Part shown: positions 1 to 64,000 of the stretch, piece after piece
Position numbering within the stretch: the first letter of the stretch is position 1
How the letters are laid out: each line of letters starts with the position of its first letter
Virus record (IMG/VR): IMGVR_UViG_3300016472_000923
Length of the DNA: 64,000 nt
Reading direction: 5' to 3' (one strand)
From: a virus
Made by a program: the position numbers and the translations under genes
The notes under the pieces: generated by a model
What the model was told of the DNA's origin: nothing
The model's database searches: none
What the model saw: only the letters and a program-made list of their open reading frames with translations

Positions 1-159
1 GAGGCCTTCTCAGGGCTTGATGTGGGTTTTGGACAGGACCCCAGCGGTCTGCTCCTGCCCAGGATGGTGCCACACCTCGAGGACTCATGTGGGCATCTGC
101 CATGGACCCGCTTCCCGGGTCAGGTCCCGCCCAAGGCCTCAATCGTGCCCCTTCACTGC
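1..159 (-). ncRNA. Candidate structured non-coding RNA, probably truncated at the window edge
   Basis: Lies downstream of a TTGACA-17-TAAAAT promoter. Nested inverted repeats: 1-8/133-140, 13-16/129-132, 31-38/53-60, 105-110/116-121. No convincing ORF with an RBS. Confidence 0.5.
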
Positions 160-165
160 TCTAGT

Positions 166-194
166 ATTTTAGCAGGAACTCACTGGATTGTCAA
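166..194 (-). promoter_or_regulatory. Sigma70-type promoter TTGACA-N17-TAAAAT
   Basis: Read directly on the minus strand: -35 at 189-194, -10 at 166-171. Confidence 0.7.
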
Positions 195-400
195 ACTTTA
201 TCGCGACTTTCGAACAGGCTCCATTCGCGTTCGTCGGTCACGATCCTGTTGTAGAGAGAGTCGTATTTCCGTTCTAGAAGCCGGATGCGAAGCCAAAGGA
301 AAACCACGGCCGTGACAAGCACCGTGGTCGTGAGTCCCCAACCTGCTATGAGACTAAAGAACCAATTCCAAACACTGGCGAACTCAGACAGTATATCCAC
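191..400 (-). CDS. Small membrane protein (single TM helix)
   Basis: 69-aa ORF with hydrophobic stretch LIAGWGLTTTVLVTAVVFLWL; co-oriented with neighbours. Confidence 0.6.
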   Translation of the reverse strand: MDILSEFASVWNWFFSLIAGWGLTTTVLVTAVVFLWLRIRLLERKYDSLYNRIVTDEREWSLFESRDKV

Positions 401-465
401 TGCGGCCTTTCCACCATTTCATGATGCGCCATTTCACATAGGCCAACCATTCACTACGAGGAATC

Positions 466-636
466 TTAGTCATTTTCCACGCCTTTCTTTTCGATGATAC
501 TGCCTACAACACCACAGGCCAGGCCTACCGCCAGGAGCACCCAATCGCCCATGACCAGACTCACTACCGCGCACACAAAGGCCGTGAGGAACAACACAAA
601 CGGAACATCTCCTACTACATCATTCAACCAGCTCAT
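466..636 (-). CDS. Small membrane protein, 56 aa (not in ORF track)
   Basis: Manual translation MSWLNDVVGDVPFVLFLTAFVCAVVSLVMGDWVLLAVGLACGVVGSIIEKKGVEND. Its ATG overlaps the ligase stop (ATGA). Confidence 0.6.
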   Translation of the reverse strand: MSWLNDVVGDVPFVLFLTAFVCAVVSLVMGDWVLLAVGLACGVVGSIIEKKGVEND

Positions 637-2012
637 AGTTTTTCATCTTTCTCAAATCCACGGAAACGAACAAAGCGCGGGAATCTCAGACTGTACGATC
701 CGTCTTGATTTTGCGTGACTGCGTCAGCTTCGACTTCGACCACTCGATCAAGTAAGTGATCCCGACCACGCCAATACTCATCACGATCGCTATCGCTAAG
801 GCCGCTACCAACATTAACACGAATAGATCTTCCATTGTCCACTCCTTCGCAGATCAAGGCACCCAATCTACCCAGATTGCGTCCGGTGCCTTCTTCGACG
901 CCAACTATATTTAAGTCCACTGTGATAGTGGGCTTCCATTTCATCCAGAAACTCGACCGCTTGCATTCATAGGGAGCATCCAGATCCTTGATCATGATGC
1001 CTTCATAGCCTTGCTCCACTGACGCTTGAGCGAACCTTCGCAAGATGTCATGTCCCTCGGCTGTGTCGAGATCCACCTCCATACCTGGCATGATCTGCAC
1101 AGGATCGTCTTTGGTCAACCGTTCGCAAGCCTTGTCCAATAGAGCCAGTCGTTTGTGTTGCTGGGCGTTCCAATAACCACGCTCAAAATCTTCCAATGGA
1201 ATCATGTCAAACACATGATACACCATGCCTGTGGTCTCGGCATCACTCTTGCGATGTGCCTGCCGCATGAGCTTTTGGAAACTCTCGCCCACGATCTCGC
1301 CATCCAACACATAACGGCCACCGGTCCTGGCGCCATGAGCAAACAGATGCCGATTGTCTTCCAGGAACTCTTGTATCTGGGGAAAGTTCTCAAACACCTT
1401 GCCATTACGACTGTAGAGAGTACAACTGTTGCCGTTGAACACAGCCAGCACACGCACACCATCCAGTTTGACTTCCAAACGCTTACGGCCCTTCATCTTG
1501 GCTGGGTGGTCACCTGAATCCTGTGCAAGTTGGCAAGTGAACACTGGAATGGCCCATTGGCTGTTGCCACAGATCTTGTTGATGGTTTTTTCACTTACTC
1601 CACAACGGAGATCTTTGATTAGCACTCGGCGAGCCAATCCGTTCCACTGCTCTGAATCAAATCGATTCATCATGTCTTCTATGGCCTGACGGGCATTGCC
1701 GCCTGTGACTGATCGAGTGCGCAGGCTTTCGCAAAGTCCCCAGAACGCAGGCCAGGGGTTGGATTTATCAACAAGATCCTGGCTCTCAGGAACCTTCTTG
1801 ACACCGTAGACGAAGTAGGGATTCAATGCCAGATAGGCATTGTACAGAAAACACTGGGCCGAGGATGAGCCCAAATTGGCCGCCATGAGAGATTTCTCAA
1901 TGACTTTTTCTTTATGGATACGAGAGTCAGAACTCTCAAGATCTCTGATCCAGTCTGCTGCCACTATGCCTTCGAATGCCTCTGTATTATGCCTGTCAAA
2001 TGCCTGTGTCAT
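633..2012 (-). CDS. lig: ATP-dependent DNA ligase (T4 gp30-like)
   Basis: Motif I EVKLDGVR, motif III LDGEI, motif IV EGIMIKD, motif V WMKWK, motif VI SLRFPRF. Confidence 0.95.
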   Translation of the reverse strand: MTQAFDRHNTEAFEGIVAADWIRDLESSDSRIHKEKVIEKSLMAANLGSSSAQCFLYNAYLALNPYFVYGVKKVPESQDLVDKSNPWPAFWGLCESLRTRSVTGGNARQAIEDMMNRFDSEQWNGLARRVLIKDLRCGVSEKTINKICGNSQWAIPVFTCQLAQDSGDHPAKMKGRKRLEVKLDGVRVLAVFNGNSCTLYSRNGKVFENFPQIQEFLEDNRHLFAHGARTGGRYVLDGEIVGESFQKLMRQAHRKSDAETTGMVYHVFDMIPLEDFERGYWNAQQHKRLALLDKACERLTKDDPVQIMPGMEVDLDTAEGHDILRRFAQASVEQGYEGIMIKDLDAPYECKRSSFWMKWKPTITVDLNIVGVEEGTGRNLGRLGALICEGVDNGRSIRVNVGSGLSDSDRDEYWRGRDHLLDRVVEVEADAVTQNQDGSYSLRFPRFVRFRGFEKDEKL

Positions 2013-2034
2013 GTATTTACTCTCGATTGGCGAT

Positions 2035-2112
2035 CTATAATAGGTGGATACTTACACAACCTGTGAGTACCGTGACAACATACAGTCCTGCCGCGAAGAG
2101 CCACCATTTCAT
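2035..2112 (-). CDS. Possible tiny lipoprotein, 25 aa
   Basis: MKWWLFAAGLYVVTVLTGCVSIHLL has a signal-like stretch plus an LTGC lipobox; starts right after the upstream stop. Confidence 0.35.
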   Translation of the reverse strand: MKWWLFAAGLYVVTVLTGCVSIHLL

Positions 2113-2113
2113 C

Positions 2114-2548
2114 TTAGGATCCTGTGACCAAGTGTAGTTCGTTACCGTTCCGCAACTCAAACGCTTCGATGAAGATGTGATGATCATCGCCCGAATTACG
2201 GATGGCCCAGTCAGCGGCACGATAGATGTCGCCCCAGGTGTTGCCGAACACAGGAACATGACCACCTTGGTAGACCACGAACGCATCTGACAAGTAGGGG
2301 TGGTTCCGGAGGAAGCCATGCTCTTCGAGTTCGTACATCGACCAGATGGCTTCGAGCCGGTGTTCGTCCTTGAATCGATTGTAGTAGGCCATCTTGCGAT
2401 CGAAGTCTTGCTCTTCCTGGCGATAAGCACCGGCCAGGGCCTCGCGGATAGCATCCACCGTGGCTTCAAGTCCCTTGTTGGGGGCGAAGCAAAGAGCGTT
2501 ATGGATTCGGGTAAACTCTTCTGCGGTAAGGGTGACTGAAGTATTCAT
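2114..2548 (-). CDS. Early hypothetical protein
   Basis: 144-aa ORF with SD TAGGAG and its own sigma70 promoter; C-terminal DDHHIFIEAF motif. Confidence 0.75.
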   Translation of the reverse strand: MNTSVTLTAEEFTRIHNALCFAPNKGLEATVDAIREALAGAYRQEEQDFDRKMAYYNRFKDEHRLEAIWSMYELEEHGFLRNHPYLSDAFVVYQGGHVPVFGNTWGDIYRAADWAIRNSGDDHHIFIEAFELRNGNELHLVTGS

Positions 2549-2579
2549 ATCTGGCTCCTAATTTCTAACTGTATGTAAT

Positions 2580-2609
2580 ATTATAGCCGAATTCGCCTTT
2601 ATTGGTCAA
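2580..2609 (-). promoter_or_regulatory. Early promoter GGTTGACC-N18-TATAAT
   Basis: One of six copies of the GGTTGACCAA family. Confidence 0.8.
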
Positions 2610-2757
2610 CCGGCTGTTCCAGAGCTTGTAGCCGCAAGTATTCCTGGTTCAGTTCGGCGATACGCTGTTCGTTGCGGGCATTGGCCGCCAGATCCAGTTC
2701 GCCACGAACCTCGCAGAGCAAGATCAGCTCTTCGATCACTTCATTCAGGGTCTTCAT
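2599..2757 (-). CDS. Small early protein, 52 aa (not in ORF track)
   Basis: Manual translation MKTLNEVIEELILLCEVRGELDLAANARNEQRIAELNQEYLRLQALEQPVDQ; ATGA overlap with the upstream ORF. Confidence 0.6.
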   Translation of the reverse strand: MKTLNEVIEELILLCEVRGELDLAANARNEQRIAELNQEYLRLQALEQPVDQ

Positions 2758-2918
2758 ACAGTGGTCCTTTCATAGTATTCAGTCAGGATATGTGCCAGGA
2801 TGCCAGTGGCATCATCGCGGCCATAGCGTTCTTGTAACAGTTCCAACACTTCCACATCAGCGTCGGTGAGCGTGATAGTCACCACCACATCAGGATTGGG
2901 ATGATGGATATCAGTCAC
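2754..2918 (-). CDS. Small early protein, 54 aa (not in ORF track)
   Basis: GTG start overlapping the end of the upstream gene; MTDIHHPNPDVVVTITLTDADVEVLELLQERYGRDDATGILAHILTEYYERTTV. Confidence 0.5.
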   Translation of the reverse strand: MTDIHHPNPDVVVTITLTDADVEVLELLQERYGRDDATGILAHILTEYYERTTV

Positions 2919-3309
2919 GGATGTTTCCTCCTTGTTCGATCAGTTGCATGGCTTCGTCGATACACATCTTGGCACGGACGATGTCGTCATACTCCATAAG
3001 GTGCTGGGCGTCGCTGAGGATGCTATAAGCCTGGCCCTCTGGTTCGAAAAAGAAGCCACGCTCGTCGCCCATGTAAAATCGCTGGATGGTGATCTTCACA
3101 CGATTCAGTGTCTGGCGAGCATCTTCCAGTTCGCCCCAGTTGGCTTCACGCCAGGCAGCACCCAGCATCTCGGTTACGATCTCTTTGGGTTGACGGGTGG
3201 CAAGATAACTGGCCACTGCCACTTCTACCTGTTCGCGGGTGGCACCAAACATGCGGACTTCACGCTTTTGGCTATCTGTGAGTGCATCATAAACGGCTGT
3301 GGACATCAC
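2911..3309 (-). CDS. Early hypothetical protein with an internal helical duplication
   Basis: 132-aa ORF with SD AAGGAG and its own promoter. Two similar halves: EMLGAAWREA..ARQTLNRVK and SILSDAQHLM..AKMCIDEAM. Confidence 0.7.
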   Translation of the reverse strand: MMSTAVYDALTDSQKREVRMFGATREQVEVAVASYLATRQPKEIVTEMLGAAWREANWGELEDARQTLNRVKITIQRFYMGDERGFFFEPEGQAYSILSDAQHLMEYDDIVRAKMCIDEAMQLIEQGGNIRD

Positions 3310-3337
3310 TTGCTCCTTTTGTTTACTGTATGCATAT

Positions 3338-3367
3338 ATTATACGAAAATGGTGATTTTTTGGTCAA
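3338..3367 (-). promoter_or_regulatory. Early promoter GGTTGACC-N18-TATAAT
   Basis: Motif read directly; followed by leader ACAGTAAAC..AGGAGC. Confidence 0.8.
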
Positions 3368-3387
3368 CCATCCCAAAAACTGGATGG

Positions 3388-3591
3388 TCAGTGGCCACTT
3401 ACCAAACTGAAGATGCTTTGTTGTAAATCTGCCACATCATCGCGCCCCACATAGAAATCTGTGCGTGGGTCCCAGTATTCGCCCTGCTGAGGATCGTAGT
3501 AGAGCACACGACCGTTGGGATAGTGGAATGGACCTTCCAGTCCCGGCCGTGGGCCATACTCTTGATCGTGTTTGAAAACTGTATAGGCCAT
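3388..3591 (-). CDS. Conserved-looking phage hypothetical protein
   Basis: 67 aa; GLEGPF..GRVLYYDP..GEYWDP.TDFY motif. Confidence 0.75.
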   Translation of the reverse strand: MAYTVFKHDQEYGPRPGLEGPFHYPNGRVLYYDPQQGEYWDPRTDFYVGRDDVADLQQSIFSLVSGH

Positions 3592-3593
3592 GG

Positions 3594-3767
3594 TTATTTC
3601 GCTGGCTTCGGGCCCACACCGCAGGCGTAGAAGAAGCGATCGCAGTCAAAGCGCGAGTTGGCTTCTCGGCAGGCTGACGCCACAGCGATGGCCGCTTGCA
3701 AGCGGGCATGGGGGTCCAGGATCGAGTCGATGTATTTGGCGAGCAGTTCAAAGTGTTTCTTAGACAT
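3594..3767 (-). CDS. Small early protein, 57 aa (not in ORF track)
   Basis: MSKKHFELLAKYIDSILDPHARLQAAIAVASACREANSRFDCDRFFYACGVGPKPAK; SD GGAG and its own promoter. Confidence 0.75.
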   Translation of the reverse strand: MSKKHFELLAKYIDSILDPHARLQAAIAVASACREANSRFDCDRFFYACGVGPKPAK

Positions 3768-3796
3768 GCTGTGGCTCCGTTTGTTTATGATGTCTT

Positions 3797-3826
3797 ATTG
3801 TAGCCGAAATGGCCTTTATTGGTCAA
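3797..3826 (-). promoter_or_regulatory. Early promoter GGTTGACC-N18-TACAAT
   Basis: Motif read directly. Confidence 0.75.
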
Positions 3827-3827
3827 C

Positions 3828-4157
3828 CTATTGGCTCCAGAAGGTTTCGCTGGAGGGCGAGCAATAGTAAGGGGTGTTCGCGGGTTCGGTAAACTCTGCA
3901 CCGGTGATCAGGTTGTGTTTGACCACCTGCTTTTCGATGAAATCGTGGAACCAGGCTTTGTCGGCGATGCCATACTCGAACATGGGACCATCGTTGCTGA
4001 CGCGGATGTTGTTTTCTTGCAACCACTTTTTTTGCAAGCGAGTTAGAGCTGCCCGGGCCGCAGCCATGGTCTTGTAACTCTCCACCCGCTTCCAAGGACG
4101 GTGGCGGGTGTAGGTGTAGATCCGGGTGGTTTCTTTGTGGTAGATAACGAAACTCAT
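3828..4157 (-). CDS. Early hypothetical protein
   Basis: 109 aa; SD GGAG and its own promoter; C-terminal NTPYYCSPSSETFWS motif. Confidence 0.75.
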   Translation of the reverse strand: MSFVIYHKETTRIYTYTRHRPWKRVESYKTMAAARAALTRLQKKWLQENNIRVSNDGPMFEYGIADKAWFHDFIEKQVVKHNLITGAEFTEPANTPYYCSPSSETFWSQ

Positions 4158-4187
4158 TTTGGCTCCAATCGTTTACTGTATGCTTAT

Positions 4188-4217
4188 ATTATAGCCAAAA
4201 TGGTATTTTTTGGTCAA
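4188..4217 (-). promoter_or_regulatory. Early promoter GGTTGACC-N18-TATAAT
   Basis: Motif read directly; followed by leader ACAGTAAACG..GGAGCC. Confidence 0.8.
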
Positions 4218-4223
4218 CCAAAG

Positions 4224-4250
4224 AAAAACCCTGCACAAGGCAGGGTTTTT
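4224..4250 (-). terminator. Rho-independent terminator after the porin gene
   Basis: AAAAACCCTGC-ACAAG-GCAGGGTTTTT inverted repeat with A/T tails. Confidence 0.85.
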
Positions 4251-4268
4251 GCTGGGTCTAAACTGGGT

Positions 4269-5237
4269 TTAGAACTTGTGTTGCATACCAACGATAGTGA
4301 GCTTGGTATCGTTAGTGGTACCATTGTCAAGATCCAGATCGCTGTAGGCCACATAGACTGAAGTGCGCTTGCTGAATGCTTTCTCCAGCATGACGCCGTA
4401 GTGTGTGCCATCCAGTGTGTTGGTGTCGCTGTCGTTCTTGCCGTAACCAGCACGAACATTCAGGCCAGCAGTCATGGGATAGGTCAGGCCCACTTGATAG
4501 GCTTTGGCCTTGACAGGAGAGGAAGCTCCGTCATCGTGCGTGGCATACAGGAAGCCCACTTCGCCTTTGCCCACATTGACTTTGGTACCAATGGTGTTGC
4601 CCGAAGCATCGCCTTTGGTGGCATGTGTGGCGATCACTTGAACGCCTTTGACAATCTCGCCTTCGATACCAACAGCTGAAGCGGCTGTGCCTTGGCCGTC
4701 ACCAGCTGCACTGCCTGTGGTGTCGTTGCTGTAACTACCGCTGATGCGGAATCCACCCAGGTTGGTCTCAACCTGTGTGTTTTGGGGATAGCGACTGCCT
4801 AGGCCCAGCGTGGTAGAAAAGCCAGTGATGCCGCTCAGGTCTGTGAGGCCTGTTCCAGCTGCCGAATAACCATAGCTGTCTTTGGCGATGTCTTGCAAAC
4901 GGCCCACACGGATACCGGTGTTGTTCTGCATGATTTCAACAAAAGACAGGCGGTCGAATGTAAGACCACCACCGGTTCCATCACCGGTACCGTTGCCCAC
5001 GTTGAGGTCACCTTGCAAGTGGAAACCAGCTTTGAGGCCGCCACCTAGATCTTCGGTACCACGGAAACCCAGCACCGAGCTGCTGAGATAGTCGCCGTTG
5101 CCTTGCACAGTGGTTTTGACACCGTTGACTTCTTTTTGCACGACGGAAGGTGCGATGGTACCATACACTGTGACTTGCTGTGCGGACACAACAGCGGACA
5201 TAGCGGACAATGCCGCAGCAATTACTAATTTTTTCAT
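4269..5237 (-). CDS. Gram-negative trimeric-type porin (betaproteobacterial style)
   Basis: Signal peptide MKKLVIAAALSAMSAVVSA; VTVYG, SSVLGFRGTEDLGGGLKAGF and FSKRTSVY motifs; terminal Phe. Start placed at 5237 (track start 5270). Confidence 0.9.
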   Translation of the reverse strand: MKKLVIAAALSAMSAVVSAQQVTVYGTIAPSVVQKEVNGVKTTVQGNGDYLSSSVLGFRGTEDLGGGLKAGFHLQGDLNVGNGTGDGTGGGLTFDRLSFVEIMQNNTGIRVGRLQDIAKDSYGYSAAGTGLTDLSGITGFSTTLGLGSRYPQNTQVETNLGGFRISGSYSNDTTGSAAGDGQGTAASAVGIEGEIVKGVQVIATHATKGDASGNTIGTKVNVGKGEVGFLYATHDDGASSPVKAKAYQVGLTYPMTAGLNVRAGYGKNDSDTNTLDGTHYGVMLEKAFSKRTSVYVAYSDLDLDNGTTNDTKLTIVGMQHKF

Positions 5238-5315
5238 TGATTTTCCTTTTCTAGATTGGGGATAAGGCATGAACGCCTCGACTATATTTATCGTGCGATG
5301 TCAGAATAAAAACAT

Positions 5316-6365
5316 TTATACGATGATGTTGGCTTGTGCCTGTGCAGCGGTGTATTGCCCAAAATCTAAGTTGTTGGCCACTGTGGTATTGGCATTGACA
5401 TCGATCAACTGGGTATCCAACTGTATGCCTGCGGCATTAAGTACCGCTATATTCCTGCCTTCTCGCATGCTTGCTATCACGGCCTGGCCACTCAACACAT
5501 TGGCGTTGGCCACGGCTTGGAAAAATTGGGCAGAACCACCTTCGGTGATGTCTGTTCCAATGTCGTGTAATCTGCTGGTCAGACCTAGCACAGTGGACAC
5601 AGAATTTGGTACTAGATTGGCATTACCGATGTCGTTGACTACATTACCAATGTCTATGCCGGCCAGGATGCAGTTGTTCTGATTGTAGAGCAATTGAGTA
5701 GCCATGCTGTCGTAGGCGTCATTGCTGATTGCGGTCTGTGCTTGGTTGTTGGCAGCGATATTAGTAATCCAGATGTTGGCATTTGGTATCAAGGTGTTGG
5801 CAAAAGTCAAATCAATGGCCTCACCGGGAGTATTTGCGGTTTCGGCTACAGGGGTTCCCGGTATGTAGATATTAGTTGGGATAGTCACTGTATTGCCGCT
5901 GGTATAAGATCCTGCTAGACAGTAAGACATCACAGTATAAATGCCGTTGGTGCTACTGGATGGATTGCCTGTATTGGCCATGAGAGAATCCAACGCCCCC
6001 GAGGACGAAAGTTCATCAATGGCTGTGACCACTTCGGGCAGAACTGTGGTCACAGTATTACCGGCAGCGATACCGATCATGTCGTTGACCGTGACGGTAT
6101 TCCCAGGACCTGTGCCCGTGGCCAAAGTGTTACCAATGAAATTTTGCACCTCGGGAGGAATTGGTGTGGTAAGATCATTGATGAGATTGAGATCTTTGTT
6201 GCTCTCTAGAGATTCTATAGCAACCGACAGCGTGGGCAGATCGGTCTTGAAAATATCTTTGACCTGGCGAAGGCTACGGCTCAGTGCTTCGTTGGCCAAA
6301 GCTTGATCGGGCGGGATGATTTTCTTTAAGGTATCGTATTCCATGATTGATATTTCGTCAAACAA
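5316..6365 (-). CDS. Putative virion/tail-associated protein
   Basis: N/T/A-rich 349-aa ORF with GQAVIASMREGRN motif; in an operon with PAAR. Confidence 0.55.
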   Translation of the reverse strand: MFDEISIMEYDTLKKIIPPDQALANEALSRSLRQVKDIFKTDLPTLSVAIESLESNKDLNLINDLTTPIPPEVQNFIGNTLATGTGPGNTVTVNDMIGIAAGNTVTTVLPEVVTAIDELSSSGALDSLMANTGNPSSSTNGIYTVMSYCLAGSYTSGNTVTIPTNIYIPGTPVAETANTPGEAIDLTFANTLIPNANIWITNIAANNQAQTAISNDAYDSMATQLLYNQNNCILAGIDIGNVVNDIGNANLVPNSVSTVLGLTSRLHDIGTDITEGGSAQFFQAVANANVLSGQAVIASMREGRNIAVLNAAGIQLDTQLIDVNANTTVANNLDFGQYTAAQAQANIIV

Positions 6366-7437
6366 AATCTGTCACAGGCGGCAATCCCAACCTTGCACGG
6401 ACCACGGGATCGTCACCGGTATAAGGTGGTGCATTGGGATCTTGGAACACCTTTTCAAGATTGGAGTTGACTGCACCTGACGCGGTGTAGATCCCTCTCA
6501 GACCATTGGGTGTTGGAGTAGTAAGAGTCTGATAACTGTTGGGCAGTATCTTGGCAGGATTGAGCAGATCGGCCATGTTACCTATGTTAGGCGTGGTCAC
6601 CCCCAACAGGCTTTTCACTTGAGTTAGCTCGCTACCGGTGATCTTGGTCATGCCTTCAAACAAAGCCTTGTTGGCTGTGCCTGAGAGATTTGGAAGTGCA
6701 CCGGATGCAAGGCTGGCTATCTGGCTGGTATCCAGTCCTGCGGTACGCAGAGCAGATTCTACCCCTGGGACCATGCCACCTACTTTGGCCAATTGTCCTA
6801 CCAAGGCTGATGGATCTCCGAGATTACCGAGATTGCCCATGTCTATCAAGTTACCAAGATTGCCGAGATCCGACCCAAAACTACCAAATGCCTGTGTGAC
6901 TTGATTGAAACTACCTGTGATCAAATTATCCATGCCCCCGGTCAATGGACCAAAAGTCGAAGACAAGCTGCCGATGTTTAGGCTGCTGTTGACCAACTGA
7001 TTGGCTTGTCCCAAGAAACCATCTGCTGAATTGAATATCTGTCCAAATTTTGTCAGGTCGCCAGCACCCATGATGTTGGTAGCAGTGGTATTGATCAACC
7101 CGGTGAATCCTCCGTTAAACACGCCCGTGGCTCCCCCGGTCAAGGTAGAAAGGCTGCTGGTGAAGTTACTGGGTATGGCATTGGTCAGTGCAGGAAAAGT
7201 TCCTGCTCCCAGTGTGCGGAGGCTATCCAGTGTACCACTGCCTAGAACTCCAGTGGCATTGGTGACTATACTGGAAAACTCTCCGGTGATGGGCAGGCTA
7301 GAAAAACTGCCCAGCGCACTGGTCAACCCAGCTGCTGGTCCCAAGGCAGCACCAAGGCCAGAGATGGCACTGGCACCGGGCAACATCCCGGCACCTGCCA
7401 CACTCATGACTGCACTTAATGGGCCACCGCAGGACAT
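6358..7437 (-). CDS. Gly/Ser/Leu-rich virion/tail-associated protein
   Basis: Low-complexity small-residue composition; directly downstream of PAAR. Confidence 0.55.
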   Translation of the reverse strand: MSCGGPLSAVMSVAGAGMLPGASAISGLGAALGPAAGLTSALGSFSSLPITGEFSSIVTNATGVLGSGTLDSLRTLGAGTFPALTNAIPSNFTSSLSTLTGGATGVFNGGFTGLINTTATNIMGAGDLTKFGQIFNSADGFLGQANQLVNSSLNIGSLSSTFGPLTGGMDNLITGSFNQVTQAFGSFGSDLGNLGNLIDMGNLGNLGDPSALVGQLAKVGGMVPGVESALRTAGLDTSQIASLASGALPNLSGTANKALFEGMTKITGSELTQVKSLLGVTTPNIGNMADLLNPAKILPNSYQTLTTPTPNGLRGIYTASGAVNSNLEKVFQDPNAPPYTGDDPVVRARLGLPPVTDFV

Positions 7438-7440
7438 CTC

Positions 7441-7731
7441 TTAGCCTATGATGACATCAGAGGAACCCGTGGCCACTGCTGTACAAGCGGCCAGTGGATC
7501 TCCCACTCGGGCGGCCGGGCGGCCATTGATAAAAACCGAAGAAGAGCCGCGGCTTATTGGTGCCACGTGGCCGAGACATTTTTTTCCACCGGGGCGCAAA
7601 TGACCAGTGCTGACATCACCTTGTCTAGCTGCACCGCGTCCGTTGATTATCACATCACTGGAAGCTGAAGCTATGGTATAACCACTGCAATGGGGTACTC
7701 CGGCATCACCTTTTCTTGCTGCTGCGGGCAT
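7441..7731 (-). CDS. PAAR-repeat spike-tip protein (T4 gp5.4-like)
   Basis: PAAARKGD, INGRGAARQGD and INGRPAARVGD repeats with Cys/His ligands. Confidence 0.92.
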   Translation of the reverse strand: MPAAARKGDAGVPHCSGYTIASASSDVIINGRGAARQGDVSTGHLRPGGKKCLGHVAPISRGSSSVFINGRPAARVGDPLAACTAVATGSSDVIIG

Positions 7732-7921
7732 TTTCTATCTCCATCAATCTCTCAAACTTGGGCACCCAGGAATCGATCTCATCATGTTGCTCCTGGGTAT
7801 GTGGGCCTGGCGGGATTTCAGGACAGAATTCTATCACATGATCGAAAATCTCAGGTATGTCTTCGTACCTGGTATATTCATGAATCTGGCCCGAGATCAT
7901 GATCACGAACCTGTGAGACAT
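7706..7921 (-). CDS. Conserved small phage protein
   Basis: 71 aa; DIP..FDHVIEF.P.IP.GPHT..QH motif. Confidence 0.7.
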   Translation of the reverse strand: MSHRFVIMISGQIHEYTRYEDIPEIFDHVIEFCPEIPPGPHTQEQHDEIDSWVPKFERLMEIENARSSKKR

Positions 7922-7922
7922 G

Positions 7923-8222
7923 CTAACCAGTTATGATAGATTTGCGCACAGGTGTTATGCCTGTGGTTGCTTGTATCCAACTGTCGCGCACGTCATCACG
8001 AGTTTCTGCGATCATGGCCCAACTGGAATTATTTAGCCTGACAGTTTTTTCCTGATTTGCACTAAACAGCGCAGGCATCATCTGTAACCCTTGCTGGCTG
8101 ATCACGGTCATGATGGGGTGTTCGATGATCATGTGATCCGGGTTGATTTCTGTGATCCTGGCGACAAATTCTTCGCCTGTCAACAGTTTAAAAGTATGTA
8201 TTTGGTTGATTTCTGGTTTCAT
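7923..8222 (-). CDS. Sm-like fold protein of T4-like phages
   Basis: FKLLTGEEFVARI N-terminal motif. Confidence 0.55.
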   Translation of the reverse strand: MKPEINQIHTFKLLTGEEFVARITEINPDHMIIEHPIMTVISQQGLQMMPALFSANQEKTVRLNNSSWAMIAETRDDVRDSWIQATTGITPVRKSIITG

Positions 8223-8494
8223 AGGGTCTGGTCTCGTAAAGAATTGCGCAGCTCGATTTCATTCATGATATCGGCTGTGCTCATCTTACTTAAACCAGTC
8301 CAACCACCCTCGACGAATAATTTATCATCCATGAATATCTGCGGCACAGTGCGCAGGCCTTTTTGAGTGATAAATTCTCGAGCCTCCGCATCATCCTCGA
8401 TGTTGATTTCTCGGAATTCGATATTTTTGGATTGTAAAAAGTTTTTTGCCTGCACGCAGTAGGGGCAAACAGTTTTTGAATATATGGTCAGCAT
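8219..8494 (-). CDS. grx: Glutaredoxin
   Basis: CPYC active site, RTVPQIF and GG motifs; next to the RNR genes. Confidence 0.93.
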   Translation of the reverse strand: MLTIYSKTVCPYCVQAKNFLQSKNIEFREINIEDDAEAREFITQKGLRTVPQIFMDDKLFVEGGWTGLSKMSTADIMNEIELRNSLRDQTL

Positions 8495-9621
8495 TACAAA
8501 GAAAGTCCTGATAGTGTTGAAGCATCGACATCCTGCTTGGTTCCGCCTATGACATAAGAAGTGATCTCAGTCTCTTGTGGTGCTACTTGTACTTCAGCAC
8601 CGGCGATCCATTTCTGCGTCCAGGGCAAAGGATTGGATCCCCCTTTGTATCTGTTGGGGATGCCGATGGCTGTCATGCGCTTGTGCGCGATCCATTCTAC
8701 ATAATCGCACAGCAGTTGTTTGTTGAGACCGATCATCGATCCGTCTTTAAACAGATATTCGGCCCAGCGCTCTTCCTGCTCCACAGCACCCTCATACATG
8801 GCCACTAGTTCATCCTGTGTTTCAGTTTTGATTTTTGCATAGTCAGGATCATCCTGTGGCAACAGTTTCAACAGCGTTTGAGTGAATCCAAGATGCACGT
8901 TCTCGTCGCGGGCGATAAGTTTAATAATCTTTGCGTTGCCCTCCATCTTCTTGAGCTCAGCGAACGCCCACGAACAAGCGAACGATACGTAGAATCTGAT
9001 GCCCTCGAGAACATTAACCGAGGCGATGGCCAGCCACAGTTTTTTCTTGAGTTCGTATTCAGAGATCGTGATGGTTTTTCCGTTGACTTCATGGCTACCT
9101 GCTCCTAACAGTTGATACCACTGGCTATATTGGATGAGATCATCGTAATATTTGGAGATGTCATTGCCGCAAGAGATGATGTCTTCGATGTTCAACATCT
9201 CGTCGAAGATCCTCGATGGATCGCTGTAGACATTGCGGATGATATGGGTATAACTGCGGCTATGGATGGTCTCGTTGAACGCCCAGGTCTCGATCCAGGT
9301 TTCTAGTTCAGGTAGGGTGGCCAACGGCAAGAAAGCGAGGTTGGGACTGCGACCTTGCACAGAGTCCAACAAGATCTGGCGCTTGAGATTGCTGGTAAAG
9401 ATGTGCTGTTCCCATGGTGTGAGATCTTTGAAGTCTTTGGCATCACGTAGCACATCCACTTCTTCTGGCCGCCAGAAGAAACCCAACTGCTTGTCTGTGA
9501 GTTTGTCAAACTGACGATACTTCAGTGTGTCATATCGTTGCATGCCCACACCACCCTGGGGATCCAGGAAAGCCAGACTCTTGGTATGGTCACGATTTTT
9601 TTTCAAATTTAATACTGACAT
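8494..9621 (-). CDS. nrdB: Ribonucleotide reductase class Ia beta subunit
   Basis: FFWRPEEV, ETIHSRSY, EGIRFYVSF, RDENVH and VAPQETEITSY motifs. Confidence 0.97.
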   Translation of the reverse strand: MSVLNLKKNRDHTKSLAFLDPQGGVGMQRYDTLKYRQFDKLTDKQLGFFWRPEEVDVLRDAKDFKDLTPWEQHIFTSNLKRQILLDSVQGRSPNLAFLPLATLPELETWIETWAFNETIHSRSYTHIIRNVYSDPSRIFDEMLNIEDIISCGNDISKYYDDLIQYSQWYQLLGAGSHEVNGKTITISEYELKKKLWLAIASVNVLEGIRFYVSFACSWAFAELKKMEGNAKIIKLIARDENVHLGFTQTLLKLLPQDDPDYAKIKTETQDELVAMYEGAVEQEERWAEYLFKDGSMIGLNKQLLCDYVEWIAHKRMTAIGIPNRYKGGSNPLPWTQKWIAGAEVQVAPQETEITSYVIGGTKQDVDASTLSGLSL

Positions 9622-9634
9622 TTTTTTTCTCTGA

Positions 9635-10306
9635 TCATAAATGTGGAACTAATTTATCGGCGATAAATTCTGCTATTTTTTTACGGCCCAATAAATTTGG
9701 ATGATTGTAACATGGTCTTATGTATTTTATAACTTGTTCATTGTTTGTAGACAACCAATCATTGAAGTCGCTGTTTCTAAAAATGCTAAACTGTGAAAAC
9801 CATTCTGCATCTAAAACATCCTGGACCATACACCGGTCAGGTGGTAAAAGCCAAACATTTGGTGGGATGGCATGCCATAGTGGATGTAGCCACTCGCTCT
9901 GATAGCTGACATTGAATATGTTCACAAACCATGGAGTGCATTTTCTTTCCTCACAAATTTTTATCAACATAAAACAAGTGATAGCAGATAACCAGCTGTC
10001 TTGATAATCATTCACCGCTCCTTTATTCTCATCAACAGGACAATCAACGATGTGTCCCTTGTAATCAAAATAAAATCTACGGCTGGGTGCTGACATAGAG
10101 AATACCGCATGGTCTTCTTGGCCTAAATTACTTTTAATCGCTATGTCAACCATTTTTAATTGACTCGATCCAGATATCGCATGATTTATCACTGGCCTGT
10201 TCAGCAGTTTGCCGACCATTGATGGATAACCAATGGGATTCTCTATCAACTTTTCAAAATCGTCTTCGATAGTCCAACTATCTCCAAAAAAATGTAATCT
10301 ATTCAT
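9635..10306 (-). CDS. SGNH/GDSL hydrolase-like protein inserted between nrdA and nrdB
   Basis: FFGDSW, NHAISGSS and HPNLLG blocks; AT-richer than its flanks. Probable start MNRLHF (track start 10330). Confidence 0.7.
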   Translation of the reverse strand: MNRLHFFGDSWTIEDDFEKLIENPIGYPSMVGKLLNRPVINHAISGSSQLKMVDIAIKSNLGQEDHAVFSMSAPSRRFYFDYKGHIVDCPVDENKGAVNDYQDSWLSAITCFMLIKICEERKCTPWFVNIFNVSYQSEWLHPLWHAIPPNVWLLPPDRCMVQDVLDAEWFSQFSIFRNSDFNDWLSTNNEQVIKYIRPCYNHPNLLGRKKIAEFIADKLVPHL

Positions 10307-10308
10307 TG

Positions 10309-12624
10309 TTATATTTTGCAGGAATCGCAATCAGCATCATCAACCTGGACAGAGGTGTCTGGGGCCTCGATCATGATCTGCTGGCGACCCATGCGATCCA
10401 CATCAATCTCACCCGATCCATCGTAGGTGTTGAAATAATACAGTTGCTTACCACCATACTTATAGAACATGATCATGTGTTTCAGCATCTCGCTCATGGG
10501 TATCTTTTCATCTTCGAAGAACTGAGGATTGTAACTGGTGTTCACTGATATGCCTTGGTCTATGTATTTCTGCAGAATGGCCATGATCTTCAAATAACCT
10601 TCGGGACTCCGCTGATCCCACAGCAGTTCATACTTATTCTTGAGACGACGGAACTCAGGAACTACCTGCTTGAGCACACCATCTTTGCTCTGCTTGATAG
10701 AAACATAACTGCGTGGAGGTTCCACACCGTTGGTGGAATTCGATATCTGTGCCGATGTCTCTGCGGGCATCAGGGCCATCAAGGTAGAATTGCGGATGCC
10801 GTGCTCGCGGAGTTGTTGCCGGAGTCCGGCCCAATCCACTGCATCTTGATGCGGCACTAGTTCATCCACGTCCTTCTTGTAAGTATCCACGGGCAAGATA
10901 CCGTCACCATAACGTGTTTCATCGCTCTTGGGGCAAGCACCAAACTCTCGGGCCAGATCAGATGATGCCTTGATCAAGTAATATGACCAGTGCTGGGCCC
11001 AACGATCTACTACGGCCAGTGCAGCCGGATCACTGTATGACAGATCATTCTTGGCTAGCCAGTAGGCCAGGTTGATTATGCCCACACCCAAGGGACGGCG
11101 ATTCTCTGTGGCGATCTGTGCGGCCAGGATGGGATAATTCTGATAACTCAGCAAGGCATCGAGACCACGCACGGCCAGGGTGCAAGCACGTTCCATGTCT
11201 TCGGGATCACGGAACACTCCCCAGTTGATGGCTGACAATGTGCATAGTGCGATCTCTCCATCTTTGTCATGAACATCATTCAAAGGTTTGGTTGGCAGGG
11301 TGATCTCACAGCAGAGGTTGCTCATTTTAATTGGCGCCAAATCTGGTTTGAATGAACCGTGAGTGTTGGCGTGATCAACATTTTGTAAGTAGATACGGCC
11401 AGTATCTTTGCGCTCTTGCATGAATGCAGTGAAAAGATCTATGGCTTTGAGTTTTTTCTTACGGAGTTTGGTGTTGCGTTCGGCTGTTTCATACAGTTCA
11501 CGGAAACGTTCCACATCAGTGAAAAAAGCTTCATACATCTCGGGCACATCGTGTGGTGAGAATAGAGTGATGTCACCGTTGCTCAACAGTCGTTCGTACA
11601 TGACCTTGTTGAATTGTACGCCATAGTCCATATGGCGTACACGGTTGTCTTCAGTGCCTTTGTTGTTTTTAAGGACCAACAGATCCTCTACTTCGAGATG
11701 CCAGATGGGATAATAGAGTGTGGCTGCACCATTGCGTACACCGCCTTGGCTACACGAGCGGGTGGCAGCCTGGAATAGTTTGTAGAAAGGAATGACCCCG
11801 GTGTGATACGCATCTCCGTTGCGTATGGGCGAGCCTATGGCGCGTATCCTGCTGGCGCCGATGCCGATACCTGCCTTTTGGCTTACATATTTCACTATGG
11901 AACTTGTTGTGGCATTGATGGAATCCAAGCTGTCTCCGGTCTCGATCAACACACATGAACTGAACTGGCGTTGTGGTGTGCGTACTCCGGCCATGACTGG
12001 TGTGGGCAGGCTGATCTGATGCGTGGAGATAGCATCATAATAATCTTTTACCCACATCATGCGTGTGTCGCGCGGATAACTGCTGAACAAGGTAGCAGCG
12101 ATCAAAGCATAGGCCACCTGCGGTGTTTCATAGATATCTTTGGTCACGCGATTCTGCACCAGATACTTGCCACGGAACTGTTCCATGGCTGCGTAGGTGA
12201 GATCATCGTCACGATCGTGTTTGATGAATGAGTTGATCTTGTCCCATTCTTCCTGGGTGTATGCTTTTAACAGGTCCGGATCGTAGAAACCTGCCTGCAC
12301 ATTCTGCTTGACCAGATCCAAGATATGCCAAGGATCAAACTGCCCATAGACCTGTTTGCGCAGGTGATAACAAATCAGCCGCCCGGCCACATATTGATAG
12401 TTCGGTGTATCTTCTGAAATGAGATCAGCTGCTGATTTGATCAGAGTTTCTTGTATGTCTGCAGTGCGGATGCCGTTGTAAAATTGTATGTGGCTTTTGA
12501 TTTCGACTTCGCTGGCGCTGACCCCTGTGATTCCTTCTGTGGCCCAAAATACTACTCGGTGTAATTTTTCTAGATCTAATACTTCTTTTGTTCCGTCTCT
12601 TTTTTGTACTTGTATCTGCGTCAT
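10309..12624 (-). CDS. nrdA: Ribonucleotide reductase class Ia alpha subunit
   Basis: ATP-cone (VQKRDG), QFSSCVL, SQGGVRNG, SNLCCEI and MPAETS motifs; C-terminal CDSC. Confidence 0.97.
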   Translation of the reverse strand: MTQIQVQKRDGTKEVLDLEKLHRVVFWATEGITGVSASEVEIKSHIQFYNGIRTADIQETLIKSAADLISEDTPNYQYVAGRLICYHLRKQVYGQFDPWHILDLVKQNVQAGFYDPDLLKAYTQEEWDKINSFIKHDRDDDLTYAAMEQFRGKYLVQNRVTKDIYETPQVAYALIAATLFSSYPRDTRMMWVKDYYDAISTHQISLPTPVMAGVRTPQRQFSSCVLIETGDSLDSINATTSSIVKYVSQKAGIGIGASRIRAIGSPIRNGDAYHTGVIPFYKLFQAATRSCSQGGVRNGAATLYYPIWHLEVEDLLVLKNNKGTEDNRVRHMDYGVQFNKVMYERLLSNGDITLFSPHDVPEMYEAFFTDVERFRELYETAERNTKLRKKKLKAIDLFTAFMQERKDTGRIYLQNVDHANTHGSFKPDLAPIKMSNLCCEITLPTKPLNDVHDKDGEIALCTLSAINWGVFRDPEDMERACTLAVRGLDALLSYQNYPILAAQIATENRRPLGVGIINLAYWLAKNDLSYSDPAALAVVDRWAQHWSYYLIKASSDLAREFGACPKSDETRYGDGILPVDTYKKDVDELVPHQDAVDWAGLRQQLREHGIRNSTLMALMPAETSAQISNSTNGVEPPRSYVSIKQSKDGVLKQVVPEFRRLKNKYELLWDQRSPEGYLKIMAILQKYIDQGISVNTSYNPQFFEDEKIPMSEMLKHMIMFYKYGGKQLYYFNTYDGSGEIDVDRMGRQQIMIEAPDTSVQVDDADCDSCKI

Positions 12625-12627
12625 ATT

Positions 12628-13053
12628 CTAACTCGTTAATTGTGGTAATGCCACGCTGGACAGCGTTTTAGTTATGTGAATTTGTTGGGATGAGATATTT
12701 AATATCTGACCTTGGCTCCAATTCAACACATATTTCCCATCATCGACCAGGACTAAATGTCGATCAGAAGTTTGCGCTAAAACGACAGTTGAGGCGATTC
12801 CAGACAAGTGTATAGTGTACACGATTCCCAGTGCGCGGGCAAGATCACAGAAATGATTTTCTTCTAACAATTGCCAAGGATCGGGCCATGTGCGCCAATC
12901 GTCCCAGTGCAGTCTGTATGGACACCAGGGCAAAGAGAACCACCAATCATTGATGGTCGTCAATGACATTTCTTTGGATCCAAGGGACTCTATAGACTCC
13001 CGTAGTCGTACCCAAGATTTCAATCTTTGGGCATATTCACTGGGCCACTTCAA
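12628..13053 (-). CDS. Hypothetical protein, possibly papain/transglutaminase-like
   Basis: WPDPWQLL..NHFCDLARALGI motif; overlaps the upstream stop. Confidence 0.55.
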   Translation of the reverse strand: MKWPSEYAQRLKSWVRLRESIESLGSKEMSLTTINDWWFSLPWCPYRLHWDDWRTWPDPWQLLEENHFCDLARALGIVYTIHLSGIASTVVLAQTSDRHLVLVDDGKYVLNWSQGQILNISSQQIHITKTLSSVALPQLTS

Positions 13054-14621
13054 GCGAGATGAGAAATACTATAGGTCAAGGAAACACTGTCGCCAGTGCT
13101 GCTGGTGTTGGCAGTGACCACTAGGGAATTGGCTGCGGTCTGCGCTGCAGAAAGGACCACACCTATATTGGTGGTTTCAACATAGTCATCAGTGAACACA
13201 GCGGTTCCCACACCAGCCGAAGTCACAGTCAACAGTCCATGGCGCACATTGCTATCGCGGACCATGGTATAATCCATGCTGAATGCCCGCACTAGATTGG
13301 GGTTGGTGGTAGCCACTGTGGTTCCCGAGCTGGCGTCGGGTATGCTGACAGTAAGGCCGTTGAGACGAGCATACCGACCTATTTGTAGTTCGGTGCCCGG
13401 CGCATCCGCGGCAGGTGAAGCGGTGGATACCGATACGCGAGCTACCTGATTGTTTTCGCTATCAGTGCGTGCAAACATATCACTGATGCTGGCGCAGGTA
13501 TCATTGGAAAATTGTATGACGGCAGTCACCGGCGAACCACTGAGTTCGTTTCCAACGTCGTAAAATATGTTATAGGCCGTGGCGCATAGACTGGCCTGGC
13601 CATAGACGACACCTTGTTCGTAGATGTTGTCAAAAAAGTTTCCAACCGCACGGAATCCAGTGGGTCCACCTGATACAGCAGTGGGATCGGCCAGCACGAT
13701 GCCTTGGTATAGATCATAAAATGCGCTGTTGCTGACCGTGACGCTGGCTATGGGCTGTGCTGTATTGATGCCATAGGTCAGGCCTTGCCAGCGACATTTG
13801 TCAAAAGTTATCTGTTCACAAACTCCGCTGAATTCAGTGCCGATGAGATTGGCAGCGGCCGAGGTAGGAGTAGTGCCCAAACTGCCGCGGAAATTGACTG
13901 AATCAAACCAGCACTGTGTGGCCTGGGCCACAAGAAATACTGATGAACTGGAGTCCAGAAGATTCTGGAAGGTGATACACGATATTTCGATGTTGCGCGG
14001 TAAAGTAGCACCATTGCTGCCAAGGTTGGCACCAGTCTGTTGTAAACTGTCCGCGTACTGTGCCACATAATCCACTAGGCCGCTGTCAAGAGGATCTGTC
14101 AGAGTGATGAAGGTACAGTCTGCACCTTCACCCACCAACTTGGCCCAGGTAGGTATGGCTATGGTTTCCGTGACGATGTAGGTACCGGCGGGGAAGTAAA
14201 GACTACGGCGGGTCTGTGTGTTGTTGGGTTCACGGCAGTACAATTGATACAATGCACGATTGATGGCATCAGTGTCATCAGTGACTCCGTCGCCCTGGGC
14301 ACCAAAGTCTCGCACCGATGCGAAATCATCCAGTTTGGCTGCTACTGTGCGCACCACCGGGGTGCTGGGTGTGGCTCCTGTTTGTGCGGAATAGCCAACC
14401 ACGGAATCAGTATAGGTGTATTCAGCCAAAGCAGTAATGTCACTGAATTGGGTCAGTATTTCGGTGTTGCCGATCACAGGAGCACCCTCTTCCAAGGTGC
14501 CATTACCGATGAACAATCTGCGACTATCTATGCACCAACCCAGTTCTGCACCTGCCAGCTGCGGTAGATTTTCAGTTAGACCTTTGCGATTGGTGATTCT
14601 TGATATCTGTACGATAGCCAC
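13050..14621 (-). CDS. Virion protein with a pectin-lyase-like beta-helix (tailspike/baseplate)
   Basis: N-terminal LPQLAGAELGW..D.RRLFIGNG; ASVRDFGAQGDGVTDDTDAINRA and YFPAGTY motifs; TAAATA late box upstream. Confidence 0.75.
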   Translation of the reverse strand: MAIVQISRITNRKGLTENLPQLAGAELGWCIDSRRLFIGNGTLEEGAPVIGNTEILTQFSDITALAEYTYTDSVVGYSAQTGATPSTPVVRTVAAKLDDFASVRDFGAQGDGVTDDTDAINRALYQLYCREPNNTQTRRSLYFPAGTYIVTETIAIPTWAKLVGEGADCTFITLTDPLDSGLVDYVAQYADSLQQTGANLGSNGATLPRNIEISCITFQNLLDSSSSVFLVAQATQCWFDSVNFRGSLGTTPTSAAANLIGTEFSGVCEQITFDKCRWQGLTYGINTAQPIASVTVSNSAFYDLYQGIVLADPTAVSGGPTGFRAVGNFFDNIYEQGVVYGQASLCATAYNIFYDVGNELSGSPVTAVIQFSNDTCASISDMFARTDSENNQVARVSVSTASPAADAPGTELQIGRYARLNGLTVSIPDASSGTTVATTNPNLVRAFSMDYTMVRDSNVRHGLLTVTSAGVGTAVFTDDYVETTNIGVVLSAAQTAANSLVVTANTSSTGDSVSLTYSISHLA

Positions 14622-14648
14622 GCTTGAATTCCTTGTTTGACCTGTTAT

Positions 14649-15362
14649 TTATGCGGTCAAGTAGTACTGCTCCAGCCGCTTCCACCATTGCTGTTCCCAA
14701 TGGTCAAAGTCCTGCTCTTCCAGCACGAATTCTTGATATTCAGGTGGTTTAGTGATGTTGAAGTTGGCATCAGTTTCGGGTTTTACACACATCAGTACCA
14801 CGCCTTTGCGTATTTTCGTACCATAGACCTCGTTGTGGGCCAGCGCATAGGCTGCTAACTGCAGGAAATAATCTTCGATCCACTCGCGTTTTTTTGGCTT
14901 GTTGGTCTGCTTGTAATCCAGTATGCTCTCGCTGCCAAGATGTATGCCTGCACCATCGGATGTTCCGGCATACAGACCTGGGAAATACAGGGGTATTTCT
15001 ACGCCCCAGAATTCCGATACATTTTTCAGTCCAGCATCGATCACGGTCATGGCCATGGCGTGGCTGGCCCATGAATAGGGATTGGAACCAGCTTCTTTGA
15101 GTTCACCTGTTTTGACATAGTGCTCAAGGTAAGTGTGCATCCTGGTACCACGATTGGCAGCTTCGGTGGTGATATGTTGGGCTTGCTCCGGGCCCACGCG
15201 CCGACGCCAGTTTTCCAGGGCCATGCGTTTTTCTTCGGGCTTGGTACGGTCAAGGATGGTAGTGACACTGGGCAATTTCTTACCATCGGGTGTGGCATAC
15301 AGTCGACGACCATCTTCTGTGGCCCGACTCAGTGGTTTATAGTCAAATCTAGGATTAATCAA
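14649..15362 (-). CDS. PD-(D/E)XK exonuclease (Cas4/RecB-like phage exonuclease)
   Basis: LPSVTTIL, RGTRMH, AGTSD, LDYKQ and QLAAY motifs. Confidence 0.85.
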   Translation of the reverse strand: MINPRFDYKPLSRATEDGRRLYATPDGKKLPSVTTILDRTKPEEKRMALENWRRRVGPEQAQHITTEAANRGTRMHTYLEHYVKTGELKEAGSNPYSWASHAMAMTVIDAGLKNVSEFWGVEIPLYFPGLYAGTSDGAGIHLGSESILDYKQTNKPKKREWIEDYFLQLAAYALAHNEVYGTKIRKGVVLMCVKPETDANFNITKPPEYQEFVLEEQDFDHWEQQWWKRLEQYYLTA

Positions 15363-15688
15363 ACTCGGAATGATTCGCCGCAGCCGCAGCGATCCTTTTC
15401 TTGGGGGTTGATAAACTCAAAACCTTCGTTGAGGCCTTTTTTCTGGAAATCTATGATCATACCATCTACATAGGCCAAGTGCTCAGGGTTGACATAGACT
15501 CTGACACCTTTGTCATCAAAGTGTGCCACACAGTGTTGCAGACCCTGCTCTTGGTCCACATACTCTAATGTATAGGCCAACCCGCTACAGCCGGTGGTGC
15601 GGACACCTACCTTGATGCCCAGTCCTCGACCGCGCCGGTGTATGGCCGATCTGATCTTTTCAGCGGCGATGTCAGTGACTGAGATCAT
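15359..15688 (-). CDS. iscA: Fe-S cluster assembly A-type carrier
   Basis: GCSGLAY and NP..CGCGESF motifs. Confidence 0.95.
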   Translation of the reverse strand: MISVTDIAAEKIRSAIHRRGRGLGIKVGVRTTGCSGLAYTLEYVDQEQGLQHCVAHFDDKGVRVYVNPEHLAYVDGMIIDFQKKGLNEGFEFINPQEKDRCGCGESFRV

Positions 15689-16061
15689 GTTTCTTGCGAT
15701 AGTCTTCGATGGCAGCCTTGATGGCGTCTTCGGCCAGGATCGAACAATGGATCTTCACAGGCGGCAAAGCCAGCTCATTGGCTATCTCTGTGTTCTTGAT
15801 AGTTGCTGCCTGATCAAGAGTTTTTCCCTTGACCCATTCGGTCACGAGACTGCTGGACGCGATGGCTGATCCGCAGCCGTAAGTTTTAAACCTTGCGTCT
15901 TCGATGATGCCGTCGTCGTTGACCTTGATCTGGAGTTTCATGACGTCTCCGCAAGCCGGCGCCCCCACCATACCAGTACCAACATTGGTATCTGCTTTGT
16001 CAAATGATCCCACGTTTCTTGGATTTTCATAGTGGTCCAAGACTTTATCACTATAAGCCAT
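15672..16061 (-). CDS. iscU: Fe-S cluster scaffold protein
   Basis: DHYENPRNVG, APACGD, YGCGSAIAS and LPPVKIHCS motifs. Confidence 0.97.
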   Translation of the reverse strand: MAYSDKVLDHYENPRNVGSFDKADTNVGTGMVGAPACGDVMKLQIKVNDDGIIEDARFKTYGCGSAIASSSLVTEWVKGKTLDQAATIKNTEIANELALPPVKIHCSILAEDAIKAAIEDYRKKHDLSH

Positions 16062-16079
16062 GACTTCCTCCTATGCTAG

Positions 16080-16108
16080 ATTATACAGAGCGAATACCCT
16101 GTTGTCAA
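16080..16108 (-). promoter_or_regulatory. Perfect consensus sigma70 promoter TTGACA-N17-TATAAT driving iscU-iscA
   Basis: Read directly; followed by SD AGGAGG. Confidence 0.88.
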
Positions 16109-16113
16109 TACTG

Positions 16114-16452
16114 CTATAAACCTTTTTTGGATGCCCGATCGGCCATAGAATCCACTGTTTTACGAGCCTGGTCCACTGTCATGGTATCCGTTACTGGTTC
16201 TTGGTCTGCCCCACGGAATATTATTTCCGTGGGTGTGACAGTTTGTATTATGGTTCTGAGAGGCGGTTGCTGGCTCATGGTTGTGAGATTCTCTGGGGTG
16301 AGACTGATACCCATGTTTTGAGCCAAATTGATGAAGGCACGGACCGAGATCTTTTTCTGGCTGTATGTGTCCTGTGAACGACCGATTAAAAACTGGCTGA
16401 GAGCCATGAGTTGTTCGGCGTCCGGGCTGTCAGTGACTTCCCGGATTTGCAT
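16114..16452 (-). CDS. Probable head-associated protein
   Basis: N-terminal MQIREV, a pattern shared with neighbouring late genes. Confidence 0.55.
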   Translation of the reverse strand: MQIREVTDSPDAEQLMALSQFLIGRSQDTYSQKKISVRAFINLAQNMGISLTPENLTTMSQQPPLRTIIQTVTPTEIIFRGADQEPVTDTMTVDQARKTVDSMADRASKKGL

Positions 16453-17282
16453 TATCTGCGCTCGCGACCTAGATCAGCAGCGCCTGCTTCAGCTTCGGGT
16501 TCCTCTTCGTCAGCAGGGAAAGTGGTATCTATGTCAAGATCCAATTCTTCTTCACCTGCTGGTGGAACAGCAGCAGGCATGGCCGCTGCATCAGCGCCCG
16601 GTACCACAGGAGCCTGTCCTGTTAAAATGCCTTGCGCACCTTCCATCTCTGTTTTGGCGCCTTGCACAGCAGTCAAGAGATTGGCCAAGGCAGCCGATGC
16701 TTGGCTCTGGAACTGGCTGGCCTGCTCCGTGCCGATTTCATTCTTTACTGCGTCGGTCACGGCTGGCACGTTCTTGAACTGCATCTCGGAAACTTCTTCC
16801 ATCATGTCTTGCAATTGATTGACCAGATCCTGGGCTGCCATGACGACTTGTGCTGTCTGGATCTCGCTGGCTTCCATGATACGACGCTCGCCGAGCTTTT
16901 TACCAGCAGCAGCGGCTTTTTGGAAACGCTCTTTGCCGTATTTCTTGCGGCCAATGGCAGCAGCCACGGCTTCAGGATCTCGGGCCGAGCCACCTTTTTT
17001 GATGGCAGCTACGGTTTTTTCGAAGCCCTGGTATTTTTCATCCAGTTGAGCTACCAAGGCTTGTTCCAGCATGACCAGCTTCATATAGTCGGGATTGCGC
17101 TCACTGAAGTGGCGGCTCACACTTGACTTGTGCTCGCGAAGCAGTCCTTGCACGCGATGCAGCATGTGGCGTGTTTGTGACTCAGAAAGTCGATCAAAAT
17201 CAACTTGAGATTCATACTGCCCGCGCAGTGTTTTAGCGATTTGTTCTGTGGGACGGCGTGCGCCCAATTCGTGAAGTTTCAT
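16452..17282 (-). CDS. Probable prohead core/internal protein
   Basis: Start MKLHEL with TAAATA and SD upstream (track start 17318); helical, acidic C-terminus; repeated L/I-x-E sites. Confidence 0.6.
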   Translation of the reverse strand: MKLHELGARRPTEQIAKTLRGQYESQVDFDRLSESQTRHMLHRVQGLLREHKSSVSRHFSERNPDYMKLVMLEQALVAQLDEKYQGFEKTVAAIKKGGSARDPEAVAAAIGRKKYGKERFQKAAAAGKKLGERRIMEASEIQTAQVVMAAQDLVNQLQDMMEEVSEMQFKNVPAVTDAVKNEIGTEQASQFQSQASAALANLLTAVQGAKTEMEGAQGILTGQAPVVPGADAAAMPAAVPPAGEEELDLDIDTTFPADEEEPEAEAGAADLGRERR

Positions 17283-17736
17283 TATTAAATCCTCGGATCT
17301 GCCAGTATTTAGCAACATTGACCCATTTATCTAGGTTCGTTTGTACCCAATGTAATCTTTGCCGACGGCTGGCAATTTTGGCATCGACAGATTCGCGCAC
17401 ATGGATGTCTTTGATACGAGATTTAAGATGAGAGCGAGTATCTATATCTGCGATCAACATGTCTCTTTCTCGGTCCAGTTGATGTATTTGCACGCTGACA
17501 TGCGATTGATGATGCTTTTCCGCGATACACCAGCTGAGTGCAGTCCTTGCAGACCCGAATTCCCGAGGATCTTTACGATCCTGCATGACCATCCATCCGT
17601 TTTGTTTTTTTGTGATTAGATACTGTTCAAACGCTAGATAATCATCACCCTGAGGTAATATGGCATCGGGTAAAATTTTCAGTAATTCTGGCTCCAGCAC
17701 CTGTTGGAGGCGGCGCAATTTGGCAGTGGTGTTCAT
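17233..17736 (-). CDS. Hypothetical protein
   Basis: 167-aa ORF in the operon. Confidence 0.6.
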   Translation of the reverse strand: MNTTAKLRRLQQVLEPELLKILPDAILPQGDDYLAFEQYLITKKQNGWMVMQDRKDPREFGSARTALSWCIAEKHHQSHVSVQIHQLDRERDMLIADIDTRSHLKSRIKDIHVRESVDAKIASRRQRLHWVQTNLDKWVNVAKYWQIRGFNNETSRIGRTPSHRTNR

Positions 17737-17996
17737 TTTATGACGAATGTCGCCAGTAGATAGCCTACTATGCCCACTAGAGATGCTATGATGGCCAGGC
17801 CCCAGCCCATGATTTGATCTGTGCGTTTTTCGCCCATGACTTGCACCATGTCATGTACTTCGCGGATGACAGATCCTTGGGTCTCGATCTTTTCGTCCAT
17901 GTGTCCCAGTTTTTGTTCTAGGAAACGGTAACGCTCGGCACATAATTCCACGTGTGCTTCCAGGCTTTTTTTCTCGATGTCTGTGGTGTCTGGCAT
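17733..17996 (-). CDS. Coiled-coil protein with C-terminal TM helix (XhlA/holin-like)
   Basis: LEAHVELCAERY coiled coil followed by IMGWGLAIIASLVGIVGYLLATFV. Confidence 0.55.
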   Translation of the reverse strand: MPDTTDIEKKSLEAHVELCAERYRFLEQKLGHMDEKIETQGSVIREVHDMVQVMGEKRTDQIMGWGLAIIASLVGIVGYLLATFVIK

Positions 17997-18002
17997 GATG
18001 AT

Positions 18003-18425
18003 TTATTTATGGGTCACAGGCTGGAAGCCAATGTTGCTACCGGGCTCCAGTGTCTGCGTCTGCCCAGGAGTTTCCCCCAGCCCAGTGATCATGGGCACAC
18101 CCAAACAGTCGCGTTCCAACGCGCCAAAAATCCCAGTACCCTCGGCGAATGCATCGTCCTGGTCTATCTCAAACACGAATTCCCAAATGCGCACATCACC
18201 GCTCTGGTCACACTGGCTGGTGGTGATAGAATGCGGCAAAGTTCTAAGGCTCAGCAGCTGATTGATGGTATCCCAGTTTCGTTGCTGATTGCGACTGTGA
18301 TGCCATTGTTGCTGGGTGGTGATATCTTGCCCTGCTTGATCTCGAAAAGGCAGTCGATTAATATTGAAATTATTTTTAACACCCGTGGTTGTTATATCAA
18401 AGGTGGTCCAGCACCGGATCCTCAA
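18003..18425 (-). CDS. Conserved phage hypothetical protein
   Basis: DITTTG, RNQQRNWDT and VPMITGLGET motifs. Confidence 0.65.
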   Translation of the reverse strand: MRIRCWTTFDITTTGVKNNFNINRLPFRDQAGQDITTQQQWHHSRNQQRNWDTINQLLSLRTLPHSITTSQCDQSGDVRIWEFVFEIDQDDAFAEGTGIFGALERDCLGVPMITGLGETPGQTQTLEPGSNIGFQPVTHK

Positions 18426-19051
18426 TGTTTCACCTGCATGATCTGAGCATTGACGGCAATCACTATACGATCTTTCTGTCCACGATAAGTCAGGGCCGAG
18501 TGTGGGATATGGCTAGGGAACACTATCATCATACCAGGTTCGGCTTGGAAATCTATGCTGGTACTGGCAGTCATGTAAGCCGATCCCATGTCGTTCCACA
18601 TGGTGTGATTGGGATTGTAAAAACGATTGGCACCGTTTTTAGTGGCTGTGTCCATGTCTCCGATATCAACGTAGTAGATAGCCGACCATGAACTGCCCGG
18701 ATGCATGTGCATGTCGTGATAGCCACCGTCTCTGGTGATATGGCACCACGATTCGTGTATGTTGACCGCCATGTTGGCTCCCGCGGGCCAATATTTACGA
18801 TTGGCATCAGCTGCGGCACGGAAGATGCTGGCTCGTACAAATTCTGCCAGCGCACGGATCGAGGGGTCGTCATAGTTCAAGAAATCAAAGCCACTTTCGT
18901 ACAAACCGCGCTTGGCATCAGGCGCGATGCCACTGACTTGCTTGTTTTTTTCTAGTTCATAGCATACTCGTTTGATGTTGTCGACGTGGCGATCGTGATC
19001 GGACCAATCGCAATCGTAAAACATAGTGGGCCAAATAGGTATGGGTTGCAT
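18422..19051 (-). CDS. 2OG-Fe(II) oxygenase (TIGR02466-like)
   Basis: SWCHI..GGYHDMHMH, SAIYY and FPSHIPH..RIVIAVN motifs. Probable start MQPIPIW (track start 19069). Confidence 0.85.
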   Translation of the reverse strand: MQPIPIWPTMFYDCDWSDHDRHVDNIKRVCYELEKNKQVSGIAPDAKRGLYESGFDFLNYDDPSIRALAEFVRASIFRAAADANRKYWPAGANMAVNIHESWCHITRDGGYHDMHMHPGSSWSAIYYVDIGDMDTATKNGANRFYNPNHTMWNDMGSAYMTASTSIDFQAEPGMMIVFPSHIPHSALTYRGQKDRIVIAVNAQIMQVKH

Positions 19052-19067
19052 GGCATTATTTACGGCC

Positions 19068-19097
19068 AAAAGAAAACCCCGGAATGTTTCCGGGGTT
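19068..19097 (-). terminator. Rho-independent terminator
   Basis: AACCCCGGAA-TGT-TTCCGGGGTT stem with a U-rich tail on the minus strand. Confidence 0.85.
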
Positions 19098-19121
19098 GTC
19101 GTGATACAGTTGCTCTCGATA

Positions 19122-19583
19122 TTAAGCGAGTTTGAAACCGTTGTCAGTTACATCAGAACCAGCAACGTTCAAGCCTGTGACTGTGCCATCAGATGCAGTG
19201 ATCTGGATGTTGCCCAGACCTTGGATGGTGCTCTGCAGTGTAGCAGCAGTGTAAGCACCAGTTGGGTACAGAGCATAAGAGATCTGACCTGTGGCATCTG
19301 CTTCAACCTGATAGATCGCGATGGTAGCGGTCTGTTGAATGCCTTGGTTGATTGCGTTCACGGCACCAGGTGTGAACACGCCTGAGCTGTAAGAGCCCAG
19401 TTGTGAGCAAAGGTTCTGAGCTTGGTTAGAACCATTCTGAACGATGACTTTGAAAAAGTCAAGTTTGGGACCCTGAGGTTGTACCAGAGCAGCAGAAGTG
19501 ATATTGCCAGTCTGAGGACCGTTCTGGATGTCCAGTGCAAATACTGGTTGCGAATCACCGTTAAAAGGTGGGAAATAAGCCAT
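19122..19583 (-). CDS. Probable abundant virion protein (decoration-like)
   Basis: TAAATA late box, strong SD TAGGAG, own terminator, small-residue beta-rich composition. Confidence 0.55.
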   Translation of the reverse strand: MAYFPPFNGDSQPVFALDIQNGPQTGNITSAALVQPQGPKLDFFKVIVQNGSNQAQNLCSQLGSYSSGVFTPGAVNAINQGIQQTATIAIYQVEADATGQISYALYPTGAYTAATLQSTIQGLGNIQITASDGTVTGLNVAGSDVTDNGFKLA

Positions 19584-19653
19584 TTTGTTTCTCCTAGTTA
19601 GTGACCATTGAAGGTCTACTTTTATTTACCAAAGATGACAGAAATGGTGTCTG

Positions 19654-21510
19654 CTAGGCTAATTCTGGATTGTTTTGGGCGAAGTTGGCCGCAGAAAATC
19701 GCATGCGGTCAACAAACTTCATGCCCTGGCCCACATAGCCTTCGTGGCCAGGCTCATCGTTGACCGAAGCCTGCACGTCCTGGCCCTGCGCATCCAGTTG
19801 CCGCACCAGGTCGTTTTTGAGACTGGAGATGTCCAAGAAGGCCTGGAACACTGCTGCCACGCCTTGTTTGTTGGCAGTGGCCCAGTCAAATATGCGAGGG
19901 GCCTTGGCAGGAGCCCGTTGCTTGACCCACTCGCCAAAGCCTTGTATGAGATTGTCATAAGAGCCCGATCTCACACGGCTGTTGATATACTGTTTGATCA
20001 ACTGTGGGAAGTCCGTGATCTTCCTGGCTCGCAGTTCTTGTGGATCAAACAACTGATCGATGGCCGAACCATACTGGGCGATGATTTTTTGCACATCTCG
20101 GACTGTGCTGTCTCGTAATTTGATCTGGCGTGTTTCTTTTAGGCTAGGATCCAAGATCAACAGTCCTGGCACTGTGTCCAAGGCAGCAGCACGGATAGGC
20201 GTGGCTGGTGCACCAGGTTCTGCCAGGGCAGTATGGATGACCACTCCCACTTGGCTGTCGCCGATCTTCTGCCCAAGATCGGAATCTTTGGGCACACGAT
20301 ATTTCACGGTATTGGGAGTGAATTCATATGCACCGTCTCTCACAGGAGGAGTATCTGTGTACAACAAGTCGCCCTGGATGTATCCACGGAAATCTTCCGG
20401 TGTGGCTGCTCGCAACAAGGGAAACAGTTTCTTGTAGATGTTGATCAGCTCACCGCGCTCGCCTCCGCGAGCAGACATGATGCGCTCGATCTGCTCGGGC
20501 GATGTGGTCAACCCATCATAGCCCTTGGCCAAGAATCCGGCCTTGTCTGTGAGCACGAATTCACCCGTGGGCTTGCGACCAAATATGATAGCTGGCCGGC
20601 CGTCCCATTTCACTGTGGTGCTTTCGGGTCGAGCAGCCGCTGTCAGGATGCCTTGCAGAGCCTGATTCAGTCCTCGGCTGCCCTGATCCAGCACCATGTC
20701 TTCGGGGTGCTCGATACGGACTCCTTCTACTATGATCTGCATGCCTTGATTGACGATGCGATCACGCAGGCGTGCCATGATGTTTATCTCATTATATTCA
20801 GTATAGACATCCGTGTTTTCAGCGATGGGTGTACCGGCCCGCTCCATATGGTCACGGAAGTCTGCGATTTTCTTTTCTCTCTGTGGATCTGTTTTCAACA
20901 CTGCCAGGATGCGCTCAACCGAAGAGAGATCGTCACGAGTGGCTCTGGGATTCAGCAGCATGCGAGCGATCTCGTCGGGATCGTCAGTGATCAGCTCGTT
21001 GGTATCCCTGTTGGCGATGCCAGCGATTTGGTTGAGCTTATACCCCATGCTCTTGGCCATGGAGTTGATAAGCACGGCCCTGGTGGCGCCTTTGTATTCT
21101 GAAGCAGGATCCTGGCGCAGGATCCATTTTGAAAAGTCGGGCTTGGGCAGGAACATGAAATCTGTCTGCACAAACCCTGTGCTGGGTCTTCCGGCTATGG
21201 GAGTGAGCAGATGCACTGCGGTGCCCGACTTGCGTACCCAGTCGCGTGGATCTTCGCCGCGGGCAGCGATCATGTCGGACAGGCGTTTGAAGAATTCTTC
21301 TTTGTTGACTTTGTTGCTGTCAACACCCAGATCCAGGTCACCCGATGTGGGTTTGAGTCCTGTAGATCCCAGCATGTTGTCTTGTAATGGTAAGCCTGTG
21401 ATGCCTTCTAACCATCGTACCGTGGGTGCTATGTCGGCAAGATTGATGCGTTGGGTGCGAGGGCTGCCCTGGGCGTCTTTGAATACATTACCACCTTCTG
21501 CGAGTTTCAT
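19654..21510 (-). CDS. Two-domain protein: N-terminal Pol-beta-type nucleotidyltransferase-like plus C-terminal ligase-like (KWDG, DUF6267-type) domain
   Basis: LGSTG..SGDLDL..VQTDF; HPED, TVKWDGRPA, IQGDLLY, FTPNT and HEGYV..KFVDR motifs. Confidence 0.6.
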   Translation of the reverse strand: MKLAEGGNVFKDAQGSPRTQRINLADIAPTVRWLEGITGLPLQDNMLGSTGLKPTSGDLDLGVDSNKVNKEEFFKRLSDMIAARGEDPRDWVRKSGTAVHLLTPIAGRPSTGFVQTDFMFLPKPDFSKWILRQDPASEYKGATRAVLINSMAKSMGYKLNQIAGIANRDTNELITDDPDEIARMLLNPRATRDDLSSVERILAVLKTDPQREKKIADFRDHMERAGTPIAENTDVYTEYNEINIMARLRDRIVNQGMQIIVEGVRIEHPEDMVLDQGSRGLNQALQGILTAAARPESTTVKWDGRPAIIFGRKPTGEFVLTDKAGFLAKGYDGLTTSPEQIERIMSARGGERGELINIYKKLFPLLRAATPEDFRGYIQGDLLYTDTPPVRDGAYEFTPNTVKYRVPKDSDLGQKIGDSQVGVVIHTALAEPGAPATPIRAAALDTVPGLLILDPSLKETRQIKLRDSTVRDVQKIIAQYGSAIDQLFDPQELRARKITDFPQLIKQYINSRVRSGSYDNLIQGFGEWVKQRAPAKAPRIFDWATANKQGVAAVFQAFLDISSLKNDLVRQLDAQGQDVQASVNDEPGHEGYVGQGMKFVDRMRFSAANFAQNNPELA

Positions 21511-22199
21511 TGCACATCAAATCCCATGGACTTGAGCAGGGCATTGGCCACGGTACTGTTGGTTCTCTGCACAGTCACTGGGCCTCCTGTGACCTGCTGC
21601 ACGGCTTGGGCGACAGCCGAAGTATTGACATTGGCCTTGCGCATGATTTGAGAAACCGCGGATTTGGCTTGCGTGGGGTTGAGCTGTTGTGCTGTGCCTG
21701 GAGCTTGTTTGGCACCTGGGCCCACGGTCTTCTGTGCAGCAGGACTTTGATATGATGATTTGGCAGGATCTAATCTCGCGACCAAGGCCTGCTGTGTGAG
21801 TTTTTCAAAAGCTGGCGCCAAGGCACGGCGATCGTTGCGACCTGCAACTACCTGACCAATGGCTTGCTCAATCCTTTGCTGGCTCTGTGGTTCCATGTCA
21901 GCGATTTTGTAGCTCCGGAGCATCACTCGTTCGACAAAGTCTGCTAGCTGATTTTCGTATTCGGCCGGATCCACTGGCTGTCCGCCCGCTGCCTGTGTGA
22001 GTTGTATGACCTTGTTGTTCCATTGTTGCATGGCAGCCTTGGCCACCCCTTGTGTGTTCTGTTGCACAGCCCGTTGTTGCTGGCTCTGTTGGAATCCAGC
22101 AACAGCTCCTTGCACTCCGCCCACGGCTTTCTTGATACCGCCCACGATGTCGATTTCATCTAGTTGTTGCTTGGATTGTGTTAGTTCATAGATCTGCAT
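21507..22199 (-). CDS. Probable head-internal protein (Gln/Ala-rich)
   Basis: N-terminal MQIYEL..LDE pattern. Confidence 0.55.
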   Translation of the reverse strand: MQIYELTQSKQQLDEIDIVGGIKKAVGGVQGAVAGFQQSQQQRAVQQNTQGVAKAAMQQWNNKVIQLTQAAGGQPVDPAEYENQLADFVERVMLRSYKIADMEPQSQQRIEQAIGQVVAGRNDRRALAPAFEKLTQQALVARLDPAKSSYQSPAAQKTVGPGAKQAPGTAQQLNPTQAKSAVSQIMRKANVNTSAVAQAVQQVTGGPVTVQRTNSTVANALLKSMGFDVQ

Positions 22200-22446
22200 C
22201 TGTTCGTCTCACTGATCGGGTGAATTTGCCCGCGTCTTTGGTCCTGATTGCGTTCAGCAGTTTGCGCACCAGATTCTCTGCTTGGTCAGCAGGATAAGTG
22301 GCTTCGATCTGCTCGACCAATCTCACAGCACTGGCTATGACATTTTGCGCCCGGCTTTCGATGATATAGCGGCGATCACGATCGGCGTTTTTTTCCGTGT
22401 ACATCGCGTCTAATTCTTCTAATATGCTGCGGGTGCGCTTTTGCAT
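22186..22446 (-). CDS. Conserved late hypothetical protein
   Basis: TATAAATA box upstream; RSILEEL and IESRA motifs. Confidence 0.65.
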   Translation of the reverse strand: MQKRTRSILEELDAMYTEKNADRDRRYIIESRAQNVIASAVRLVEQIEATYPADQAENLVRKLLNAIRTKDAGKFTRSVRRTDADL

Positions 22447-22495
22447 TATTTTTCCAAACCTTTGTACTATTTATAGATTTTGATATCTTGCGGTT

Positions 22496-23827
22496 TTAAC
22501 TGACGAGATCCCAGTCTCGATCTAACCAAGGGAATAATGTTCTCCAGTCACACTTTCTTCTTCGATCCAACTCATCAAGAAATGCCTGTAGAGTTTTGAT
22601 GCGTTCTGTATTTTTCACTGAATTTTTAACAAACAGAGCTTGCCCTTGCATCTGCTGTCTGGCGGTTTTTTGCGTTTCAGTATCAACCGGCATAAGATCG
22701 ATGACTCGACTGAAATCCTCATCAAAAACACCTCCGCCAAACACAGTGGGATGCATGCCATTTACCTTCTGAGGCTCTCCTACAACCAAATCAAAAGAGT
22801 GTTCGATAAAATTTTCTGGAGATCTTTTTTTGTTCCAGTGATTTATTTTTTCAATTAATTCGGGCAAGGTCTTGATCGTCAGCGAACTGATACAACTGTG
22901 TATGGCAAGTTTGCACCAGGGTTTATCAAGCATCCATTCAAAATTTTGTTGCCATGTTTCGAGATCCAACCCCCATCTCACATATTCCTGTTGTGGGCCC
23001 CAGCAATCTAGACTTGCGGTAAGCTCTAATTGCAGTATAGATTCCGTTTTTACTAGGTATTCGAATCGCTGCATTTTTTCTACAAATTTTTTGTGAGGCA
23101 ACATCATGTTGGTAATCATATTAAAAGTCAAAGATGAATTTTTGTGATGTTCCCAGAAGTCTAAACTTTGATCTAATTCTTGTTGCAATAGACTTTCCCC
23201 GCCCAACAGTTGGAAATGTCTGATTATCTTGTATCTTTGGTCGGTTTCAAGATAGGACCAAAAATCAGAAATCATCCGCTGATATCTGTCATTGGATGCA
23301 ATATGAAAAGTTTTTTTAAAGTTTCCTATCTCTATGTCGCCATACTTCCTGATTTCATCATTCCATTTTGAACTTAATACAGGATCACAATATACACATG
23401 ATAGATTACAAGTATTGTTGAAGTAGACTTCTAAGATAATAGGAGTCACCGAAGTAGCAGTTGGGTCCACTAAAAGTTCCGGCGGTATCTTGTCAAGACC
23501 GTGAGATCTCTCAAGCGTCATGAGTCTATCGCTCATGCCACCATTCATTTCAACATTCTTGCAATATTCGCATCCGTGGCCAGGCCATTGCCCTTGAAGC
23601 ATTTTTTCTCTAGCCTGTATTTTTTCTGGTAGATTGTGGAAATCCTGGAAGTTCTCAGGATCGATTTTATATGGTTCGGTTCTATGACAACTACTGGTTT
23701 TTCCTGTTCCCAAGTTGATCGTGCTCCAGGCCCATTTCAACAAACAGGCTGTATCTGTTTTGATCGGGAAGATTTTTTTACCAGGAAAAATTTCATAAGT
23801 CATAATTATTTCGCACCTTTTATCCAA
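22496..23827 (-). CDS. Radical SAM protein with N-terminal SPASM/twitch-like Cys region
   Basis: CNLSCVYC; N-terminal C..KW..SCH and GCEYC; LLGGE. Confidence 0.9.
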   Translation of the reverse strand: MDKRCEIIMTYEIFPGKKIFPIKTDTACLLKWAWSTINLGTGKTSSCHRTEPYKIDPENFQDFHNLPEKIQAREKMLQGQWPGHGCEYCKNVEMNGGMSDRLMTLERSHGLDKIPPELLVDPTATSVTPIILEVYFNNTCNLSCVYCDPVLSSKWNDEIRKYGDIEIGNFKKTFHIASNDRYQRMISDFWSYLETDQRYKIIRHFQLLGGESLLQQELDQSLDFWEHHKNSSLTFNMITNMMLPHKKFVEKMQRFEYLVKTESILQLELTASLDCWGPQQEYVRWGLDLETWQQNFEWMLDKPWCKLAIHSCISSLTIKTLPELIEKINHWNKKRSPENFIEHSFDLVVGEPQKVNGMHPTVFGGGVFDEDFSRVIDLMPVDTETQKTARQQMQGQALFVKNSVKNTERIKTLQAFLDELDRRRKCDWRTLFPWLDRDWDLVS

Positions 23828-23865
23828 TTGTAAATATCACACAGGCATATTTAAAGGCACATATC

Positions 23866-25569
23866 ATGGCGACAGAATTACAGCAGATCGAATCATTATT
23901 GGCAGAATTTCGTAGACCTTGTCCAGACACTGCAGAATATCAGGAAAGACTAACAGAAGAGTTTGGCATAATCATCAACCAGAGATTCACGGACTATTTC
24001 CTCAAAATCCGCCGGGTCCTGGATCTCAATTCGGACATACCACACATGACACGCGGATCAGCAGGATCCAGCTTGGTATGCTATCTCATGGGCATAACTG
24101 ATGTGGACCCCATAGAATGGAACATTCCCCTGGCACGATTTCTTAATCCCTTCAGAGACGACTTGCCCGATGTGGATATTGATGTGCCTCACCACCAGCA
24201 AGAACTGGCCATGCAGCGTATCTTTGATGCTTGGCCCGGCAAAACAGCCCGCATCTCTAACTATGTGATGTACAAAGAACGATCAGCACGACGAGAAGCA
24301 GCCAAACGATTGGGTGCCAAGGGCAGACTGCCCAGAGACATCGACTATGAAAAACTGGGTGTGGATGTGGAAGAGGCTCAGCGCATAGAAAAGAAACTCA
24401 TCGGTAAAAAACGCTGTCTGTCAAAACACTGCGGCGGTGTCATAGTGTTTGATCGTAAATTACCACAGAGCCTGTTTCGTGATGACAATCTCATCTTGCT
24501 GGACAAAAACGAAGTAGAAGATCTCGAACATCTCAAAGTTGACATCCTAGCCAATCGTGGACTCAGCCAACTCATGGAGATCGATTCTTCTCGCATGATA
24601 CACGAGTATCCCAAAGAAGACGACCTCACCGCTGACTTGTTGCAGAGAGGCGATGTGCTGGGTGTGACCCAGGGAGAATCGCCGGCCATGCGTCGCCTGT
24701 TCCGCGCTATCCGACCCACATCAGTGGAAGATTGTGTTTTTGCCACAGCCTTGGTCCGTCCAGTGGCCGTGGAAGGTCGGAAGAAAGCCAGTTTCTTCCA
24801 TGACTGGACTAAGACATCGGTGCAAGAATCGGCCATAGTGTGCGAAGACGATGCCATAGAAAAGATCATGAAACTGATCTCGGTCAACGCATATGAAGCC
24901 GACATGTATCGTCGTGCGTTTGCCAAACGCAACGAAGAAAAGGTCATGGAGTTCATGGCTCGATTGGGAGATCATCCTGACCGTTATGCCATATATCAAG
25001 CGATGCAGAGTCTAAGTGGGTTCGGCTTGTGCCGCGCTCATGCTGTGAATCTTGGCCGTTTGATCTGGGCCCTGGCCTATCAGAAGGCACACAACCCGCG
25101 AGAGTTTTGGAGGGCAGCTCTCAAACATTGCCAAGGAAGTTATGCCCGTTGGGTCTATCGCAACGAAGCCAAGCGTGCAGGTTGGGATCTACGGGATCTG
25201 GGATTTGATAATTGGATCACTGAAGATCCTGTGGAATCATTCTTGGAACACGGATGCTGGAACTCGCCTGGCTTCTTGCCTGGCATGGGTCTGCGGAATC
25301 TTTACTTAGAAAAATTTGAGTTTGCTGGCATCGTGGCCAACAGCCGTGTGTTCCGCCGAGACAAACAAAAGTACATCCACTTCATCACTCTAGGAGTAGG
25401 CGAAGGGGAGTATGTGGATCTCATAGTGGATCATCCTGTGAAATACAGTTCAGGTTCGGTGTTGGTTGGGCAAGGAGAGCGCCAGAGCCGAGACGGCAGC
25501 CAGTTCCTACAGGTGCCTCGCAAGGATATCAAGGCCATGGCCATCGATCAATATCTCAACCTTGCTTGA
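23866..25569 (+). CDS. dnaE: DNA polymerase III alpha-like (family C) lacking the PHP domain
   Basis: RGSAGSSLVCYLMGITDVDP, RFLNP, LPDVDID, HCGG, KVDIL and AHAV motifs; short OB-like C-terminus. Confidence 0.88.
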   Translation: MATELQQIESLLAEFRRPCPDTAEYQERLTEEFGIIINQRFTDYFLKIRRVLDLNSDIPHMTRGSAGSSLVCYLMGITDVDPIEWNIPLARFLNPFRDDLPDVDIDVPHHQQELAMQRIFDAWPGKTARISNYVMYKERSARREAAKRLGAKGRLPRDIDYEKLGVDVEEAQRIEKKLIGKKRCLSKHCGGVIVFDRKLPQSLFRDDNLILLDKNEVEDLEHLKVDILANRGLSQLMEIDSSRMIHEYPKEDDLTADLLQRGDVLGVTQGESPAMRRLFRAIRPTSVEDCVFATALVRPVAVEGRKKASFFHDWTKTSVQESAIVCEDDAIEKIMKLISVNAYEADMYRRAFAKRNEEKVMEFMARLGDHPDRYAIYQAMQSLSGFGLCRAHAVNLGRLIWALAYQKAHNPREFWRAALKHCQGSYARWVYRNEAKRAGWDLRDLGFDNWITEDPVESFLEHGCWNSPGFLPGMGLRNLYLEKFEFAGIVANSRVFRRDKQKYIHFITLGVGEGEYVDLIVDHPVKYSSGSVLVGQGERQSRDGSQFLQVPRKDIKAMAIDQYLNLA

Positions 25570-26962
25570 TCTGCCCCAACAATTGCTTGAGTTTGTTTGA
25601 TTGCACTTCTGCTGTGATCTTTCCAGGCTCATCGGCCACAGTGGCATTGGGTTCACCGTCAGTTAGCGTGGACTTGGCCTTGATGCTTTCATAGATACTT
25701 GGGGCACGCTTCTTGAACTCCTGATATCCTTCATCTTGTGCGAGATCTCGGATCCTCAAGCTCTCAATGTCAAACTCCAGTTCGACTTTCTGCCCCACTC
25801 CCGAACTGGATCGAGTCTTCATCAACTGCAATTGATAGCGGCCACGCTCGCGCATGGCTCTTGATGTAAAGATACCAAACACATTGTCCGCTGTGTTAAT
25901 CTTGGAAATACCACCTGAGATATGGCTGTGATCAAACTCGATCTCTTCCACTGCTGCACGATTCAACTGCGAAGCAGTGACAAACAGCACATTGAGTTCT
26001 TTGGCCAAATTACGCAGTTCTTCTGAAACATATTTGTCTTTTACAAACAAATCGTTGGGACTTACTTTGGCTGACACCGGCATCAGCAAGTCCAAATAGT
26101 CGATGCACAAAAAGTCAGTCTTGACCTTGGTCTGTATTTCCAGTTCTTTGAGATACGCACGGATGTCGTTCACTGTGCTCTGTGCTGGCATGTATTTGAT
26201 GCGCAGTTTGCCGGCTTTCTTGGCCAGCATCTTGACCTTCATCTCCACTGTGTCGATGTCTCGAAAGATCTCTTTGGCTGCTGTATTGGTCATCATGGAA
26301 TCTATGCGATAAGAGCACAAGCCCTCTGAGAGTTCCAAAGTGATGTATACTCCGTTGAGTCCGGCCTGTGTCCAGTTCACTGCCAAGTTCTGCATGAACA
26401 AACTCTTACCTGATCCTGATCCCCCAGCGAAGATCTGCAGTTCACCGCGATTGAAACCACCATACAACAGTTTGTCCAGCGCAGGCCAACCTGTGCTGTT
26501 CTGCCCGTTGTTGCTCTTCAGTGCCATGAGCCTGCTACGCGGATCATCAAAGTAATCTGTGCCCATGTCTTTGGTCAAGCTGATTTGCACAGCGTCTTTG
26601 ATCAGTTTCTCTACCGGATCAAAGTTGCCCTTTTCCAAGAGATCTGCTGACTTCAGGATGGCCCGTTCCAGTTCTTGTCTGCGGGTGAATCCTTCAAACT
26701 CTTCAAGGAACCAATCAAAATGTCCTTCGTTGAGATCTGGAATGTGCTCCAGCTTGACTCCAGTGGTCGCAGATACCTGTGTGCGCTCGGGCATGGTCTT
26801 GTGCCGATCGCAGTGTTCCTTGATAAATTCGGCCGCGGCACGCAGGCTGCGATCGAAGTTCTCTGGATTGAAGATGTTCTGCACACGCACATAACTCTGT
26901 GCATCTTGCAACATCATCTCCAGGAACAGTCGCTGGACATCAACTCCGTAATCTTTTAACAT
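25556..26962 (-). CDS. Replicative DnaB-family helicase (T4 gp41-like)
   Basis: GGSGSGKS Walker A; ITLEL, IDYLDL, TASQLNR and MKTR motifs. Confidence 0.93.
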   Translation of the reverse strand: MLKDYGVDVQRLFLEMMLQDAQSYVRVQNIFNPENFDRSLRAAAEFIKEHCDRHKTMPERTQVSATTGVKLEHIPDLNEGHFDWFLEEFEGFTRRQELERAILKSADLLEKGNFDPVEKLIKDAVQISLTKDMGTDYFDDPRSRLMALKSNNGQNSTGWPALDKLLYGGFNRGELQIFAGGSGSGKSLFMQNLAVNWTQAGLNGVYITLELSEGLCSYRIDSMMTNTAAKEIFRDIDTVEMKVKMLAKKAGKLRIKYMPAQSTVNDIRAYLKELEIQTKVKTDFLCIDYLDLLMPVSAKVSPNDLFVKDKYVSEELRNLAKELNVLFVTASQLNRAAVEEIEFDHSHISGGISKINTADNVFGIFTSRAMRERGRYQLQLMKTRSSSGVGQKVELEFDIESLRIRDLAQDEGYQEFKKRAPSIYESIKAKSTLTDGEPNATVADEPGKITAEVQSNKLKQLLGQIKQG

Positions 26963-26998
26963 AAGTTTATATTATAAATGGATAAAGTAATTTTCAAT

Positions 26999-27370
26999 TC
27001 AGATCCGAGTGTTCATCAGTAAATGATATTTAATTGCACTAAATTCAAATATTTGGAATTCCACACAACCATCATACTCCCATTCAACACTCTGACTTGC
27101 TCCAAATTGATGATGATATACGAATAGTTTTTCCAAGGCAGAATCATTGAATTTTAGATGCCCTAACAATACCGCTTTGAGAACGATCGAGCCAGGATTG
27201 TTTTTTTTCGTCAATAACAGTTGAACTTTGTTGGGCAAAGAAATATTGGTCGTTAGTTCAACTAGGTCACCGTGATCTGTTATTTTTGTGGGCAGTACCT
27301 GCCCGTGGCGATCGTGTAAAACCAAATCCATATCTTTTACCAATAACAGTAAGCTGAATTTATATTGCAT
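26999..27370 (-). CDS. Hypothetical protein, coupled to the B12-type radical SAM gene
   Basis: 123-aa AT-rich ORF 3 nt downstream of the radical SAM gene. Confidence 0.6.
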   Translation of the reverse strand: MQYKFSLLLLVKDMDLVLHDRHGQVLPTKITDHGDLVELTTNISLPNKVQLLLTKKNNPGSIVLKAVLLGHLKFNDSALEKLFVYHHQFGASQSVEWEYDGCVEFQIFEFSAIKYHLLMNTRI

Positions 27371-27373
27371 GGC

Positions 27374-28741
27374 TCAATCCGGTCGATCCATCAGATTGTA
27401 ATCTAACAGTCGGAATCCAGATTCCTTGATAATTTTTTCTAGTTCCTCGTGTTTTTCTTTGCCTGATATTTTTTGTCCTATCATTTTATAGTTGTGTATG
27501 TTTTTTTCAAGTTGTGTCCCGGGCAATACTGAAGAACTAGACAATTGCACACCTGCCACCGAATTGTTAGCATACTTGCTACGATCTCGGAACCATTGCT
27601 TGCTTGCTTCGTACTCTTCGTCGGTCTCGCTTGGGTAACCAGAAATGCACAACAAGTTCACCGGAATCTGATATTTCTGTGTCATTTCTAGGAAATGGTC
27701 AAGATCTTGATTTGAGAATTTTTTTCCTAACTGTACTCGTACACGTTCCACCACACTCTCGACTCCCACAAATAACCGTTCTGGATTGCTGTCTTTCAAG
27801 AGTTTCCAAAATTCTTCGTTATGCACCAATGCACTTCTTATTATAAAACTTCCATCCCACGATATGCGTTCAGTTGGATACAAATTTTGATTTAAATTGT
27901 AATCGCTCAATAGTTTAAGCAATTTTTTAAATTCTTTGAGATTGCCATTACATACACTGCTACGGAATTCAAATTTAGTATAGCCATATTTTTCCATCTG
28001 GCTCATCATCTGATTAAAAATGTTGTCTGCATTCAACCATTGGAATTTTTTCCAATAAACGATGACATCACAGAACTCACAATTTTGTACGCAACCACGA
28101 CTGTCGATAATTGGTACACTTTTTTCCGCATACCTGTGCCATCTATAATCTGAATAGTCCGGCATTGGTAATGAATTAAGATCGTCCACTGGTTGCCACT
28201 GTGATGAATTGATGCCGGGATAATTTAAATTTCCTTTCACATACTCTACCAACGAGATTTCCCCATCACCGCTGATATAGTCGTCGATCAATCCTTTTTT
28301 CTTTAGTTTCGCCGGAAAGCTAAAATCTATCATACCAGACAGTAGTTGTAATCCAGGCCCCCCGATGATTATCTTGGTATCTGGGGATTTTTGCCGCAGA
28401 GCCGCACAGAGCCACGCTGTAAAATGCTGACACGAATAACAGAAAAGGCTCAATCCAATTATTGTTGGTTTGTGCATTAGTATTTCTTCCGCACAATGAT
28501 CAATCATTGATACAAGTTCGTCGACTATCGGCTCAGAGATGATTTGATTTTTAAAAAACCAAACAAACTCTTGTTTGTGCTTGTGCTTTTGAAGATAATT
28601 TTCCACGTCCGCGTTGAGATCCAATGCGACAGCATCGATTCCATGTTTTGACAAAGATGCTTTCAACACAGCCGGTGCTGCCAATGGACGGGCAGTGTTT
28701 ACATAAGGCACCGCTGCTATTATTACTTTGTGTTGGCTCAT
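27374..28741 (-). CDS. B12-binding-domain radical SAM protein
   Basis: N-terminal APAVLK..LDLN, IGLS, IIIGGP and GDGE motifs; SRGCVQNCEFC; GVES; GYPSET. Confidence 0.88.
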   Translation of the reverse strand: MSQHKVIIAAVPYVNTARPLAAPAVLKASLSKHGIDAVALDLNADVENYLQKHKHKQEFVWFFKNQIISEPIVDELVSMIDHCAEEILMHKPTIIGLSLFCYSCQHFTAWLCAALRQKSPDTKIIIGGPGLQLLSGMIDFSFPAKLKKKGLIDDYISGDGEISLVEYVKGNLNYPGINSSQWQPVDDLNSLPMPDYSDYRWHRYAEKSVPIIDSRGCVQNCEFCDVIVYWKKFQWLNADNIFNQMMSQMEKYGYTKFEFRSSVCNGNLKEFKKLLKLLSDYNLNQNLYPTERISWDGSFIIRSALVHNEEFWKLLKDSNPERLFVGVESVVERVRVQLGKKFSNQDLDHFLEMTQKYQIPVNLLCISGYPSETDEEYEASKQWFRDRSKYANNSVAGVQLSSSSVLPGTQLEKNIHNYKMIGQKISGKEKHEELEKIIKESGFRLLDYNLMDRPD

Positions 28742-28742
28742 T

Positions 28743-29729
28743 TTAAGAAAACTTTTTCAACAATTTCTTTTTGTTGAACTCGATTTTGATACGACTGGTT
28801 TCTCTCGATTGGAATATATGTATCAATGTCCCCAGGCGACCAAAACGCTTCACAGCATCATTGACATCCTTGATATGTGCGGGCCAGTCGGGCATGCTTA
28901 CAGCCCACCCCAATTCCACTGCACGATCTACCAACTTCATACCAGCAGCATCTTGGTCGGGTACCACAGTTATTTCTCGGCCCAAACTGCGTATCAATCT
29001 TGCCTGTGCATCATTGATCTCAGCATGCAACACTGCCAAGCCTGCGATACTGAGTGCATCAAACACTCCTTCCATCACCAGCACATGTTGCCAATCATCT
29101 CGTTGGAGATCTGTACCAAACACATAGCCCGGCTGGATGTCCTGGATATACTTGGGCGTCTTGTCATCGAGATACCGCGTGGTATAACCCACTATGCGAT
29201 TGTCATAAGTGAAAGGGATGATCACCCCAGGCCGAGGTTTCCATTTTTCACCAGGCACCCCGGCATTCATTCCCATGGGATAATCCAAAGGAACGCATCG
29301 TTCTCTTAGATACCGAAGATGATCTGGAGTATGTTCGTCGATGATCACAAATCCTTCTGGCAGTTCTCGATCTTCAAATTTTATGTCCTGCAGGATGTGT
29401 GCAGTACGCTGCCGCTCATCGAGTATGCCTGCCACGCTGCGGTGACGAAGGCTTTCGAGATTGATACGCTCGATTTCTTCCTGTGGCACATTCATCCAGC
29501 TCAGTAATTTACGAGCTTTGAATGATAGATTCCTGCCCATCACAAAGCTGGCAGTGAACCCACAGTTAAAGCAATGATAACTCCAACCTTGATCCGTGGT
29601 TTTTATGCCGCCTCGTTTTCGACGATCAGCACTTTCACCGTTGTGTACACAACAGGGGGCATCGAAAGATATCCATCCGGAATGAGACTGCTTTCGCTTG
29701 CTGGGAAGATAGATTAGTAAATCAATCAC
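28743..29729 (-). CDS. DNA primase (T4 gp61-like)
   Basis: Zn finger PCC..YHCFNC; TOPRIM EGVFDA, PDQD and KDVND motifs. Confidence 0.9.
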   Translation of the reverse strand: MIDLLIYLPSKRKQSHSGWISFDAPCCVHNGESADRRKRGGIKTTDQGWSYHCFNCGFTASFVMGRNLSFKARKLLSWMNVPQEEIERINLESLRHRSVAGILDERQRTAHILQDIKFEDRELPEGFVIIDEHTPDHLRYLRERCVPLDYPMGMNAGVPGEKWKPRPGVIIPFTYDNRIVGYTTRYLDDKTPKYIQDIQPGYVFGTDLQRDDWQHVLVMEGVFDALSIAGLAVLHAEINDAQARLIRSLGREITVVPDQDAAGMKLVDRAVELGWAVSMPDWPAHIKDVNDAVKRFGRLGTLIHIFQSRETSRIKIEFNKKKLLKKFS

Positions 29730-30466
29730 TCAGTGATTATAACACGATCTATTTCAGGAATCAACCTGTCAAGGATCAATTCGTGGCCTAATTCATTTGG
29801 GTGGCCGCCTGGCATGATTAATTCTCTATTTTGATTGCCTGGGTGGTCACGGAAAAACAAAGTCCAAGAAAAGCCCGGCCATAGCAGAGTTTGGACTGAG
29901 GGAGAATTTTTGGGTGCTGGCATGGTATTGGTCATGATCATAGGCATGCCGATCCTGGCCTGTTGTCCGTCAAAAAATAACAGGGCTTGATGATATCTCA
30001 GTGCATCTAGATCCCGACATTCCGTGAGCACGATGTGTTGTTTGATAAGATCGGTAAAATCGGGTCCTATCACCGAGCTGCCAAAATGCACCCAAGTGCT
30101 GTGGACAAATTTATTCCAGGGAGGATCGTTGCTGTAGTGTACATGATTGGGATTATACAGTGAAAAACGATTGCTTTCAGTAAGGAAAATCACAATCAAG
30201 CAAGATCTAGGATCGGATTCATGCTGCAGCCACCATTGGTAGGTCCACATGGTGCTGTCAAGACTACCGCCGGGTATGCCAAAATTTTCCGTGGGTAAAT
30301 TATAATGTTTGCCTAGCAACCCCAAGAAGCAATGTTTTTCTCGATAAACAGTGTTTTGTACCCAACATGTATGGGCTGCTGGATCTGCACGAGCTAGTTC
30401 AGGGTCAAGCAGCTCGTCTCCGTACATCCATGAATCACCAAAACCTACGATTTTTTTGAACTTCAT
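29726..30466 (-). CDS. SGNH/GDSL hydrolase-like protein
   Basis: GFGDSW, NFGIPGGS and GHPNELGH blocks. Confidence 0.75.
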   Translation of the reverse strand: MKFKKIVGFGDSWMYGDELLDPELARADPAAHTCWVQNTVYREKHCFLGLLGKHYNLPTENFGIPGGSLDSTMWTYQWWLQHESDPRSCLIVIFLTESNRFSLYNPNHVHYSNDPPWNKFVHSTWVHFGSSVIGPDFTDLIKQHIVLTECRDLDALRYHQALLFFDGQQARIGMPMIMTNTMPAPKNSPSVQTLLWPGFSWTLFFRDHPGNQNRELIMPGGHPNELGHELILDRLIPEIDRVIITE

Positions 30467-31248
30467 CTATAAGTGATCAGATCCACATTTCCGCTGTTTT
30501 GCAGGAATGCCAGTCGGATATAAGGATGGAAACCCTCGACATTGATCCCCAATCTTTCGGTGCTGTTCGAGAAAGTGACATTACTGACTGTGTTACCAGT
30601 GGCAAGATCTTCGAAATCTATGTCATACCAAAGCACAGTCTGGGCCGTGGCATCGCTGGAGCCCTGGGCCTGCACATTACCTGACAGATTTTGCGTGTCT
30701 ATCTGGAACGTGGTCAAGCGACTACCTTGTGTGGTCAGTGTAGAAGTATAGTACACATTGGCATTGGGTGCTTGATTGGGTATGGTCAATTCTTGGCTGG
30801 GCACGAAAGCAGGGAACACCGAGTCCACGATGTCTATGTCGCCGCGTGCGCCTGTGTAAGCATCGGTGAGCACAGCTTGGTTCAGTATGCCCGATGTCAT
30901 TTCTATGCTGTAACTGGCAGGCTGTGCTTGGAAATTCAGTGTCTCGGCTTGTGTGATCAACACGCGGGCACGACCCAAAGCTGCATTAAGGGTGGTCAAT
31001 TCTTTGGCGTATAGGAGATTATCTCCGTTTTGGCTGATGATACGGAAGGTAAAAGTGGCCCCCGTGATATTGACCGGTTTCTGATCTTGGTTCTGGAACT
31101 GGAACAAGATCACATTGTCCACTCCGAGATTTAGTTTTAGACTTTTAGCATACACAGGGTTCCACCTCGCATTGAAATAGCTGCCACTGATGTCTACCAG
31201 TAACACCGGCTGGATCTGCTGATATAGGTAAACAGGCGTGGAGTACAT
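30463..31248 (-). CDS. Probable virion structural protein (beta-rich)
   Basis: GVDNVILFQFQNQDQKPVNIT motif; TAAATA box upstream. Confidence 0.55.
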   Translation of the reverse strand: MYSTPVYLYQQIQPVLLVDISGSYFNARWNPVYAKSLKLNLGVDNVILFQFQNQDQKPVNITGATFTFRIISQNGDNLLYAKELTTLNAALGRARVLITQAETLNFQAQPASYSIEMTSGILNQAVLTDAYTGARGDIDIVDSVFPAFVPSQELTIPNQAPNANVYYTSTLTTQGSRLTTFQIDTQNLSGNVQAQGSSDATAQTVLWYDIDFEDLATGNTVSNVTFSNSTERLGINVEGFHPYIRLAFLQNSGNVDLITYR

Positions 31249-31255
31249 TGTCCCT

Positions 31256-31286
31256 TATTTACCGCTTGAAACGACTTCGGTAAATA
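31256..31286. promoter_or_regulatory. Back-to-back late promoters (CGGTAAATA on both strands)
   Basis: Inverted repeat TATTTACCG (31256-31264) and CGGTAAATA (31278-31286) between divergent genes; each box sits 7 nt from its ATG. Confidence 0.7.
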
Positions 31287-31293
31287 TGACCAT

Positions 31294-31671
31294 ATGGTTG
31301 ATAACATCTTTTCAAGACTAGCTGAAAAATACCCGTTCATAACCTTGTGTATTCATTCCGGTAATGAATACGTTGGCATAATACAAAATCGCGATGATGT
31401 AATAACCACGATCTATGATTACGGAAACATACAAGAATCCTCGCTCAGGCACAAGTTCTTGGATCTGGCCAATGCATGGTGGTGGGAAAGTAACCGCAGC
31501 ATACCCATCAACATATTCCTGCGTGGGGAATGGGATATTTTCCGACCTTATCTACGGACTTTCAGTAACAAAGATCTAGAGATCGTACACGGTCCGGTGT
31601 GCAGCCTCAATGATATCATGCGCAAGAAAAGCAAACGCAAAAGTATCACGCTGGTGCGTAAATTACCTTAA
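31294..31671 (+). CDS. Conserved phage hypothetical protein
   Basis: YPF, EYVGIIQN and WWWESNRSIPINIFL motifs. Confidence 0.75.
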   Translation: MVDNIFSRLAEKYPFITLCIHSGNEYVGIIQNRDDVITTIYDYGNIQESSLRHKFLDLANAWWWESNRSIPINIFLRGEWDIFRPYLRTFSNKDLEIVHGPVCSLNDIMRKKSKRKSITLVRKLP

Positions 31672-32228
31672 TTCAACAGATTCATGTGCAAGGCCACTAG
31701 CCTGGCATAAGAAATGCTGTGGCTTTTTTTAAAGGTGTAGCCGCGGCTGTCATCACCGTCCCATACAGATTCAAACACGCGATCCCATGGTTGGTTTTGC
31801 AGGTGGGCCTTGCCGGGCCGTATCACAGATATGAATGCAGCCATCCTAGGTATACTGTCGGGGCGCATGGTCCCCAGGAGGTCAGTGTAGTTGCCCACAT
31901 GGACCAGTTGCTGTGCCCACTCTGGATCCTGCCATAATCTCGACCAAGGAGGATCCTTATCTAACATCTGCTGATAGTGCTCAGGGTCTCGTATGGCCTG
32001 GTACACACTCATGTTCAAGAAATCCAGTTTGAAATAACCACAATCCTCGGCTTGTTCATACTCAATCGCCGCACAATCCAGAACTGGATCATAGGGTATG
32101 TCTGTGACGTACACGCCCGAATTATGCCGGCGAGAACGACCGTCGTTGTTTTGCCGGGCCGGCACGTGTTTTATCAAACGCAGTATGCTATCACGGTCAG
32201 CAAAATCTATATCAATGTCTGCTTTCAT
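31668..32228 (-). CDS. Miniature or split DnaE (family C polymerase) catalytic subunit, 186 aa
   Basis: DIDID, HNSGVY, FKLDFL, IRPG and FKKSHSISYA occur in DnaE order. Confidence 0.8.
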   Translation of the reverse strand: MKADIDIDFADRDSILRLIKHVPARQNNDGRSRRHNSGVYVTDIPYDPVLDCAAIEYEQAEDCGYFKLDFLNMSVYQAIRDPEHYQQMLDKDPPWSRLWQDPEWAQQLVHVGNYTDLLGTMRPDSIPRMAAFISVIRPGKAHLQNQPWDRVFESVWDGDDSRGYTFKKSHSISYARLVALHMNLLN

Positions 32229-32260
32229 ATGATTTTTCTAAAAATTGATATCACAAAAAT

Positions 32261-33256
32261 TTATCCATTGAAATACTCCATGACCTCTTGGCTATTGGCA
32301 AACCATTTATTTTGAGATACCTTGGATTCTTTGCCATACAGATTTTCAAGTTTGGCCTCTAGGTAGGCCTCTTGCAATAAATCAATACCATCTAAATCAA
32401 ATATTTCCCCTTGGATGATCCTGTTGAAAATTGTATCAGTATTTTGCTTATGGTCTTTGTAAATCTGTTTTTCTAAAAAAGTATCATGCAATGTATCTAG
32501 GTCTTTTTTGTTAGATATCTCGAACCCAAAAAATCGAGCCAAGTTTGTGAGTTGATCGATAAACTGAGACTTGTGATAAAAGCAAGAGAAAGGAAAGTCA
32601 AAAATTTTGACACTGGTTGCATATTGCATCTTTGTTTGTTGTGTGATGAAACCGGCTTTTGAAGGGTCTTTGAATCCTATCTTGAAAAACTCTCTCAGTA
32701 CGAATCTGGGGCAATGGGGATGATTTTCATTGAGCTCCAGTGGAATAAATCCATGGATATCAGTACATTCTTTTTGGATCCATTCTGGTAGCGATTTAAA
32801 ATCATCCAAGGTGTATACCTCAGGCCACGAAGGATCTTTAATTGCCTTGTAGCTGGTTTCAATCTGCGAATGGAAAAATGAGTCGATCAGTTTATCTAAC
32901 ACCCAGCGGTAACGATCATTGTTAAACTTATGATAGGTATCGATTTCTAAAAATTGATTATTGTAACCATATCCCCCGGCCCTCAATAGACTGATTGCCG
33001 ATAACGGCAGCAAATCATCAATCGCTATTTTGATAGCAATCACACCGTCAAAGGATCTTGCCATACCGGTCGACGAAAATGAAAAATGTCCGCAGTGGAA
33101 AACTTTTTCGCTTTGATAGACTTTGTCATGACTACCGCCCGTGGAATCAAAAGGCGATTCATTGCATTGTACATTGGCTAAAAATTTGTTACAAACAAAT
33201 TCTAAATAGTTTCCGTGCGCCCCGCCTTGGAAATCAATTATTATCTTTTTCACCAT
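32261..33256 (-). CDS. Hypothetical protein, sulfotransferase-like N-terminus plus YxxIKDPSWP module
   Basis: IDFQGGAHGNYL; YKAIKDPSWPEVYTLDDFKSLPEWIQKEC; AT-rich. Probable start MVKKII (track start 33349). Confidence 0.55.
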   Translation of the reverse strand: MVKKIIIDFQGGAHGNYLEFVCNKFLANVQCNESPFDSTGGSHDKVYQSEKVFHCGHFSFSSTGMARSFDGVIAIKIAIDDLLPLSAISLLRAGGYGYNNQFLEIDTYHKFNNDRYRWVLDKLIDSFFHSQIETSYKAIKDPSWPEVYTLDDFKSLPEWIQKECTDIHGFIPLELNENHPHCPRFVLREFFKIGFKDPSKAGFITQQTKMQYATSVKIFDFPFSCFYHKSQFIDQLTNLARFFGFEISNKKDLDTLHDTFLEKQIYKDHKQNTDTIFNRIIQGEIFDLDGIDLLQEAYLEAKLENLYGKESKVSQNKWFANSQEVMEYFNG

Positions 33257-33927
33257 CCAGCCTTTTGCAACAGATTGCGGCAGTATTCTACATCTGCTGC
33301 ATAATCTTTGAACTTGTGCTGCCAGAAATCCGTGTCGATCATGGGCCATATCATAGCGATCTGTTCCGAACTAAGTCTTGACAGCAATTCCTGGCCGGAA
33401 TCGCAGTTATACACGACCCAGGCACTGATTCGACCGGTGGTGATGGCATGGCACACAACATTGCTGTTGCCGTATCGCAGATAATCTCGATCAGGATTGC
33501 CTGTGTCTTCTGACCATGCTATGGCCTGCTCCATGGCTCTGGCCAGGGCATCGCTCACAGCCTCACGACGAAGATAATCCATAAGATATTCTGTATACAC
33601 ACTGTCCCTGCACCAATGATCGATCTTTTTGTTGTTCTTCAACAACCACTCAGTGAAACGATTGACATTTATAGCCCGGATGCTCACACAGTATCGACCG
33701 TACTTGACGAATGCGCGATAGTAAGGACTTTCGGCAAAGTCATCAAAGGTTTTCAACTTCGCAGAACCTTGGGTGATCTCATAGAAGCGCAGATAACTCT
33801 GCATTCCTATCTGCACACCCACTTCATCTCGTTCTTGATACCGGCGCTTGGGCTCGCAGACATGCACAGCCAGGCTCGACTCTCGCTGGAAAGACTTTTT
33901 ACAATATTGGCAGATAAACTGTGTCAA
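33250..33927 (-). CDS. Zn-finger protein of the replication cluster
   Basis: FICQYCKKSFQRESSLAVHVC. Probable TTG start overlapping the upstream stop (track start 33972). Confidence 0.65.
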   Translation of the reverse strand: MTQFICQYCKKSFQRESSLAVHVCEPKRRYQERDEVGVQIGMQSYLRFYEITQGSAKLKTFDDFAESPYYRAFVKYGRYCVSIRAINVNRFTEWLLKNNKKIDHWCRDSVYTEYLMDYLRREAVSDALARAMEQAIAWSEDTGNPDRDYLRYGNSNVVCHAITTGRISAWVVYNCDSGQELLSRLSSEQIAMIWPMIDTDFWQHKFKDYAADVEYCRNLLQKAGW

Positions 33928-34430
33928 GGTTTGTGTAGTTTGAATGCTACTGTAACACGCAGATCGGGACAATGTCTAGTGGGTTCTAGTCCACAGTGTG
34001 GAATAGTGGAATCGAAAAACACCATGCTGTTGGGGGTGGGATATCGTGTGACTACCCCATGATCCGTAGTGAACATGGTATGACCACCCCACTCTGGACG
34101 CCATTCATTGTTGGCGTAATAGAGCAAGGTATAGTATCGGCCGGGTTCCACATCTTCCACGTCCTGGTGTATACTGCCACAGAGTCCGTGGGTCTGGCCG
34201 TTGGCATACACACGGTCCAGGACCCAGTCCACTTGCGTGTCAGATTGGATTTTCTTGAGCAAGGTGGTGTTGAACAACGGATCGTCTTGGAGATCCATGT
34301 ACCAAAATTTAACACCTTCCCCATCGTTGCTGCTCTGATCGAATCGCCAGCCCTTGCCGCGCTGTGTCTTGGTGCATACCTGTGCCCAGTGGTCATAATC
34401 TAACCATTCATACACGCTATCAATATCCAT
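33924..34430 (-). CDS. 2OG-Fe(II) oxygenase (prolyl-hydroxylase-like)
   Basis: HQD, W..EWGG and FDSTIPH..RVTVAFK motifs. Confidence 0.88.
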   Translation of the reverse strand: MDIDSVYEWLDYDHWAQVCTKTQRGKGWRFDQSSNDGEGVKFWYMDLQDDPLFNTTLLKKIQSDTQVDWVLDRVYANGQTHGLCGSIHQDVEDVEPGRYYTLLYYANNEWRPEWGGHTMFTTDHGVVTRYPTPNSMVFFDSTIPHCGLEPTRHCPDLRVTVAFKLHKP

Positions 34431-34868
34431 TCATTCTACTCCTGATTGTTTCAAATATTCCTTGATGTCTTTTTTATCCGTGATAGATGCCAGGGCATCG
34501 ATGTCTGACATTTTCATGTTTGGATATAATTCCATCAGTGCTTTCTTGATTTCGTTGCTGCCAGCTTCTTTTTTCTTGGGAGCGATCCACTGATGGCGAA
34601 GTGTGCCCATGCCCGGACTCACACTAGTGGCCATCAGCCACTGTAATTTTGGATGCCGGTTGACTGCAAAGAAATGTTTGTTCAGCCTCTCGTTAGTGGA
34701 CACGACATAGAACTCCTGCAGATCCCTTGATCCTTGCACGCTGGAGCCCCAACGGATCATGAGGTAGTTGCTGAATTTCTTGCGCTCTTCGTCAGTAAGG
34801 CTGTCATAGAAATGGCGGTTCTTGTTGTCGAACTGTGCCATTTCGTTTTGTATAGAAAGTTTATCCAC
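34431..34868 (-). CDS. Possible clamp-loader small subunit (T4 gp62-like)
   Basis: KKFSNYLMIRW..N..HPKLQW..WIAPKK pattern; size and context fit. Confidence 0.5.
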   Translation of the reverse strand: MDKLSIQNEMAQFDNKNRHFYDSLTDEERKKFSNYLMIRWGSSVQGSRDLQEFYVVSTNERLNKHFFAVNRHPKLQWLMATSVSPGMGTLRHQWIAPKKKEAGSNEIKKALMELYPNMKMSDIDALASITDKKDIKEYLKQSGVE

Positions 34869-35055
34869 GGGCGATCTTGTTCAAGTGTACAGCGTGTCGA
34901 TCCAGTTTACTTTTCAAGCGCCTTATGTCAGTTTGTAGATCTCTGATCACGGCATCTTGCGCCTTGATTTGTTCTTTGAGATGCCGTATTTCAGCATCAA
35001 GATCGGATTTCTTTTCCGGCAGAGGACTTGATCCGCCTTTTTCATATTGTTCCAT
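34861..35055 (-). CDS. Small coiled-coil protein
   Basis: 64-aa heptad pattern. Confidence 0.6.
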   Translation of the reverse strand: MEQYEKGGSSPLPEKKSDLDAEIRHLKEQIKAQDAVIRDLQTDIRRLKSKLDRHAVHLNKIARG

Positions 35056-35056
35056 G

Positions 35057-35557
35057 TTACCAGGCCTTGTTATAATCCACTATCTCGCAGTTGCGACTGA
35101 TATCCTTGACAAAGTAGATGCATTCCGGTTCACTTTCGGACCCTAGAGGCACGCACAGCATCTGTCCGTTCTTGAGTTTGGGCGCATACCAAGACACTTC
35201 ATGATACACATCTACGATCTCAATGTCGAGGAAACTGGGACGGAAACTGGTCAAAGGATTGAACTGGAAAACTTTGAATCCACGATCGTTGATCGAAGTC
35301 AAAGGCAGCATCTCTAGATCTCCTAGATCTGGTTCGCCGATCAAGACTTGCCAATCCACAGGCATCCTTACAGTGTGCTCTCCCACACGCAGCACCAAGG
35401 CCGGAGCATTGAAGCTTTCCAGGAAGATCAAAGGTATGTAATGATAATCAGGGTTGCTAGGATCTGAATTGTCCAGTATGGCGAAACGCATGTCGTCTAC
35501 CTCTTCGGGCAGAGTATCGAGTTCGTAAGGGGTATTGTCTAAGGTTAATATACGCAT
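35057..35557 (-). CDS. Conserved hypothetical protein, possibly degenerate Hint fold
   Basis: 166-aa beta-rich ORF; TTGACA-16-TATAAT promoter ends 6 nt before the ATG. Confidence 0.6.
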   Translation of the reverse strand: MRILTLDNTPYELDTLPEEVDDMRFAILDNSDPSNPDYHYIPLIFLESFNAPALVLRVGEHTVRMPVDWQVLIGEPDLGDLEMLPLTSINDRGFKVFQFNPLTSFRPSFLDIEIVDVYHEVSWYAPKLKNGQMLCVPLGSESEPECIYFVKDISRNCEIVDYNKAW

Positions 35558-35587
35558 GATTTTATTATAACAAATTTTATCTTGATG

Positions 35588-36184
35588 TCAATGATTTCTT
35601 CCCAGCATCACTGAAAAAGATCCTGGTTCCGATTCGACTTCTAATATTTTCCAACCCATGGCCTGCAGATATACCACCGTGGGACCGCACTTGCCGGTCC
35701 AAGTACCATCTGACAGCATCAAAGTATCATCACAAATCACTATGCCATTTTCTGACATGTGAGGGAGCAGATGTATCATTTGCGATAGATGCTCCATCTG
35801 GCTATTGCTATTGGTAAGACTGATCCCAAACTTATCATGATATTCTATCTTTTGTTGATCAAATATGTGTTGGAACTTCTTATTATTCCAATCCCAATCA
35901 AAGTTATCAAGATATAGCAAGGCTATCTTTTGATCTAGTCCGGGGAACACATCGCGTGCCCATTGACTGCCGGACATCTGTACGCCGACCACGCCCGGGA
36001 TATATCGGAAAATCTCAGCCCTATCATCAATGTCTACTGAATAAAGAATCGTGCCAAGATTTTGGGCCACAGCATTTAGAAAATGTGTGGATCCATCCCA
36101 CCCCTGAGATGCTCCAATCTCTACGAATACATCAGTGGCGCCAATGTGCTCGATGGTCTGTGATTTCTTGTATAGATTACCCAA
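35588..36184 (-). CDS. Class I SAM methyltransferase-like protein
   Basis: FVEIG, YSVDID, LLYLD and ICDDT..GKC motifs. Confidence 0.65.
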   Translation of the reverse strand: MGNLYKKSQTIEHIGATDVFVEIGASQGWDGSTHFLNAVAQNLGTILYSVDIDDRAEIFRYIPGVVGVQMSGSQWARDVFPGLDQKIALLYLDNFDWDWNNKKFQHIFDQQKIEYHDKFGISLTNSNSQMEHLSQMIHLLPHMSENGIVICDDTLMLSDGTWTGKCGPTVVYLQAMGWKILEVESEPGSFSVMLGRNH

Positions 36185-36818
36185 ATTGTTTCTCTAAGAT
36201 AGTCCGGCAATGCTGTGCGAATCCCGATTGCCATTCTACGCTGTCCACATGATAACCAGGGCGGGGCTTGAACATGCCACTGGTTGCTAGATTTAATGAA
36301 ATTTCATGGCTGCGGAAATCGTCGAGCATGAGATGGTTCCAGGGATGCAGAGGTTTGGCTGGATTATTGCTCAGTCCGTTGAGCACGAAAGCAAATGCTA
36401 TATTTCTACGCTGTAACTCTACAAGACAACAACGGACCATGAGATAACTCTTTATCTCCATCATGTCGCTGCAGGTCGTCGCCTGATAATACCGCACTGC
36501 CATGGATCGATCAGGATCTCTATGTATATGTCCATTGCTGAGCCATCGATATGGAGGTTCATGTGTGTCCACAGGCATTGGCTGATCATTCACAAATTCC
36601 AATCTGTCTGGCATGGTCCATCCTGATATCACTGCATCGGGCTTGTGTTCTAATCCCTGCCAGAGATTATAAGCGATGATGGCATTGCTCATGCCCGACT
36701 GGGCATGATTTATAACTTGATATTCCGAGAGCATTTCGCTCCAGTGTTGGCCAGGAAACTCCGGATCTCTTTGCATGAAACTATCACCTACTACCAACAA
36801 TCGTTTCATTTCATCCAT
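36177..36818 (-). CDS. SGNH/GDSL hydrolase-like protein
   Basis: VVGDSF, NHAQSGMSN and C-terminal YH blocks. Confidence 0.7.
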   Translation of the reverse strand: MDEMKRLLVVGDSFMQRDPEFPGQHWSEMLSEYQVINHAQSGMSNAIIAYNLWQGLEHKPDAVISGWTMPDRLEFVNDQPMPVDTHEPPYRWLSNGHIHRDPDRSMAVRYYQATTCSDMMEIKSYLMVRCCLVELQRRNIAFAFVLNGLSNNPAKPLHPWNHLMLDDFRSHEISLNLATSGMFKPRPGYHVDSVEWQSGFAQHCRTILEKQFG

Positions 36819-38266
36819 TCCAGTTTTTCATGGGTGAATGGATATCTAGCATCTTTGTAGTAGGCCTTGCGTTTGGTCAGATGCCTTTTTGCAAACTTAC
36901 AAGTCGATGTAATATCCCATATCTGTACGAAGTCTTTATCTTCCGCTTTGCGTATCCCACGGCCAATTGACTGGATAACACGCACAAAAGACTTGCCAGG
37001 CTCAACAAGCACCAGATTAAAAATACGGGGAATGTTAATGCCAACCGCAGCAACTCCATAGGTAGCCACAATGATTTTGTCTGTTGCCTCAGCCACTTCG
37101 TCATAGTGATCTTGTCTTTCTCCAGCCTTGGTAGCACCGGATATGAATACCGCGTTCGGCAATCTATTTACCAACTCCTGGCCCGGGGCGATGCGGTCAA
37201 CCAACACCAAGGTATTGCCGGTCTTGTTGACTTCGGCAATCAGCGTGGCCATGGTATCTAATCTGCCGCTCTCTTCCAACAGGTATTTGAGTTCGCTCTG
37301 ATAGTTGTTGTACTCCACATGGTCTACTAACTGCACGATGTTGACATGGCACTGTGCCAGCACTCCTCGATCCTGCAGTTCAGCAGCCGCCAGGCGCGAT
37401 ACCACAGGTCCCAAGCTCACATGTATGGCCTGGAACTCAAAGTCTTCCTTGGGCACAGTTCCTGTCAAACCCCACCGGATTGGCACTTGCGACATCACGC
37501 CAGTGAGCAAGGTTTTCAATGCATCAGCCTTGGCCATGTGTACTTCGTCCACTATCACACATACCACACCCTCCAAGAACTCCCCGATGGTGATGTCAGC
37601 AGATTGATTCTTGGTATTCTTCAGCAGGACATTAAGGCTCTGCCAAGTGCAGATGGTATGTTGGCGGCCGAACTCTTTCCTGTCCCCAAAGAACACACCG
37701 GTGTCTAGTCCGAGATTGACATAGTCCTTCTCGGTCTGTGTGACCAAGCTCTTGTTAGGCACTATGACGATGCTACGACCATAGGGCGTGACAGCATGAC
37801 TCAAGGCCGCGGTCATCACGGTCTTGCCAGCACCCGTGGCCACTTCTTGTATGCACTGTGGATTGGCCAAGAAGTCATTGATGATCTCGATCTGATAGTC
37901 ACGGAGAGAAACAGGTTCTCCAGCTTGGGGATGCCCTTTGGGCCAAGTGTACTGTGAAAATGTATCCTCTACCACTGGAGTAAATTCAAAAGTGGTGGTA
38001 TACTCTCTCTGGTCATCGAGCTCAACATCATAGTCATATTCTTCCAGCACTGGCAGGATCTCGGGCAACAGGTTCACATAAGTGGATCCACCCAGTTGGA
38101 AAAATGATACCTTGCCGTCCCAGCGTCCTAATCTCACAGCGGGCAGATAGCGAGCGTAAGGTACATCGTACTTGAATTTGTTCACTAGAGCTCGTCTGGC
38201 ATCCAGTTCCAGTCCTTCGATTTTGACATTGACTTCGTCACGGATTATCAAACGGGCTTGTCTCAC
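36806..38266 (-). CDS. uvsW: SF2 DNA helicase UvsW-like
   Basis: LRDYQ, ATGAGKT, DEVH, LTGT and QSIGRGIR motifs. Confidence 0.92.
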   Translation of the reverse strand: MRQARLIIRDEVNVKIEGLELDARRALVNKFKYDVPYARYLPAVRLGRWDGKVSFFQLGGSTYVNLLPEILPVLEEYDYDVELDDQREYTTTFEFTPVVEDTFSQYTWPKGHPQAGEPVSLRDYQIEIINDFLANPQCIQEVATGAGKTVMTAALSHAVTPYGRSIVIVPNKSLVTQTEKDYVNLGLDTGVFFGDRKEFGRQHTICTWQSLNVLLKNTKNQSADITIGEFLEGVVCVIVDEVHMAKADALKTLLTGVMSQVPIRWGLTGTVPKEDFEFQAIHVSLGPVVSRLAAAELQDRGVLAQCHVNIVQLVDHVEYNNYQSELKYLLEESGRLDTMATLIAEVNKTGNTLVLVDRIAPGQELVNRLPNAVFISGATKAGERQDHYDEVAEATDKIIVATYGVAAVGINIPRIFNLVLVEPGKSFVRVIQSIGRGIRKAEDKDFVQIWDITSTCKFAKRHLTKRKAYYKDARYPFTHEKLEWMK

Positions 38267-39075
38267 AGTGTTATTCTTTTAGGATATGTTAAGTTTTGGA
38301 ATCTTGATTCTAGTACCTGCACATCATCAACCACTCCAATTGGAATTATAGCAGACATTTCCCAAGGTTGCCAACCTGTTTGATTCCAATGTTGACACCA
38401 GTCATTTTTGAAGGGCTCAAACCATTGATTGAATCCATCGATGTTTTTTGGTTTGACCATGCCATCAAGATCGATGTGCATCACAGGCTTCAGCCAGATC
38501 CAAGGTTTGGCCAATTCACAGATACGCCGGAGATCGGCCGGTTCTCTGTCACAGAAATATTGATAAGGAGTCTTGCCCAGCTCATGCTGATGTAGGAAAC
38601 ACAGGCCAGGGTATGTTGTTGTTTGAGCGTATTCCAGGAATGATCTGTCAAATGGTTTGATCAAAGGTCCGGCCGCTGGCCCATAGTCAAACCAAACATC
38701 AGTATGGCTGCGATTGTTCTTGTTTTTGTCTTCCAACAAATGGATTATATCATGCGCTTTTAACCAGGTTGCATCTTCTGGATTTTGGCTGAACTGGGAT
38801 ACATAGATGTCATGCAATCGATTCAGATATTGCTGATCATGTAAAAGATCTGGATTGATCTCCTCCGCGGACGCCAACCTACAATCAAGCAAAAGTTCGA
38901 TCAATTCTTGCCGGGATTGTGCGTCTGATTCATAGGGGTTCTCTCTAGCACCAAATCTAAGATCCACATGCCGCAGATGTTTTATGCAACCATGGTAATA
39001 GTGTGCTACGGGGTTGTCAAACAATTTCACTGGTACCTTGAGACCATCTGACCAGGTGATGTAAACTTCGGGCAT
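38263..39075 (-). CDS. Hypothetical protein (paralog of 58043-58987)
   Basis: LNRLH, IHLLE, LGKT and IPIG motifs. Confidence 0.65.
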   Translation of the reverse strand: MPEVYITWSDGLKVPVKLFDNPVAHYYHGCIKHLRHVDLRFGARENPYESDAQSRQELIELLLDCRLASAEEINPDLLHDQQYLNRLHDIYVSQFSQNPEDATWLKAHDIIHLLEDKNKNNRSHTDVWFDYGPAAGPLIKPFDRSFLEYAQTTTYPGLCFLHQHELGKTPYQYFCDREPADLRRICELAKPWIWLKPVMHIDLDGMVKPKNIDGFNQWFEPFKNDWCQHWNQTGWQPWEMSAIIPIGVVDDVQVLESRFQNLTYPKRITL

Positions 39076-39092
39076 GTTGATATTTAATGGTC

Positions 39093-39123
39093 AAAAAAAG
39101 AGGTGCCGTTTTAAGGGCACCTC
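39093..39123 (-). terminator. Rho-independent terminator
   Basis: GAGGTGCC-N8-GGCACCTC followed by T7 on the minus strand. Confidence 0.9.
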
Positions 39124-39128
39124 AGAAA

Positions 39129-39165
39129 CGGATCGCCTAGGAGCTAGACAGTAAACGGCGACCCG
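39129..39165 (-). ncRNA. Candidate 3'-UTR regulatory hairpin/sRNA with anti-leader and anti-SD loop
   Basis: Minus strand: CGGGTCGCC-[GTTTACTGTCTAGCTCCTA]-GGCGATCCG, a 9-bp stem including one G-U pair. Confidence 0.55.
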
Positions 39166-39174
39166 GTACTGCTC

Positions 39175-40203
39175 TTAGCCGTGACGCATACAGGTCGACT
39201 CGGCCAAAGCCTGCCAGTTGTCGCCTATCTTGGTGAGATCGGCCAACTTCAGTGCCATGCGCAAGCTGATCTCTCTCAGCCGGGCATGATTGTCCTGCAT
39301 GAACTGGACGATCTCTTCGCCTTGTTCGGCTGTTAGTTCGTAGTCCTGGAACAAGTCACCTTTGCGGAAGATCTGGCGGATGCGCAGGATCTTGTCGCGG
39401 GTGGTGTCCAGGGTCAAGTCCAGGAAGTGGCACCGACTTTGCAGAGCCTCCAAGTGGTCTTGCAGTTTCTTTGATTTGAGGTGATCAAACTTCAAGTTGG
39501 TGATAAAGATCACTGAACCTTTGAAGTCAAAAGCATCAGGCACACCTTCTCGGCGCAACATCGAGCTGTCAGCGTTCCAGTGGATGCGACGCTTCTTGCC
39601 CGAGTCTAGAGCAGCCTTCAGGATGTTCAGCGCAACATCGTCTAAGAGGATCGAGTCACAGTCGTCGAACACCAGCACATTGCGCGGGTCCGAATTCTTG
39701 TAGAGAGTGCAGTACAGTCCAATGGGCGTCATTGCCCCCTTGATCACCTGGTACTTGATCTTCTTGCCGGAGATCTGATCAAACATGCCAGCCTTCTCCA
39801 GCTGATACTCCACGCCGTAGGATTTGCCTACTCCGGGAGGGCCCACCACGATCATGGCACGGATGTCGCCTGAGATAGCGGCTTTGGTCATGTCGTCCAG
39901 GATGTTGAATCTCTTTTCGATTCGATCCATGACCTGCTCGTCGGTCTCTGCTTCGGGAGCAGTCTTGAACTCTACTACATTGTCAGGCTTTGACACAGGC
40001 TTGTCTCCTACGAATTTGATGTCATCGATAGAACTCACACGAACTCGGATCTGCTCCGGCATGCCCGGGAACACGCCATTGTTGGCTACCACTACATTGC
40101 CGCCTTTGGCGTCAGTTTGGAAGTCACGGACTAGGGGAAAAGTCATGCCCGAAACTGGTTGATTGCGATATGTCCCGTTCAGGATCTGTACTTGAGTAGT
40201 CAT
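39175..40203 (-). CDS. AAA+ ATPase (early)
   Basis: GPPGVGKS Walker A, LVFDDCD Walker B, FITN and ALQSR motifs. Start MTTQVQ with SD TAGGAG (track start 40233). Confidence 0.85.
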   Translation of the reverse strand: MTTQVQILNGTYRNQPVSGMTFPLVRDFQTDAKGGNVVVANNGVFPGMPEQIRVRVSSIDDIKFVGDKPVSKPDNVVEFKTAPEAETDEQVMDRIEKRFNILDDMTKAAISGDIRAMIVVGPPGVGKSYGVEYQLEKAGMFDQISGKKIKYQVIKGAMTPIGLYCTLYKNSDPRNVLVFDDCDSILLDDVALNILKAALDSGKKRRIHWNADSSMLRREGVPDAFDFKGSVIFITNLKFDHLKSKKLQDHLEALQSRCHFLDLTLDTTRDKILRIRQIFRKGDLFQDYELTAEQGEEIVQFMQDNHARLREISLRMALKLADLTKIGDNWQALAESTCMRHG

Positions 40204-40235
40204 TGCTACGCTCCTATTTTGTTTACTATACAAAT

Positions 40236-40264
40236 ATTATACGATTTATTGTTTTTTTGGTCAA
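40236..40264 (-). promoter_or_regulatory. Early promoter GGTTGACC-N17-TATAAT
   Basis: Same family as the promoters at 2.6-4.2 kb. Confidence 0.8.
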
Positions 40265-40386
40265 CCGCCGCTAAACACTAGGTTAGTAAGCACTTACCAA
40301 CAGATCCATAGACCCGGACTTAGGTTTTTACGCCCTAAAAACGGGCTACCCTGGATCTCTGCCGGGGGCGGAGAATGTCTTTCAAT
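40265..40386 (-). ncRNA. Candidate structured RNA or leader between two tandem early promoters
   Basis: Nested stems AGATCCA/TGGATCT, GCCCG/CGGGT and GTTTTTA/TAAAAAC, plus palindrome GTTGGTAAG-TG-CTTACTAAC; no convincing ORF with an RBS. Confidence 0.4.
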
Positions 40387-40392
40387 GTTGTA

Positions 40393-40421
40393 AGTGTACA
40401 GAAATAGGGTTTTTTGGTCAA
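40393..40421 (-). promoter_or_regulatory. Early promoter GGTTGACC-N17-TACACT
   Basis: Same family; the -35 element overlaps the upstream stop codon. Confidence 0.65.
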
Positions 40422-41140
40422 CCCCAGTGTTCTAGGATAGACCGTTCCTGCACTTCATGCGGCTTGGGACTGCCGTGGAAAATTATCACGGAAGAGTCCT
40501 TGGGGATATTTGCACCCGCTCCGGGTTGGCGGTGTGCTCGTCTTTGATTGTCCCACCCGCCATCTTTGATCTGCCACCGATAACTCAGTACCCGATGCTG
40601 ATCTAAAAAGCCGATCTGGTCCCGGGGCAACACTGAGTTTAGATAGTCTTGATCTCCAGAGAATCGTTTGATCATGGCATTGCGATCTTGTTTGAGCCAG
40701 CCATCCCAGATCCAATGGAATCTCGCAGGGTCCCAATACATGATACTGGAATTGATTTCTTGCCTGTCAGATCGCCAGAGGTAACGGAAATCACGCACTG
40801 CCCAAAAACGGTCCAAGGGCAGGTCCATGATCCAATCTATGTTGTTGACAATGACAGTGTCAAGATCAAAAAATAGCAGCGGCGCCTCCACCATGTTCTT
40901 AGAGTTGAACATCTGCATCTTATACCACCATGATTTCCGAGGACCGGAAACTCCTGGCCACTCGGTCAGCTCATGTTTTATGTAATCACCGGGCACGGAT
41001 CTACGAGCTTCTGTCCACACATGCAATCGGATATCTCTGGTACAACAACGATCCAGCATGCGACGGAGATTTTCTACATAACGCCAGTCGTACTTGTCTC
41101 CGTGGATGACACAGGCACAATCGATCAATGTATGACTCAT
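40418..41140 (-). CDS. GT-A glycosyltransferase (GT8-like)
   Basis: WWYKMQMF, FFDLD, NSSIM, GDQ and FHGSPKP motifs. Confidence 0.8.
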   Translation of the reverse strand: MSHTLIDCACVIHGDKYDWRYVENLRRMLDRCCTRDIRLHVWTEARRSVPGDYIKHELTEWPGVSGPRKSWWYKMQMFNSKNMVEAPLLFFDLDTVIVNNIDWIMDLPLDRFWAVRDFRYLWRSDRQEINSSIMYWDPARFHWIWDGWLKQDRNAMIKRFSGDQDYLNSVLPRDQIGFLDQHRVLSYRWQIKDGGWDNQRRAHRQPGAGANIPKDSSVIIFHGSPKPHEVQERSILEHWG

Positions 41141-41982
41141 AACTTATTGGCCAATCTCGTCAACCAAAGTCCCTGTGCTAATTCTTCCAGGGTGTATTCC
41201 GTGTGACATATTTCTATAAACCATTGCTCTCTGTCTTTTGTTGGCACACCATTGATATGTTCCATACTTATCGACACCGGCCAAGCCAGGCTAGATCTGT
41301 CAACTATCACGGGTGTTTGGCAAATGGCCGCTTGTATGCCCGGTCCACTGTTGTGATTGACCACTGCATGACATGAATAATCTATGTCAAAATCATCGTA
41401 GGTATTGGGTCGTTGCCTAGGTGCCTGTATCTTGACTCCAGCAGGAACAGTGAGATTCTTCAGTGGTGACCTTGGATGAGATCTGATCACTATAGGGCGA
41501 TCTGTATGACTGCGGATTTGTTGTATCTTGTGTTGTACCCATATCTCTGGTGTGTCTTGTCCTGCCCACTGTAGACTGGCACGATGTTGGCAAGCGATCA
41601 ATATGTGGTCTGCTCGATTCTTTGGATGGGCAAGTTGCACACCTAACTTGTTGGGCCTATCCATGTCAAGATCATGTTGATGTCCATAATATCCCAAGGC
41701 ATTGACATTGTCGATGGCCACTTTCCAAGTCCGGCCTCGATGCAGAGATCCCACATCGATCACGATCACGGGCCGCCCTTGTGCTGTGTAATGTTCAAAC
41801 ACAGGTCGATTAGCAGACATCCGACCCGACCAGAGCACAGACCAGATCAAGGCTGCATCGCAGTCTAGATTATTTTCAATGGCTTTGATTCCTGCCTGGT
41901 TGAGAGAAGACAGCAAAGCCGACATCACTGGGGGTGCGTTCCTGGCGGCCTGAGAAGGAAAATATGCTATGTTTTTGACCAT
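41137..41982 (-). CDS. Capsule-biosynthesis (KpsS/KpsC-like) GT-B protein, paralog 1
   Basis: ILIACQ, IRSHPR, NHNS..IQAAI..PV and REQW..EYT.EE..G motifs. Confidence 0.65.
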   Translation of the reverse strand: MVKNIAYFPSQAARNAPPVMSALLSSLNQAGIKAIENNLDCDAALIWSVLWSGRMSANRPVFEHYTAQGRPVIVIDVGSLHRGRTWKVAIDNVNALGYYGHQHDLDMDRPNKLGVQLAHPKNRADHILIACQHRASLQWAGQDTPEIWVQHKIQQIRSHTDRPIVIRSHPRSPLKNLTVPAGVKIQAPRQRPNTYDDFDIDYSCHAVVNHNSGPGIQAAICQTPVIVDRSSLAWPVSISMEHINGVPTKDREQWFIEICHTEYTLEELAQGLWLTRLANKL

Positions 41983-41991
41983 AAATATCGC

Positions 41992-42807
41992 GTGAAGTAT
42001 ACCGTAATTACCACTTTCAACCAGGCTGGTCTAGATACCTACGGTCAGCGGATGATCGATAGTTTTGAAAAATTTTGGCCGTCGGACGTTCAACTCATGG
42101 TATGTACTGAGCATTGCACACCCAAGATCACCCGCTCAAATGTCAGCAGCGTAGATCTCGTAGAACAAAGCCCCATGTTGAGAGATTTTTTGCATCGCCA
42201 TGCCAAAAACGATTTGGCTCATGGCCGTGCCGGCCCACCTGGCATATTTGATCCAAAAAAACAGTTCCGTTGGGACGCAGTAAGATTCAGTTACAAAGTC
42301 TTTAGTGTTGCGTTGTGTGCAGGCCTGATTGATTCTGGTTGGATGATCTGGTTGGACGCTGACAGCCATACACACAGTGAGGTGACCCTCTCGTGGCTCG
42401 ATGCCATTTGTCCTGGCAATGCAATGATATCATATCTAGGTCGCGGTGAACGATATCACAGCGAGTGTGGTTGGGTTGGTTACAATCTTGATCATTCAAT
42501 GACCAGGGATTTTATCAGCGATTTTGTTGGAATGTATGAAACAGACAAGATATTCGATAATCCGGAGTGGCATGATAGTTACATATGGGACATTGTCCGC
42601 AGGAAATATCATCAACAAAATGTCTTCCATAATCTAAATCATGACCAAAATACCAAACTGGCCGGGCATCCTTTTATCAACAGTGTATTGGGCACATGCA
42701 TGGATCATGCCAAAGGATCTCGTAAATCGCAAGGCAGGAGCATGTCCAAAGACATCAAACAACATCTCGATCATCCCTACTGGAAAAAGATCGTGACCAA
42801 CGGATAA
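41992..42807 (+). CDS. Glycosyltransferase (GT-A)
   Basis: DAVRFSYKV, WLDAD, SECG, EWHDSY and DHAKG motifs. Confidence 0.7.
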   Translation: MKYTVITTFNQAGLDTYGQRMIDSFEKFWPSDVQLMVCTEHCTPKITRSNVSSVDLVEQSPMLRDFLHRHAKNDLAHGRAGPPGIFDPKKQFRWDAVRFSYKVFSVALCAGLIDSGWMIWLDADSHTHSEVTLSWLDAICPGNAMISYLGRGERYHSECGWVGYNLDHSMTRDFISDFVGMYETDKIFDNPEWHDSYIWDIVRRKYHQQNVFHNLNHDQNTKLAGHPFINSVLGTCMDHAKGSRKSQGRSMSKDIKQHLDHPYWKKIVTNG

Positions 42808-42809
42808 TC

Positions 42810-43460
42810 ATGTACCAAGCACACGGATGGTGGTTTCCAGACCAAGACACCCATTTCGCCGAAATGCTGACTAAGCATGTCAACAAAGGTGGTGAGGCTG
42901 TTTATCAACACAAGGTACGCCGGATCAGCATTGATCGTTGCTCACGGAAAAATCTAGCCCTAGACATAGGAGCCAATGTCGGACTGTGGAGCAAAGATCT
43001 CTGCGCTGAATTCGCAAATGTAGTGGCCTTTGAGCCCGTGGTCGAATTCAGTCAGTGTCTTCGTCAAAATGTTCCTGCTACCAATCTTGAACTATTGGGT
43101 CTTGCCCTGGGAGATTGCAACACCATGGTGGACATGATTATAACTGAGGGCAATACCGGGCATACACATGTAGACACAGCATCCTACGGCCAGGGCACGG
43201 TGCACATGGTCACTTTAGACTCTTTGGAGTTTCCAGAGATAGATTACATCAAGATCGATTGCGAAGGATTTGAGAACAAAATATTAAGAGGTGCAGAAGC
43301 CACGATTAAAAAATATCGTCCAATCATCGTGATAGAAGATAAAAAGCATAGTGATGTGGGACACGGTGATACCACAGGGGCCTTGCAAACCTTGCAAAAC
43401 TGGGGCGCTGTCATACTACATACGGTAAACAATGATCATGTCATGGGTTGGTGTCGATGA
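42810..43460 (+). CDS. FkbM-family methyltransferase
   Basis: LDIGANVG, FEP and IKIDCEGFE..GA motifs. Confidence 0.9.
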   Translation: MYQAHGWWFPDQDTHFAEMLTKHVNKGGEAVYQHKVRRISIDRCSRKNLALDIGANVGLWSKDLCAEFANVVAFEPVVEFSQCLRQNVPATNLELLGLALGDCNTMVDMIITEGNTGHTHVDTASYGQGTVHMVTLDSLEFPEIDYIKIDCEGFENKILRGAEATIKKYRPIIVIEDKKHSDVGHGDTTGALQTLQNWGAVILHTVNNDHVMGWCR

Positions 43461-44515
43461 AATATTTGCTGAATCTCGAACAGATAGTACAACCTCTCGC
43501 AAGACGCATGCTGAAACGCCGCCTGTGCCGATTTCCGCAAACCGCTTTCCGCACGCAAGAATACATCGACAAACACAAAAAGAAGTTTGCTAAAACTCAG
43601 GTATTGTCTGTTGATTTTGGTGAAGTAAACACTTTGCTGAAATCAGACATAGAATCTTATTACCACAATATAGTCAAGCACTACAAAAAATGGTACAGGC
43701 CTCTGTGCCGATGGCTGGCTGATAACTCAAGCCGGTTGCCAAAGAATCGTGGCATAGATATTGCTGCCATCAATTGCATGGCCAAAGATCTTGCCTGCCA
43801 ATTGGATGACCGGGCTGAGATGTATACAAATGCAGCGCAGGTGTTTGATACGGACAGCGTGGTGATCCATGGCAATCAGCATATTGAGTTGTTGCTGCAC
43901 CGGCAAAGGACTAAACAGGATTTTTGGTTTATAGATGCCGGTTACACCAATTTCATAACAAAAGGCAAAAAATACCACAGGCTGGTGCGCAACCATCTCC
44001 ATCACGATGTTCAACAGCGCAATTTCCCTGCAGATCGTTTGAGTCAGCTGGATAGTCTGCCACGGCCATGGCGCACATCAGGAGAACGAATAGTAGTGGT
44101 ATTGGCCAGCGATCGACACTATGCTTTGCACGATACCACAGTAGATCAATGGAGGCTGGATATCAAGCAAAAAATCCGGAAGCATACAAACAGGCCGCTA
44201 GAGTTCCGAATCAAAGACAACAATCGCAAGACCCGCTCGAGCTTGTACGACGATCTCAAGAATGATCAGGATGTGTACTGTGTAATCTCTGACAGCAGTG
44301 CTGCGGCCATAGAGGCCATATGGCTGGGCATTCCTATCATCACCTTGCACACTCACATCACGCAACCTGTGGCGCGGACCAGGATTGAAGATATCAATGA
44401 TCTCTATCGTGGCGGCCTTGGTGATTGGTTGTGTGCGCTGACCTACAGTCAGTTTACAGAAACAGAAATACAACAAGGACTGGCACTAGACATCATCCAG
44501 AGATATCATGCATGA
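43448..44515 (+). CDS. KpsS/KpsC-like GT-B protein, paralog 2
   Basis: FIDAGY, SSAAAIEAIWLGIP and WLCALTYSQFT.EI..G motifs. Confidence 0.6.
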   Translation: MVSMKYLLNLEQIVQPLARRMLKRRLCRFPQTAFRTQEYIDKHKKKFAKTQVLSVDFGEVNTLLKSDIESYYHNIVKHYKKWYRPLCRWLADNSSRLPKNRGIDIAAINCMAKDLACQLDDRAEMYTNAAQVFDTDSVVIHGNQHIELLLHRQRTKQDFWFIDAGYTNFITKGKKYHRLVRNHLHHDVQQRNFPADRLSQLDSLPRPWRTSGERIVVVLASDRHYALHDTTVDQWRLDIKQKIRKHTNRPLEFRIKDNNRKTRSSLYDDLKNDQDVYCVISDSSAAAIEAIWLGIPIITLHTHITQPVARTRIEDINDLYRGGLGDWLCALTYSQFTETEIQQGLALDIIQRYHA

Positions 44516-45407
44516 TGTAGTAGTCTACATGTCCAGCCTACCAAAGATTGCCGACCACGACCGCAAGGCACAGGTACTACGGGCTTTTGAAGCAGGAGCC
44601 CGATCGCAGGGTGCGTCGGTTGTGTTACAACATGAGCGCAGAGTACTTCCTTGCCGACTGGCAGTGATCCTAGGGTGGGTAGGCAAAAGTATCAAAGGGC
44701 CACACATACAATTGCGACAAGATGTCATCACCCAACAAGCACAGAGAGGTCATCGAGTCATGCCCATAGATGGAAGTTGCTTTAAGTTTGCGGATTTGCA
44801 CAACAGATTTCTTAGATACAGTCTGGACGGGGTCTATTATAACGCCAACATCTATGCAAACAAAAACAGTGGGCCGGAAAAATGGCAGCATATAAGTCAC
44901 GAACTGGGATTACGGTGCGCACCCTGGCGTGCCACAGGAGATCACATCCTGGTGTGCTTGCAACGCGATGGTGGGTGGTCTATGAAGGGCACAGACATGT
45001 GGGCTTGGACTCAACAAACAGTACGCAAGATACGGGCTGTGACTCGTCGTCCCATCTTGATTCGACCTCATCCAAAAAATCCCATCGATATGAATGCTCT
45101 GAGAGATCTGCCAGGAGTAAAACTGAATCCCGAAGGTAGTACCATACAGGACGATCTATCAGGTGCATGGGCAGCGGTGTTCTTCAACAGTTCGGCCAGC
45201 GTGGCTGCTGTTTTGCAAGGCATTCCAATATTTGTAGCAGACAACGATTGCGTGTCATGGTCTGTGGCCAATCATGATATTGCCAACGTTGAAGCGCCAG
45301 CAACACCTGACAGAGAACAATGGCTTTGGGACCTTTCAGCTGCTCACTGGACTGATCAGCAAAGCCGGTCGGGTGAGATTTACAGACACTTCTTATCTTT
45401 CATTTAG
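44508..45407 (+). CDS. KpsS/KpsC-like GT-B protein, paralog 3
   Basis: ILVCLQ, IRPHPK, FNSSASVAAVLQGIP and REQWL motifs. Confidence 0.65.
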   Translation: MHDVVVYMSSLPKIADHDRKAQVLRAFEAGARSQGASVVLQHERRVLPCRLAVILGWVGKSIKGPHIQLRQDVITQQAQRGHRVMPIDGSCFKFADLHNRFLRYSLDGVYYNANIYANKNSGPEKWQHISHELGLRCAPWRATGDHILVCLQRDGGWSMKGTDMWAWTQQTVRKIRAVTRRPILIRPHPKNPIDMNALRDLPGVKLNPEGSTIQDDLSGAWAAVFFNSSASVAAVLQGIPIFVADNDCVSWSVANHDIANVEAPATPDREQWLWDLSAAHWTDQQSRSGEIYRHFLSFI

Positions 45408-46154
45408 TATCCGCCAGCATATCCCAAACTGCATTTCTTTCTTGGTAAATTGACAGTAACTGAGATGCCTGAGCCATCTTTGTATTTCATCAGTGTCTAG
45501 ATCTGGCAGTGCATCTATCTGCTGTAGATCCCCGGCCATGGGTGCAGCAGCACTCTCGCCTAAACAAATCACGGGTATTCCATGCATCACAGATTCCACT
45601 GCACAATTGCTGTTGAAAACTACCACAGCGTTGATATCATCTTGTAAGGCATCGACAAAACGATTACTTGTCTGTCTCACATGTCGACTAGCAGGCCTTG
45701 ATCTGATCACTATTTCTCGATCAGTCAGCGACTGGATTTTGGGCACAATATCATCCAGCCATGCCTGAGACGATGCCAACCCAAACTGTGTGCAAACTTT
45801 GTCATCGGGTGGAACAACCATTAGGCGACGACCTCTGGCATAACGAGTGGTATCTAATTGGTATCTTCGGATACGATCATCTCTGCGATCTATGATGGGT
45901 CCAGTGTTCTGATGACAATTTTTGGTCACCCGGAACCAGGCTTTGGTGATGCCATTGCCAATGTAGCCGGTATCGATATAGTACCAATCCAGTCCGTATT
46001 TTTGAGCATGCATGGGTACCATGGACTTGGGTCCAGCCAACACCATGGGCAAAGTCCTGTTGGTCAGGATCTCTTCGGCTGTGGCCATGCGACCACCCAC
46101 GTGATGTAAAAAAGGTAAAACAAAAGATTGATGTCCAAACCCCAACATAGTCAT
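45393..46154 (-). CDS. KpsS/KpsC-like GT-B protein, paralog 4
   Basis: YIDTGY, FNSNCAVESVMHGIP and WLRHLSYCQFT motifs. Confidence 0.6.
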   Translation of the reverse strand: MTMLGFGHQSFVLPFLHHVGGRMATAEEILTNRTLPMVLAGPKSMVPMHAQKYGLDWYYIDTGYIGNGITKAWFRVTKNCHQNTGPIIDRRDDRIRRYQLDTTRYARGRRLMVVPPDDKVCTQFGLASSQAWLDDIVPKIQSLTDREIVIRSRPASRHVRQTSNRFVDALQDDINAVVVFNSNCAVESVMHGIPVICLGESAAAPMAGDLQQIDALPDLDTDEIQRWLRHLSYCQFTKKEMQFGICWRILNER

Positions 46155-47005
46155 CGATTCAATACACGCCAGGCTGTACCATCTGCCATTTCCTGGAAGG
46201 TAAATTGGCTGTAACTAAGGTGTCGCATCCAGGCTTCTCGTTCGTCATCACTGGGTATCTTGGGATTTTCTACTGCTGCGAGATCTTGGCTACAAACTAC
46301 CGAAGCTGCATTGGGTCCTAGACAGATGGCAGGCTTGCCCAGCATCACTGCTTCACATGCGGCCACGCTGTTGTAGGTAATGAGACAATGCACGTCATCG
46401 GCCAGGGCTTCTTCTATGGTATCTACCTTCATGCGTTCTTGTCTGGGTCTCTTGAGCCTTATTTCAATGGGGCGATCGGTCAAGGTCTTCAACTGATCCC
46501 GGACCTGGGCCACCCATGTTTCAGGATGCATGTCCCACAGGGTGAGACTTTTTTCACTGGGTGGAGCTATTAGTATCTTGCGTCCAGGATAGAAAGGTCG
46601 TATTTTTACGCCCACACATCGGTCTAGCCTGGACCTATCTCTGGCCATGATCGGTCGGATGTCATGCACATGGTTCTTGATGATACGGAACCAGGTTTTC
46701 TTCACAGAGTTTCCGAAGTATCCATTGTCGATGTAATAGAAAGTGCGTCCTGTTTCCCAACAGTATTGCACAGATCTGCCCAGTTTCATACCTCTGATGC
46801 ACCAAGGATGTGACTGGGGCAGGTGCCAGGCAGCCTGCGAACTCATGACCATACCATCACACCCTCGGGCAAATGTGTCCGCGAATATGGCTTGACGATG
46901 TTTGCGCGGATGTGCCTCCATCTTGCGATCCAAACACAGCACTTGTGTGGGATACCGGCAAGGATCAATTATCACTTCCGGTTTCATTGAGATTTCTGCA
47001 AACAA
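46151..47005 (-). CDS. KpsS/KpsC-like GT-B protein, paralog 5
   Basis: YIDNGY, YNSVAACEAVMLGKP and WMRHLSYSQFT motifs. Confidence 0.6.
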   Translation of the reverse strand: MFAEISMKPEVIIDPCRYPTQVLCLDRKMEAHPRKHRQAIFADTFARGCDGMVMSSQAAWHLPQSHPWCIRGMKLGRSVQYCWETGRTFYYIDNGYFGNSVKKTWFRIIKNHVHDIRPIMARDRSRLDRCVGVKIRPFYPGRKILIAPPSEKSLTLWDMHPETWVAQVRDQLKTLTDRPIEIRLKRPRQERMKVDTIEEALADDVHCLITYNSVAACEAVMLGKPAICLGPNAASVVCSQDLAAVENPKIPSDDEREAWMRHLSYSQFTFQEMADGTAWRVLNR

Positions 47006-47667
47006 TAATCTGTGAGCATGCGTTCACGATGCCATTCTTCAGCCTGGGGTGTGTCAGCGAATTCATGGAAACAAGGGGTGCCCAAAGTGTAATGCAAGAG
47101 TTTGGCATCTGGATTTGGTCCAAATTCATCCGGTAACCAGTTCCACACAGGGTCCAAGGACTGGATGCGATCGTTATCGATCCACGAGAACCTGTGCAGG
47201 AAACTGCCGGGTTGTTTTTGAACGAATTCTGGCGTGAGTTGCTTGTTGGGATAGGTCTGACAGTCCCATACGATCACTGATGACCAGTTCTTCCTGGGGT
47301 AGTTTTCGTTCTTGCTGCCCAGGTATTTTTCAGTCATCCTAGTCTGATAGTCATGCTTGACCACTGCCACATCCATGCCTATCTCCAGGCTCTCATACAA
47401 TTCTACAATGTCACTGCGCACGATCATGTCACCATCGATGAAGATAGCACGACCGTGGAAATTCATGAGATATGGTACCAAGAAACGACTGTAGATAAAT
47501 TGATTGCTACCATCGGTGTGCGTTTCTTGATAGTCCTGGAAAAGGTTCAAAGCTATGGGTATGATGGCCACCGGTGAGGATGCTGTTCTTATAATAGAAT
47601 TGGCACATACATGATAGGCCACAGCCTCTCTTGGGTCGTATCCAACAAACACAGGGATAGGCTTCAA
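46984..47667 (-). CDS. Glycosyltransferase (GT8-like)
   Basis: FVGYDPRE, SRFLVP, FIDGD, YPRKNWSS and HYTLGTP motifs. Confidence 0.82.
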   Translation of the reverse strand: MKPIPVFVGYDPREAVAYHVCANSIIRTASSPVAIIPIALNLFQDYQETHTDGSNQFIYSRFLVPYLMNFHGRAIFIDGDMIVRSDIVELYESLEIGMDVAVVKHDYQTRMTEKYLGSKNENYPRKNWSSVIVWDCQTYPNKQLTPEFVQKQPGSFLHRFSWIDNDRIQSLDPVWNWLPDEFGPNPDAKLLHYTLGTPCFHEFADTPQAEEWHRERMLTDYCLQKSQ

Positions 47668-48431
47668 ATCTTTTGCCTTTCGATATCTTCTTCTTCGCAG
47701 CGATCGCCGTACTGTATTTCCACTATCTTCAGTGGATTAGGATCTTCGTTGACCAACTGATGCCAATCGTGCATACCGATGTGTAGGTACTGATGACGTT
47801 GATATCGGCCTTGCAATTCCATGTCTGTGCTGCGGTTCAATGTGTATACTGTGGCTTCTCCCGAGGCCACCAACCAGAATTCTGATCTTTGCTGGTGCCG
47901 TTGCATGCTGAGAGCAGCGCCGGGTTCCACTGTGAGTTCTTTGACTTTGACGCCCGGACCCTCATGCAACACACGATAATATCCCCAAGGGCGACGAGTC
48001 TGTGGTGCTTTCCATTCTTCAAGTATCCATGAGCTAGAATTGGCTTTGTTAAACCCGCCTACACCAAACACAAATTTGATGTTGTCGTCTACAACGTCCA
48101 TCTCTGGGATATTGTCGTTGGTACGGTCGCCTCCGTTGGCGAAGATGATCCGGTCTTGTGGATAACTGGCCCGCACCAAGCGTATGGCATCCTTGGCCGA
48201 GCCGTCGCTGTCGTCGAAATCAATGACGAAATCCACGCCTACTATGTTACGCAAGATCGTGGCACGCTCTTTTACGGGCATGAAACTCCGACCTTTTTTG
48301 CGAGTGAGCCAGGCATCACTGTTGACTCCTACCACTAGGATATCGCCCAGGGCCTTGGCCTCTTGGATGTATTTGATATGTCCGCTGTGGACTGGATCAA
48401 ATCCGCCGGTTATCAGTACTATGTTCTTCAT
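47664..48431 (-). CDS. Cytidylyltransferase fused to mannose-6-phosphate isomerase-type cupin
   Basis: GGFDPVHSGH and ANGGDR; RPWG, LSMQRH..RSEFW and EIQYG..EEDIER motifs. Confidence 0.9.
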   Translation of the reverse strand: MKNIVLITGGFDPVHSGHIKYIQEAKALGDILVVGVNSDAWLTRKKGRSFMPVKERATILRNIVGVDFVIDFDDSDGSAKDAIRLVRASYPQDRIIFANGGDRTNDNIPEMDVVDDNIKFVFGVGGFNKANSSSWILEEWKAPQTRRPWGYYRVLHEGPGVKVKELTVEPGAALSMQRHQQRSEFWLVASGEATVYTLNRSTDMELQGRYQRHQYLHIGMHDWHQLVNEDPNPLKIVEIQYGDRCEEEDIERQKI

Positions 48432-48465
48432 TGGGATATTTATAGGTAGTTAATGGGTAGAGATT

Positions 48466-49125
48466 TCAATTCTTTGTAGTGGATTTGATAGGTTGTAGTG
48501 CTGTGAAATAGGGGCGGTACACCCTCAACCAAGGAAAAAGTTGGCGGCACATGATGGCGTCATTGGGCCACCATCCCACTTGATCCTGTGCTTCAATGAC
48601 CTGCTGTGCTGCCCAAGGCTGTATGACATAGGCACTGTGGCCAGGTAGGCCCTGGGGTATCGAAGAATCGGCGACCCAAGGTACTTCGTTTTCCCCGTCG
48701 ATCAATTGATCATGATAATGATCTGCGTTAAATGTGGCTCTGCGGGGATCGTTAATGGACAGGGCACCGGCTTGCCAATGTTCTAAATCAAATCGTCGGC
48801 AAAACACAGCATCATGTTCCAAGATGCAGATGGGTTGGTCCAATTCCACACATTTTTCCCACAATCGATAATGGCTCTGGGCGCAGGCTATTCTCTTCCT
48901 CACATCTGCGTTTTTATAAGCCCGGAGTTCCAACCCAGTCCGACAACAGATCTGCTTTTTCGTGGTGGGCCAGCGCCACTCACAATCAAACAAGGTGTCT
49001 GGAGTGATCGCTGGCCAGATCTCTGGTGTTAATTTGCTTTGGGTTGCACGGATAGACTCTATACAACGATCAGCGGCCGCTTGGCTGACAGCATCGTGAA
49101 CCAGGGTGATCACGAAAGCCCGCAT
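48466..49125 (-). CDS. Glycosyltransferase family 25-like
   Basis: ACAQSHYRLW, ILEHDA and AYVI.P.AA motifs. Confidence 0.8.
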   Translation of the reverse strand: MRAFVITLVHDAVSQAAADRCIESIRATQSKLTPEIWPAITPDTLFDCEWRWPTTKKQICCRTGLELRAYKNADVRKRIACAQSHYRLWEKCVELDQPICILEHDAVFCRRFDLEHWQAGALSINDPRRATFNADHYHDQLIDGENEVPWVADSSIPQGLPGHSAYVIQPWAAQQVIEAQDQVGWWPNDAIMCRQLFPWLRVYRPYFTALQPIKSTTKN

Positions 49126-49128
49126 GAT

Positions 49129-49626
49129 CTATTTTTCTGCCACAGCGTAGAATGAGTGATTGAGATCATGCCCGGGCGTGACGAATATCTTGTTATAACC
49201 TCTTGACACCAGATAATCTTCCAGATGTTGAGGTTCTAGCACGCTGACATGTTTGCGATTGTTCCATGGCCGCCAGTAGGTCTGGCTGTAGTGAGGAAGA
49301 TAAAGGAACAGCACACCGCCTTTTCTCAGTCTGGTACCCCAGTGATCCAAGGCCCGTACCCAATCTGGCAAATGCTCTAGGCAATGGCTGCTGAAGATAT
49401 AATCAAACACATCATTGGGCAGATCATAGGCATCGGTATTGACATCGATGTTAGGATCGATCATGATGGCTCCGGGCAAAGCCCATTCTGGGCGATTGCA
49501 TCCTATGTCAAGACCTCGACCACGACACAGCCGCTGGGCAAATGGCCAGGCGAACTGCGCAGCGAAACCTTCGCTTTGGAATCGAGGATAGTCTTGACCT
49601 TGATGTTGTATGGTTTCAATAGTCAT
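49129..49626 (-). CDS. SAM-dependent methyltransferase
   Basis: LDIGC, FDYIFSSHCLEH and L.KGG motifs. Confidence 0.85.
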   Translation of the reverse strand: MTIETIQHQGQDYPRFQSEGFAAQFAWPFAQRLCRGRGLDIGCNRPEWALPGAIMIDPNIDVNTDAYDLPNDVFDYIFSSHCLEHLPDWVRALDHWGTRLRKGGVLFLYLPHYSQTYWRPWNNRKHVSVLEPQHLEDYLVSRGYNKIFVTPGHDLNHSFYAVAEK

Positions 49627-50389
49627 TGATATGACATCCGTGATCTCTGGCCATTTTCAAATGGTGTTCCCAGTCTGTTTCTGGCCGGTTGGTATAAAGG
49701 TAAATGTTCTTGGGTTCAAAATACATCTGAGCCATGTGCATGTAACCGCTATCTACTCCGATGTGATACTGAGCACGACTCATGGCATACCCGGCATAAG
49801 TGGCTCGGCGCAATCTAGGATCTCGTGCCTGACCTCCTACAGTGACGATTTCGCAACCCAGTGCTTGGAATTTTTCTTTGATGCGTTGCAACTGGTCTGA
49901 CTGTAAATGTCTTTTTTTGCTAGAAGCATCTACCTGGCACGTGGCAAATCGTTCAGGAAGATCCAAGGGTTCCGGTATGGCCCGGCCTGGTAGTCGAGCA
50001 TAGTTGGCCATGTATGCATCTACGAAAAAACTGGGCTGGAGCACTTTCTGCAACCTACCAGGATATTTTTCGTAGTAATGCAACACAGCATCCGGATACT
50101 TCTGTTGCACCAGATCCAGGAAATCTCTGTCGGTATATGATCTATCGCGAGTGTTATGACACTCCACCGACACAGAACCGTGGGGAAATAGCTCCAGGAC
50201 TTCGGCCCAGATCTGTGGTTTGTCTCGATTGTTTTGATGACTGGCTATGTGTAATGTAGCAGGTTCGCCATGGGCTTGTCCATACAGATAGGTCAGCAGA
50301 CAACTATGGACGATGTCGCCGAATCCGGGACAACTGTACATGAGATCTGGAATCCTGGTGCTCCAGTATCTTTGAACCACGTGTTTCAT
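49616..50389 (-). CDS. Glycosyltransferase (GT9/GT11-like)
   Basis: GFGD and HIGVDSGYMHMA motifs. Confidence 0.6.
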   Translation of the reverse strand: MKHVVQRYWSTRIPDLMYSCPGFGDIVHSCLLTYLYGQAHGEPATLHIASHQNNRDKPQIWAEVLELFPHGSVSVECHNTRDRSYTDRDFLDLVQQKYPDAVLHYYEKYPGRLQKVLQPSFFVDAYMANYARLPGRAIPEPLDLPERFATCQVDASSKKRHLQSDQLQRIKEKFQALGCEIVTVGGQARDPRLRRATYAGYAMSRAQYHIGVDSGYMHMAQMYFEPKNIYLYTNRPETDWEHHLKMARDHGCHINDY

Positions 50390-50946
50390 AACTGTGTTCT
50401 TTCTATCACAGCATATCCAAAACTGCGGTCGTCATAGATCAGATATTTCCATTGTGTATTTTTAATCACGAACCGGTCTATGACATCTTTGATCGGGGGA
50501 TATTTGGCATCATGAAACACTATGTATTTTCTCACATGAGAAGCATGTAGCCGTAGTTCTTGAATCACATGCTTGGCATCATGCAAACTATCTACCAGCA
50601 TCATATCCACATCAGTGAAGACCATGTTGGGATCAACGCTGGAGGTTTGATTGAGATTGAGCGCACCAGAGAAATCTTTGAACACATGCTGGTGTGGTAC
50701 AAGTCTTTCAAAAGTCACATCTATCAACTCAACAAACTTCATGTTGGGATTTCCTAACATCGCTGCAGCCGCACTGACTCCTTGGAAAGCACCCAGCTCC
50801 TTGTAACTGTCGCAGTATTGGGCCAATCGTTTGATCTCTTCCCAGTAAAGCACGAAATGCTCACCGTATTGTGCAGTGAACTGCACACAGGCCTGATCAT
50901 ACAGTTCTTGTAGGCTACGGCATTGAGAAAAATCTGGGTGTATCAT
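50386..50946 (-). CDS. Methyltransferase (Methyltransf_24-like)
   Basis: ELGAFQGVS, LVDSLH and IVFHD motifs. Confidence 0.75.
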   Translation of the reverse strand: MIHPDFSQCRSLQELYDQACVQFTAQYGEHFVLYWEEIKRLAQYCDSYKELGAFQGVSAAAAMLGNPNMKFVELIDVTFERLVPHQHVFKDFSGALNLNQTSSVDPNMVFTDVDMMLVDSLHDAKHVIQELRLHASHVRKYIVFHDAKYPPIKDVIDRFVIKNTQWKYLIYDDRSFGYAVIERTQL

Positions 50947-50947
50947 A

Positions 50948-51523
50948 TCAGAGATTCAAAACATATACTCTGCAAGGACAACGACCTTTGATACCTGTGG
51001 TGTCAAAGGTGGTTGACAGAACAAGGCCCAATTCATTAAATATTTCTCTCAGTTCCGGGTCATGTATCTCCAATGGATCAGAAGCTCGGGCATAATTGTC
51101 TTCTGGCGCATAAGCATGTTCTACATACAAGGTACCGCCGGGGGCCAATTGATCTGCCCATGTTCTCAGTGCCAGCACAGGATCGTAGGAATGATCTATA
51201 GCATTGCTGTAAACGATGTCCATGGTACCGGTCCAATCCAGATTTACTTCATGGAAATCCCATTGCACAGTCATGGGAAACTGATCAGCGGTGGGACTGA
51301 TCTCAGTTCCCATGATCCAGGCCGCAGGAAAAAACTCTTGGAAATATCGTTGTTCCGCGGCATTCCTGGTGCCATGGCAAAGTATACGGTGCGCATGGTC
51401 ATGTCTGGCAGAGATGGTTTTGATCGTGTGACGATCTACCCAGACATTCTTGATTTTGCGTACATTGGCCTCGACCTGGGCCGCTACATACTCCTCGTGA
51501 TTCTTGTATTGGTAGATTTTCAT
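50948..51523 (-). CDS. Methyltransferase-like protein
   Basis: CHGTRN, DFH, DIVYSNAIDH and LAPGG motifs. Probable start MKIYQY (track start 51625). Confidence 0.7.
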   Translation of the reverse strand: MKIYQYKNHEEYVAAQVEANVRKIKNVWVDRHTIKTISARHDHAHRILCHGTRNAAEQRYFQEFFPAAWIMGTEISPTADQFPMTVQWDFHEVNLDWTGTMDIVYSNAIDHSYDPVLALRTWADQLAPGGTLYVEHAYAPEDNYARASDPLEIHDPELREIFNELGLVLSTTFDTTGIKGRCPCRVYVLNL

Positions 51524-52095
51524 GCGGAAGTCAAAGGAATTTTTACATAGACTTTTTTGGTGGCACTTACTATGTACTGATCGCCAAACATTTCTTTGAT
51601 GGCCTGCATGGTGCCAGGAATCCAATCAACCACATCATCGAACCAAATCACGCCGCCTGGCACCATCATAGGCAGTATGTGAGCTACACTGTTTTTGATA
51701 GCTCGGTATTGGTCACAATCGATGTGTGCAAACGCTATGGCGGGCATGGGCACGGCGCTGTCAGGAAATATACCCTTGATCACTGTGGCGTAAGGTAGCT
51801 GAGAGCGTACTGTTTCATAGTCAGTGTCACTGAAGTCACCCACTTTGTGATGATCTATATCGTCCTTGAACGGAATACCTTCAAATGTATCATACAAGAA
51901 TACCTGACGATTCTGTTTTTTAGCTACCTCACAAAGGTGCCAAGCAGTGCCTCCTTGATACACACCTACCTCCATGAAACAGCCCGGTGGAGTAGCTGCT
52001 GCTACTTCTCTCATTTCAGTTATGACCTTGCCCTGTACCTTGGTAGGTAAAGCATCAGGATAATATTTTTTCATGTATTTGTCGTTACCGCCCAT
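51520..52095 (-). CDS. TylF/MycF-type sugar O-methyltransferase
   Basis: EVGVYQGG, DTFEG, HIDCDQY and GGVIWFDD motifs. Confidence 0.85.
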   Translation of the reverse strand: MGGNDKYMKKYYPDALPTKVQGKVITEMREVAAATPPGCFMEVGVYQGGTAWHLCEVAKKQNRQVFLYDTFEGIPFKDDIDHHKVGDFSDTDYETVRSQLPYATVIKGIFPDSAVPMPAIAFAHIDCDQYRAIKNSVAHILPMMVPGGVIWFDDVVDWIPGTMQAIKEMFGDQYIVSATKKVYVKIPLTSA

Positions 52096-52124
52096 GTTTT
52101 TCCTTGTTCGTTATGTAGGTATAT

Positions 52125-52925
52125 TTAGCCCGTGGATTCGCCGATGATTCGCATGAGTTGTGGCACATTCTCACCGCGAGCCGGTAGCAGATCTTTGAGG
52201 AAGAAATGTATGAAATGTGCCTGAGTCAAGCAATTGTCTGGTACGGCTTTGTACAAGGTGTTCCATTTCCAATCTAGATTCAGACGAGGCATGTTGGTTT
52301 TCTTGACCCACCAGTTTAACAACATCTGGTCGGTGCTCCAGCGGAAATATCCCATGCCATCGATAAAATCTTGGAATTCAGGCCTGGACAGAAATTCCTT
52401 GGGTGTCTGTCCGTTGAGGTAAGGAGCGAATGTTTCCGAGTTGATGACCATCATGCCCATGTTGTAAAATTCTGCCCCGACAGAATTCCACAGCCAATCT
52501 ACATCTGACAACTGGCCGAATGCGGCTCGACTGTATTTGGTTATCTTGGATCGATGTTTGTCTGTGCAAGGTAGATCTCGCTCGGCAACTGCCCCAAAGG
52601 CTTGGCCTAGAGGAAGATACTCAAAGATATCAGGAGCTGTGTTGCGTATAAGGATATCGCTGTCGACCACTGCTATTTGATCAAACTGATCAATGTACGC
52701 GAATGCGTTCTCTTTTTCGAATATGGGCAAGTATCCCAGGCGTTCCACTGCTTCGCGGCTGCGCTGAGTGCGATCCATGTCTGGCCGTATTTTCAATATA
52801 GGTTCGCGTTGTACGATATGCTGTATTCCGTGCCGACGACAGTATTCAGCCACACTGGCCACGCACCGATCATACAATGCGCTGGGCTGGCCAACATATA
52901 CCTGGTATATCATCCGGCGGCTCAT
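52125..52925 (-). CDS. Glycosyltransferase (GT8-like)
   Basis: VDSDI, NMGMM, DQMLLN, WN and IHFF motifs. Confidence 0.78.
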   Translation of the reverse strand: MSRRMIYQVYVGQPSALYDRCVASVAEYCRRHGIQHIVQREPILKIRPDMDRTQRSREAVERLGYLPIFEKENAFAYIDQFDQIAVVDSDILIRNTAPDIFEYLPLGQAFGAVAERDLPCTDKHRSKITKYSRAAFGQLSDVDWLWNSVGAEFYNMGMMVINSETFAPYLNGQTPKEFLSRPEFQDFIDGMGYFRWSTDQMLLNWWVKKTNMPRLNLDWKWNTLYKAVPDNCLTQAHFIHFFLKDLLPARGENVPQLMRIIGESTG

Positions 52926-53503
52926 TGTAGATCTCTCGTAAAACTGAATGGGTTCTGCCGGACTTGGACTCTTCGGTCAAGATCAAACTTGACATCCACT
53001 ATACCATCACACAACATCCAGTCAGCAGGCATGGCTCCATTGGCCTGAACCCAGTTCAAGATCCTGTCGGCACCCAGTGGTGTGATCACATAGGCCCTGG
53101 CACCTTCCCACCACTGTCCAGCAGGTATGGGTTTACTAGGTCTGAATCCTTCAAATTTCAACACATGCTGGAAGTCATATTGTGTCGGTGGCGCACACAG
53201 GAATTCAACGTCGTGCTCGAATATCATGATAGGTCGATCTTGATTTCGGCAGAGATTCCATAACCGCCAGTGGCTCACAAAACAACCCTGTGTACCTGGC
53301 CGTTGCATGTACTTCACACATTTTTTATGGTCGGGATATATCTTGATGCCAAAGTCGGCCAAGGTCTGTTGGCGTCCGTCGGTGGCCTCGAAATATTCAA
53401 CCGGCCACTGGTAAGATTGTGCGGTATCATGCGCGTGTTGGCTCCATGCCCGGCTGTTATCAAAATGAGACAGTCTTATGATATATCCAGCGGGTCTCGC
53501 CAT
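52922..53503 (-). CDS. Glycosyltransferase family 25-like
   Basis: ATDG, GCFVSHWRLW, FEHD, AYVITP.GA and PAD motifs. Confidence 0.82.
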   Translation of the reverse strand: MARPAGYIIRLSHFDNSRAWSQHAHDTAQSYQWPVEYFEATDGRQQTLADFGIKIYPDHKKCVKYMQRPGTQGCFVSHWRLWNLCRNQDRPIMIFEHDVEFLCAPPTQYDFQHVLKFEGFRPSKPIPAGQWWEGARAYVITPLGADRILNWVQANGAMPADWMLCDGIVDVKFDLDRRVQVRQNPFSFTRDLQ

Positions 53504-54261
53504 TTCTCTAACCTATTAACAAATTCTGCTTGATTCTTTAGATCTCCTTTGCCGGTGAAAAAAATCATGTTCCTTTTTTCTCCCCAGGAGCACCAAAGCA
53601 CATCGATGGTTTCAAATTCAATTGTGGAAAAGATTTCTTTGAGTTTCCATTGATCCATAAACCAGAAGGCTCCTTGTTCAAACATTTCAATCAACCCATT
53701 TTTGAATCTTTGTCGGAAATCCATGCCGGCTTCTCCTAGCCCGAGACTGATGCAACTGGCCAGCAAGGAATCAGGATCTTTGGGCTTGCGTTGACCGCGT
53801 GGCAGGCTGGTGAGAGCTTCAAAGTCTTTCAGCAAAAAGGGACGACACAACACAGTATCTGCATCGACCTGTAACACATACTGGTTGTGTCTAAACAGAT
53901 CCGCCATACGCATGAATCTAGCACAACTGAAATATATCTTTTCTTTGATTTGATATTCGTCTTCGATTTTCAATATCTGCTGATTGCGATACTGACGTTT
54001 AGGATCTGGATTGAGTATGATGTTGTCAATGAAACTTTTGTCGATTATCTCGTAACTCACAGTCACTCTCGACTGTTTTTTTATTTGTGGGGGTTCATAA
54101 CATATGAGATGTACATGGACTTTGATCCATTCTACTTGTTCCAGAATACTGTTGATCAATGGAAGTACCATGCGCTGGTAATAGACCATGTCCGCAGACA
54201 CATAGATTATGTGCCGACCCAGTGGCTTATCGCCCTGTAAAGGTGGTAGTACGAATGCCAT
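53476..54261 (-). CDS. Glycosyltransferase-like protein
   Basis: ARF, VDAD, DQ and TGKG motifs. Confidence 0.55.
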   Translation of the reverse strand: MAFVLPPLQGDKPLGRHIIYVSADMVYYQRMVLPLINSILEQVEWIKVHVHLICYEPPQIKKQSRVTVSYEIIDKSFIDNIILNPDPKRQYRNQQILKIEDEYQIKEKIYFSCARFMRMADLFRHNQYVLQVDADTVLCRPFLLKDFEALTSLPRGQRKPKDPDSLLASCISLGLGEAGMDFRQRFKNGLIEMFEQGAFWFMDQWKLKEIFSTIEFETIDVLWCSWGEKRNMIFFTGKGDLKNQAEFVNRLEKWRDPLDIS

Positions 54262-54293
54262 GTTATTCCTTGAAACAAATATAGTTATGATCG

Positions 54294-55052
54294 TTAATAC
54301 TTGCGGTAATCAATCAAACTTTTATCTATCCAAGGAAGGGTGAGATCTCTCTGTCTAAGATATCCATGCTTCATGATGCCACGCACAGCAGATTCTGGCA
54401 ACAACCCGGACTCTGCCAACTCATACCAGGAAGTGGTCCTGGGATCTCGAGGTTGTTGATCACTGCGATAAACCACAGCGTGCAGCCACGGATCATCGGC
54501 CAACTTGCGGAAAAACCCGCTTGCACAATCCCATCCTGTAACAGCCAACATGTGGATCAGATTGACCAAAGTATAATGATAATATTGACCATTGTGTTGG
54601 TCAAAGGCCTGGGTGTTGAACTCGAGATTAGTGGTCTGAGGCACGACCAAACACAGCATGCCGCCAGGTTCCATGATTTCGCGCCATCGACGCAGAGTAG
54701 ACAAAGGGTCTAGCACATATTGGAAGCTGTCATGACACCATATGACATCAAATAATCTGGATCCCAGTGGGAGTTCTTTTTCAAAATCCTGTCGGATGTA
54801 TCGCACTCCCCGTAGACTCTCAATGGTCTTGGACTTATCCATGAGATCCACACCGGTACATTTGATCTCCAACGGCTTGGGATTTTCTAAATCTCGAGTG
54901 GTACGATTCGCCCACCAGGCAAGATCCAATCCTTCACCGCAGCCCATGTCGCACAGTGTGCCCACGCTCATCATGAAATCATCAAACTCGTAAAGAGTGT
55001 TTAAAGTTTTTAGAGCATGTTGATGACTGTCTTGGGCGCTACGGAACATCAT
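54294..55052 (-). CDS. SAM-dependent methyltransferase
   Basis: DMGCGEG, FDVIWCHD and MEPGG motifs. Start overlaps the uvsY stop (track start 55109). Confidence 0.8.
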   Translation of the reverse strand: MMFRSAQDSHQHALKTLNTLYEFDDFMMSVGTLCDMGCGEGLDLAWWANRTTRDLENPKPLEIKCTGVDLMDKSKTIESLRGVRYIRQDFEKELPLGSRLFDVIWCHDSFQYVLDPLSTLRRWREIMEPGGMLCLVVPQTTNLEFNTQAFDQHNGQYYHYTLVNLIHMLAVTGWDCASGFFRKLADDPWLHAVVYRSDQQPRDPRTTSWYELAESGLLPESAVRGIMKHGYLRQRDLTLPWIDKSLIDYRKY

Positions 55053-55501
55053 ACTTGGATGTCCTCCATGCCTGCAGTTCGCAGGCGCACGATATGGCCC
55101 ATCTGCCATTGTTTGGTATCAAGCCCTTTCATGATACCCAACCAACGATTGCGTAGCAAGGCCACTTCGTTGATTATGGTCTCAAAGTCTATGACTTCGT
55201 CCTCGCCGTCTACATACTTTTCGGCGTCGCGGCTGGTGAGTTGCCGGGCATAAGCTTCGAGATATTTTTGGAAATGACGACGACGGATTTTCCGCAGTTG
55301 TATATTGAGAAAATTCAGTATGGCTTCGATTTCTTGCAGTTGATTGAAACGATGCTCTGTGATACCAGGAAGCTCTTTGATGTTGTGTTCTACATAACCG
55401 CCGATCCTGCACTCGCGTTTGGCCTCCTCTAGCTCACGCTCATAATGCGCGATAAAGTCAGGAATGGAGCCAAGGTTAGCGACTACGCGACTATACCACA
55501 T
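55049..55501 (-). CDS. uvsY: Recombination mediator UvsY-like
   Basis: About 150 aa, helical; YLEAY..LTSRDAEKYVDGE and KQWQ motifs; near uvsX. Confidence 0.7.
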   Translation of the reverse strand: MWYSRVVANLGSIPDFIAHYERELEEAKRECRIGGYVEHNIKELPGITEHRFNQLQEIEAILNFLNIQLRKIRRRHFQKYLEAYARQLTSRDAEKYVDGEDEVIDFETIINEVALLRNRWLGIMKGLDTKQWQMGHIVRLRTAGMEDIQV

Positions 55502-56750
55502 AGGCTTCGTATTTGGTCAACCACGGAAACAATGATCTCCAATCTGTCCCACGACGGCGATCCTTTTCGTCAAGATAGGTCATGAGTTTGGTGATCTCTG
55601 CAATATTGATTTGGCTTTTTTGTATGCGGTTCATTATACCTTGCATGTAACCTTTGGTGATTAGATCTTCTTCTGATTCAGTGGGCATGATGGCCAATAT
55701 TTTTTCAAAATCCTCTTTGAACTCCTCACCGCCGAGTATACCAGCATCAAAATATGAAGGGCCCGGCGTAGGGCCACTGAAATGGTAGTGTATCTTTTTG
55801 GTAAGACTCCAGTGGTTTATTTTGGCTAGTAGTTCGGGCATGGTCTTGATAGTCAACGCTGTGATCGTGCTGTTTATATTAATGTACAGCCATTTATTTG
55901 TCAATAGATACTCAAAATTGGCTTCCCATTGTTTGAGATCTAATCCAGACCGCACAAATTCTTGTTGCGGCCCCCAACAATCTAGACTGCAAGTGATATC
56001 TATGCGACCCAGTTTTTTTGCGAGCACTAAATCTTTTAACCGTTCTATGAGATTCTTGACTCTATCAATATCTGCGCTGAGATTGGTCACGATATTCAAC
56101 TCGCATCTTGGATTGGGATATCGTGCGATCATTTCCAACAGGGTGTCTGTTTCTTTTTGATACAACGGTTCGCCACCCAAAACACCAAGTCGTCGCAGTC
56201 GTGGAAATCCCTCAGGGAACCACTGCCAAAAACTAGGAGACAAATCTCGACTTTGATTTTTGACTTCTTCTAATAAGATGCCTCTCTTTTCAAATCTACC
56301 AAATTTTCTGTTCTCTTGATTTATCGCCGAACTTAATCCACCGTGGCAATACAGGCAAGACAAATTGCAGGTATTATTGAAGAAGACCTCGACCACTGTT
56401 GGGTAAACATGTACTGCAGTAGGATCACTATCTAGTTCTTCAGGATAAAGATCTGGAATATCGATTTGCCGCAGGCGGTCACTGATTCCACCTTTTTCCT
56501 CGATGTTTCTGCAGTATCCGCAACTTTTGTCTGGCCATTGGCCTTGCAGCATCTTTTCTCGATCGGCCAACACTTCTCGATTGTTATGGAAATCATCGAA
56601 ATTTTCAGGGGTGAGGCTATATTGCCCTGTGCGATGGCAGGTCCGAGAATAGCCGGGTGATAGATATAATGCAGTCCAACTCCATTTCAGTTGGCAGGAT
56701 GTGGCTGTACGGATAGGAAAGATTCTTTGCCTATCAGTAGTCCTCTTCAT
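55491..56750 (-). CDS. Radical SAM protein (paralog of 22496-23827)
   Basis: CNLSCLYC; CQLKW..TCHRT, CGYC and LGGEP motifs; shares SLDCWGPQQE and D.RR..DWR.LFPWL with the paralog. Confidence 0.9.
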   Translation of the reverse strand: MKRTTDRQRIFPIRTATSCQLKWSWTALYLSPGYSRTCHRTGQYSLTPENFDDFHNNREVLADREKMLQGQWPDKSCGYCRNIEEKGGISDRLRQIDIPDLYPEELDSDPTAVHVYPTVVEVFFNNTCNLSCLYCHGGLSSAINQENRKFGRFEKRGILLEEVKNQSRDLSPSFWQWFPEGFPRLRRLGVLGGEPLYQKETDTLLEMIARYPNPRCELNIVTNLSADIDRVKNLIERLKDLVLAKKLGRIDITCSLDCWGPQQEFVRSGLDLKQWEANFEYLLTNKWLYININSTITALTIKTMPELLAKINHWSLTKKIHYHFSGPTPGPSYFDAGILGGEEFKEDFEKILAIMPTESEEDLITKGYMQGIMNRIQKSQINIAEITKLMTYLDEKDRRRGTDWRSLFPWLTKYEAYVV

Positions 56751-56970
56751 CTATTTCACTTTCGTCCGTGTCATCGTCGTCAATGTCTAGGAAACTCTGC
56801 AGAGACTTTTTGATATCGCTGTCCCCTTTGAAGGTATCGCGAATATCTTCCGCATCATAATCATTATCGATCAACAGATTTACTAGAATGTCAGCCGCTT
56901 CGCTACGGTCGGGTACTGAGATATATCTTTTTAACTCTTGCCAAAGGTCGTGTGCTAAATCTACTGCCAT
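56734..56970 (-). CDS. Small acidic protein
   Basis: 78 aa with a D/E-rich tail; follows uvsX. Confidence 0.65.
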   Translation of the reverse strand: MAVDLAHDLWQELKRYISVPDRSEAADILVNLLIDNDYDAEDIRDTFKGDSDIKKSLQSFLDIDDDDTDESEIDEEDY

Positions 56971-56971
56971 G

Positions 56972-58033
56972 TTATTCCTCCTCAGATGCTTCTTCGGTAG
57001 TACTTACCTCAGTCTTTTGATTTTGGAAATCTCTCATGACTTTGTCCAAGCAACCATCTTCGTTGCTTTCCCAACCCTTGCGGAAATACTTGATGATCTC
57101 ACCTTCTGAAGTGACGAACATCAGCTTGTTACCATCCTTCTTGAGCATGCCTTTCTTCTCAGCAAGGTCTGTGAGACCTGAGTAGGGATTCATGCCAGTC
57201 TCATAAGGAATCTTGACCTGCACACCTTCAAAAGGTTTGGCATAGCGTGTCTTCATGACCTTACAGGCTGATCGAATGCCCATGACATCAGAGATCTTGT
57301 TGCCATCTTCGTCCTCTTTCAACTTCAGTTTACGCATTGCCACCACGATTGATGACGCATAGATGAAGCCTTGACCACCCGAAATCTTGTCATCGGGATC
57401 GAACATGTCCTGGCTGGCGTAGGTGTGATTGGTACATACCATGCCAACATTGTAGTTACCGAACATGTTCACGCAGTTACGCACCAAGGCTGTAAGGCTC
57501 TTGGCCTTGCGACCTAGATCGCCTTTCATGTCACCGGCTTCGAACTGGTTCACATCAGTGGGAGTCAGCAACATGCCCACCGAGTCGATCACAAACATGA
57601 CCTTGGGACGCTCATCTGCTGGCAGGCCTTTGTAATCGGCCATGAAGGTACTGATGGTCTTGGCCACATCGTCGATCATGGCCATGCTCAACTTTAGCAG
57701 TTTCTTCTCATCTGTGTCCACACCAAGAGCATGCAACCATGCTTCGTCCAAGGCATTTTCTGTGTCGATGAGAACCACAAATATTCCTTGTTCCTGTGCG
57801 TGTTTGACTATGTTGCCAGAACAGATATATGATTTACCTGCTCCTGACTCACCTGCAAACACAGTGACCTTGCCCAGTGGCACACCTTTATTGAAGTCTC
57901 CGGAAATGAGATAGTTCAAGGCATAGTTGCCTGTGGAAATCCAATCAGTGGGATCGTTGAAACCGATGGAAAGTCCATCGATTGATTTTGTTATTTCCTT
58001 GCGGAATTTTGAAACATCAAAGGGTTTTGCCAT
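56972..58033 (-). CDS. uvsX: RecA-family recombinase (UvsX-like)
   Basis: GESGAGKS, IDTENA, VIDS, NHTY and SGGQG motifs. Confidence 0.93.
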   Translation of the reverse strand: MAKPFDVSKFRKEITKSIDGLSIGFNDPTDWISTGNYALNYLISGDFNKGVPLGKVTVFAGESGAGKSYICSGNIVKHAQEQGIFVVLIDTENALDEAWLHALGVDTDEKKLLKLSMAMIDDVAKTISTFMADYKGLPADERPKVMFVIDSVGMLLTPTDVNQFEAGDMKGDLGRKAKSLTALVRNCVNMFGNYNVGMVCTNHTYASQDMFDPDDKISGGQGFIYASSIVVAMRKLKLKEDEDGNKISDVMGIRSACKVMKTRYAKPFEGVQVKIPYETGMNPYSGLTDLAEKKGMLKKDGNKLMFVTSEGEIIKYFRKGWESNEDGCLDKVMRDFQNQKTEVSTTEEASEEE

Positions 58034-58042
58034 GGATTCCTC

Positions 58043-58987
58043 TCAATTTAAAATAAGTTTTGCAGCATTTTGTTGCTTGGCGTTTCTATACAACATTTTC
58101 CTATAGGTAGTTAGTTTGTTTTCTAAATCAATGATATTTCCTATAGGCAATTGATTTGTGATTGGTTTCACTCCCATTTTTCTTGTCCACTCTAAAAATT
58201 CAGGACTCCATGCATTGGTTTGAGGCCTGTCTAAATTGATATGGAATGACCATTGTAATTTTTCATAGTTATAGTGATCTGTGCATTCAAGTGAGGTATC
58301 CCAAAATTGCCACTTGTTGTAATATTGTCGGCCTACATAGGTGTAGCCAAAACAAAAATTTACTCGGTCTGGATTGCTTATCATTGTGTCAATAAACGGA
58401 TTTTCAAATCCCATCTCGGCCCATTTATTTGAACTCGAGTACTCTCGATTTCGATAAAAAACTTGTTCTAGACGATGCACAGTCATGTTTATTTCTTCAT
58501 ATGGATATATGTAACCTAACTTTTGCATGATCGGTGCTGTCTTTATTTTACGCAAGTCAGGTGGATATAAATCGTGTAATTTGGCACCTATCTTGGCTAC
58601 ATCAATGGTACTTGAAAATCTCAACTGATCGATGTCTATTATTTTATTTTGAGACATCGCCCACAATTCGTGCTGCCTATTAAGAATTTTTTGATCTAAG
58701 TACTCTTCAAGATTGTTGTGTTGCGGAAAATTCTCGCCAGTGAGTAACCAATAGACTTCATTGGTTTTGCTCAATGCAGAGTTGATGTCATTCAATTTGG
58801 CATCAATTTCTTTATCAATGTTATCCTTGTTAAAGAATTGGTTACAATTTTCCTGATTGGCCTTGTCAATAAACCAATCAATTAGATCGTGATTGTATCT
58901 AACTTCAAACGGAATGGTATCTCCGGTATTTTCAAAGACAATATTGAATTTCATAGTCATGATGTGGGAGCAAGTTTGCTCCCACAT
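58043..58987 (-). CDS. Hypothetical protein (paralog of 38263-39075)
   Basis: LNRQH, VHRLE, VGRQ and LPIG motifs; AT-rich. Confidence 0.65.
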   Translation of the reverse strand: MWEQTCSHIMTMKFNIVFENTGDTIPFEVRYNHDLIDWFIDKANQENCNQFFNKDNIDKEIDAKLNDINSALSKTNEVYWLLTGENFPQHNNLEEYLDQKILNRQHELWAMSQNKIIDIDQLRFSSTIDVAKIGAKLHDLYPPDLRKIKTAPIMQKLGYIYPYEEINMTVHRLEQVFYRNREYSSSNKWAEMGFENPFIDTMISNPDRVNFCFGYTYVGRQYYNKWQFWDTSLECTDHYNYEKLQWSFHINLDRPQTNAWSPEFLEWTRKMGVKPITNQLPIGNIIDLENKLTTYRKMLYRNAKQQNAAKLILN

Positions 58988-58997
58988 TCCTTAACGA

Positions 58998-59987
58998 TTA
59001 CTGCTTGTTTTGGCGTGCGCGGATCATGGCCAGGATGTCCTGCGCATTCTGACCACCTGCCGCAGGCTTGGCCACTGGTGCCGTTGCCGCTGCAGGTTCG
59101 TCTTCGTCAAACGAACTCACGGGTGCTGCTTTAGGGGTGACCGGGGCCGGTGCGGCTTCCTCATCTACAACGGGCGCCGATGAAGATGCTGCGGATGGAG
59201 CCGCTATGCCGGCTGGTCGAAAGTATTGACCCCAACGATCGGGATCATAGGGTTTGCCGTCCACAGAGGCTTCGAACATCTCTTTCATCACCTTGAGTTC
59301 GACTTCTGTAGGCTTTTTGGGCAGGAACTCAGCCAGGGTGAACAAGCCATGTGCTTGGAGGGCCGCTTGTTCTGCTTCGGTCAAGGCTGTTTCCTTGCGT
59401 GACCATTTAGAGGTTGAATAATCTGCGTATCCACCTTTTGATGTCTTGGTGATACGGAAGTCAAGGCCACGCATGAGATCGGTTGGCAGTTCTTCCAATT
59501 CAGGATCCATCAAGGCCGATTTGATCAGCGTGAAGATCTGAGGACCGATGATGAATCTGCGGACGGGATTCTCGGGAGTCTTGTCATCGCTGAGAGGATT
59601 CTCGCGAACGAAGCCTTGCATGATGTAGCTGCGCTTCTTCCAATACTTACGACCCATGTCCTCGAGACTCTTGTCTTTGAACCAGGTGCGGACTTCGGCC
59701 AGGATCGGGCATGATTCGCCCCACATTTCCACGCAGGGCACTTGTACTTGCACCTGTTTGGAATCCATCTCACCTTTGATGCCTGCGAATGGCAGTTTGA
59801 TCATGGCCCGTTCGATCCAGAAGAAAGTGTTCTTTGCGTCGCCGTCAGGCAAGAACCGCAGCGTGGCGCTGTGTCCTTCTTCCATGTTCCAGTGGGGGTA
59901 AATCGCGTTGTCGCCGCCAGTTGATTGACCGCCTTTGTTCGTCTCAGCGGCTTGGAGACGTGCGCGGATTTCTGCTAGAGATGCCAT
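58998..59987 (-). CDS. Single-stranded DNA-binding protein (T4 gp32-like)
   Basis: LRFLPD, CVE..CPI, KYWKKRSY and GYADYSTS motifs; acidic Pro/Ala tail. Start MASLAEI (track start 60092). Confidence 0.88.
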   Translation of the reverse strand: MASLAEIRARLQAAETNKGGQSTGGDNAIYPHWNMEEGHSATLRFLPDGDAKNTFFWIERAMIKLPFAGIKGEMDSKQVQVQVPCVEMWGESCPILAEVRTWFKDKSLEDMGRKYWKKRSYIMQGFVRENPLSDDKTPENPVRRFIIGPQIFTLIKSALMDPELEELPTDLMRGLDFRITKTSKGGYADYSTSKWSRKETALTEAEQAALQAHGLFTLAEFLPKKPTEVELKVMKEMFEASVDGKPYDPDRWGQYFRPAGIAAPSAASSSAPVVDEEAAPAPVTPKAAPVSSFDEDEPAAATAPVAKPAAGGQNAQDILAMIRARQNKQ

Positions 59988-60092
59988 AGTATGATTGTCC
60001 TTTCGTTGCCTATGTTTACTTCTGCCTTTGTGTACTGCTTGCCTAATGCGTACACTGAAACTAGTGTACACGATACTATTTAGCAAAGTCAA
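59988..60092 (-). promoter_or_regulatory. SSB leader: nested sigma70 (TTGACT-18-TACACT) and late (TAAATA) promoters, a hairpin and 3x AGGCA repeats
   Basis: Read directly: GTACACT-AGTTTC-AGTGTAC hairpin; TAGGCAA, AAGGCAG, TAGGCAA. Confidence 0.6.
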
Positions 60093-60110
60093 CAGACTCT
60101 GCGATTTTTG

Positions 60111-61787
60111 TTAGCCTTTTGCTAGTTCTACCAAACGACGGAAATCCGATCGGTCCAGGCTCTCAGAACTCATGTTGCTGGGTTTGGTCATCATCACGCC
60201 ATCACAGTCAAGGTCTTCGTGCGTGGGTCTGGACTCGATGGTCTGGGCTATTTCGGCCACGCGACTTTCGGGCATGCCACTGGTGCCGCGGACTCTGGGC
60301 TGCCGGAAAGCATAGTAGAAACTGAAGATGCCACCGGTGATGGGATCGCGATAATACAAGGTATCGCTGTATTCTTCTTCGGCTGGACGCAAATGCTCTA
60401 CTCCGGGCAGCACATCAAAATTCACCGAACCAAGTTCATGTATGTCACCTTCCGTGGGAGGTAGCTGGATATCAACCAGTTCGAATTGAGCCGAGCCTTC
60501 GCCCAAGGGTTGGTCCATGGCTCCACCGATGGGTGTGCCAAAACTTTTTTCTTGTATGGTCTGGGTGGGTTCTGTGGGCGTTGGCAATTTAATGCCCATT
60601 TCAGCCATGCGCTGCTGGATAATGGGTCGGGCATCGGCATCGGGATCTTGCAAACTTAGATCTCCCAAACGATCGAATAATTCATCGTCACCGATGAGGT
60701 CATATAGTTGTTCTGTGGCATTGACTGCATCGGGGCCCACGGGCAGAGGTTCAGCCATGATCTCTTCGAGTCGGGCCAGTTGTTCAGCAGTTTCAGGCAG
60801 GCTCCAAGTGGCTTCCGTCATTGTGTCAGCCCAGGATTCAAACTCTTGCACTTCTTTCATCACTGGTTGTTTGATCAAGCGGGTGAGAATAGGCAGTGCC
60901 TCTTCGATCCTACTGTCCAATGTCTGTTCCAGGAACATCTCACGGATCTCGTTCACGGTGTTTTCACTGCTGCACATCTGATCTGGCCGCCATGCATCTC
61001 GGCTTTCTTGGTACCCACGGCTGCCCATCATGCGGTGGGCCTTGGCCCGCATTTCCTGATAATGTTCTCGTGCAGATTCAACCAGACCATTGGCTGTTTC
61101 GTTGAGGCTACGACCCCGGCTGGCACGGAGGAATCTGCTCAAGGTAGCTAATTCGGATACCATCTCCGTGATATGCTGACCAAACGCATCGTACGGCGTT
61201 CCGCCCTCGGCCACATGTCGTGCCAGCATTTTGCCATGCATGAGGCTGCGGCTGGGTACCCGGAAACGCTCTCCTTGATCGGTCTCTATGAAAATAGAAT
61301 CGATATTGCGATATCTGGCTTCACCTTCTTCTAGAGGCCTGCTGTGCTTGATGACCAGTTTGGTCTTTTTTGGCTGATCGCTGTAACTCACTTTACGATT
61401 GCCGTAGTACCCTTCAAAGAGTCCTTCTTTGATGGCAGCCATGCCTTGCATGGTATATTTTAGTCTGTTGATGTTGTTGAGATTGAATGTCAGCATGTTG
61501 CGGCTGGCAAACTGCTTCATCTGCGCTAGGAAATCATACCAAGCCTGGCGATCTTCGCTGTCCATGGCCCTGCCAAGGTTGTCACCATAATAGACTTCCA
61601 TGTCATTGTCTGCACCCAGTAAAACAACCACAGTACCATAATTTTTATTGGCAGTTTTCCAATCAAAACTGAAAAGCTCAGCTTCAGCAGGATCAGTGAC
61701 CGATTTGCCTGATGCATCAAGGATTTCGGGTTCAAAATCTCTAGTGACCAAGAGATAGTACAAGGAGTTAGCAGCAGAATTGTCCAT
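60111..61787 (-). CDS. Probable virion/head structural protein
   Basis: TAAATA box 6 nt upstream; acidic, many L-x-E sites, terminal RRLVELA; next to the terminase. Confidence 0.6.
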   Translation of the reverse strand: MDNSAANSLYYLLVTRDFEPEILDASGKSVTDPAEAELFSFDWKTANKNYGTVVVLLGADNDMEVYYGDNLGRAMDSEDRQAWYDFLAQMKQFASRNMLTFNLNNINRLKYTMQGMAAIKEGLFEGYYGNRKVSYSDQPKKTKLVIKHSRPLEEGEARYRNIDSIFIETDQGERFRVPSRSLMHGKMLARHVAEGGTPYDAFGQHITEMVSELATLSRFLRASRGRSLNETANGLVESAREHYQEMRAKAHRMMGSRGYQESRDAWRPDQMCSSENTVNEIREMFLEQTLDSRIEEALPILTRLIKQPVMKEVQEFESWADTMTEATWSLPETAEQLARLEEIMAEPLPVGPDAVNATEQLYDLIGDDELFDRLGDLSLQDPDADARPIIQQRMAEMGIKLPTPTEPTQTIQEKSFGTPIGGAMDQPLGEGSAQFELVDIQLPPTEGDIHELGSVNFDVLPGVEHLRPAEEEYSDTLYYRDPITGGIFSFYYAFRQPRVRGTSGMPESRVAEIAQTIESRPTHEDLDCDGVMMTKPSNMSSESLDRSDFRRLVELAKG

Positions 61788-61802
61788 ATAGGTTATTTAG
61801 CG

Positions 61803-63368
61803 TCAACCCATGGTCATAATGAAGGGCAAGGGTTCAACCAGAGACTCATTGTGATCACGCATGTGATCGTCCAGTTCTTTGTGATAGTCTTGCAAGATGA
61901 TCAGCATGCGCACGGCCAGCACAGTGGCCATGACAAGATCGTCGGTTTCTCCGGGTTTGGCAGCATAACTGGTGCCCGCGGCCACGAAATTTTTGAGTTC
62001 TCCTACCAGGCTTCGGCTGTGTATGCGCATCCTGTTGCTTTCCACGAGATGCTTGAGTTTGGCGCAGGCTGCCAGCTTGGGTTTGTGCGTGGTATTGAAC
62101 CCTTTCCTGTAACGACGGCTGCCGCCGCTGGGTTCAGACAGAAAGTACCCCTTGATGTTTTCCTCACCGTACTCTGCGATAGAAATCAAAGCAGCTTCGC
62201 CGATGGAATTATTCTCTACTGAGTAGTAGATGCTGTTTTCTGTGCCTATTAGATCATAGATGTGCTGCACTATGTTGGATAATATCCTGATCTGTGTAGG
62301 AATATCAGTCCTATTGTGGCGCCATTCGGCCACTTGTTCGGTGCTGTTGGCTTCAAACACCTGTATGGCTGCAGGATCTCCGCCAGTGCCCAGGCTGGGA
62401 TCAAGAGCGATGACATAGATCCTATCTCGTTGCGGTTTTTTATACCAGCGTACTTCGCCGGTCTTGTATTCAGGATCGCGCCCGGCGAGATCGATCAGCT
62501 TTGCTGGAGCGATAAGAGTTTCATCAGCGATGATGAATTCACAGTCCATCTCTCTGCGGAAGCGATCGGGACCCAGAGCCGCACGTTGTTGTTGCGCCCA
62601 AGTTTCGTCACGGTCGGGATGTTCGTGCCAGAAACTGCGATAAGCACGGAATCCATTCTGACCCACTTCTGTGGGATTGCCATACTCATCTTCCATCCTG
62701 TTGGCACCTTTCCACAGCAAGGCGAACTGATCTTCGTCTGAGTTGGGGGTGCTAGTGATGATGGCCTTACCACCAGTGGCCAGGGTGGGTGATATGGAAG
62801 TCCAGAATTCCGTGGCTATAGTGGGTCTCACAAAGGCAAACTCGTCTGCGTATAAGAGCGAGATACTCATGCCTCGGCCGGTGTTTTCAGTTGTGGTGGC
62901 CGAAACTATGCGACTGCCGTTGTCAAATGTGAGACTGCCTTTGTTGTAGTCCACTGCCCCTGCCCGGATGTGATCGGGCACCGATTCATAGGCGTAGCGT
63001 ATCCTTTGCATGATCTCTTGGCTACCAGTGTATTTGTGGGCGGCCACCAGGATGGTTGAATCTGGAACGAACATGGCATACCACAGGAGATAGCCAGCAG
63101 CTGAAGTCGATTTTCCGGTCTGCCTGGGCATCATTGAGATTGAAAAACGATAGTTGTGGTAAGTTTCTATCAATCTCTTTTGATAATCAAAGGGATGATA
63201 CATCATGCGACCGCGAGTGGGATGCTGGATATAGAAGAAGTTGTCCATGAAGTACATAGGGCCTGAAACAGGATCCGCGCACCGACGGAACTCTTCGATT
63301 TGTTCAGGTGTATAGACTTGACGAGTGTGTGGTGCTTTGACCAGCACTACTTCATTGGCTTTGCCCAT
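61803..63368 (-). CDS. terL: Terminase large subunit (T4 gp17-like)
   Basis: PRQTGKS Walker A, YADEFAF Walker B, TSTPN, LDPS and DDLVMA nuclease motifs. Confidence 0.95.
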   Translation of the reverse strand: MGKANEVVLVKAPHTRQVYTPEQIEEFRRCADPVSGPMYFMDNFFYIQHPTRGRMMYHPFDYQKRLIETYHNYRFSISMMPRQTGKSTSAAGYLLWYAMFVPDSTILVAAHKYTGSQEIMQRIRYAYESVPDHIRAGAVDYNKGSLTFDNGSRIVSATTTENTGRGMSISLLYADEFAFVRPTIATEFWTSISPTLATGGKAIITSTPNSDEDQFALLWKGANRMEDEYGNPTEVGQNGFRAYRSFWHEHPDRDETWAQQQRAALGPDRFRREMDCEFIIADETLIAPAKLIDLAGRDPEYKTGEVRWYKKPQRDRIYVIALDPSLGTGGDPAAIQVFEANSTEQVAEWRHNRTDIPTQIRILSNIVQHIYDLIGTENSIYYSVENNSIGEAALISIAEYGEENIKGYFLSEPSGGSRRYRKGFNTTHKPKLAACAKLKHLVESNRMRIHSRSLVGELKNFVAAGTSYAAKPGETDDLVMATVLAVRMLIILQDYHKELDDHMRDHNESLVEPLPFIMTMG

Positions 63369-63372
63369 GCAG

Positions 63373-63588
63373 CTATTTAATGGGTTTTTCGCCGGTGAGA
63401 TAGGGAAGACTGAACCAAAGCTGGAACCATTCAGGGGTTCCTGGTTCTATGTTGTGTTTTTTTTGTAATCGAGCTTTTTCAGTGCCAGTCAAGGATATGT
63501 TGCTGCCTTCGGGGGTTTTGCGGAGACTGTTGCCATATCCTTGTGTCCGAACACCAGCCAGTCGCTGCAGATCTTCTATTGACACCAT
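63373..63588 (-). CDS. Conserved small phage protein
   Basis: LQRLAG and NI.PGTPEWFQLWF motifs. Confidence 0.7.
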   Translation of the reverse strand: MVSIEDLQRLAGVRTQGYGNSLRKTPEGSNISLTGTEKARLQKKHNIEPGTPEWFQLWFSLPYLTGEKPIK

Positions 63589-64000
63589 GATTGTTTAGCA
63601 TCGCCGTAGTATTCGCGTGCCAGACCATTGGCGATGAGACCGGCACGCACGCTCTGTCCATCTACGATGATGTCGCCTAGCACACGACCACCAAACTTGT
63701 CCCAGGCGTAGAGGGTGACCTGGAACTTCTGTCCACGACCGATCAGGGCCTTGGTCCACTGGCTGGCCTGTTCGCCACGCTGCGCTTCTGACGGGCACTG
63801 GGCACGATGGCCTTTTTCTGGAGTGTCCACACCATAGATCCTCACAGCCAGTTCAGGCTTGAGAGGCGCTGGCAGGAAGCGAGCAGAGATCACGATGGTA
63901 TCTCCATCGCTCACACGCAAGACCTGGGTGTCATAGGTCACCCCTTGTGGTGCTTTCTGTGCATGGGCCGATCCCATCATGGCTAAAATAGTGAATATGA
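63576..64000 (-). CDS. Staphylococcal/thermonuclease-family nuclease, N-terminus beyond the window
   Basis: DGDT, RIYGVDTPE, DKFGGRVLG and LIANGLA motifs; the frame is open to the window edge with signal-like residues. Confidence 0.88.
   Translation of the reverse strand, partial: IFTILAMMGSAHAQKAPQGVTYDTQVLRVSDGDTIVISARFLPAPLKPELAVRIYGVDTPEKGHRAQCPSEAQRGEQASQWTKALIGRGQKFQVTLYAWDKFGGRVLGDIIVDGQSVRAGLIANGLAREYYGDAKQSWCQ

Follow-up and report, generated by a model that had tools for sequence, protein, structure and literature searches.

A 64,000-nucleotide stretch of DNA from an uncultured giant T4-like phage (IMG/VR record IMGVR_UViG_3300016472_000923; hereafter the window) encodes a 186-aa protein, P0001. 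It is very probably the C-terminal unit (C-unit) of a minimal family-C polymerase core that T4-related group 2.2 jumbo phages encode as two polypeptides. The assignment to a split core is based on homology, fold, conservation, co-occurrence with an N-terminal unit (N-unit), a natural fusion of the two units and synteny. P0001 is a real and strongly conserved protein, but it is neither new nor a stand-alone enzyme, the split having been described in 2021. Iyer, Anantharaman, Krishnan, Burroughs and Aravind reported a split minimal Pol III alpha in group 2.2 jumbo phages and proposed it as a model of the ancestral enzyme (Iyer et al., 2021, Viruses 13:63, PMC7824862).

No smaller version of the bacterial replicase fold is known than this split minimal Pol III alpha. 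What the window adds is that the C-unit family is extremely abundant in uncultured phages and strongly constrained, and that some phages with a C-unit also carry an unsplit compact DnaE. The value of the finding lies in a well-supported annotation and in a pointer to a tractable experiment.

The C-unit gene and its motifs

31668-32228, minus strand: C-unit gene (P0001), start codon ATG at 32228-32226, stop codon TAA at 31670-31668, 186 aa; probable C-terminal unit of a split minimal Pol III alpha (phrog_11778, fold, conservation)

A preliminary description of this DNA, made from its letters alone, had reported an intact reading frame of 186 codons with family-C polymerase motifs. The frame was confirmed and lies on the minus strand, and all of the motifs listed there are present in DnaE order, namely DIDID (residues 4-8), HNSG (35-38), KLDFL (67-71), RPG (137-139) and FKKSHSISYA (166-175). 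The N-terminus reads M-x-x-DIDID, the DxD strand thus beginning after three residues. Residues D4, D6, D8, K67 and D69 make up the second half of the palm, while R137-P-G and F166-K-K-S-H170 belong to a reduced finger region.

The C-unit is not recognized by routine domain searches. No Pfam family was found in P0001 even at E-values up to 10; neither DNA_pol3_alpha (PF07733) nor DNA_pol3_finger (PF17657) appeared above the gathering score, and neither a PHP domain nor an intein/Hint domain was seen. The GS (GRGS) triphosphate-binding motif is likewise absent from the polypeptide. The preliminary description was therefore right that the GRGS motif, the PHP domain and intein ends are all missing. 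Also, phmmer with P0001 alone returned no match among PDB sequences.

Homology and predicted fold

Profile comparisons place P0001 firmly within a phage protein family, with a similarity well outside what chance would produce. It matches phrog_11778, labelled 'DNA polymerase', with an E-value of 2.1e-52 (residues 2-185 on profile positions 6-191 of 197), and weakly the DnaE-type profile phrog_405 of 1190 positions (E 6e-5). The profile of the C-unit family in turn matches the Pol III alpha subunits of Escherichia coli (E 2.7e-6), Mycobacterium tuberculosis and Taq, with E-values from 2.7e-6 to 8e-5. In the alignment of this family profile to E. coli alpha, K67 and D69 correspond to K553 and D555, R137-P-G139 to R639-P-G641, and F166..H170 to F756..H760.

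An AlphaFold model of P0001, built from the family alignment, has a pLDDT of 95.8 and a pTM of 0.89. Compared with the PDB by Foldseek, its top 16 matches are all C-family polymerases, with probabilities up to 1.00. A second structural aligner (VIA) likewise matched the model with C-family polymerases only, at Z-scores of 9.5-8.4 and with 179-184 of the 186 residues aligned, the next unrelated fold reaching a Z-score of 4.0. The matched ranges are residues 970-1291 of PolC, 460-833 of Taq alpha and 399-776 of E. coli alpha. The E. coli range 399-776 contains D401 and D403, and D4 and D6 fall where the alignment to it begins; with D69 equivalent to D555, the earlier claim that all three catalytic aspartates have counterparts here holds.

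The same alignment bears out the claim that the thumb and finger segments are largely deleted. The thumb has collapsed, the interval between D403 and K553 of about 150 residues in E. coli being reduced to about 60, and the finger segment from RPG to FNKSH is shortened from about 115 residues to about 26. Taken together, the structural and profile alignments identify P0001 as the second half of the DnaE palm followed by a shortened finger module.

Conservation, selection and abundance

In metagenomes, the C-unit is represented by more than 8000 clusters at 90% identity, with lengths of 186-192 aa. When 1.8 billion representatives were scanned in full with HMMER, 386 relatives were retrieved; almost all are 180-215 aa long, and the match starts at residues 2-10. 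A search for longer forms yielded no real ones and a single spurious match with 15% coverage. The C-unit of the window is just 31-43% identical to the copies in cultured phages; its own clade is environmental, uncultured and very abundant.

Across 78 diverse homologs, D4, D6, K67, D69 and P138 are invariant, and D8, H35, G38, R137, K167 and H170 are at least 90% conserved. Selection was evaluated on 78 ungapped gene copies from IMG/VR relatives. The median pS is 0.80, meaning that synonymous sites are saturated, pN is 0.18, and the median dN/dS is 0.085 for the 98 pairs with dS below 1. None of the 78 copies contains a stop codon or has lost D4, D6 or D69. The C-unit family is under strong purifying selection. 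Given this ratio, the retained aspartates and the DnaE fold, three outcomes that would have counted against the preliminary description, namely relaxed selection, loss of the aspartates and a fold other than DnaE, were not observed.

The N-unit and a natural fusion

The proposed partner is a protein of about 170 aa represented by phrog_11127 (171 positions, labelled 'DNA polymerase'), which passes the Pfam DNA_pol3_alpha threshold. A standalone N-unit of this family is encoded by each of RaK2, Ettore, G001 and G002. The distance between N-unit and C-unit is about 33 kb in RaK2 and about 43 kb in the PA5oct-like phage Ettore, and searches of these two whole records found no other C-family pieces. 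G001, a complete IMG/VR relative of 346,856 bp with direct terminal repeats, carries a C-unit that is 76% identical to that of the window, with the N-unit lying about 98 kb downstream of it; the corresponding distance in G002 is 96 kb. The N-units end in a GxGRGSS...EFLR region (...EFLR/K), at the position just before the PDxDxDF strand of unsplit DnaE, which is where the C-unit starts.

The two units also occur together. Of the records in the isolated-phage collection, 96 contain the C-unit and 93 the N-unit, and the counts per genus agree. In metagenomes the N-unit family comprises more than 7500 clusters, which makes it as large as the C-unit family; its JGI name is often 'DNA polymerase III alpha subunit'. 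A search of all six frames of the 64-kb window found no phrog_11127 N-unit, which is the expected outcome for a gene that should lie about 96-98 kb away. We infer that the N-unit is present in the window's own genome.

Fused N+C forms are very rare among the C-unit relatives. P0185 is a natural fusion of 375 aa in which residues 8-180 match phrog_11127 and residues 190-372 are the phrog_11778 mini-core; its N-half carries the GxGRGSS motif and scores above the Pfam DNA_pol3_alpha threshold. It was the lone natural fusion found, on one 2.4-kb contig (L191, positions 1066-2193; ENA ERZ28653423 scaffold_211374). The convergent ORF downstream of it on this contig is weakly similar to the convergent ORF of the window.

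The structure of P0185 was modelled from an alignment (A5) in which the placement of both halves was verified and the C-half is only four sequences deep; the model is confident from about residue 80 onward. Its residues 69-375 superimpose on Taq alpha 284-830 (Z 18.9, 291 residues, 3.5 A), PolC 814-1288 (Z 18.5) and E. coli alpha 270-773 (Z 13.6), a score double that of the C-unit alone, in a model that carries no co-evolution signal between the halves and for which AlphaFold may simply recall the DnaE palm. From this superposition on DnaE, the N and C modules are predicted to pack as one contiguous palm. P0185 could serve as a single-chain construct for biochemistry.

The preliminary description had placed P0001 as one piece of a split replicase whose GS-motif subunit is encoded elsewhere. 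The heteromeric part of this proposal is upheld for the family by RaK2, Ettore, G001, G002, the record counts of 93 against 96 and the fusion, whereas the replicase part is doubtful given the PolB of G001.

The replication gene neighbourhood

The C-unit gene is located in a conserved replication module together with the following genes.

36806-38266, minus strand: UvsW-type helicase (phrog_16, E 2.1e-72), forming the upstream end of the module, in the uvsW position as in RaK2
33250-33927, minus strand: upstream neighbour of the C-unit, putative Zn-finger protein of 225 aa (phrog_11058, E 1e-53; C2H2 match below threshold)
31294-31671, plus strand: convergent neighbour of the C-unit, 125 aa (phrog_11637, E 2.9e-35)
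28743-29729, minus strand: gp61-type DNA primase (phrog_47, E 3.5e-33), syntenic with the gp61-like gene of RaK2
25556-26962, minus strand: gp41/DnaB-type replicative helicase (phrog_19, E 3.5e-67; Pfam DnaB_C in the L095 gene table)

The order in the window is uvsW, several small ORFs, the C-unit, the convergent small ORF, one more gene, the primase and the gp41 helicase, and it matches the order of the replication genes in RaK2 and Ettore. The stop codons of the convergent ORF and the C-unit overlap by 4 bases, a layout that is the same in these two phages. Among 80 related C-unit loci, the phrog_11058 gene is present in 76 and the phrog_11637 ORF in 78, and this conserved trio may include further partners of the mini-polymerase. 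The replication cluster in the preliminary description had included UvsW, a Zn-finger protein and a gp62-like protein. Its UvsW assignment stands, the Zn-finger is represented only by the sub-threshold C2H2 match, and the gp62-like label is not borne out, as the product of 34431-34868 matches phrog_11758, an entry to which PHROG assigns no function.

An unsplit DnaE-like polymerase in the same window

Only 6 kb from the C-unit lies a complete DnaE-like polymerase that the preliminary description had missed and that changes the polymerase inventory of this phage.

23866-25569, plus strand: P0121, unsplit compact DnaE-like polymerase, 567 aa (Pfam and phrog_405)

In P0121, both Pfam DNA_pol3_alpha (2.9e-40) and DNA_pol3_finger (1.7e-13) score above their cut-offs, and the match to phrog_405 has an E-value of 3e-62. 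A GS motif, the DxD, the third Asp, RP and the finger motifs are all found in this one chain; a PHP domain is absent. The gene is arranged tail-to-tail with the gp41-type helicase gene, in the same layout in independent assemblies. P0121 and the C-unit family are homologous (hhalign E 4e-5) with 20% identity; this low value led us to reject the idea that P0001 is a recent duplicate of P0121.

Relatives of P0121 number at least 167 in IMG/VR (77-95% identity) and 149 in JGI/NCBI metagenomes, and the gene adjoins the helicase in 76 of 80 related loci. The notion of a very recent insertion limited to two relatives was dropped once these syntenic copies (at least 167) had been found. Nevertheless, its distribution is patchy, as RaK2, Ettore and G001-G005 have no P0121 and neither do most of the 80 closest C-unit loci. 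Every one of the 31 P0121-bearing loci that extend far enough contains the C-unit, which there keeps all motif residues and is still under constraint (pN 0.26, pS 0.81).

Neither an N-unit nor PolB was seen in five P0121-bearing IMG/VR contigs, which are fragments of 14-22%. A P0121-bearing metagenome contig of 186.8 kb stops about 21 kb beyond the C-unit and does not reach the place where the N-unit would be expected. P0121 is not the missing partner of the C-unit.

The coexistence of a split mini-Pol III and an unsplit compact DnaE is a modestly new element. Phages with the split version were said to contain none of the other Pol III domains (Iyer et al., 2021), and the P0121-bearing lineage is an exception to this rule. 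It can be speculated, though we think it improbable, that the compact DnaE has assumed a core role, displacing PolB as the replicase or the standalone N-unit. Were this true, it would mean a T4-like jumbo phage whose DNA synthesis depends on C-family enzymes only, and a natural series within one virus group from an unsplit compact DnaE to a two-piece minimal DnaE.

Comparison with known family-C polymerases

P0001 belongs to the same family as the split Pol III alpha of Iyer et al. (RaK2 ORF124, the PA5oct/Ettore homolog and Atu_ph07), with the same length, DxD start, invariant residues and gene neighbourhood. The distant N-unit and PolB are common to the close relatives of the window as well. 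What sets the window lineage apart is the additional unsplit 567-aa DnaE-like gene with its fuller Pol III finger domain.

Compared with the cellular family-C enzymes of E. coli, Taq and M. tuberculosis and with Geobacillus PolC (2hnh, 3e0d, 5lew, 3f2b), the C-unit has the same palm and finger fold and shares the catalytic triad, the K553 equivalent, the RPG motif and the FNKSH-type motif. It differs from them in being about one sixth of their size, in having no PHP, clamp-binding, HhH, OB or tau-binding regions, in falling below Pfam detection, and in that the palm half with the GS motif is provided by another polypeptide of the split enzyme.

A set of compact unsplit phage DnaE-like proteins, comprising P0121, a 575-aa protein of LR756508.1 and the 'DNA polymerase III alpha' of PB1-like Pseudomonas phages, resembles the C-unit in consisting of phage-encoded C-family cores without a PHP domain, and the two groups are homologous. 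The compact enzymes, however, are single chains of about 520-575 aa that include a GS motif, fuller fingers and an extension at the C-terminus; Pfam recognizes them above its thresholds, and their identity to the C-unit is only about 20%. Along with its P0121-like gene, the uncultured phage LR756508.1 (484 kb) encodes PolB, and it has no split units. Its PolB matches lie in two separate open frames of 1022 aa and 625 aa about 4 kb apart (260623-262308 and 266583-266900; L188-L190), which suggests a split or interrupted gp43-type polymerase.

The catalytic subunit of cyanobacterial DnaE is likewise a C-family product of two distant genes, DnaE-n and DnaE-c. In cyanobacteria, split-intein ends on the two halves mediate protein trans-splicing, and a full-size DnaE results. 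The phage halves, in contrast, break cleanly at palm elements, have no Hint domain and total only about 355 aa.

Proposed mechanism and alternative explanations

In the mechanism that we propose, the C-unit would supply the metal-binding carboxylates D4, D6 and D69 with the neighbouring lysine K67, together with a short finger module formed by R137-P-G and the FKKSH motif. In cellular DnaE, finger motifs of the RPG/FKKSH type contact the incoming nucleotide and the template. The separate phrog_11127 protein of about 170 aa would contribute the triphosphate-holding element that the C-unit lacks, a helix-loop carrying the GS motif. Held together non-covalently, the two units would form a core of about 355 aa that consists of a Pol-beta-type palm and short fingers and has neither a PHP domain nor a thumb, a clamp-binding region or an OB domain. 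Complex formation by the N and C units, polymerase activity and the biological role are what we infer from the comparative evidence; we found no published biochemical or experimental study of the split enzyme in the literature.

PolB bears directly on the role of this enzyme. By sequence analysis, it was found in all phages with the split enzyme, which was suggested to cooperate with it in the synthesis of one strand or in repair (Iyer et al., 2021). The 64-kb window contains no PolB, and the complete relative G001 encodes one of gp43 type with 888 aa. Because G001 has this PolB, the split mini-Pol III alpha is probably an accessory DNA polymerase and not the main replicase. Candidate roles would include gap filling, repair and primer handling next to the primase-helicase.

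A different possibility is that the N and C units together form a nucleotidyltransferase that serves neither templated replication nor templated repair of DNA. It might, for example, extend or process the RNA primers that the neighbouring primase makes, add tails in the manner of a terminal transferase, or carry out a synthesis connected with DNA modification. An enzyme that has no thumb, clamp-binding or OB modules is unlikely to synthesize processively, PolB is available for bulk replication, the C-unit gene always lies between uvsW and the primase-helicase, and small Pol-beta-type nucleotidyltransferases are the nearest folds after the C-family polymerases. These, however, score at most Z 4.3 against the fusion model, compared with 18.9 for the C-family, and the C-family-specific finger motifs RPG and FKKSH are retained and nearly invariant, which leaves this explanation an unlikely one. 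We find it less plausible still that the C-unit works with P0121, as an accessory or regulatory subunit, instead of with a standalone N-unit, or that the N-unit has been lost. The proximity of P0121 at 6 kb, its GS motif, the C-unit in every one of the 31 sufficiently long P0121-bearing loci and the lack of a visible N-unit in P0121-bearing contigs would fit such a pairing; yet P0121 has a complete set of catalytic motifs and so needs no complement, and those contigs are only 14-22% complete and fall short of a site 96-98 kb away. Moreover, most C-unit phages, complete genomes included, have no P0121, and the C-unit is equally conserved in them.

It is very unlikely that P0001 is a catalytically dead relic of DnaE, either kept for a structural or regulatory purpose or in decay, even if the loss of the GS motif and of five sixths of a normal DnaE and the failure of Pfam to recognize what is left might give that impression. 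Across the 78 diverse homologs, the three catalytic aspartates and the remaining active-site residues show little or no variation, the low dN/dS was obtained at saturated synonymous sites and with every copy free of stops, and the family is huge and uniform in length.

Other genes in and around the module

Several further genes in this part of the window deserve mention. The Zn-finger gene and the C-unit are separated by a 331-aa ORF (32261-33256, minus strand) for which neither Pfam nor PHROG gave a match; its GC content is 37.7% against 47.8% for the window. Homologs were found in only 15 of 80 related loci at no more than 53% identity, and the ORF has the appearance of a variable accessory gene of foreign origin within the conserved module.

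A gene for a B12-binding radical SAM protein (27374-28741, minus strand) is located between the primase and the helicase and is rare among relatives, with counts of 1/80 and 5/80 loci. A second, weak radical-SAM-like gene (22496-23827, minus strand) adjoins P0121. The product of 33924-34430 (minus strand) is named 'DNA endonuclease V' in PHROG (phrog_274), but the identical protein carries a precomputed Pfam assignment to 2OG-FeII_Oxy_3. The gene product is probably an oxygenase of the 2-oxoglutarate/Fe(II) type, and the PHROG name looks misleading.

What the first reader, a model, noticed from the sequence alone, without database searches (positions are those of the whole stretch)
39093..39174. 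3'-UTR hairpin whose loop is antisense to the phage's own early-mRNA leaders and SD: candidate early-gene shut-off sRNA
SEEN: Between the AAA ATPase stop and its terminator, the minus strand folds into a 9-bp stem with the 19-nt loop GUUUACUGUCUAGCUCCUA. The stem contains a G-U pair that works only on the transcribed strand. The loop's 5' half (GUUUACUGU) is the exact complement of the leader ACAGUAAAC after the early promoters at 3321-3329 and 4171-4179 (10 nt there, counting one stem base). It also pairs, with one G-U, to the ATPase's own leader at 40221-40229. The 3' half (UGUCUAGCUCCUA) pairs at 12 of 13 positions with UAGGAGCCAGAUA, which spans the SD to the start-codon A of the gene at 2548, and pairs with the (U)AGGAGC/GGAGC SDs of the other early genes. 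KNOWN: 3'-UTR-derived sRNAs with seed loops and U-tailed terminators repress translation by occluding the RBS. INFERRED: this is a two-seed trans-acting RNA that accumulates from an early transcript and silences the early regulon, including its own gene and possibly SD-led host mRNAs. The two seeds are in permuted order relative to the targets, so each target probably uses one seed at a time.
Basis: partly seen in the sequence, partly recalled or inferred. Interest (0 to 1): 0.9.

Follow-up and report, generated by a model that had tools for sequence, protein, structure and literature searches.

The report
Phage mRNA tail masks own ribosome site
The untranslated tail of an early phage ATPase message carries a hairpin whose loop is complementary to that message's own ribosome-binding site. 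The two sites have changed together across more than sixty related uncultured phages, so it is very probably a built-in brake on the gene's translation rather than a shut-off RNA for all early genes.

Summary
The 9-bp hairpin, its sense-strand-only G-U pair, the 19-nt loop, the terminator and all the stated complementarities are present.

The comparison with relatives splits the loop in two:
- **3' half, CUAGCUCCUA (anti-Shine-Dalgarno).** It is invariant in about 58 close relatives. In more distant clades it is replaced by other sequences that are again complementary to the ribosome-binding site of the same ATPase gene. There are at least ten pairing solutions and at least 8-11 coordinated changes on the ATPase tree, one of them in the SD core itself.
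- **Position.** The element always sits just before the terminator of the transcription unit, even where 150-1030 nt of extra ORFs follow the ATPase.
- **Specificity.** It matches the ATPase leader better than it matches neighbouring early leaders.
- **5' half, GUUUACUGU (anti-leader).** It is found only in this phage. In relatives this part of the loop varies in sequence and length and does not track their leaders.

My reading is a 3'-end anti-RBS element that pairs with its own mRNA's RBS, as in icaR (fold-back) or OppZ/CarZ (autoregulatory 3'UTR sRNA). I cannot decide between action in cis and in trans. The regulon-wide two-seed idea remains a low-probability, lineage-specific possibility.

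This scan has noted the same element before on other genomes (e1-5744539, e1-5595316, e1-5367176). No expression data exist.

The parts
40236..40264 (-). Sigma-70-type early promoter of the ATPase unit: -35 TTGACC at 40264-40259, a 17-nt spacer, and -10 TATAAT at 40241-40236. The inferred start is near A40229.
   Evidence: The same GGTTGACCAAAAAA...TATAAT module stands at 2609, 3367, 3826, 4217 and 40421. A promoter directly precedes the ATPase in the related loci where upstream sequence is held.
40221..40229 (-). Start of the leader, AUAGUAAAC. It is a variant of the shared early-leader motif ACAGUAAAC and is complementary (with one G-U) to the 5' half of the loop.
40201..40216 (-). ATPase ribosome-binding site UAGGAGC-G-UAGCAAUG. 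The SD GGAGC is at 40214-40210 and the AUG at 40203-40201. UAGGAGC plus UAG pair with CUA-GCUCCUA of the loop, giving 7+3 bp with G40209 bulged.
   Evidence: 3' half against this leader: -13.8 kcal/mol, z -2.5. The bulged arrangement GGAGC-N-UAG(AC) is shared by the closest relatives.
39175..40203 (-). AAA-type ATPase gene of 342 aa, a homologue of T4-group NrdC.10. It is the first and here the only gene of the transcription unit.
   Evidence: 39.6% identity to Pseudomonas phage PA5oct, 34% to RB69 nrdC.10. Pfam AAA, E 1.5e-4; 592 relatives in IMG/VR.
39129..39165 (-). Hairpin 1: a 9-bp stem (39165-39157 with 39137-39129) and a 19-nt loop (39156-39138).
   Evidence: centroid fold; 8 of 9 stem pairs show changes on both sides among 16 relatives, and the G-U pairs fit the sense strand only.
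39138..39147 (-). Anti-RBS seed CUAGCUCCUA, the 3' half of the loop. The wider block GUCUAGCUCCUAGG at 39149-39136 is the conserved one.
   Evidence: In alignment A1 of 16 relatives UCUAGCUCCUAG is invariant and the flanking bases are at least 90% conserved. About 42 further IMG/VR loci were retrieved by exact match to the 14-mer, so they share it by selection. Covariation with the ATPase RBS in more distant clades is shown.
39148..39156 (-). Loop 5' half GUUUACUGU, the 'anti-leader' seed. It is specific to this lineage.
   Evidence: Exact complement of 3329-3321 and 4179-4171. In relatives this segment is 2-9 nt long, with unrelated sequence and no complementarity above 5-6 nt to their own leaders.
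39093..39128 (-). U-rich spacer (39128-39124) and intrinsic terminator: stems 39123-39116 and 39107-39100, then U7 at 39099-39093.
   Evidence: four terminator stem pairs carry compensatory changes. The U-tract runs into a relic -35, TTGACC, at 39094-39089.
4171..4179 (-). Early-leader motif ACAGUAAAC after promoter P4217. This is a possible lineage-specific trans target of the loop's 5' half (10 nt with the closing C).
   Evidence: -13.7 kcal/mol, z -3.5.
3321..3329 (-). Early-leader motif ACAGUAAAC after promoter P3367. Possible lineage-specific trans target.
   Evidence: -11.3 kcal/mol, z -2.2.
2548..2560 (-). RBS UAGGAGCCAGAUA of the early gene that starts at 2548. It pairs with the loop's 3' half at 12 of 13 positions and is a possible additional trans target.
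   Evidence: rank 4 of about 16,000 windows; -16.1 kcal/mol.

Best explanation
The hairpin is this phage's copy of a conserved 3'-end anti-RBS element of the early ATPase (NrdC.10-like) transcription unit.

The unpaired sequence CUAGCUCCUA is held open in a hairpin loop just upstream of the intrinsic terminator. It base-pairs with the Shine-Dalgarno region UAGGAGC(G)UAG of the same message.

Most likely mechanism:
- Ribosomes can load while the 1.1-kb message is still being transcribed.
- Once the 3' end is made, the tail folds back on the 5' leader, or pairs with the leader of a sister molecule. This occludes the ribosome-binding site.
- Each transcript then gives only a limited burst of ATPase, and synthesis stops soon after the early promoter is switched off.

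Shown: the element, its RNA structure, its conservation, and its covariation with the ATPase's own RBS.

Inferred: that pairing represses rather than protects, that it acts mainly in cis, and any role of RNase III, RNase E or Hfq.

The loop's 5' half (GUUUACUGU) is most likely a non-conserved spacer whose match to the early-leader motif is a coincidence or a recent gain.
For: 1. Complementarity is the rule. In 62 related loci that hold both a leader and a downstream terminator, the 55 nt before the terminator contain an exact Watson-Crick complement of 7 nt or more to the 28-nt ATPase RBS region in 52 loci. Shuffled controls reach this in 7.5% of cases and a same-sense control in 4 of 62. Six loci that the terminator filter missed also carry the element.

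2. Covariation. The position after GGAGC and the position before GCUCC form U:A in 17 non-redundant types, A:U in 7 and C:G in 2. Whole pairing solutions differ by clade:
- UAGGAGC-N-UAGAC with GUCUAGCUCCUA
- ACGGAGCAA with UUGCUCCGU
- AGGAGCUAUA with UAUAGCUCCU
- GGAGCCAACC-AUG with CAU-U-GGUUGGCUCC
- GGGCUAGAAA with UUUCUAGCCC, where the SD core itself has changed
Own pairs beat cross pairs in a permutation test at p about 5e-5. The joint solution changes at least 11 times on a tree of 56 ATPases, against a minimum possible of 8.

3. The element follows the 3' end of the unit, not the ATPase stop codon. With 150-1034 nt of inserted ORFs it still sits just before the terminator and still matches the ATPase leader.

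4. Specificity. Other early genes in the same loci have different SD flanks and match less well.

5. RNA-level features. Stem covariation and sense-strand-only G-U pairs are seen. The anti-RBS is in a loop or a single-stranded 5' flank, with mean unpaired probability 0.67 against 0.48 for the rest of the segment.

6. Feasibility in cis. Partition-function folding of full-length transcripts (1.1-1.4 kb) pairs the SD core with the 3' anti-SD core at P 0.94 or higher in 10 of 12 representatives. The window gives 0.32 and L009 0.18, although for loop-borne elements this nested model must melt the hairpin to allow the pairing.

7. Precedent. The icaR 3'UTR motif UCCCCUG pairs with its own SD, blocks initiation and creates an RNase III substrate (PMC3868564). 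Anti-SD-like 8-mers hundreds of nt from the RBS pair with it and repress in vivo (PMC12697547).
Against: - There are no expression, end-mapping or probing data.
- In the window itself the own-RBS duplex is only 7+3 bp with a bulge (-13.8 kcal/mol). That is weaker than the match to the RBS of gene 2548 (-16.1), and it is not among the top 10 sites in an energy scan of the window.
- Full-length folding gives only P 0.32 here.
- The sign of the effect is inferred. Pairing could instead shield the RBS or the mRNA from nucleases.
- The covarying clades are not all independent, so the number of events is about ten, not sixty.
- A few relatives lack the element (L013, L038, L039).
Confidence: 0.72

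Rival explanations
1. An autoregulatory 3'UTR-derived small RNA of the OppZ/CarZ type. RNase E would cut the tail (hairpin 1, U-rich spacer, terminator, U7; about 70-80 nt) off the ATPase mRNA. The stable fragment would accumulate, perhaps on Hfq, and repress ATPase translation in trans. In this phage it might also repress gene 2548. This overlaps with the best explanation and differs only in acting in trans through a processed species.
For: - The architecture is seed-bearing hairpin, U-rich spacer, GC-rich terminator, then a run of at least 7 U. This is conserved across clades.
- The seed is exposed.
- The element stays at the 3' end of the unit whatever lies upstream.
- A conserved single-stranded CAGUAC or UAAGUA segment lies upstream of the element and could be a processing site.
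- Precedent: OppZ and CarZ are cut from operon 3' ends and pair with their own transcripts (PMC7398697).
Against: - No RNA data exist, and no RNase E site or Hfq dependence can be shown.
- The host is unknown.
- Thermodynamic folding already closes the full-length mRNA in cis in most relatives.
- For icaR, ectopic expression of the 3'UTR had no effect in trans (PMC3868564, section 14).
Confidence: 0.25
2. One reading: a two-seed trans-acting RNA that shuts off the whole early regulon. The 5' half of the loop would pair with the shared leader ACAGUAAAC, and the 3' half with GGAGC-type SDs, possibly including host mRNAs.
For: - There is an exact 9-10-nt complement to two early leaders, and 8 pairs plus a G-U to the third.
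- Chance gives this in about 0.2% of draws for 9 nt or more.
- These sites rank 3rd and 4th of about 16,000 windows for the 5' half, and the gene-2548 RBS ranks 4th for the 3' half.
- The ACAGUAAAC-type leader motif is itself conserved in distant relatives (L016, L055-L065).
Against: - None of about 58 related loops carries this seed or any complement above 5-6 nt to its own leader. The segment varies from 2 to 9 nt.
- Relatives whose ATPase leader has ACAGUAAAC do not have GUUUACUGU in their 3' element.
- The anti-SD flanks track the ATPase RBS, not the other early genes.
- The two seeds are in permuted order and cannot bind one leader at the same time.
- With about 60 lineages looked at and a post-hoc search, one such match is not extraordinary.
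Confidence: 0.12
3. The same 5'-3' pairing, but with a protective effect. Closing the message would shield the GGAG-containing RBS or the 5' end from an endonuclease (a RegB-like phage enzyme, RNase E or RNase Y) and so stabilise the mRNA, as proposed for the B. subtilis hbs 5'/3'-UTR interaction.
For: - The pairing evidence is the same as for the best explanation.
- T4-group phages are known to cleave GGAG in early SDs with RegB (general knowledge, not tested here).
- The hbs precedent is in PMC5737220 (abstract).
Against: - A duplex over the SD and, in some clades, the AUG itself must also block initiation.
- No RegB homologue was looked for.
Confidence: 0.1
4. A DNA-level feature or chance: an inverted repeat flanking the gene that serves as a protein-binding or recombination site, or the relic of an SD on the opposite strand.
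For: - Complementary RNA is formally the same thing as an inverted DNA repeat.
- On the plus strand the loop reads CCTAGGAGCTAGAC, which looks like an SD.
Against: - G-U pairs occur in the stem and in some intermolecular pairings, and they work only on the sense strand.
- One-base bulges are tolerated.
- The element is always in a loop or a single-stranded flank next to a terminator.
- One partner is always exactly the SD/AUG of the first gene.
- No start codon follows on the opposite strand in the window.
- The repeats are only 7-13 bp long and lie 1.1-2.1 kb apart.
Confidence: 0.03

Closest known systems
icaR mRNA of Staphylococcus aureus: 5'UTR-3'UTR base pairing (Ruiz de los Mozos et al. 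2013, PMC3868564)
   Same: A pyrimidine-rich anti-SD motif in the 3'UTR pairs with the Shine-Dalgarno region of the same mRNA. The proposed result is a block of initiation. Cis versus trans is unresolved in both cases.
   Different: - icaR has a 3'UTR of about 390 nt and a 40-nt interaction, in a Gram-positive chromosome, and is shown by genetics, toeprinting and RNase III assays.
- Here the tail is about 80 nt and the duplex 7-13 bp, with the seed shown in a hairpin loop or flank beside the terminator, in a phage early gene.
- The evidence here is purely comparative: natural compensatory changes, and no experiments.
OppZ and CarZ, autoregulatory 3'UTR-derived sRNAs of Vibrio cholerae (Hoyos et al. 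2020, PMC7398697)
   Same: The element sits at the 3' end of the transcription unit and shares its terminator. It base-pairs with a translation start region of its own transcript, giving negative feedback.
   Different: - OppZ and CarZ are shown to be RNase E products, bound by Hfq and acting in trans. OppZ targets an internal cistron and triggers Rho termination.
- Here no processed species is shown, and the target is the first gene's RBS.
hok mRNA fold-back inhibition (fbi/tac pairing) of plasmid R1 hok/sok
   Same: The 3' end of a full-length mRNA pairs with its 5' region and keeps the finished transcript translationally inert. This comes from general knowledge and is mentioned in PMC3868564, section 14.
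   Different: - In hok the 5' partner is a translational activator element and not the SD itself. Slow 3' trimming releases the lock, and the gene is a toxin.
- None of this is indicated here.
Long-range anti-SD-like sequences in Bacillus subtilis mRNAs (Gill et al. 2025 preprint, PMC12697547)
   Same: Short anti-SD-like sequences hundreds of nt from the RBS pair with it in vivo, block initiation and speed decay. This shows that an 8-nt site 1 kb away can work.
   Different: - There such sequences are synthetic inserts, and natural ones are depleted by selection.
- Here one is positively conserved and co-evolves with its RBS.
T4 genes e, soc, 49 and I-TevI: RBS sequestered in long early transcripts
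   Same: A T4-group phage uses intramolecular pairing over an RBS to time translation (general knowledge).
   Different: - In T4 the masking sequence lies just upstream of the RBS, and a late promoter inside it frees the site.
- Here the masking sequence is at the far 3' end of the same message.

Membership tests
icaR-type 5'UTR-3'UTR anti-SD interaction | The 3'UTR contains a motif complementary to the SD region of the same mRNA | tested here: met
   In the window, CUA-GCUCCUA pairs with UAGGAGC(G)UAG. In relatives, 52 of 62 loci have an exact complement of 7 nt or more, against 7.5% of shuffles.
icaR-type 5'UTR-3'UTR anti-SD interaction | The pairing is functional: compensatory changes keep it | tested here: met
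   This rests on natural covariation only. There are three Watson-Crick pair types at the position flanking the core, at least ten pairing solutions including a changed SD core, and at least 11 coordinated changes on the ATPase tree. No mutational test was done.
icaR-type 5'UTR-3'UTR anti-SD interaction | The interaction prevents formation of the 30S initiation complex and lowers protein output | not testable with these tools
   This needs toeprinting or reporter assays. It is inferred only from the duplex covering the SD and, in some clades, the AUG.
icaR-type 5'UTR-3'UTR anti-SD interaction | The duplex is a substrate for RNase III | not testable with these tools
   The duplexes here are 7-13 bp, shorter than typical RNase III substrates. 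No data.
icaR-type 5'UTR-3'UTR anti-SD interaction | It acts within one molecule (cis) | tested here: inconclusive
   Full-length folding pairs the SD with the anti-SD at P 0.94 or higher in 10 of 12 relatives, but at 0.32 in the window. This is thermodynamic prediction only.
Autoregulatory 3'UTR-derived sRNA (OppZ/CarZ type) | It is encoded at the 3' end of the unit, shares its intrinsic terminator, and has no promoter of its own | tested here: met
   The element always lies directly 5' of the unit's terminator. I saw no promoter-like site in the ATPase 3' coding end (read by eye; no promoter scan covered this region).
Autoregulatory 3'UTR-derived sRNA (OppZ/CarZ type) | It base-pairs with a translation start region of its own transcript | tested here: met
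   Same evidence as above.
Autoregulatory 3'UTR-derived sRNA (OppZ/CarZ type) | It is released as a stable small RNA by RNase E and is Hfq-associated | not testable with these tools
   No RNA-seq is available. The host is unknown.
   The 3' seed is conserved. The 5' seed is absent from about 58 related loops and has no complement above 5-6 nt to their own leaders.
   Each half ranks early leaders 3rd or 4th of about 16,000 windows. For the whole loop, the best sites are unrelated coding positions, and the own leader is not in the top 10.
Intrinsic (Rho-independent) terminator | A GC-rich stem-loop followed by a U-tract | tested here: met
   An 8-bp stem, an 8-nt loop and U7 at 39123-39093. Four stem pairs carry compensatory changes.
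Any Rfam family | A match to a curated covariance model | tested here: not met
   There was no hit at gathering score in the whole window, and none at E of 1 or below in 38950-40450.

The most novel reading that the evidence does not exclude
In this one phage lineage, the conserved self-limiting anti-RBS loop has gained a second seed, GUUUACUGU, against the first nine bases of the shared early-leader sequence. The tail of the ATPase message would then be a bifunctional regulator. It would close its own mRNA and, as it accumulates, also pair with the extreme 5' ends or RBSs of other early transcripts (P3367, P4217, gene 2548). That would tie the shut-off of part of the early regulon to ATPase transcription, and would be a snapshot of how a cis fold-back element evolves into a trans-acting sRNA.
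Probability: 0.13. Interest if true: 0.8.

Novelty: new variant of a known kind. Interest (0 to 1): 0.62.

Why it matters
Pairing between a bacterial mRNA's 3'UTR and its own Shine-Dalgarno site is known from very few cases: icaR, the related hok fold-back, and the OppZ/CarZ sRNAs. None of them rests on broad phylogenetic covariation, and my literature searches found none described in a lytic phage.

What is new here:
- The same logic is fixed at one early gene across a large, diverse group of uncultured freshwater T4-like phages.
- There are about ten natural 'compensatory mutant' pairs. These include a change of the SD core itself and survival of the pairing after ORFs were inserted between the two sites.

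What this offers:
- A ready-made allelic series for testing how a 7-13-bp contact 1-2 kb away controls translation.
- A simple way for a phage to limit and time an early protein without a protein repressor.
- A search rule that can be applied genome-wide: the pre-terminator sequence is complementary to the first RBS of the unit.

The promoters are consensus sigma-70, so the system should be testable in E. coli reporters although the host is unknown.

Tried and rejected
- **DNA search of cultured phages.** Megablast of 38200-40300 against 50,697 phage records found nothing. Only protein-level relatives exist, below 40% identity.
- **Whole genome and sequencing runs.** Neither is available for this window. 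There are therefore no expression data and no host.
- **Rfam.** No family matched at gathering score or at E of 1 or below.
- **Search for the same device at other units in the window.** The early region 2540-4300 has back-to-back promoters without terminators and no anti-RBS tails. TAGCTCC and GCTCCTAG occur on the minus strand only here or inside coding sequence. The pattern scan of 1-20000 was uninformative, and a second scan exceeded the size limit.
- **Energy-only target prediction within the window.** This does not discriminate. G-U-rich coding sites beat the real leaders for the full loop. I rely on comparative evidence instead.
- **Cultured homologues.** PA5oct has an 8-nt complement (AGUAGCAU / AUGCUACU) between its leader and a hairpin arm after the gene. 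The chance of that is about 1-2%, and the complement is buried in a stem. ZZ1 and VAP7 show nothing convincing. I did not count any of this as support.
- **Opposite-strand SD or small ORF, and a DNA inverted repeat.** I considered both and rejected them (see rivals).
- **My first crude gene caller.** It mis-set many starts and was used only to see that most genes lack a strong SD.
- **Rows left out of the tree.** Ten were dropped because my coordinates gave an in-frame stop: L011, L012, L047, L053, L059, L060, L064, L065, L071, L074.

Full report
**1. What is there**

All features are on the minus strand. A consensus early promoter (TTGACC-17-TATAAT, 40264-40236) drives a leader of about 26 nt, AUAGUAAACAAAAUAGGAGCGUAGCA-AUG. 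It is followed by a 342-aa AAA-type ATPase gene (40203-39175). The protein is 39.6% identical to a PA5oct protein and 34% identical to RB69 NrdC.10.

After the stop codon comes an 82-nt tail:
- a 9-nt linker;
- hairpin 1, with a 9-bp stem (39165-39157 with 39137-39129, one G-U pair) and the 19-nt loop GUUUACUGUCUAGCUCCUA;
- the spacer UUUCU;
- a GC-rich terminator hairpin and U7.

**2. Relatives**

The window has no DNA relative among cultured phages. The ATPase finds 592 loci in IMG/VR, and I kept 80 of them at 61-91% identity. Later I fetched about 42 more loci through the invariant 14-mer GTCTAGCTCCTAGG. Earlier notes on this genome and its TAAATA boxes indicate a large T4-like phage from uncultured, mostly freshwater, samples.

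**3. The loop has two different halves**

I aligned 16 relatives of the window's clade.
- The hairpin stem shows changes on both sides in 8 of its 9 pairs. Its G-U pairs fit only the sense strand, so it is an RNA structure.
- Within the loop, UCUAGCUCCUAG is invariant and the wider block (A)GUCUAGCUCCUAGG is at least 90% conserved.
- The loop's 5' part varies in sequence and in length, from 2 to 9 nt.
- Among about 58 loops of this type, none carries GUUUACUGU. None has more than 5-6 nt of complementarity between this segment and the leaders in its own locus.
- Drawing the 7 variable bases at random gives a complement of 9 nt or more to one of this phage's six early leaders in 0.18% of trials. 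That is notable. But it is a single lineage among about 60 and was found post hoc.

**4. The conserved half pairs with the ATPase's own ribosome-binding site**

Almost every relative has GGAGC as the ATPase SD and GCUCC in the tail, and the flanks change together:

| Leader | Tail | Loci |
|---|---|---|
| UAGGAGC-N-UAGAC | GUCUA-GCUCCUA | window clade; N is bulged |
| AGGAGCUAG | CUAGCUCCU | L009, L047-49, L080 |
| UAGGAGCUAA | UUAGCUCCUA | L014 |
| ACGGAGCAA | UUGCUCCGU | L010 |
| AGGAGCUA | UAGCUCCU | L022-L042 |
| AGGAGCUAUA | UAUAGCUCCU | L045 |
| GGAGCCAACC-AUG | CAU-U-GGUUGGCUCC | L050-L079; covers the start codon |
| GGGCUAGAAA | UUUCUAGCCC | L062, L071, L074; the SD core itself differs |

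The numbers:
- At the position next to the core, the pair is U:A in 17 non-redundant types, A:U in 7 and C:G in 2.
- In 62 loci with both ends available, 52 have an exact complement of 7 nt or more. Shuffled tails reach this in 7.5% of cases, and a same-sense control in 4 of 62.
- Six loci that my terminator filter missed also carry the element.
- Own leader-tail pairs beat cross-locus pairs, with permutation p about 5e-5.
- On a quick maximum-likelihood tree of 56 ATPases, the joint solution changes at least 11 times. The minimum possible for nine labels is 8, and some solutions recur in separate starred clades. Ten rows were left out because of coordinate errors.

The number of independent events is therefore of the order of ten, not sixty.

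**5. The element belongs to the transcript's 3' end and to the first RBS**

In many loci, one to three ORFs (150-1034 nt) lie between the ATPase stop and the terminator. The element is still immediately 5' of the terminator and still matches the ATPase leader.

Neighbouring early genes in the same loci have other SD flanks or no GGAGC, and they match less well.

The structural context differs between clades: a hairpin loop in some, the single-stranded 5' flank of a hairpin in others. In all of them the anti-RBS is preferentially unpaired, at 0.67 against 0.48 for the rest of the segment.

**6. Cis or trans**

I folded full-length transcripts (1.1-1.4 kb) with a partition function.
- The SD core pairs with the 3' anti-SD core at P 0.94 or higher in 10 of 12 representatives.
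- The window gives 0.32 and L009 gives 0.18.
- For loop-borne elements, the nested model must open the hairpin to allow this pairing. A loop-to-leader kissing contact would not be captured at all.

So a fold-back is thermodynamically plausible.

The tail also has the form of a 3'UTR-derived sRNA: an exposed seed, a U-rich spacer, a terminator and U7. I cannot separate these two modes. For icaR they are unresolved as well (PMC3868564, section 14).

**7. The window's own targets**

Duplex energies, with z-scores against shuffled queries, are:

| Loop half | Target | kcal/mol | z |
|---|---|---|---|
| 3' | own ATPase RBS | -13.8 | -2.5 |
| 3' | gene-2548 RBS | -16.1 | -3.8 |
| 5' | P4217 leader | -13.7 | -3.5 |
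| 5' | P3367 leader | -11.3 | -2.2 |

In a scan of the whole window, each half ranks these sites 3rd or 4th of about 16,000. The full loop finds better, G-U-rich coding sites, and the own leader is not in the top ten. Energy alone would therefore not have identified the target. The comparative data do.

**8. Comparison with what is known**

There is no Rfam family. The closest described systems are:
- the icaR 5'-3' UTR pairing (PMC3868564);
- the autoregulatory 3'UTR sRNAs OppZ and CarZ (PMC7398697);
- hok fold-back inhibition;
- the recent demonstration that anti-SD-like 8-mers act over hundreds of nt (PMC12697547).

My literature searches found no phage example.

This scan has already noted what looks like the same ATPase-tail element on other genomes (e1-5744539, e1-5595316, e1-5367176). 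My analysis was done on my own loci before I read those notes, and it reaches the same reading.

**9. Verdict**

It is a real, conserved RNA regulatory element with an anti-SD seed, but its conserved partner is its own gene's RBS.
- The 'anti-leader' seed and the regulon-wide shut-off are not supported by conservation. They remain a low-probability novelty specific to this lineage.
- Repression, the cis or trans mode, and any nuclease or chaperone involvement are inferences.

Noticed in passing
window 40265-40421 (-); L003:887-1000: The non-coding stretch fired by promoter P40421, just upstream of the ATPase promoter, has a block that is nearly identical in a relative at 90% protein identity: CUCCGCCCCCGGCAG.GAUCCAGGGUAGCCC...GGGC.UAAAACCUAAGUCCGGGUC. 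No terminator separates it from the ATPase leader, so some ATPase transcripts may carry a structured 5' extension of about 190 nt that includes a CUCC motif.
   Followed up: partly
window 39080-39099 (-); L001, L008, L009, L010, L047 just after the terminator: The terminator U-tract runs straight into TTGAC, the -35 of the next promoter, and a GTAAATA late-type box sits in the spacer. In most relatives the next gene starts 5-8 nt after a TATAAT-like -10, so its mRNA is leaderless or nearly so. The window keeps TTGACC and TAAATA (39086-39081) but has no -10, and its downstream gene (39075-38263) has no SD.
   Followed up: no
window 2545-2609, 3305-3367, 3766-3826, 4157-4217, 40203-40264 (-): There are five near-identical early cassettes: GGTTGACCAA(A/T)AAA, spacer, TA(T/C)AAT, 5-7 nt, then CATA(C)AGTAAAC or a variant, then GGAGC, then ATG. 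The initial transcribed motif ACAGTAAAC also occurs in the ATPase leaders of distant relatives (L016, L055-L065). It appears inverted (GTTTACTGTAGC) in L038 and L039, which are also among the few loci that lack the 3' anti-RBS element.
   Followed up: partly
L057, L064, L069, L055 (150-300 nt after the ATPase stop); L022, L036, L040, L042, L046 (300-690 nt); L050, L072, L076, L078 (760-1030 nt): Small ORFs are inserted between the ATPase and the anti-RBS element in several clades. One is a very hydrophobic peptide of about 30-40 aa, and another begins MI.DLKLQAGIQDNPDQEGLDLFA. They become part of the same fold-back unit.
   Followed up: no
window 39166-39171 (-); relatives, 8-12 nt upstream of the anti-RBS: A short conserved single-stranded motif precedes the element. 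It is (G)CAGUAC(C) in the window's clade and UAAGUA(C/U) in the AGGAGCUA clade. It could be a processing site or a protein or Hfq contact. In some loci its UAA is the stop codon of the preceding ORF.
   Followed up: no
L081 (Pseudomonas phage PA5oct, MK797984.1 248735-249933): The cultured homologue has the leader ...UAGGAGUAGCAUUUAUG and, right after the gene, the hairpin AAAGUAGCA-AGGA-UGCUACUUU. Its 3' arm is complementary to AGUAGCAU, which overlaps the SD. This is only 8 nt, the chance is about 1-2%, and the site is buried in a stem. PA5oct can be grown, so it could be checked.
   Followed up: partly
window, whole: Most predicted genes have no recognisable Shine-Dalgarno sequence. The strong GGAGC SDs are concentrated in the promoter-led early cassettes. 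The C after GGAG does not extend pairing to the canonical 16S anti-SD, so it may be kept for other reasons, such as pairing with the tail's G.
   Followed up: no
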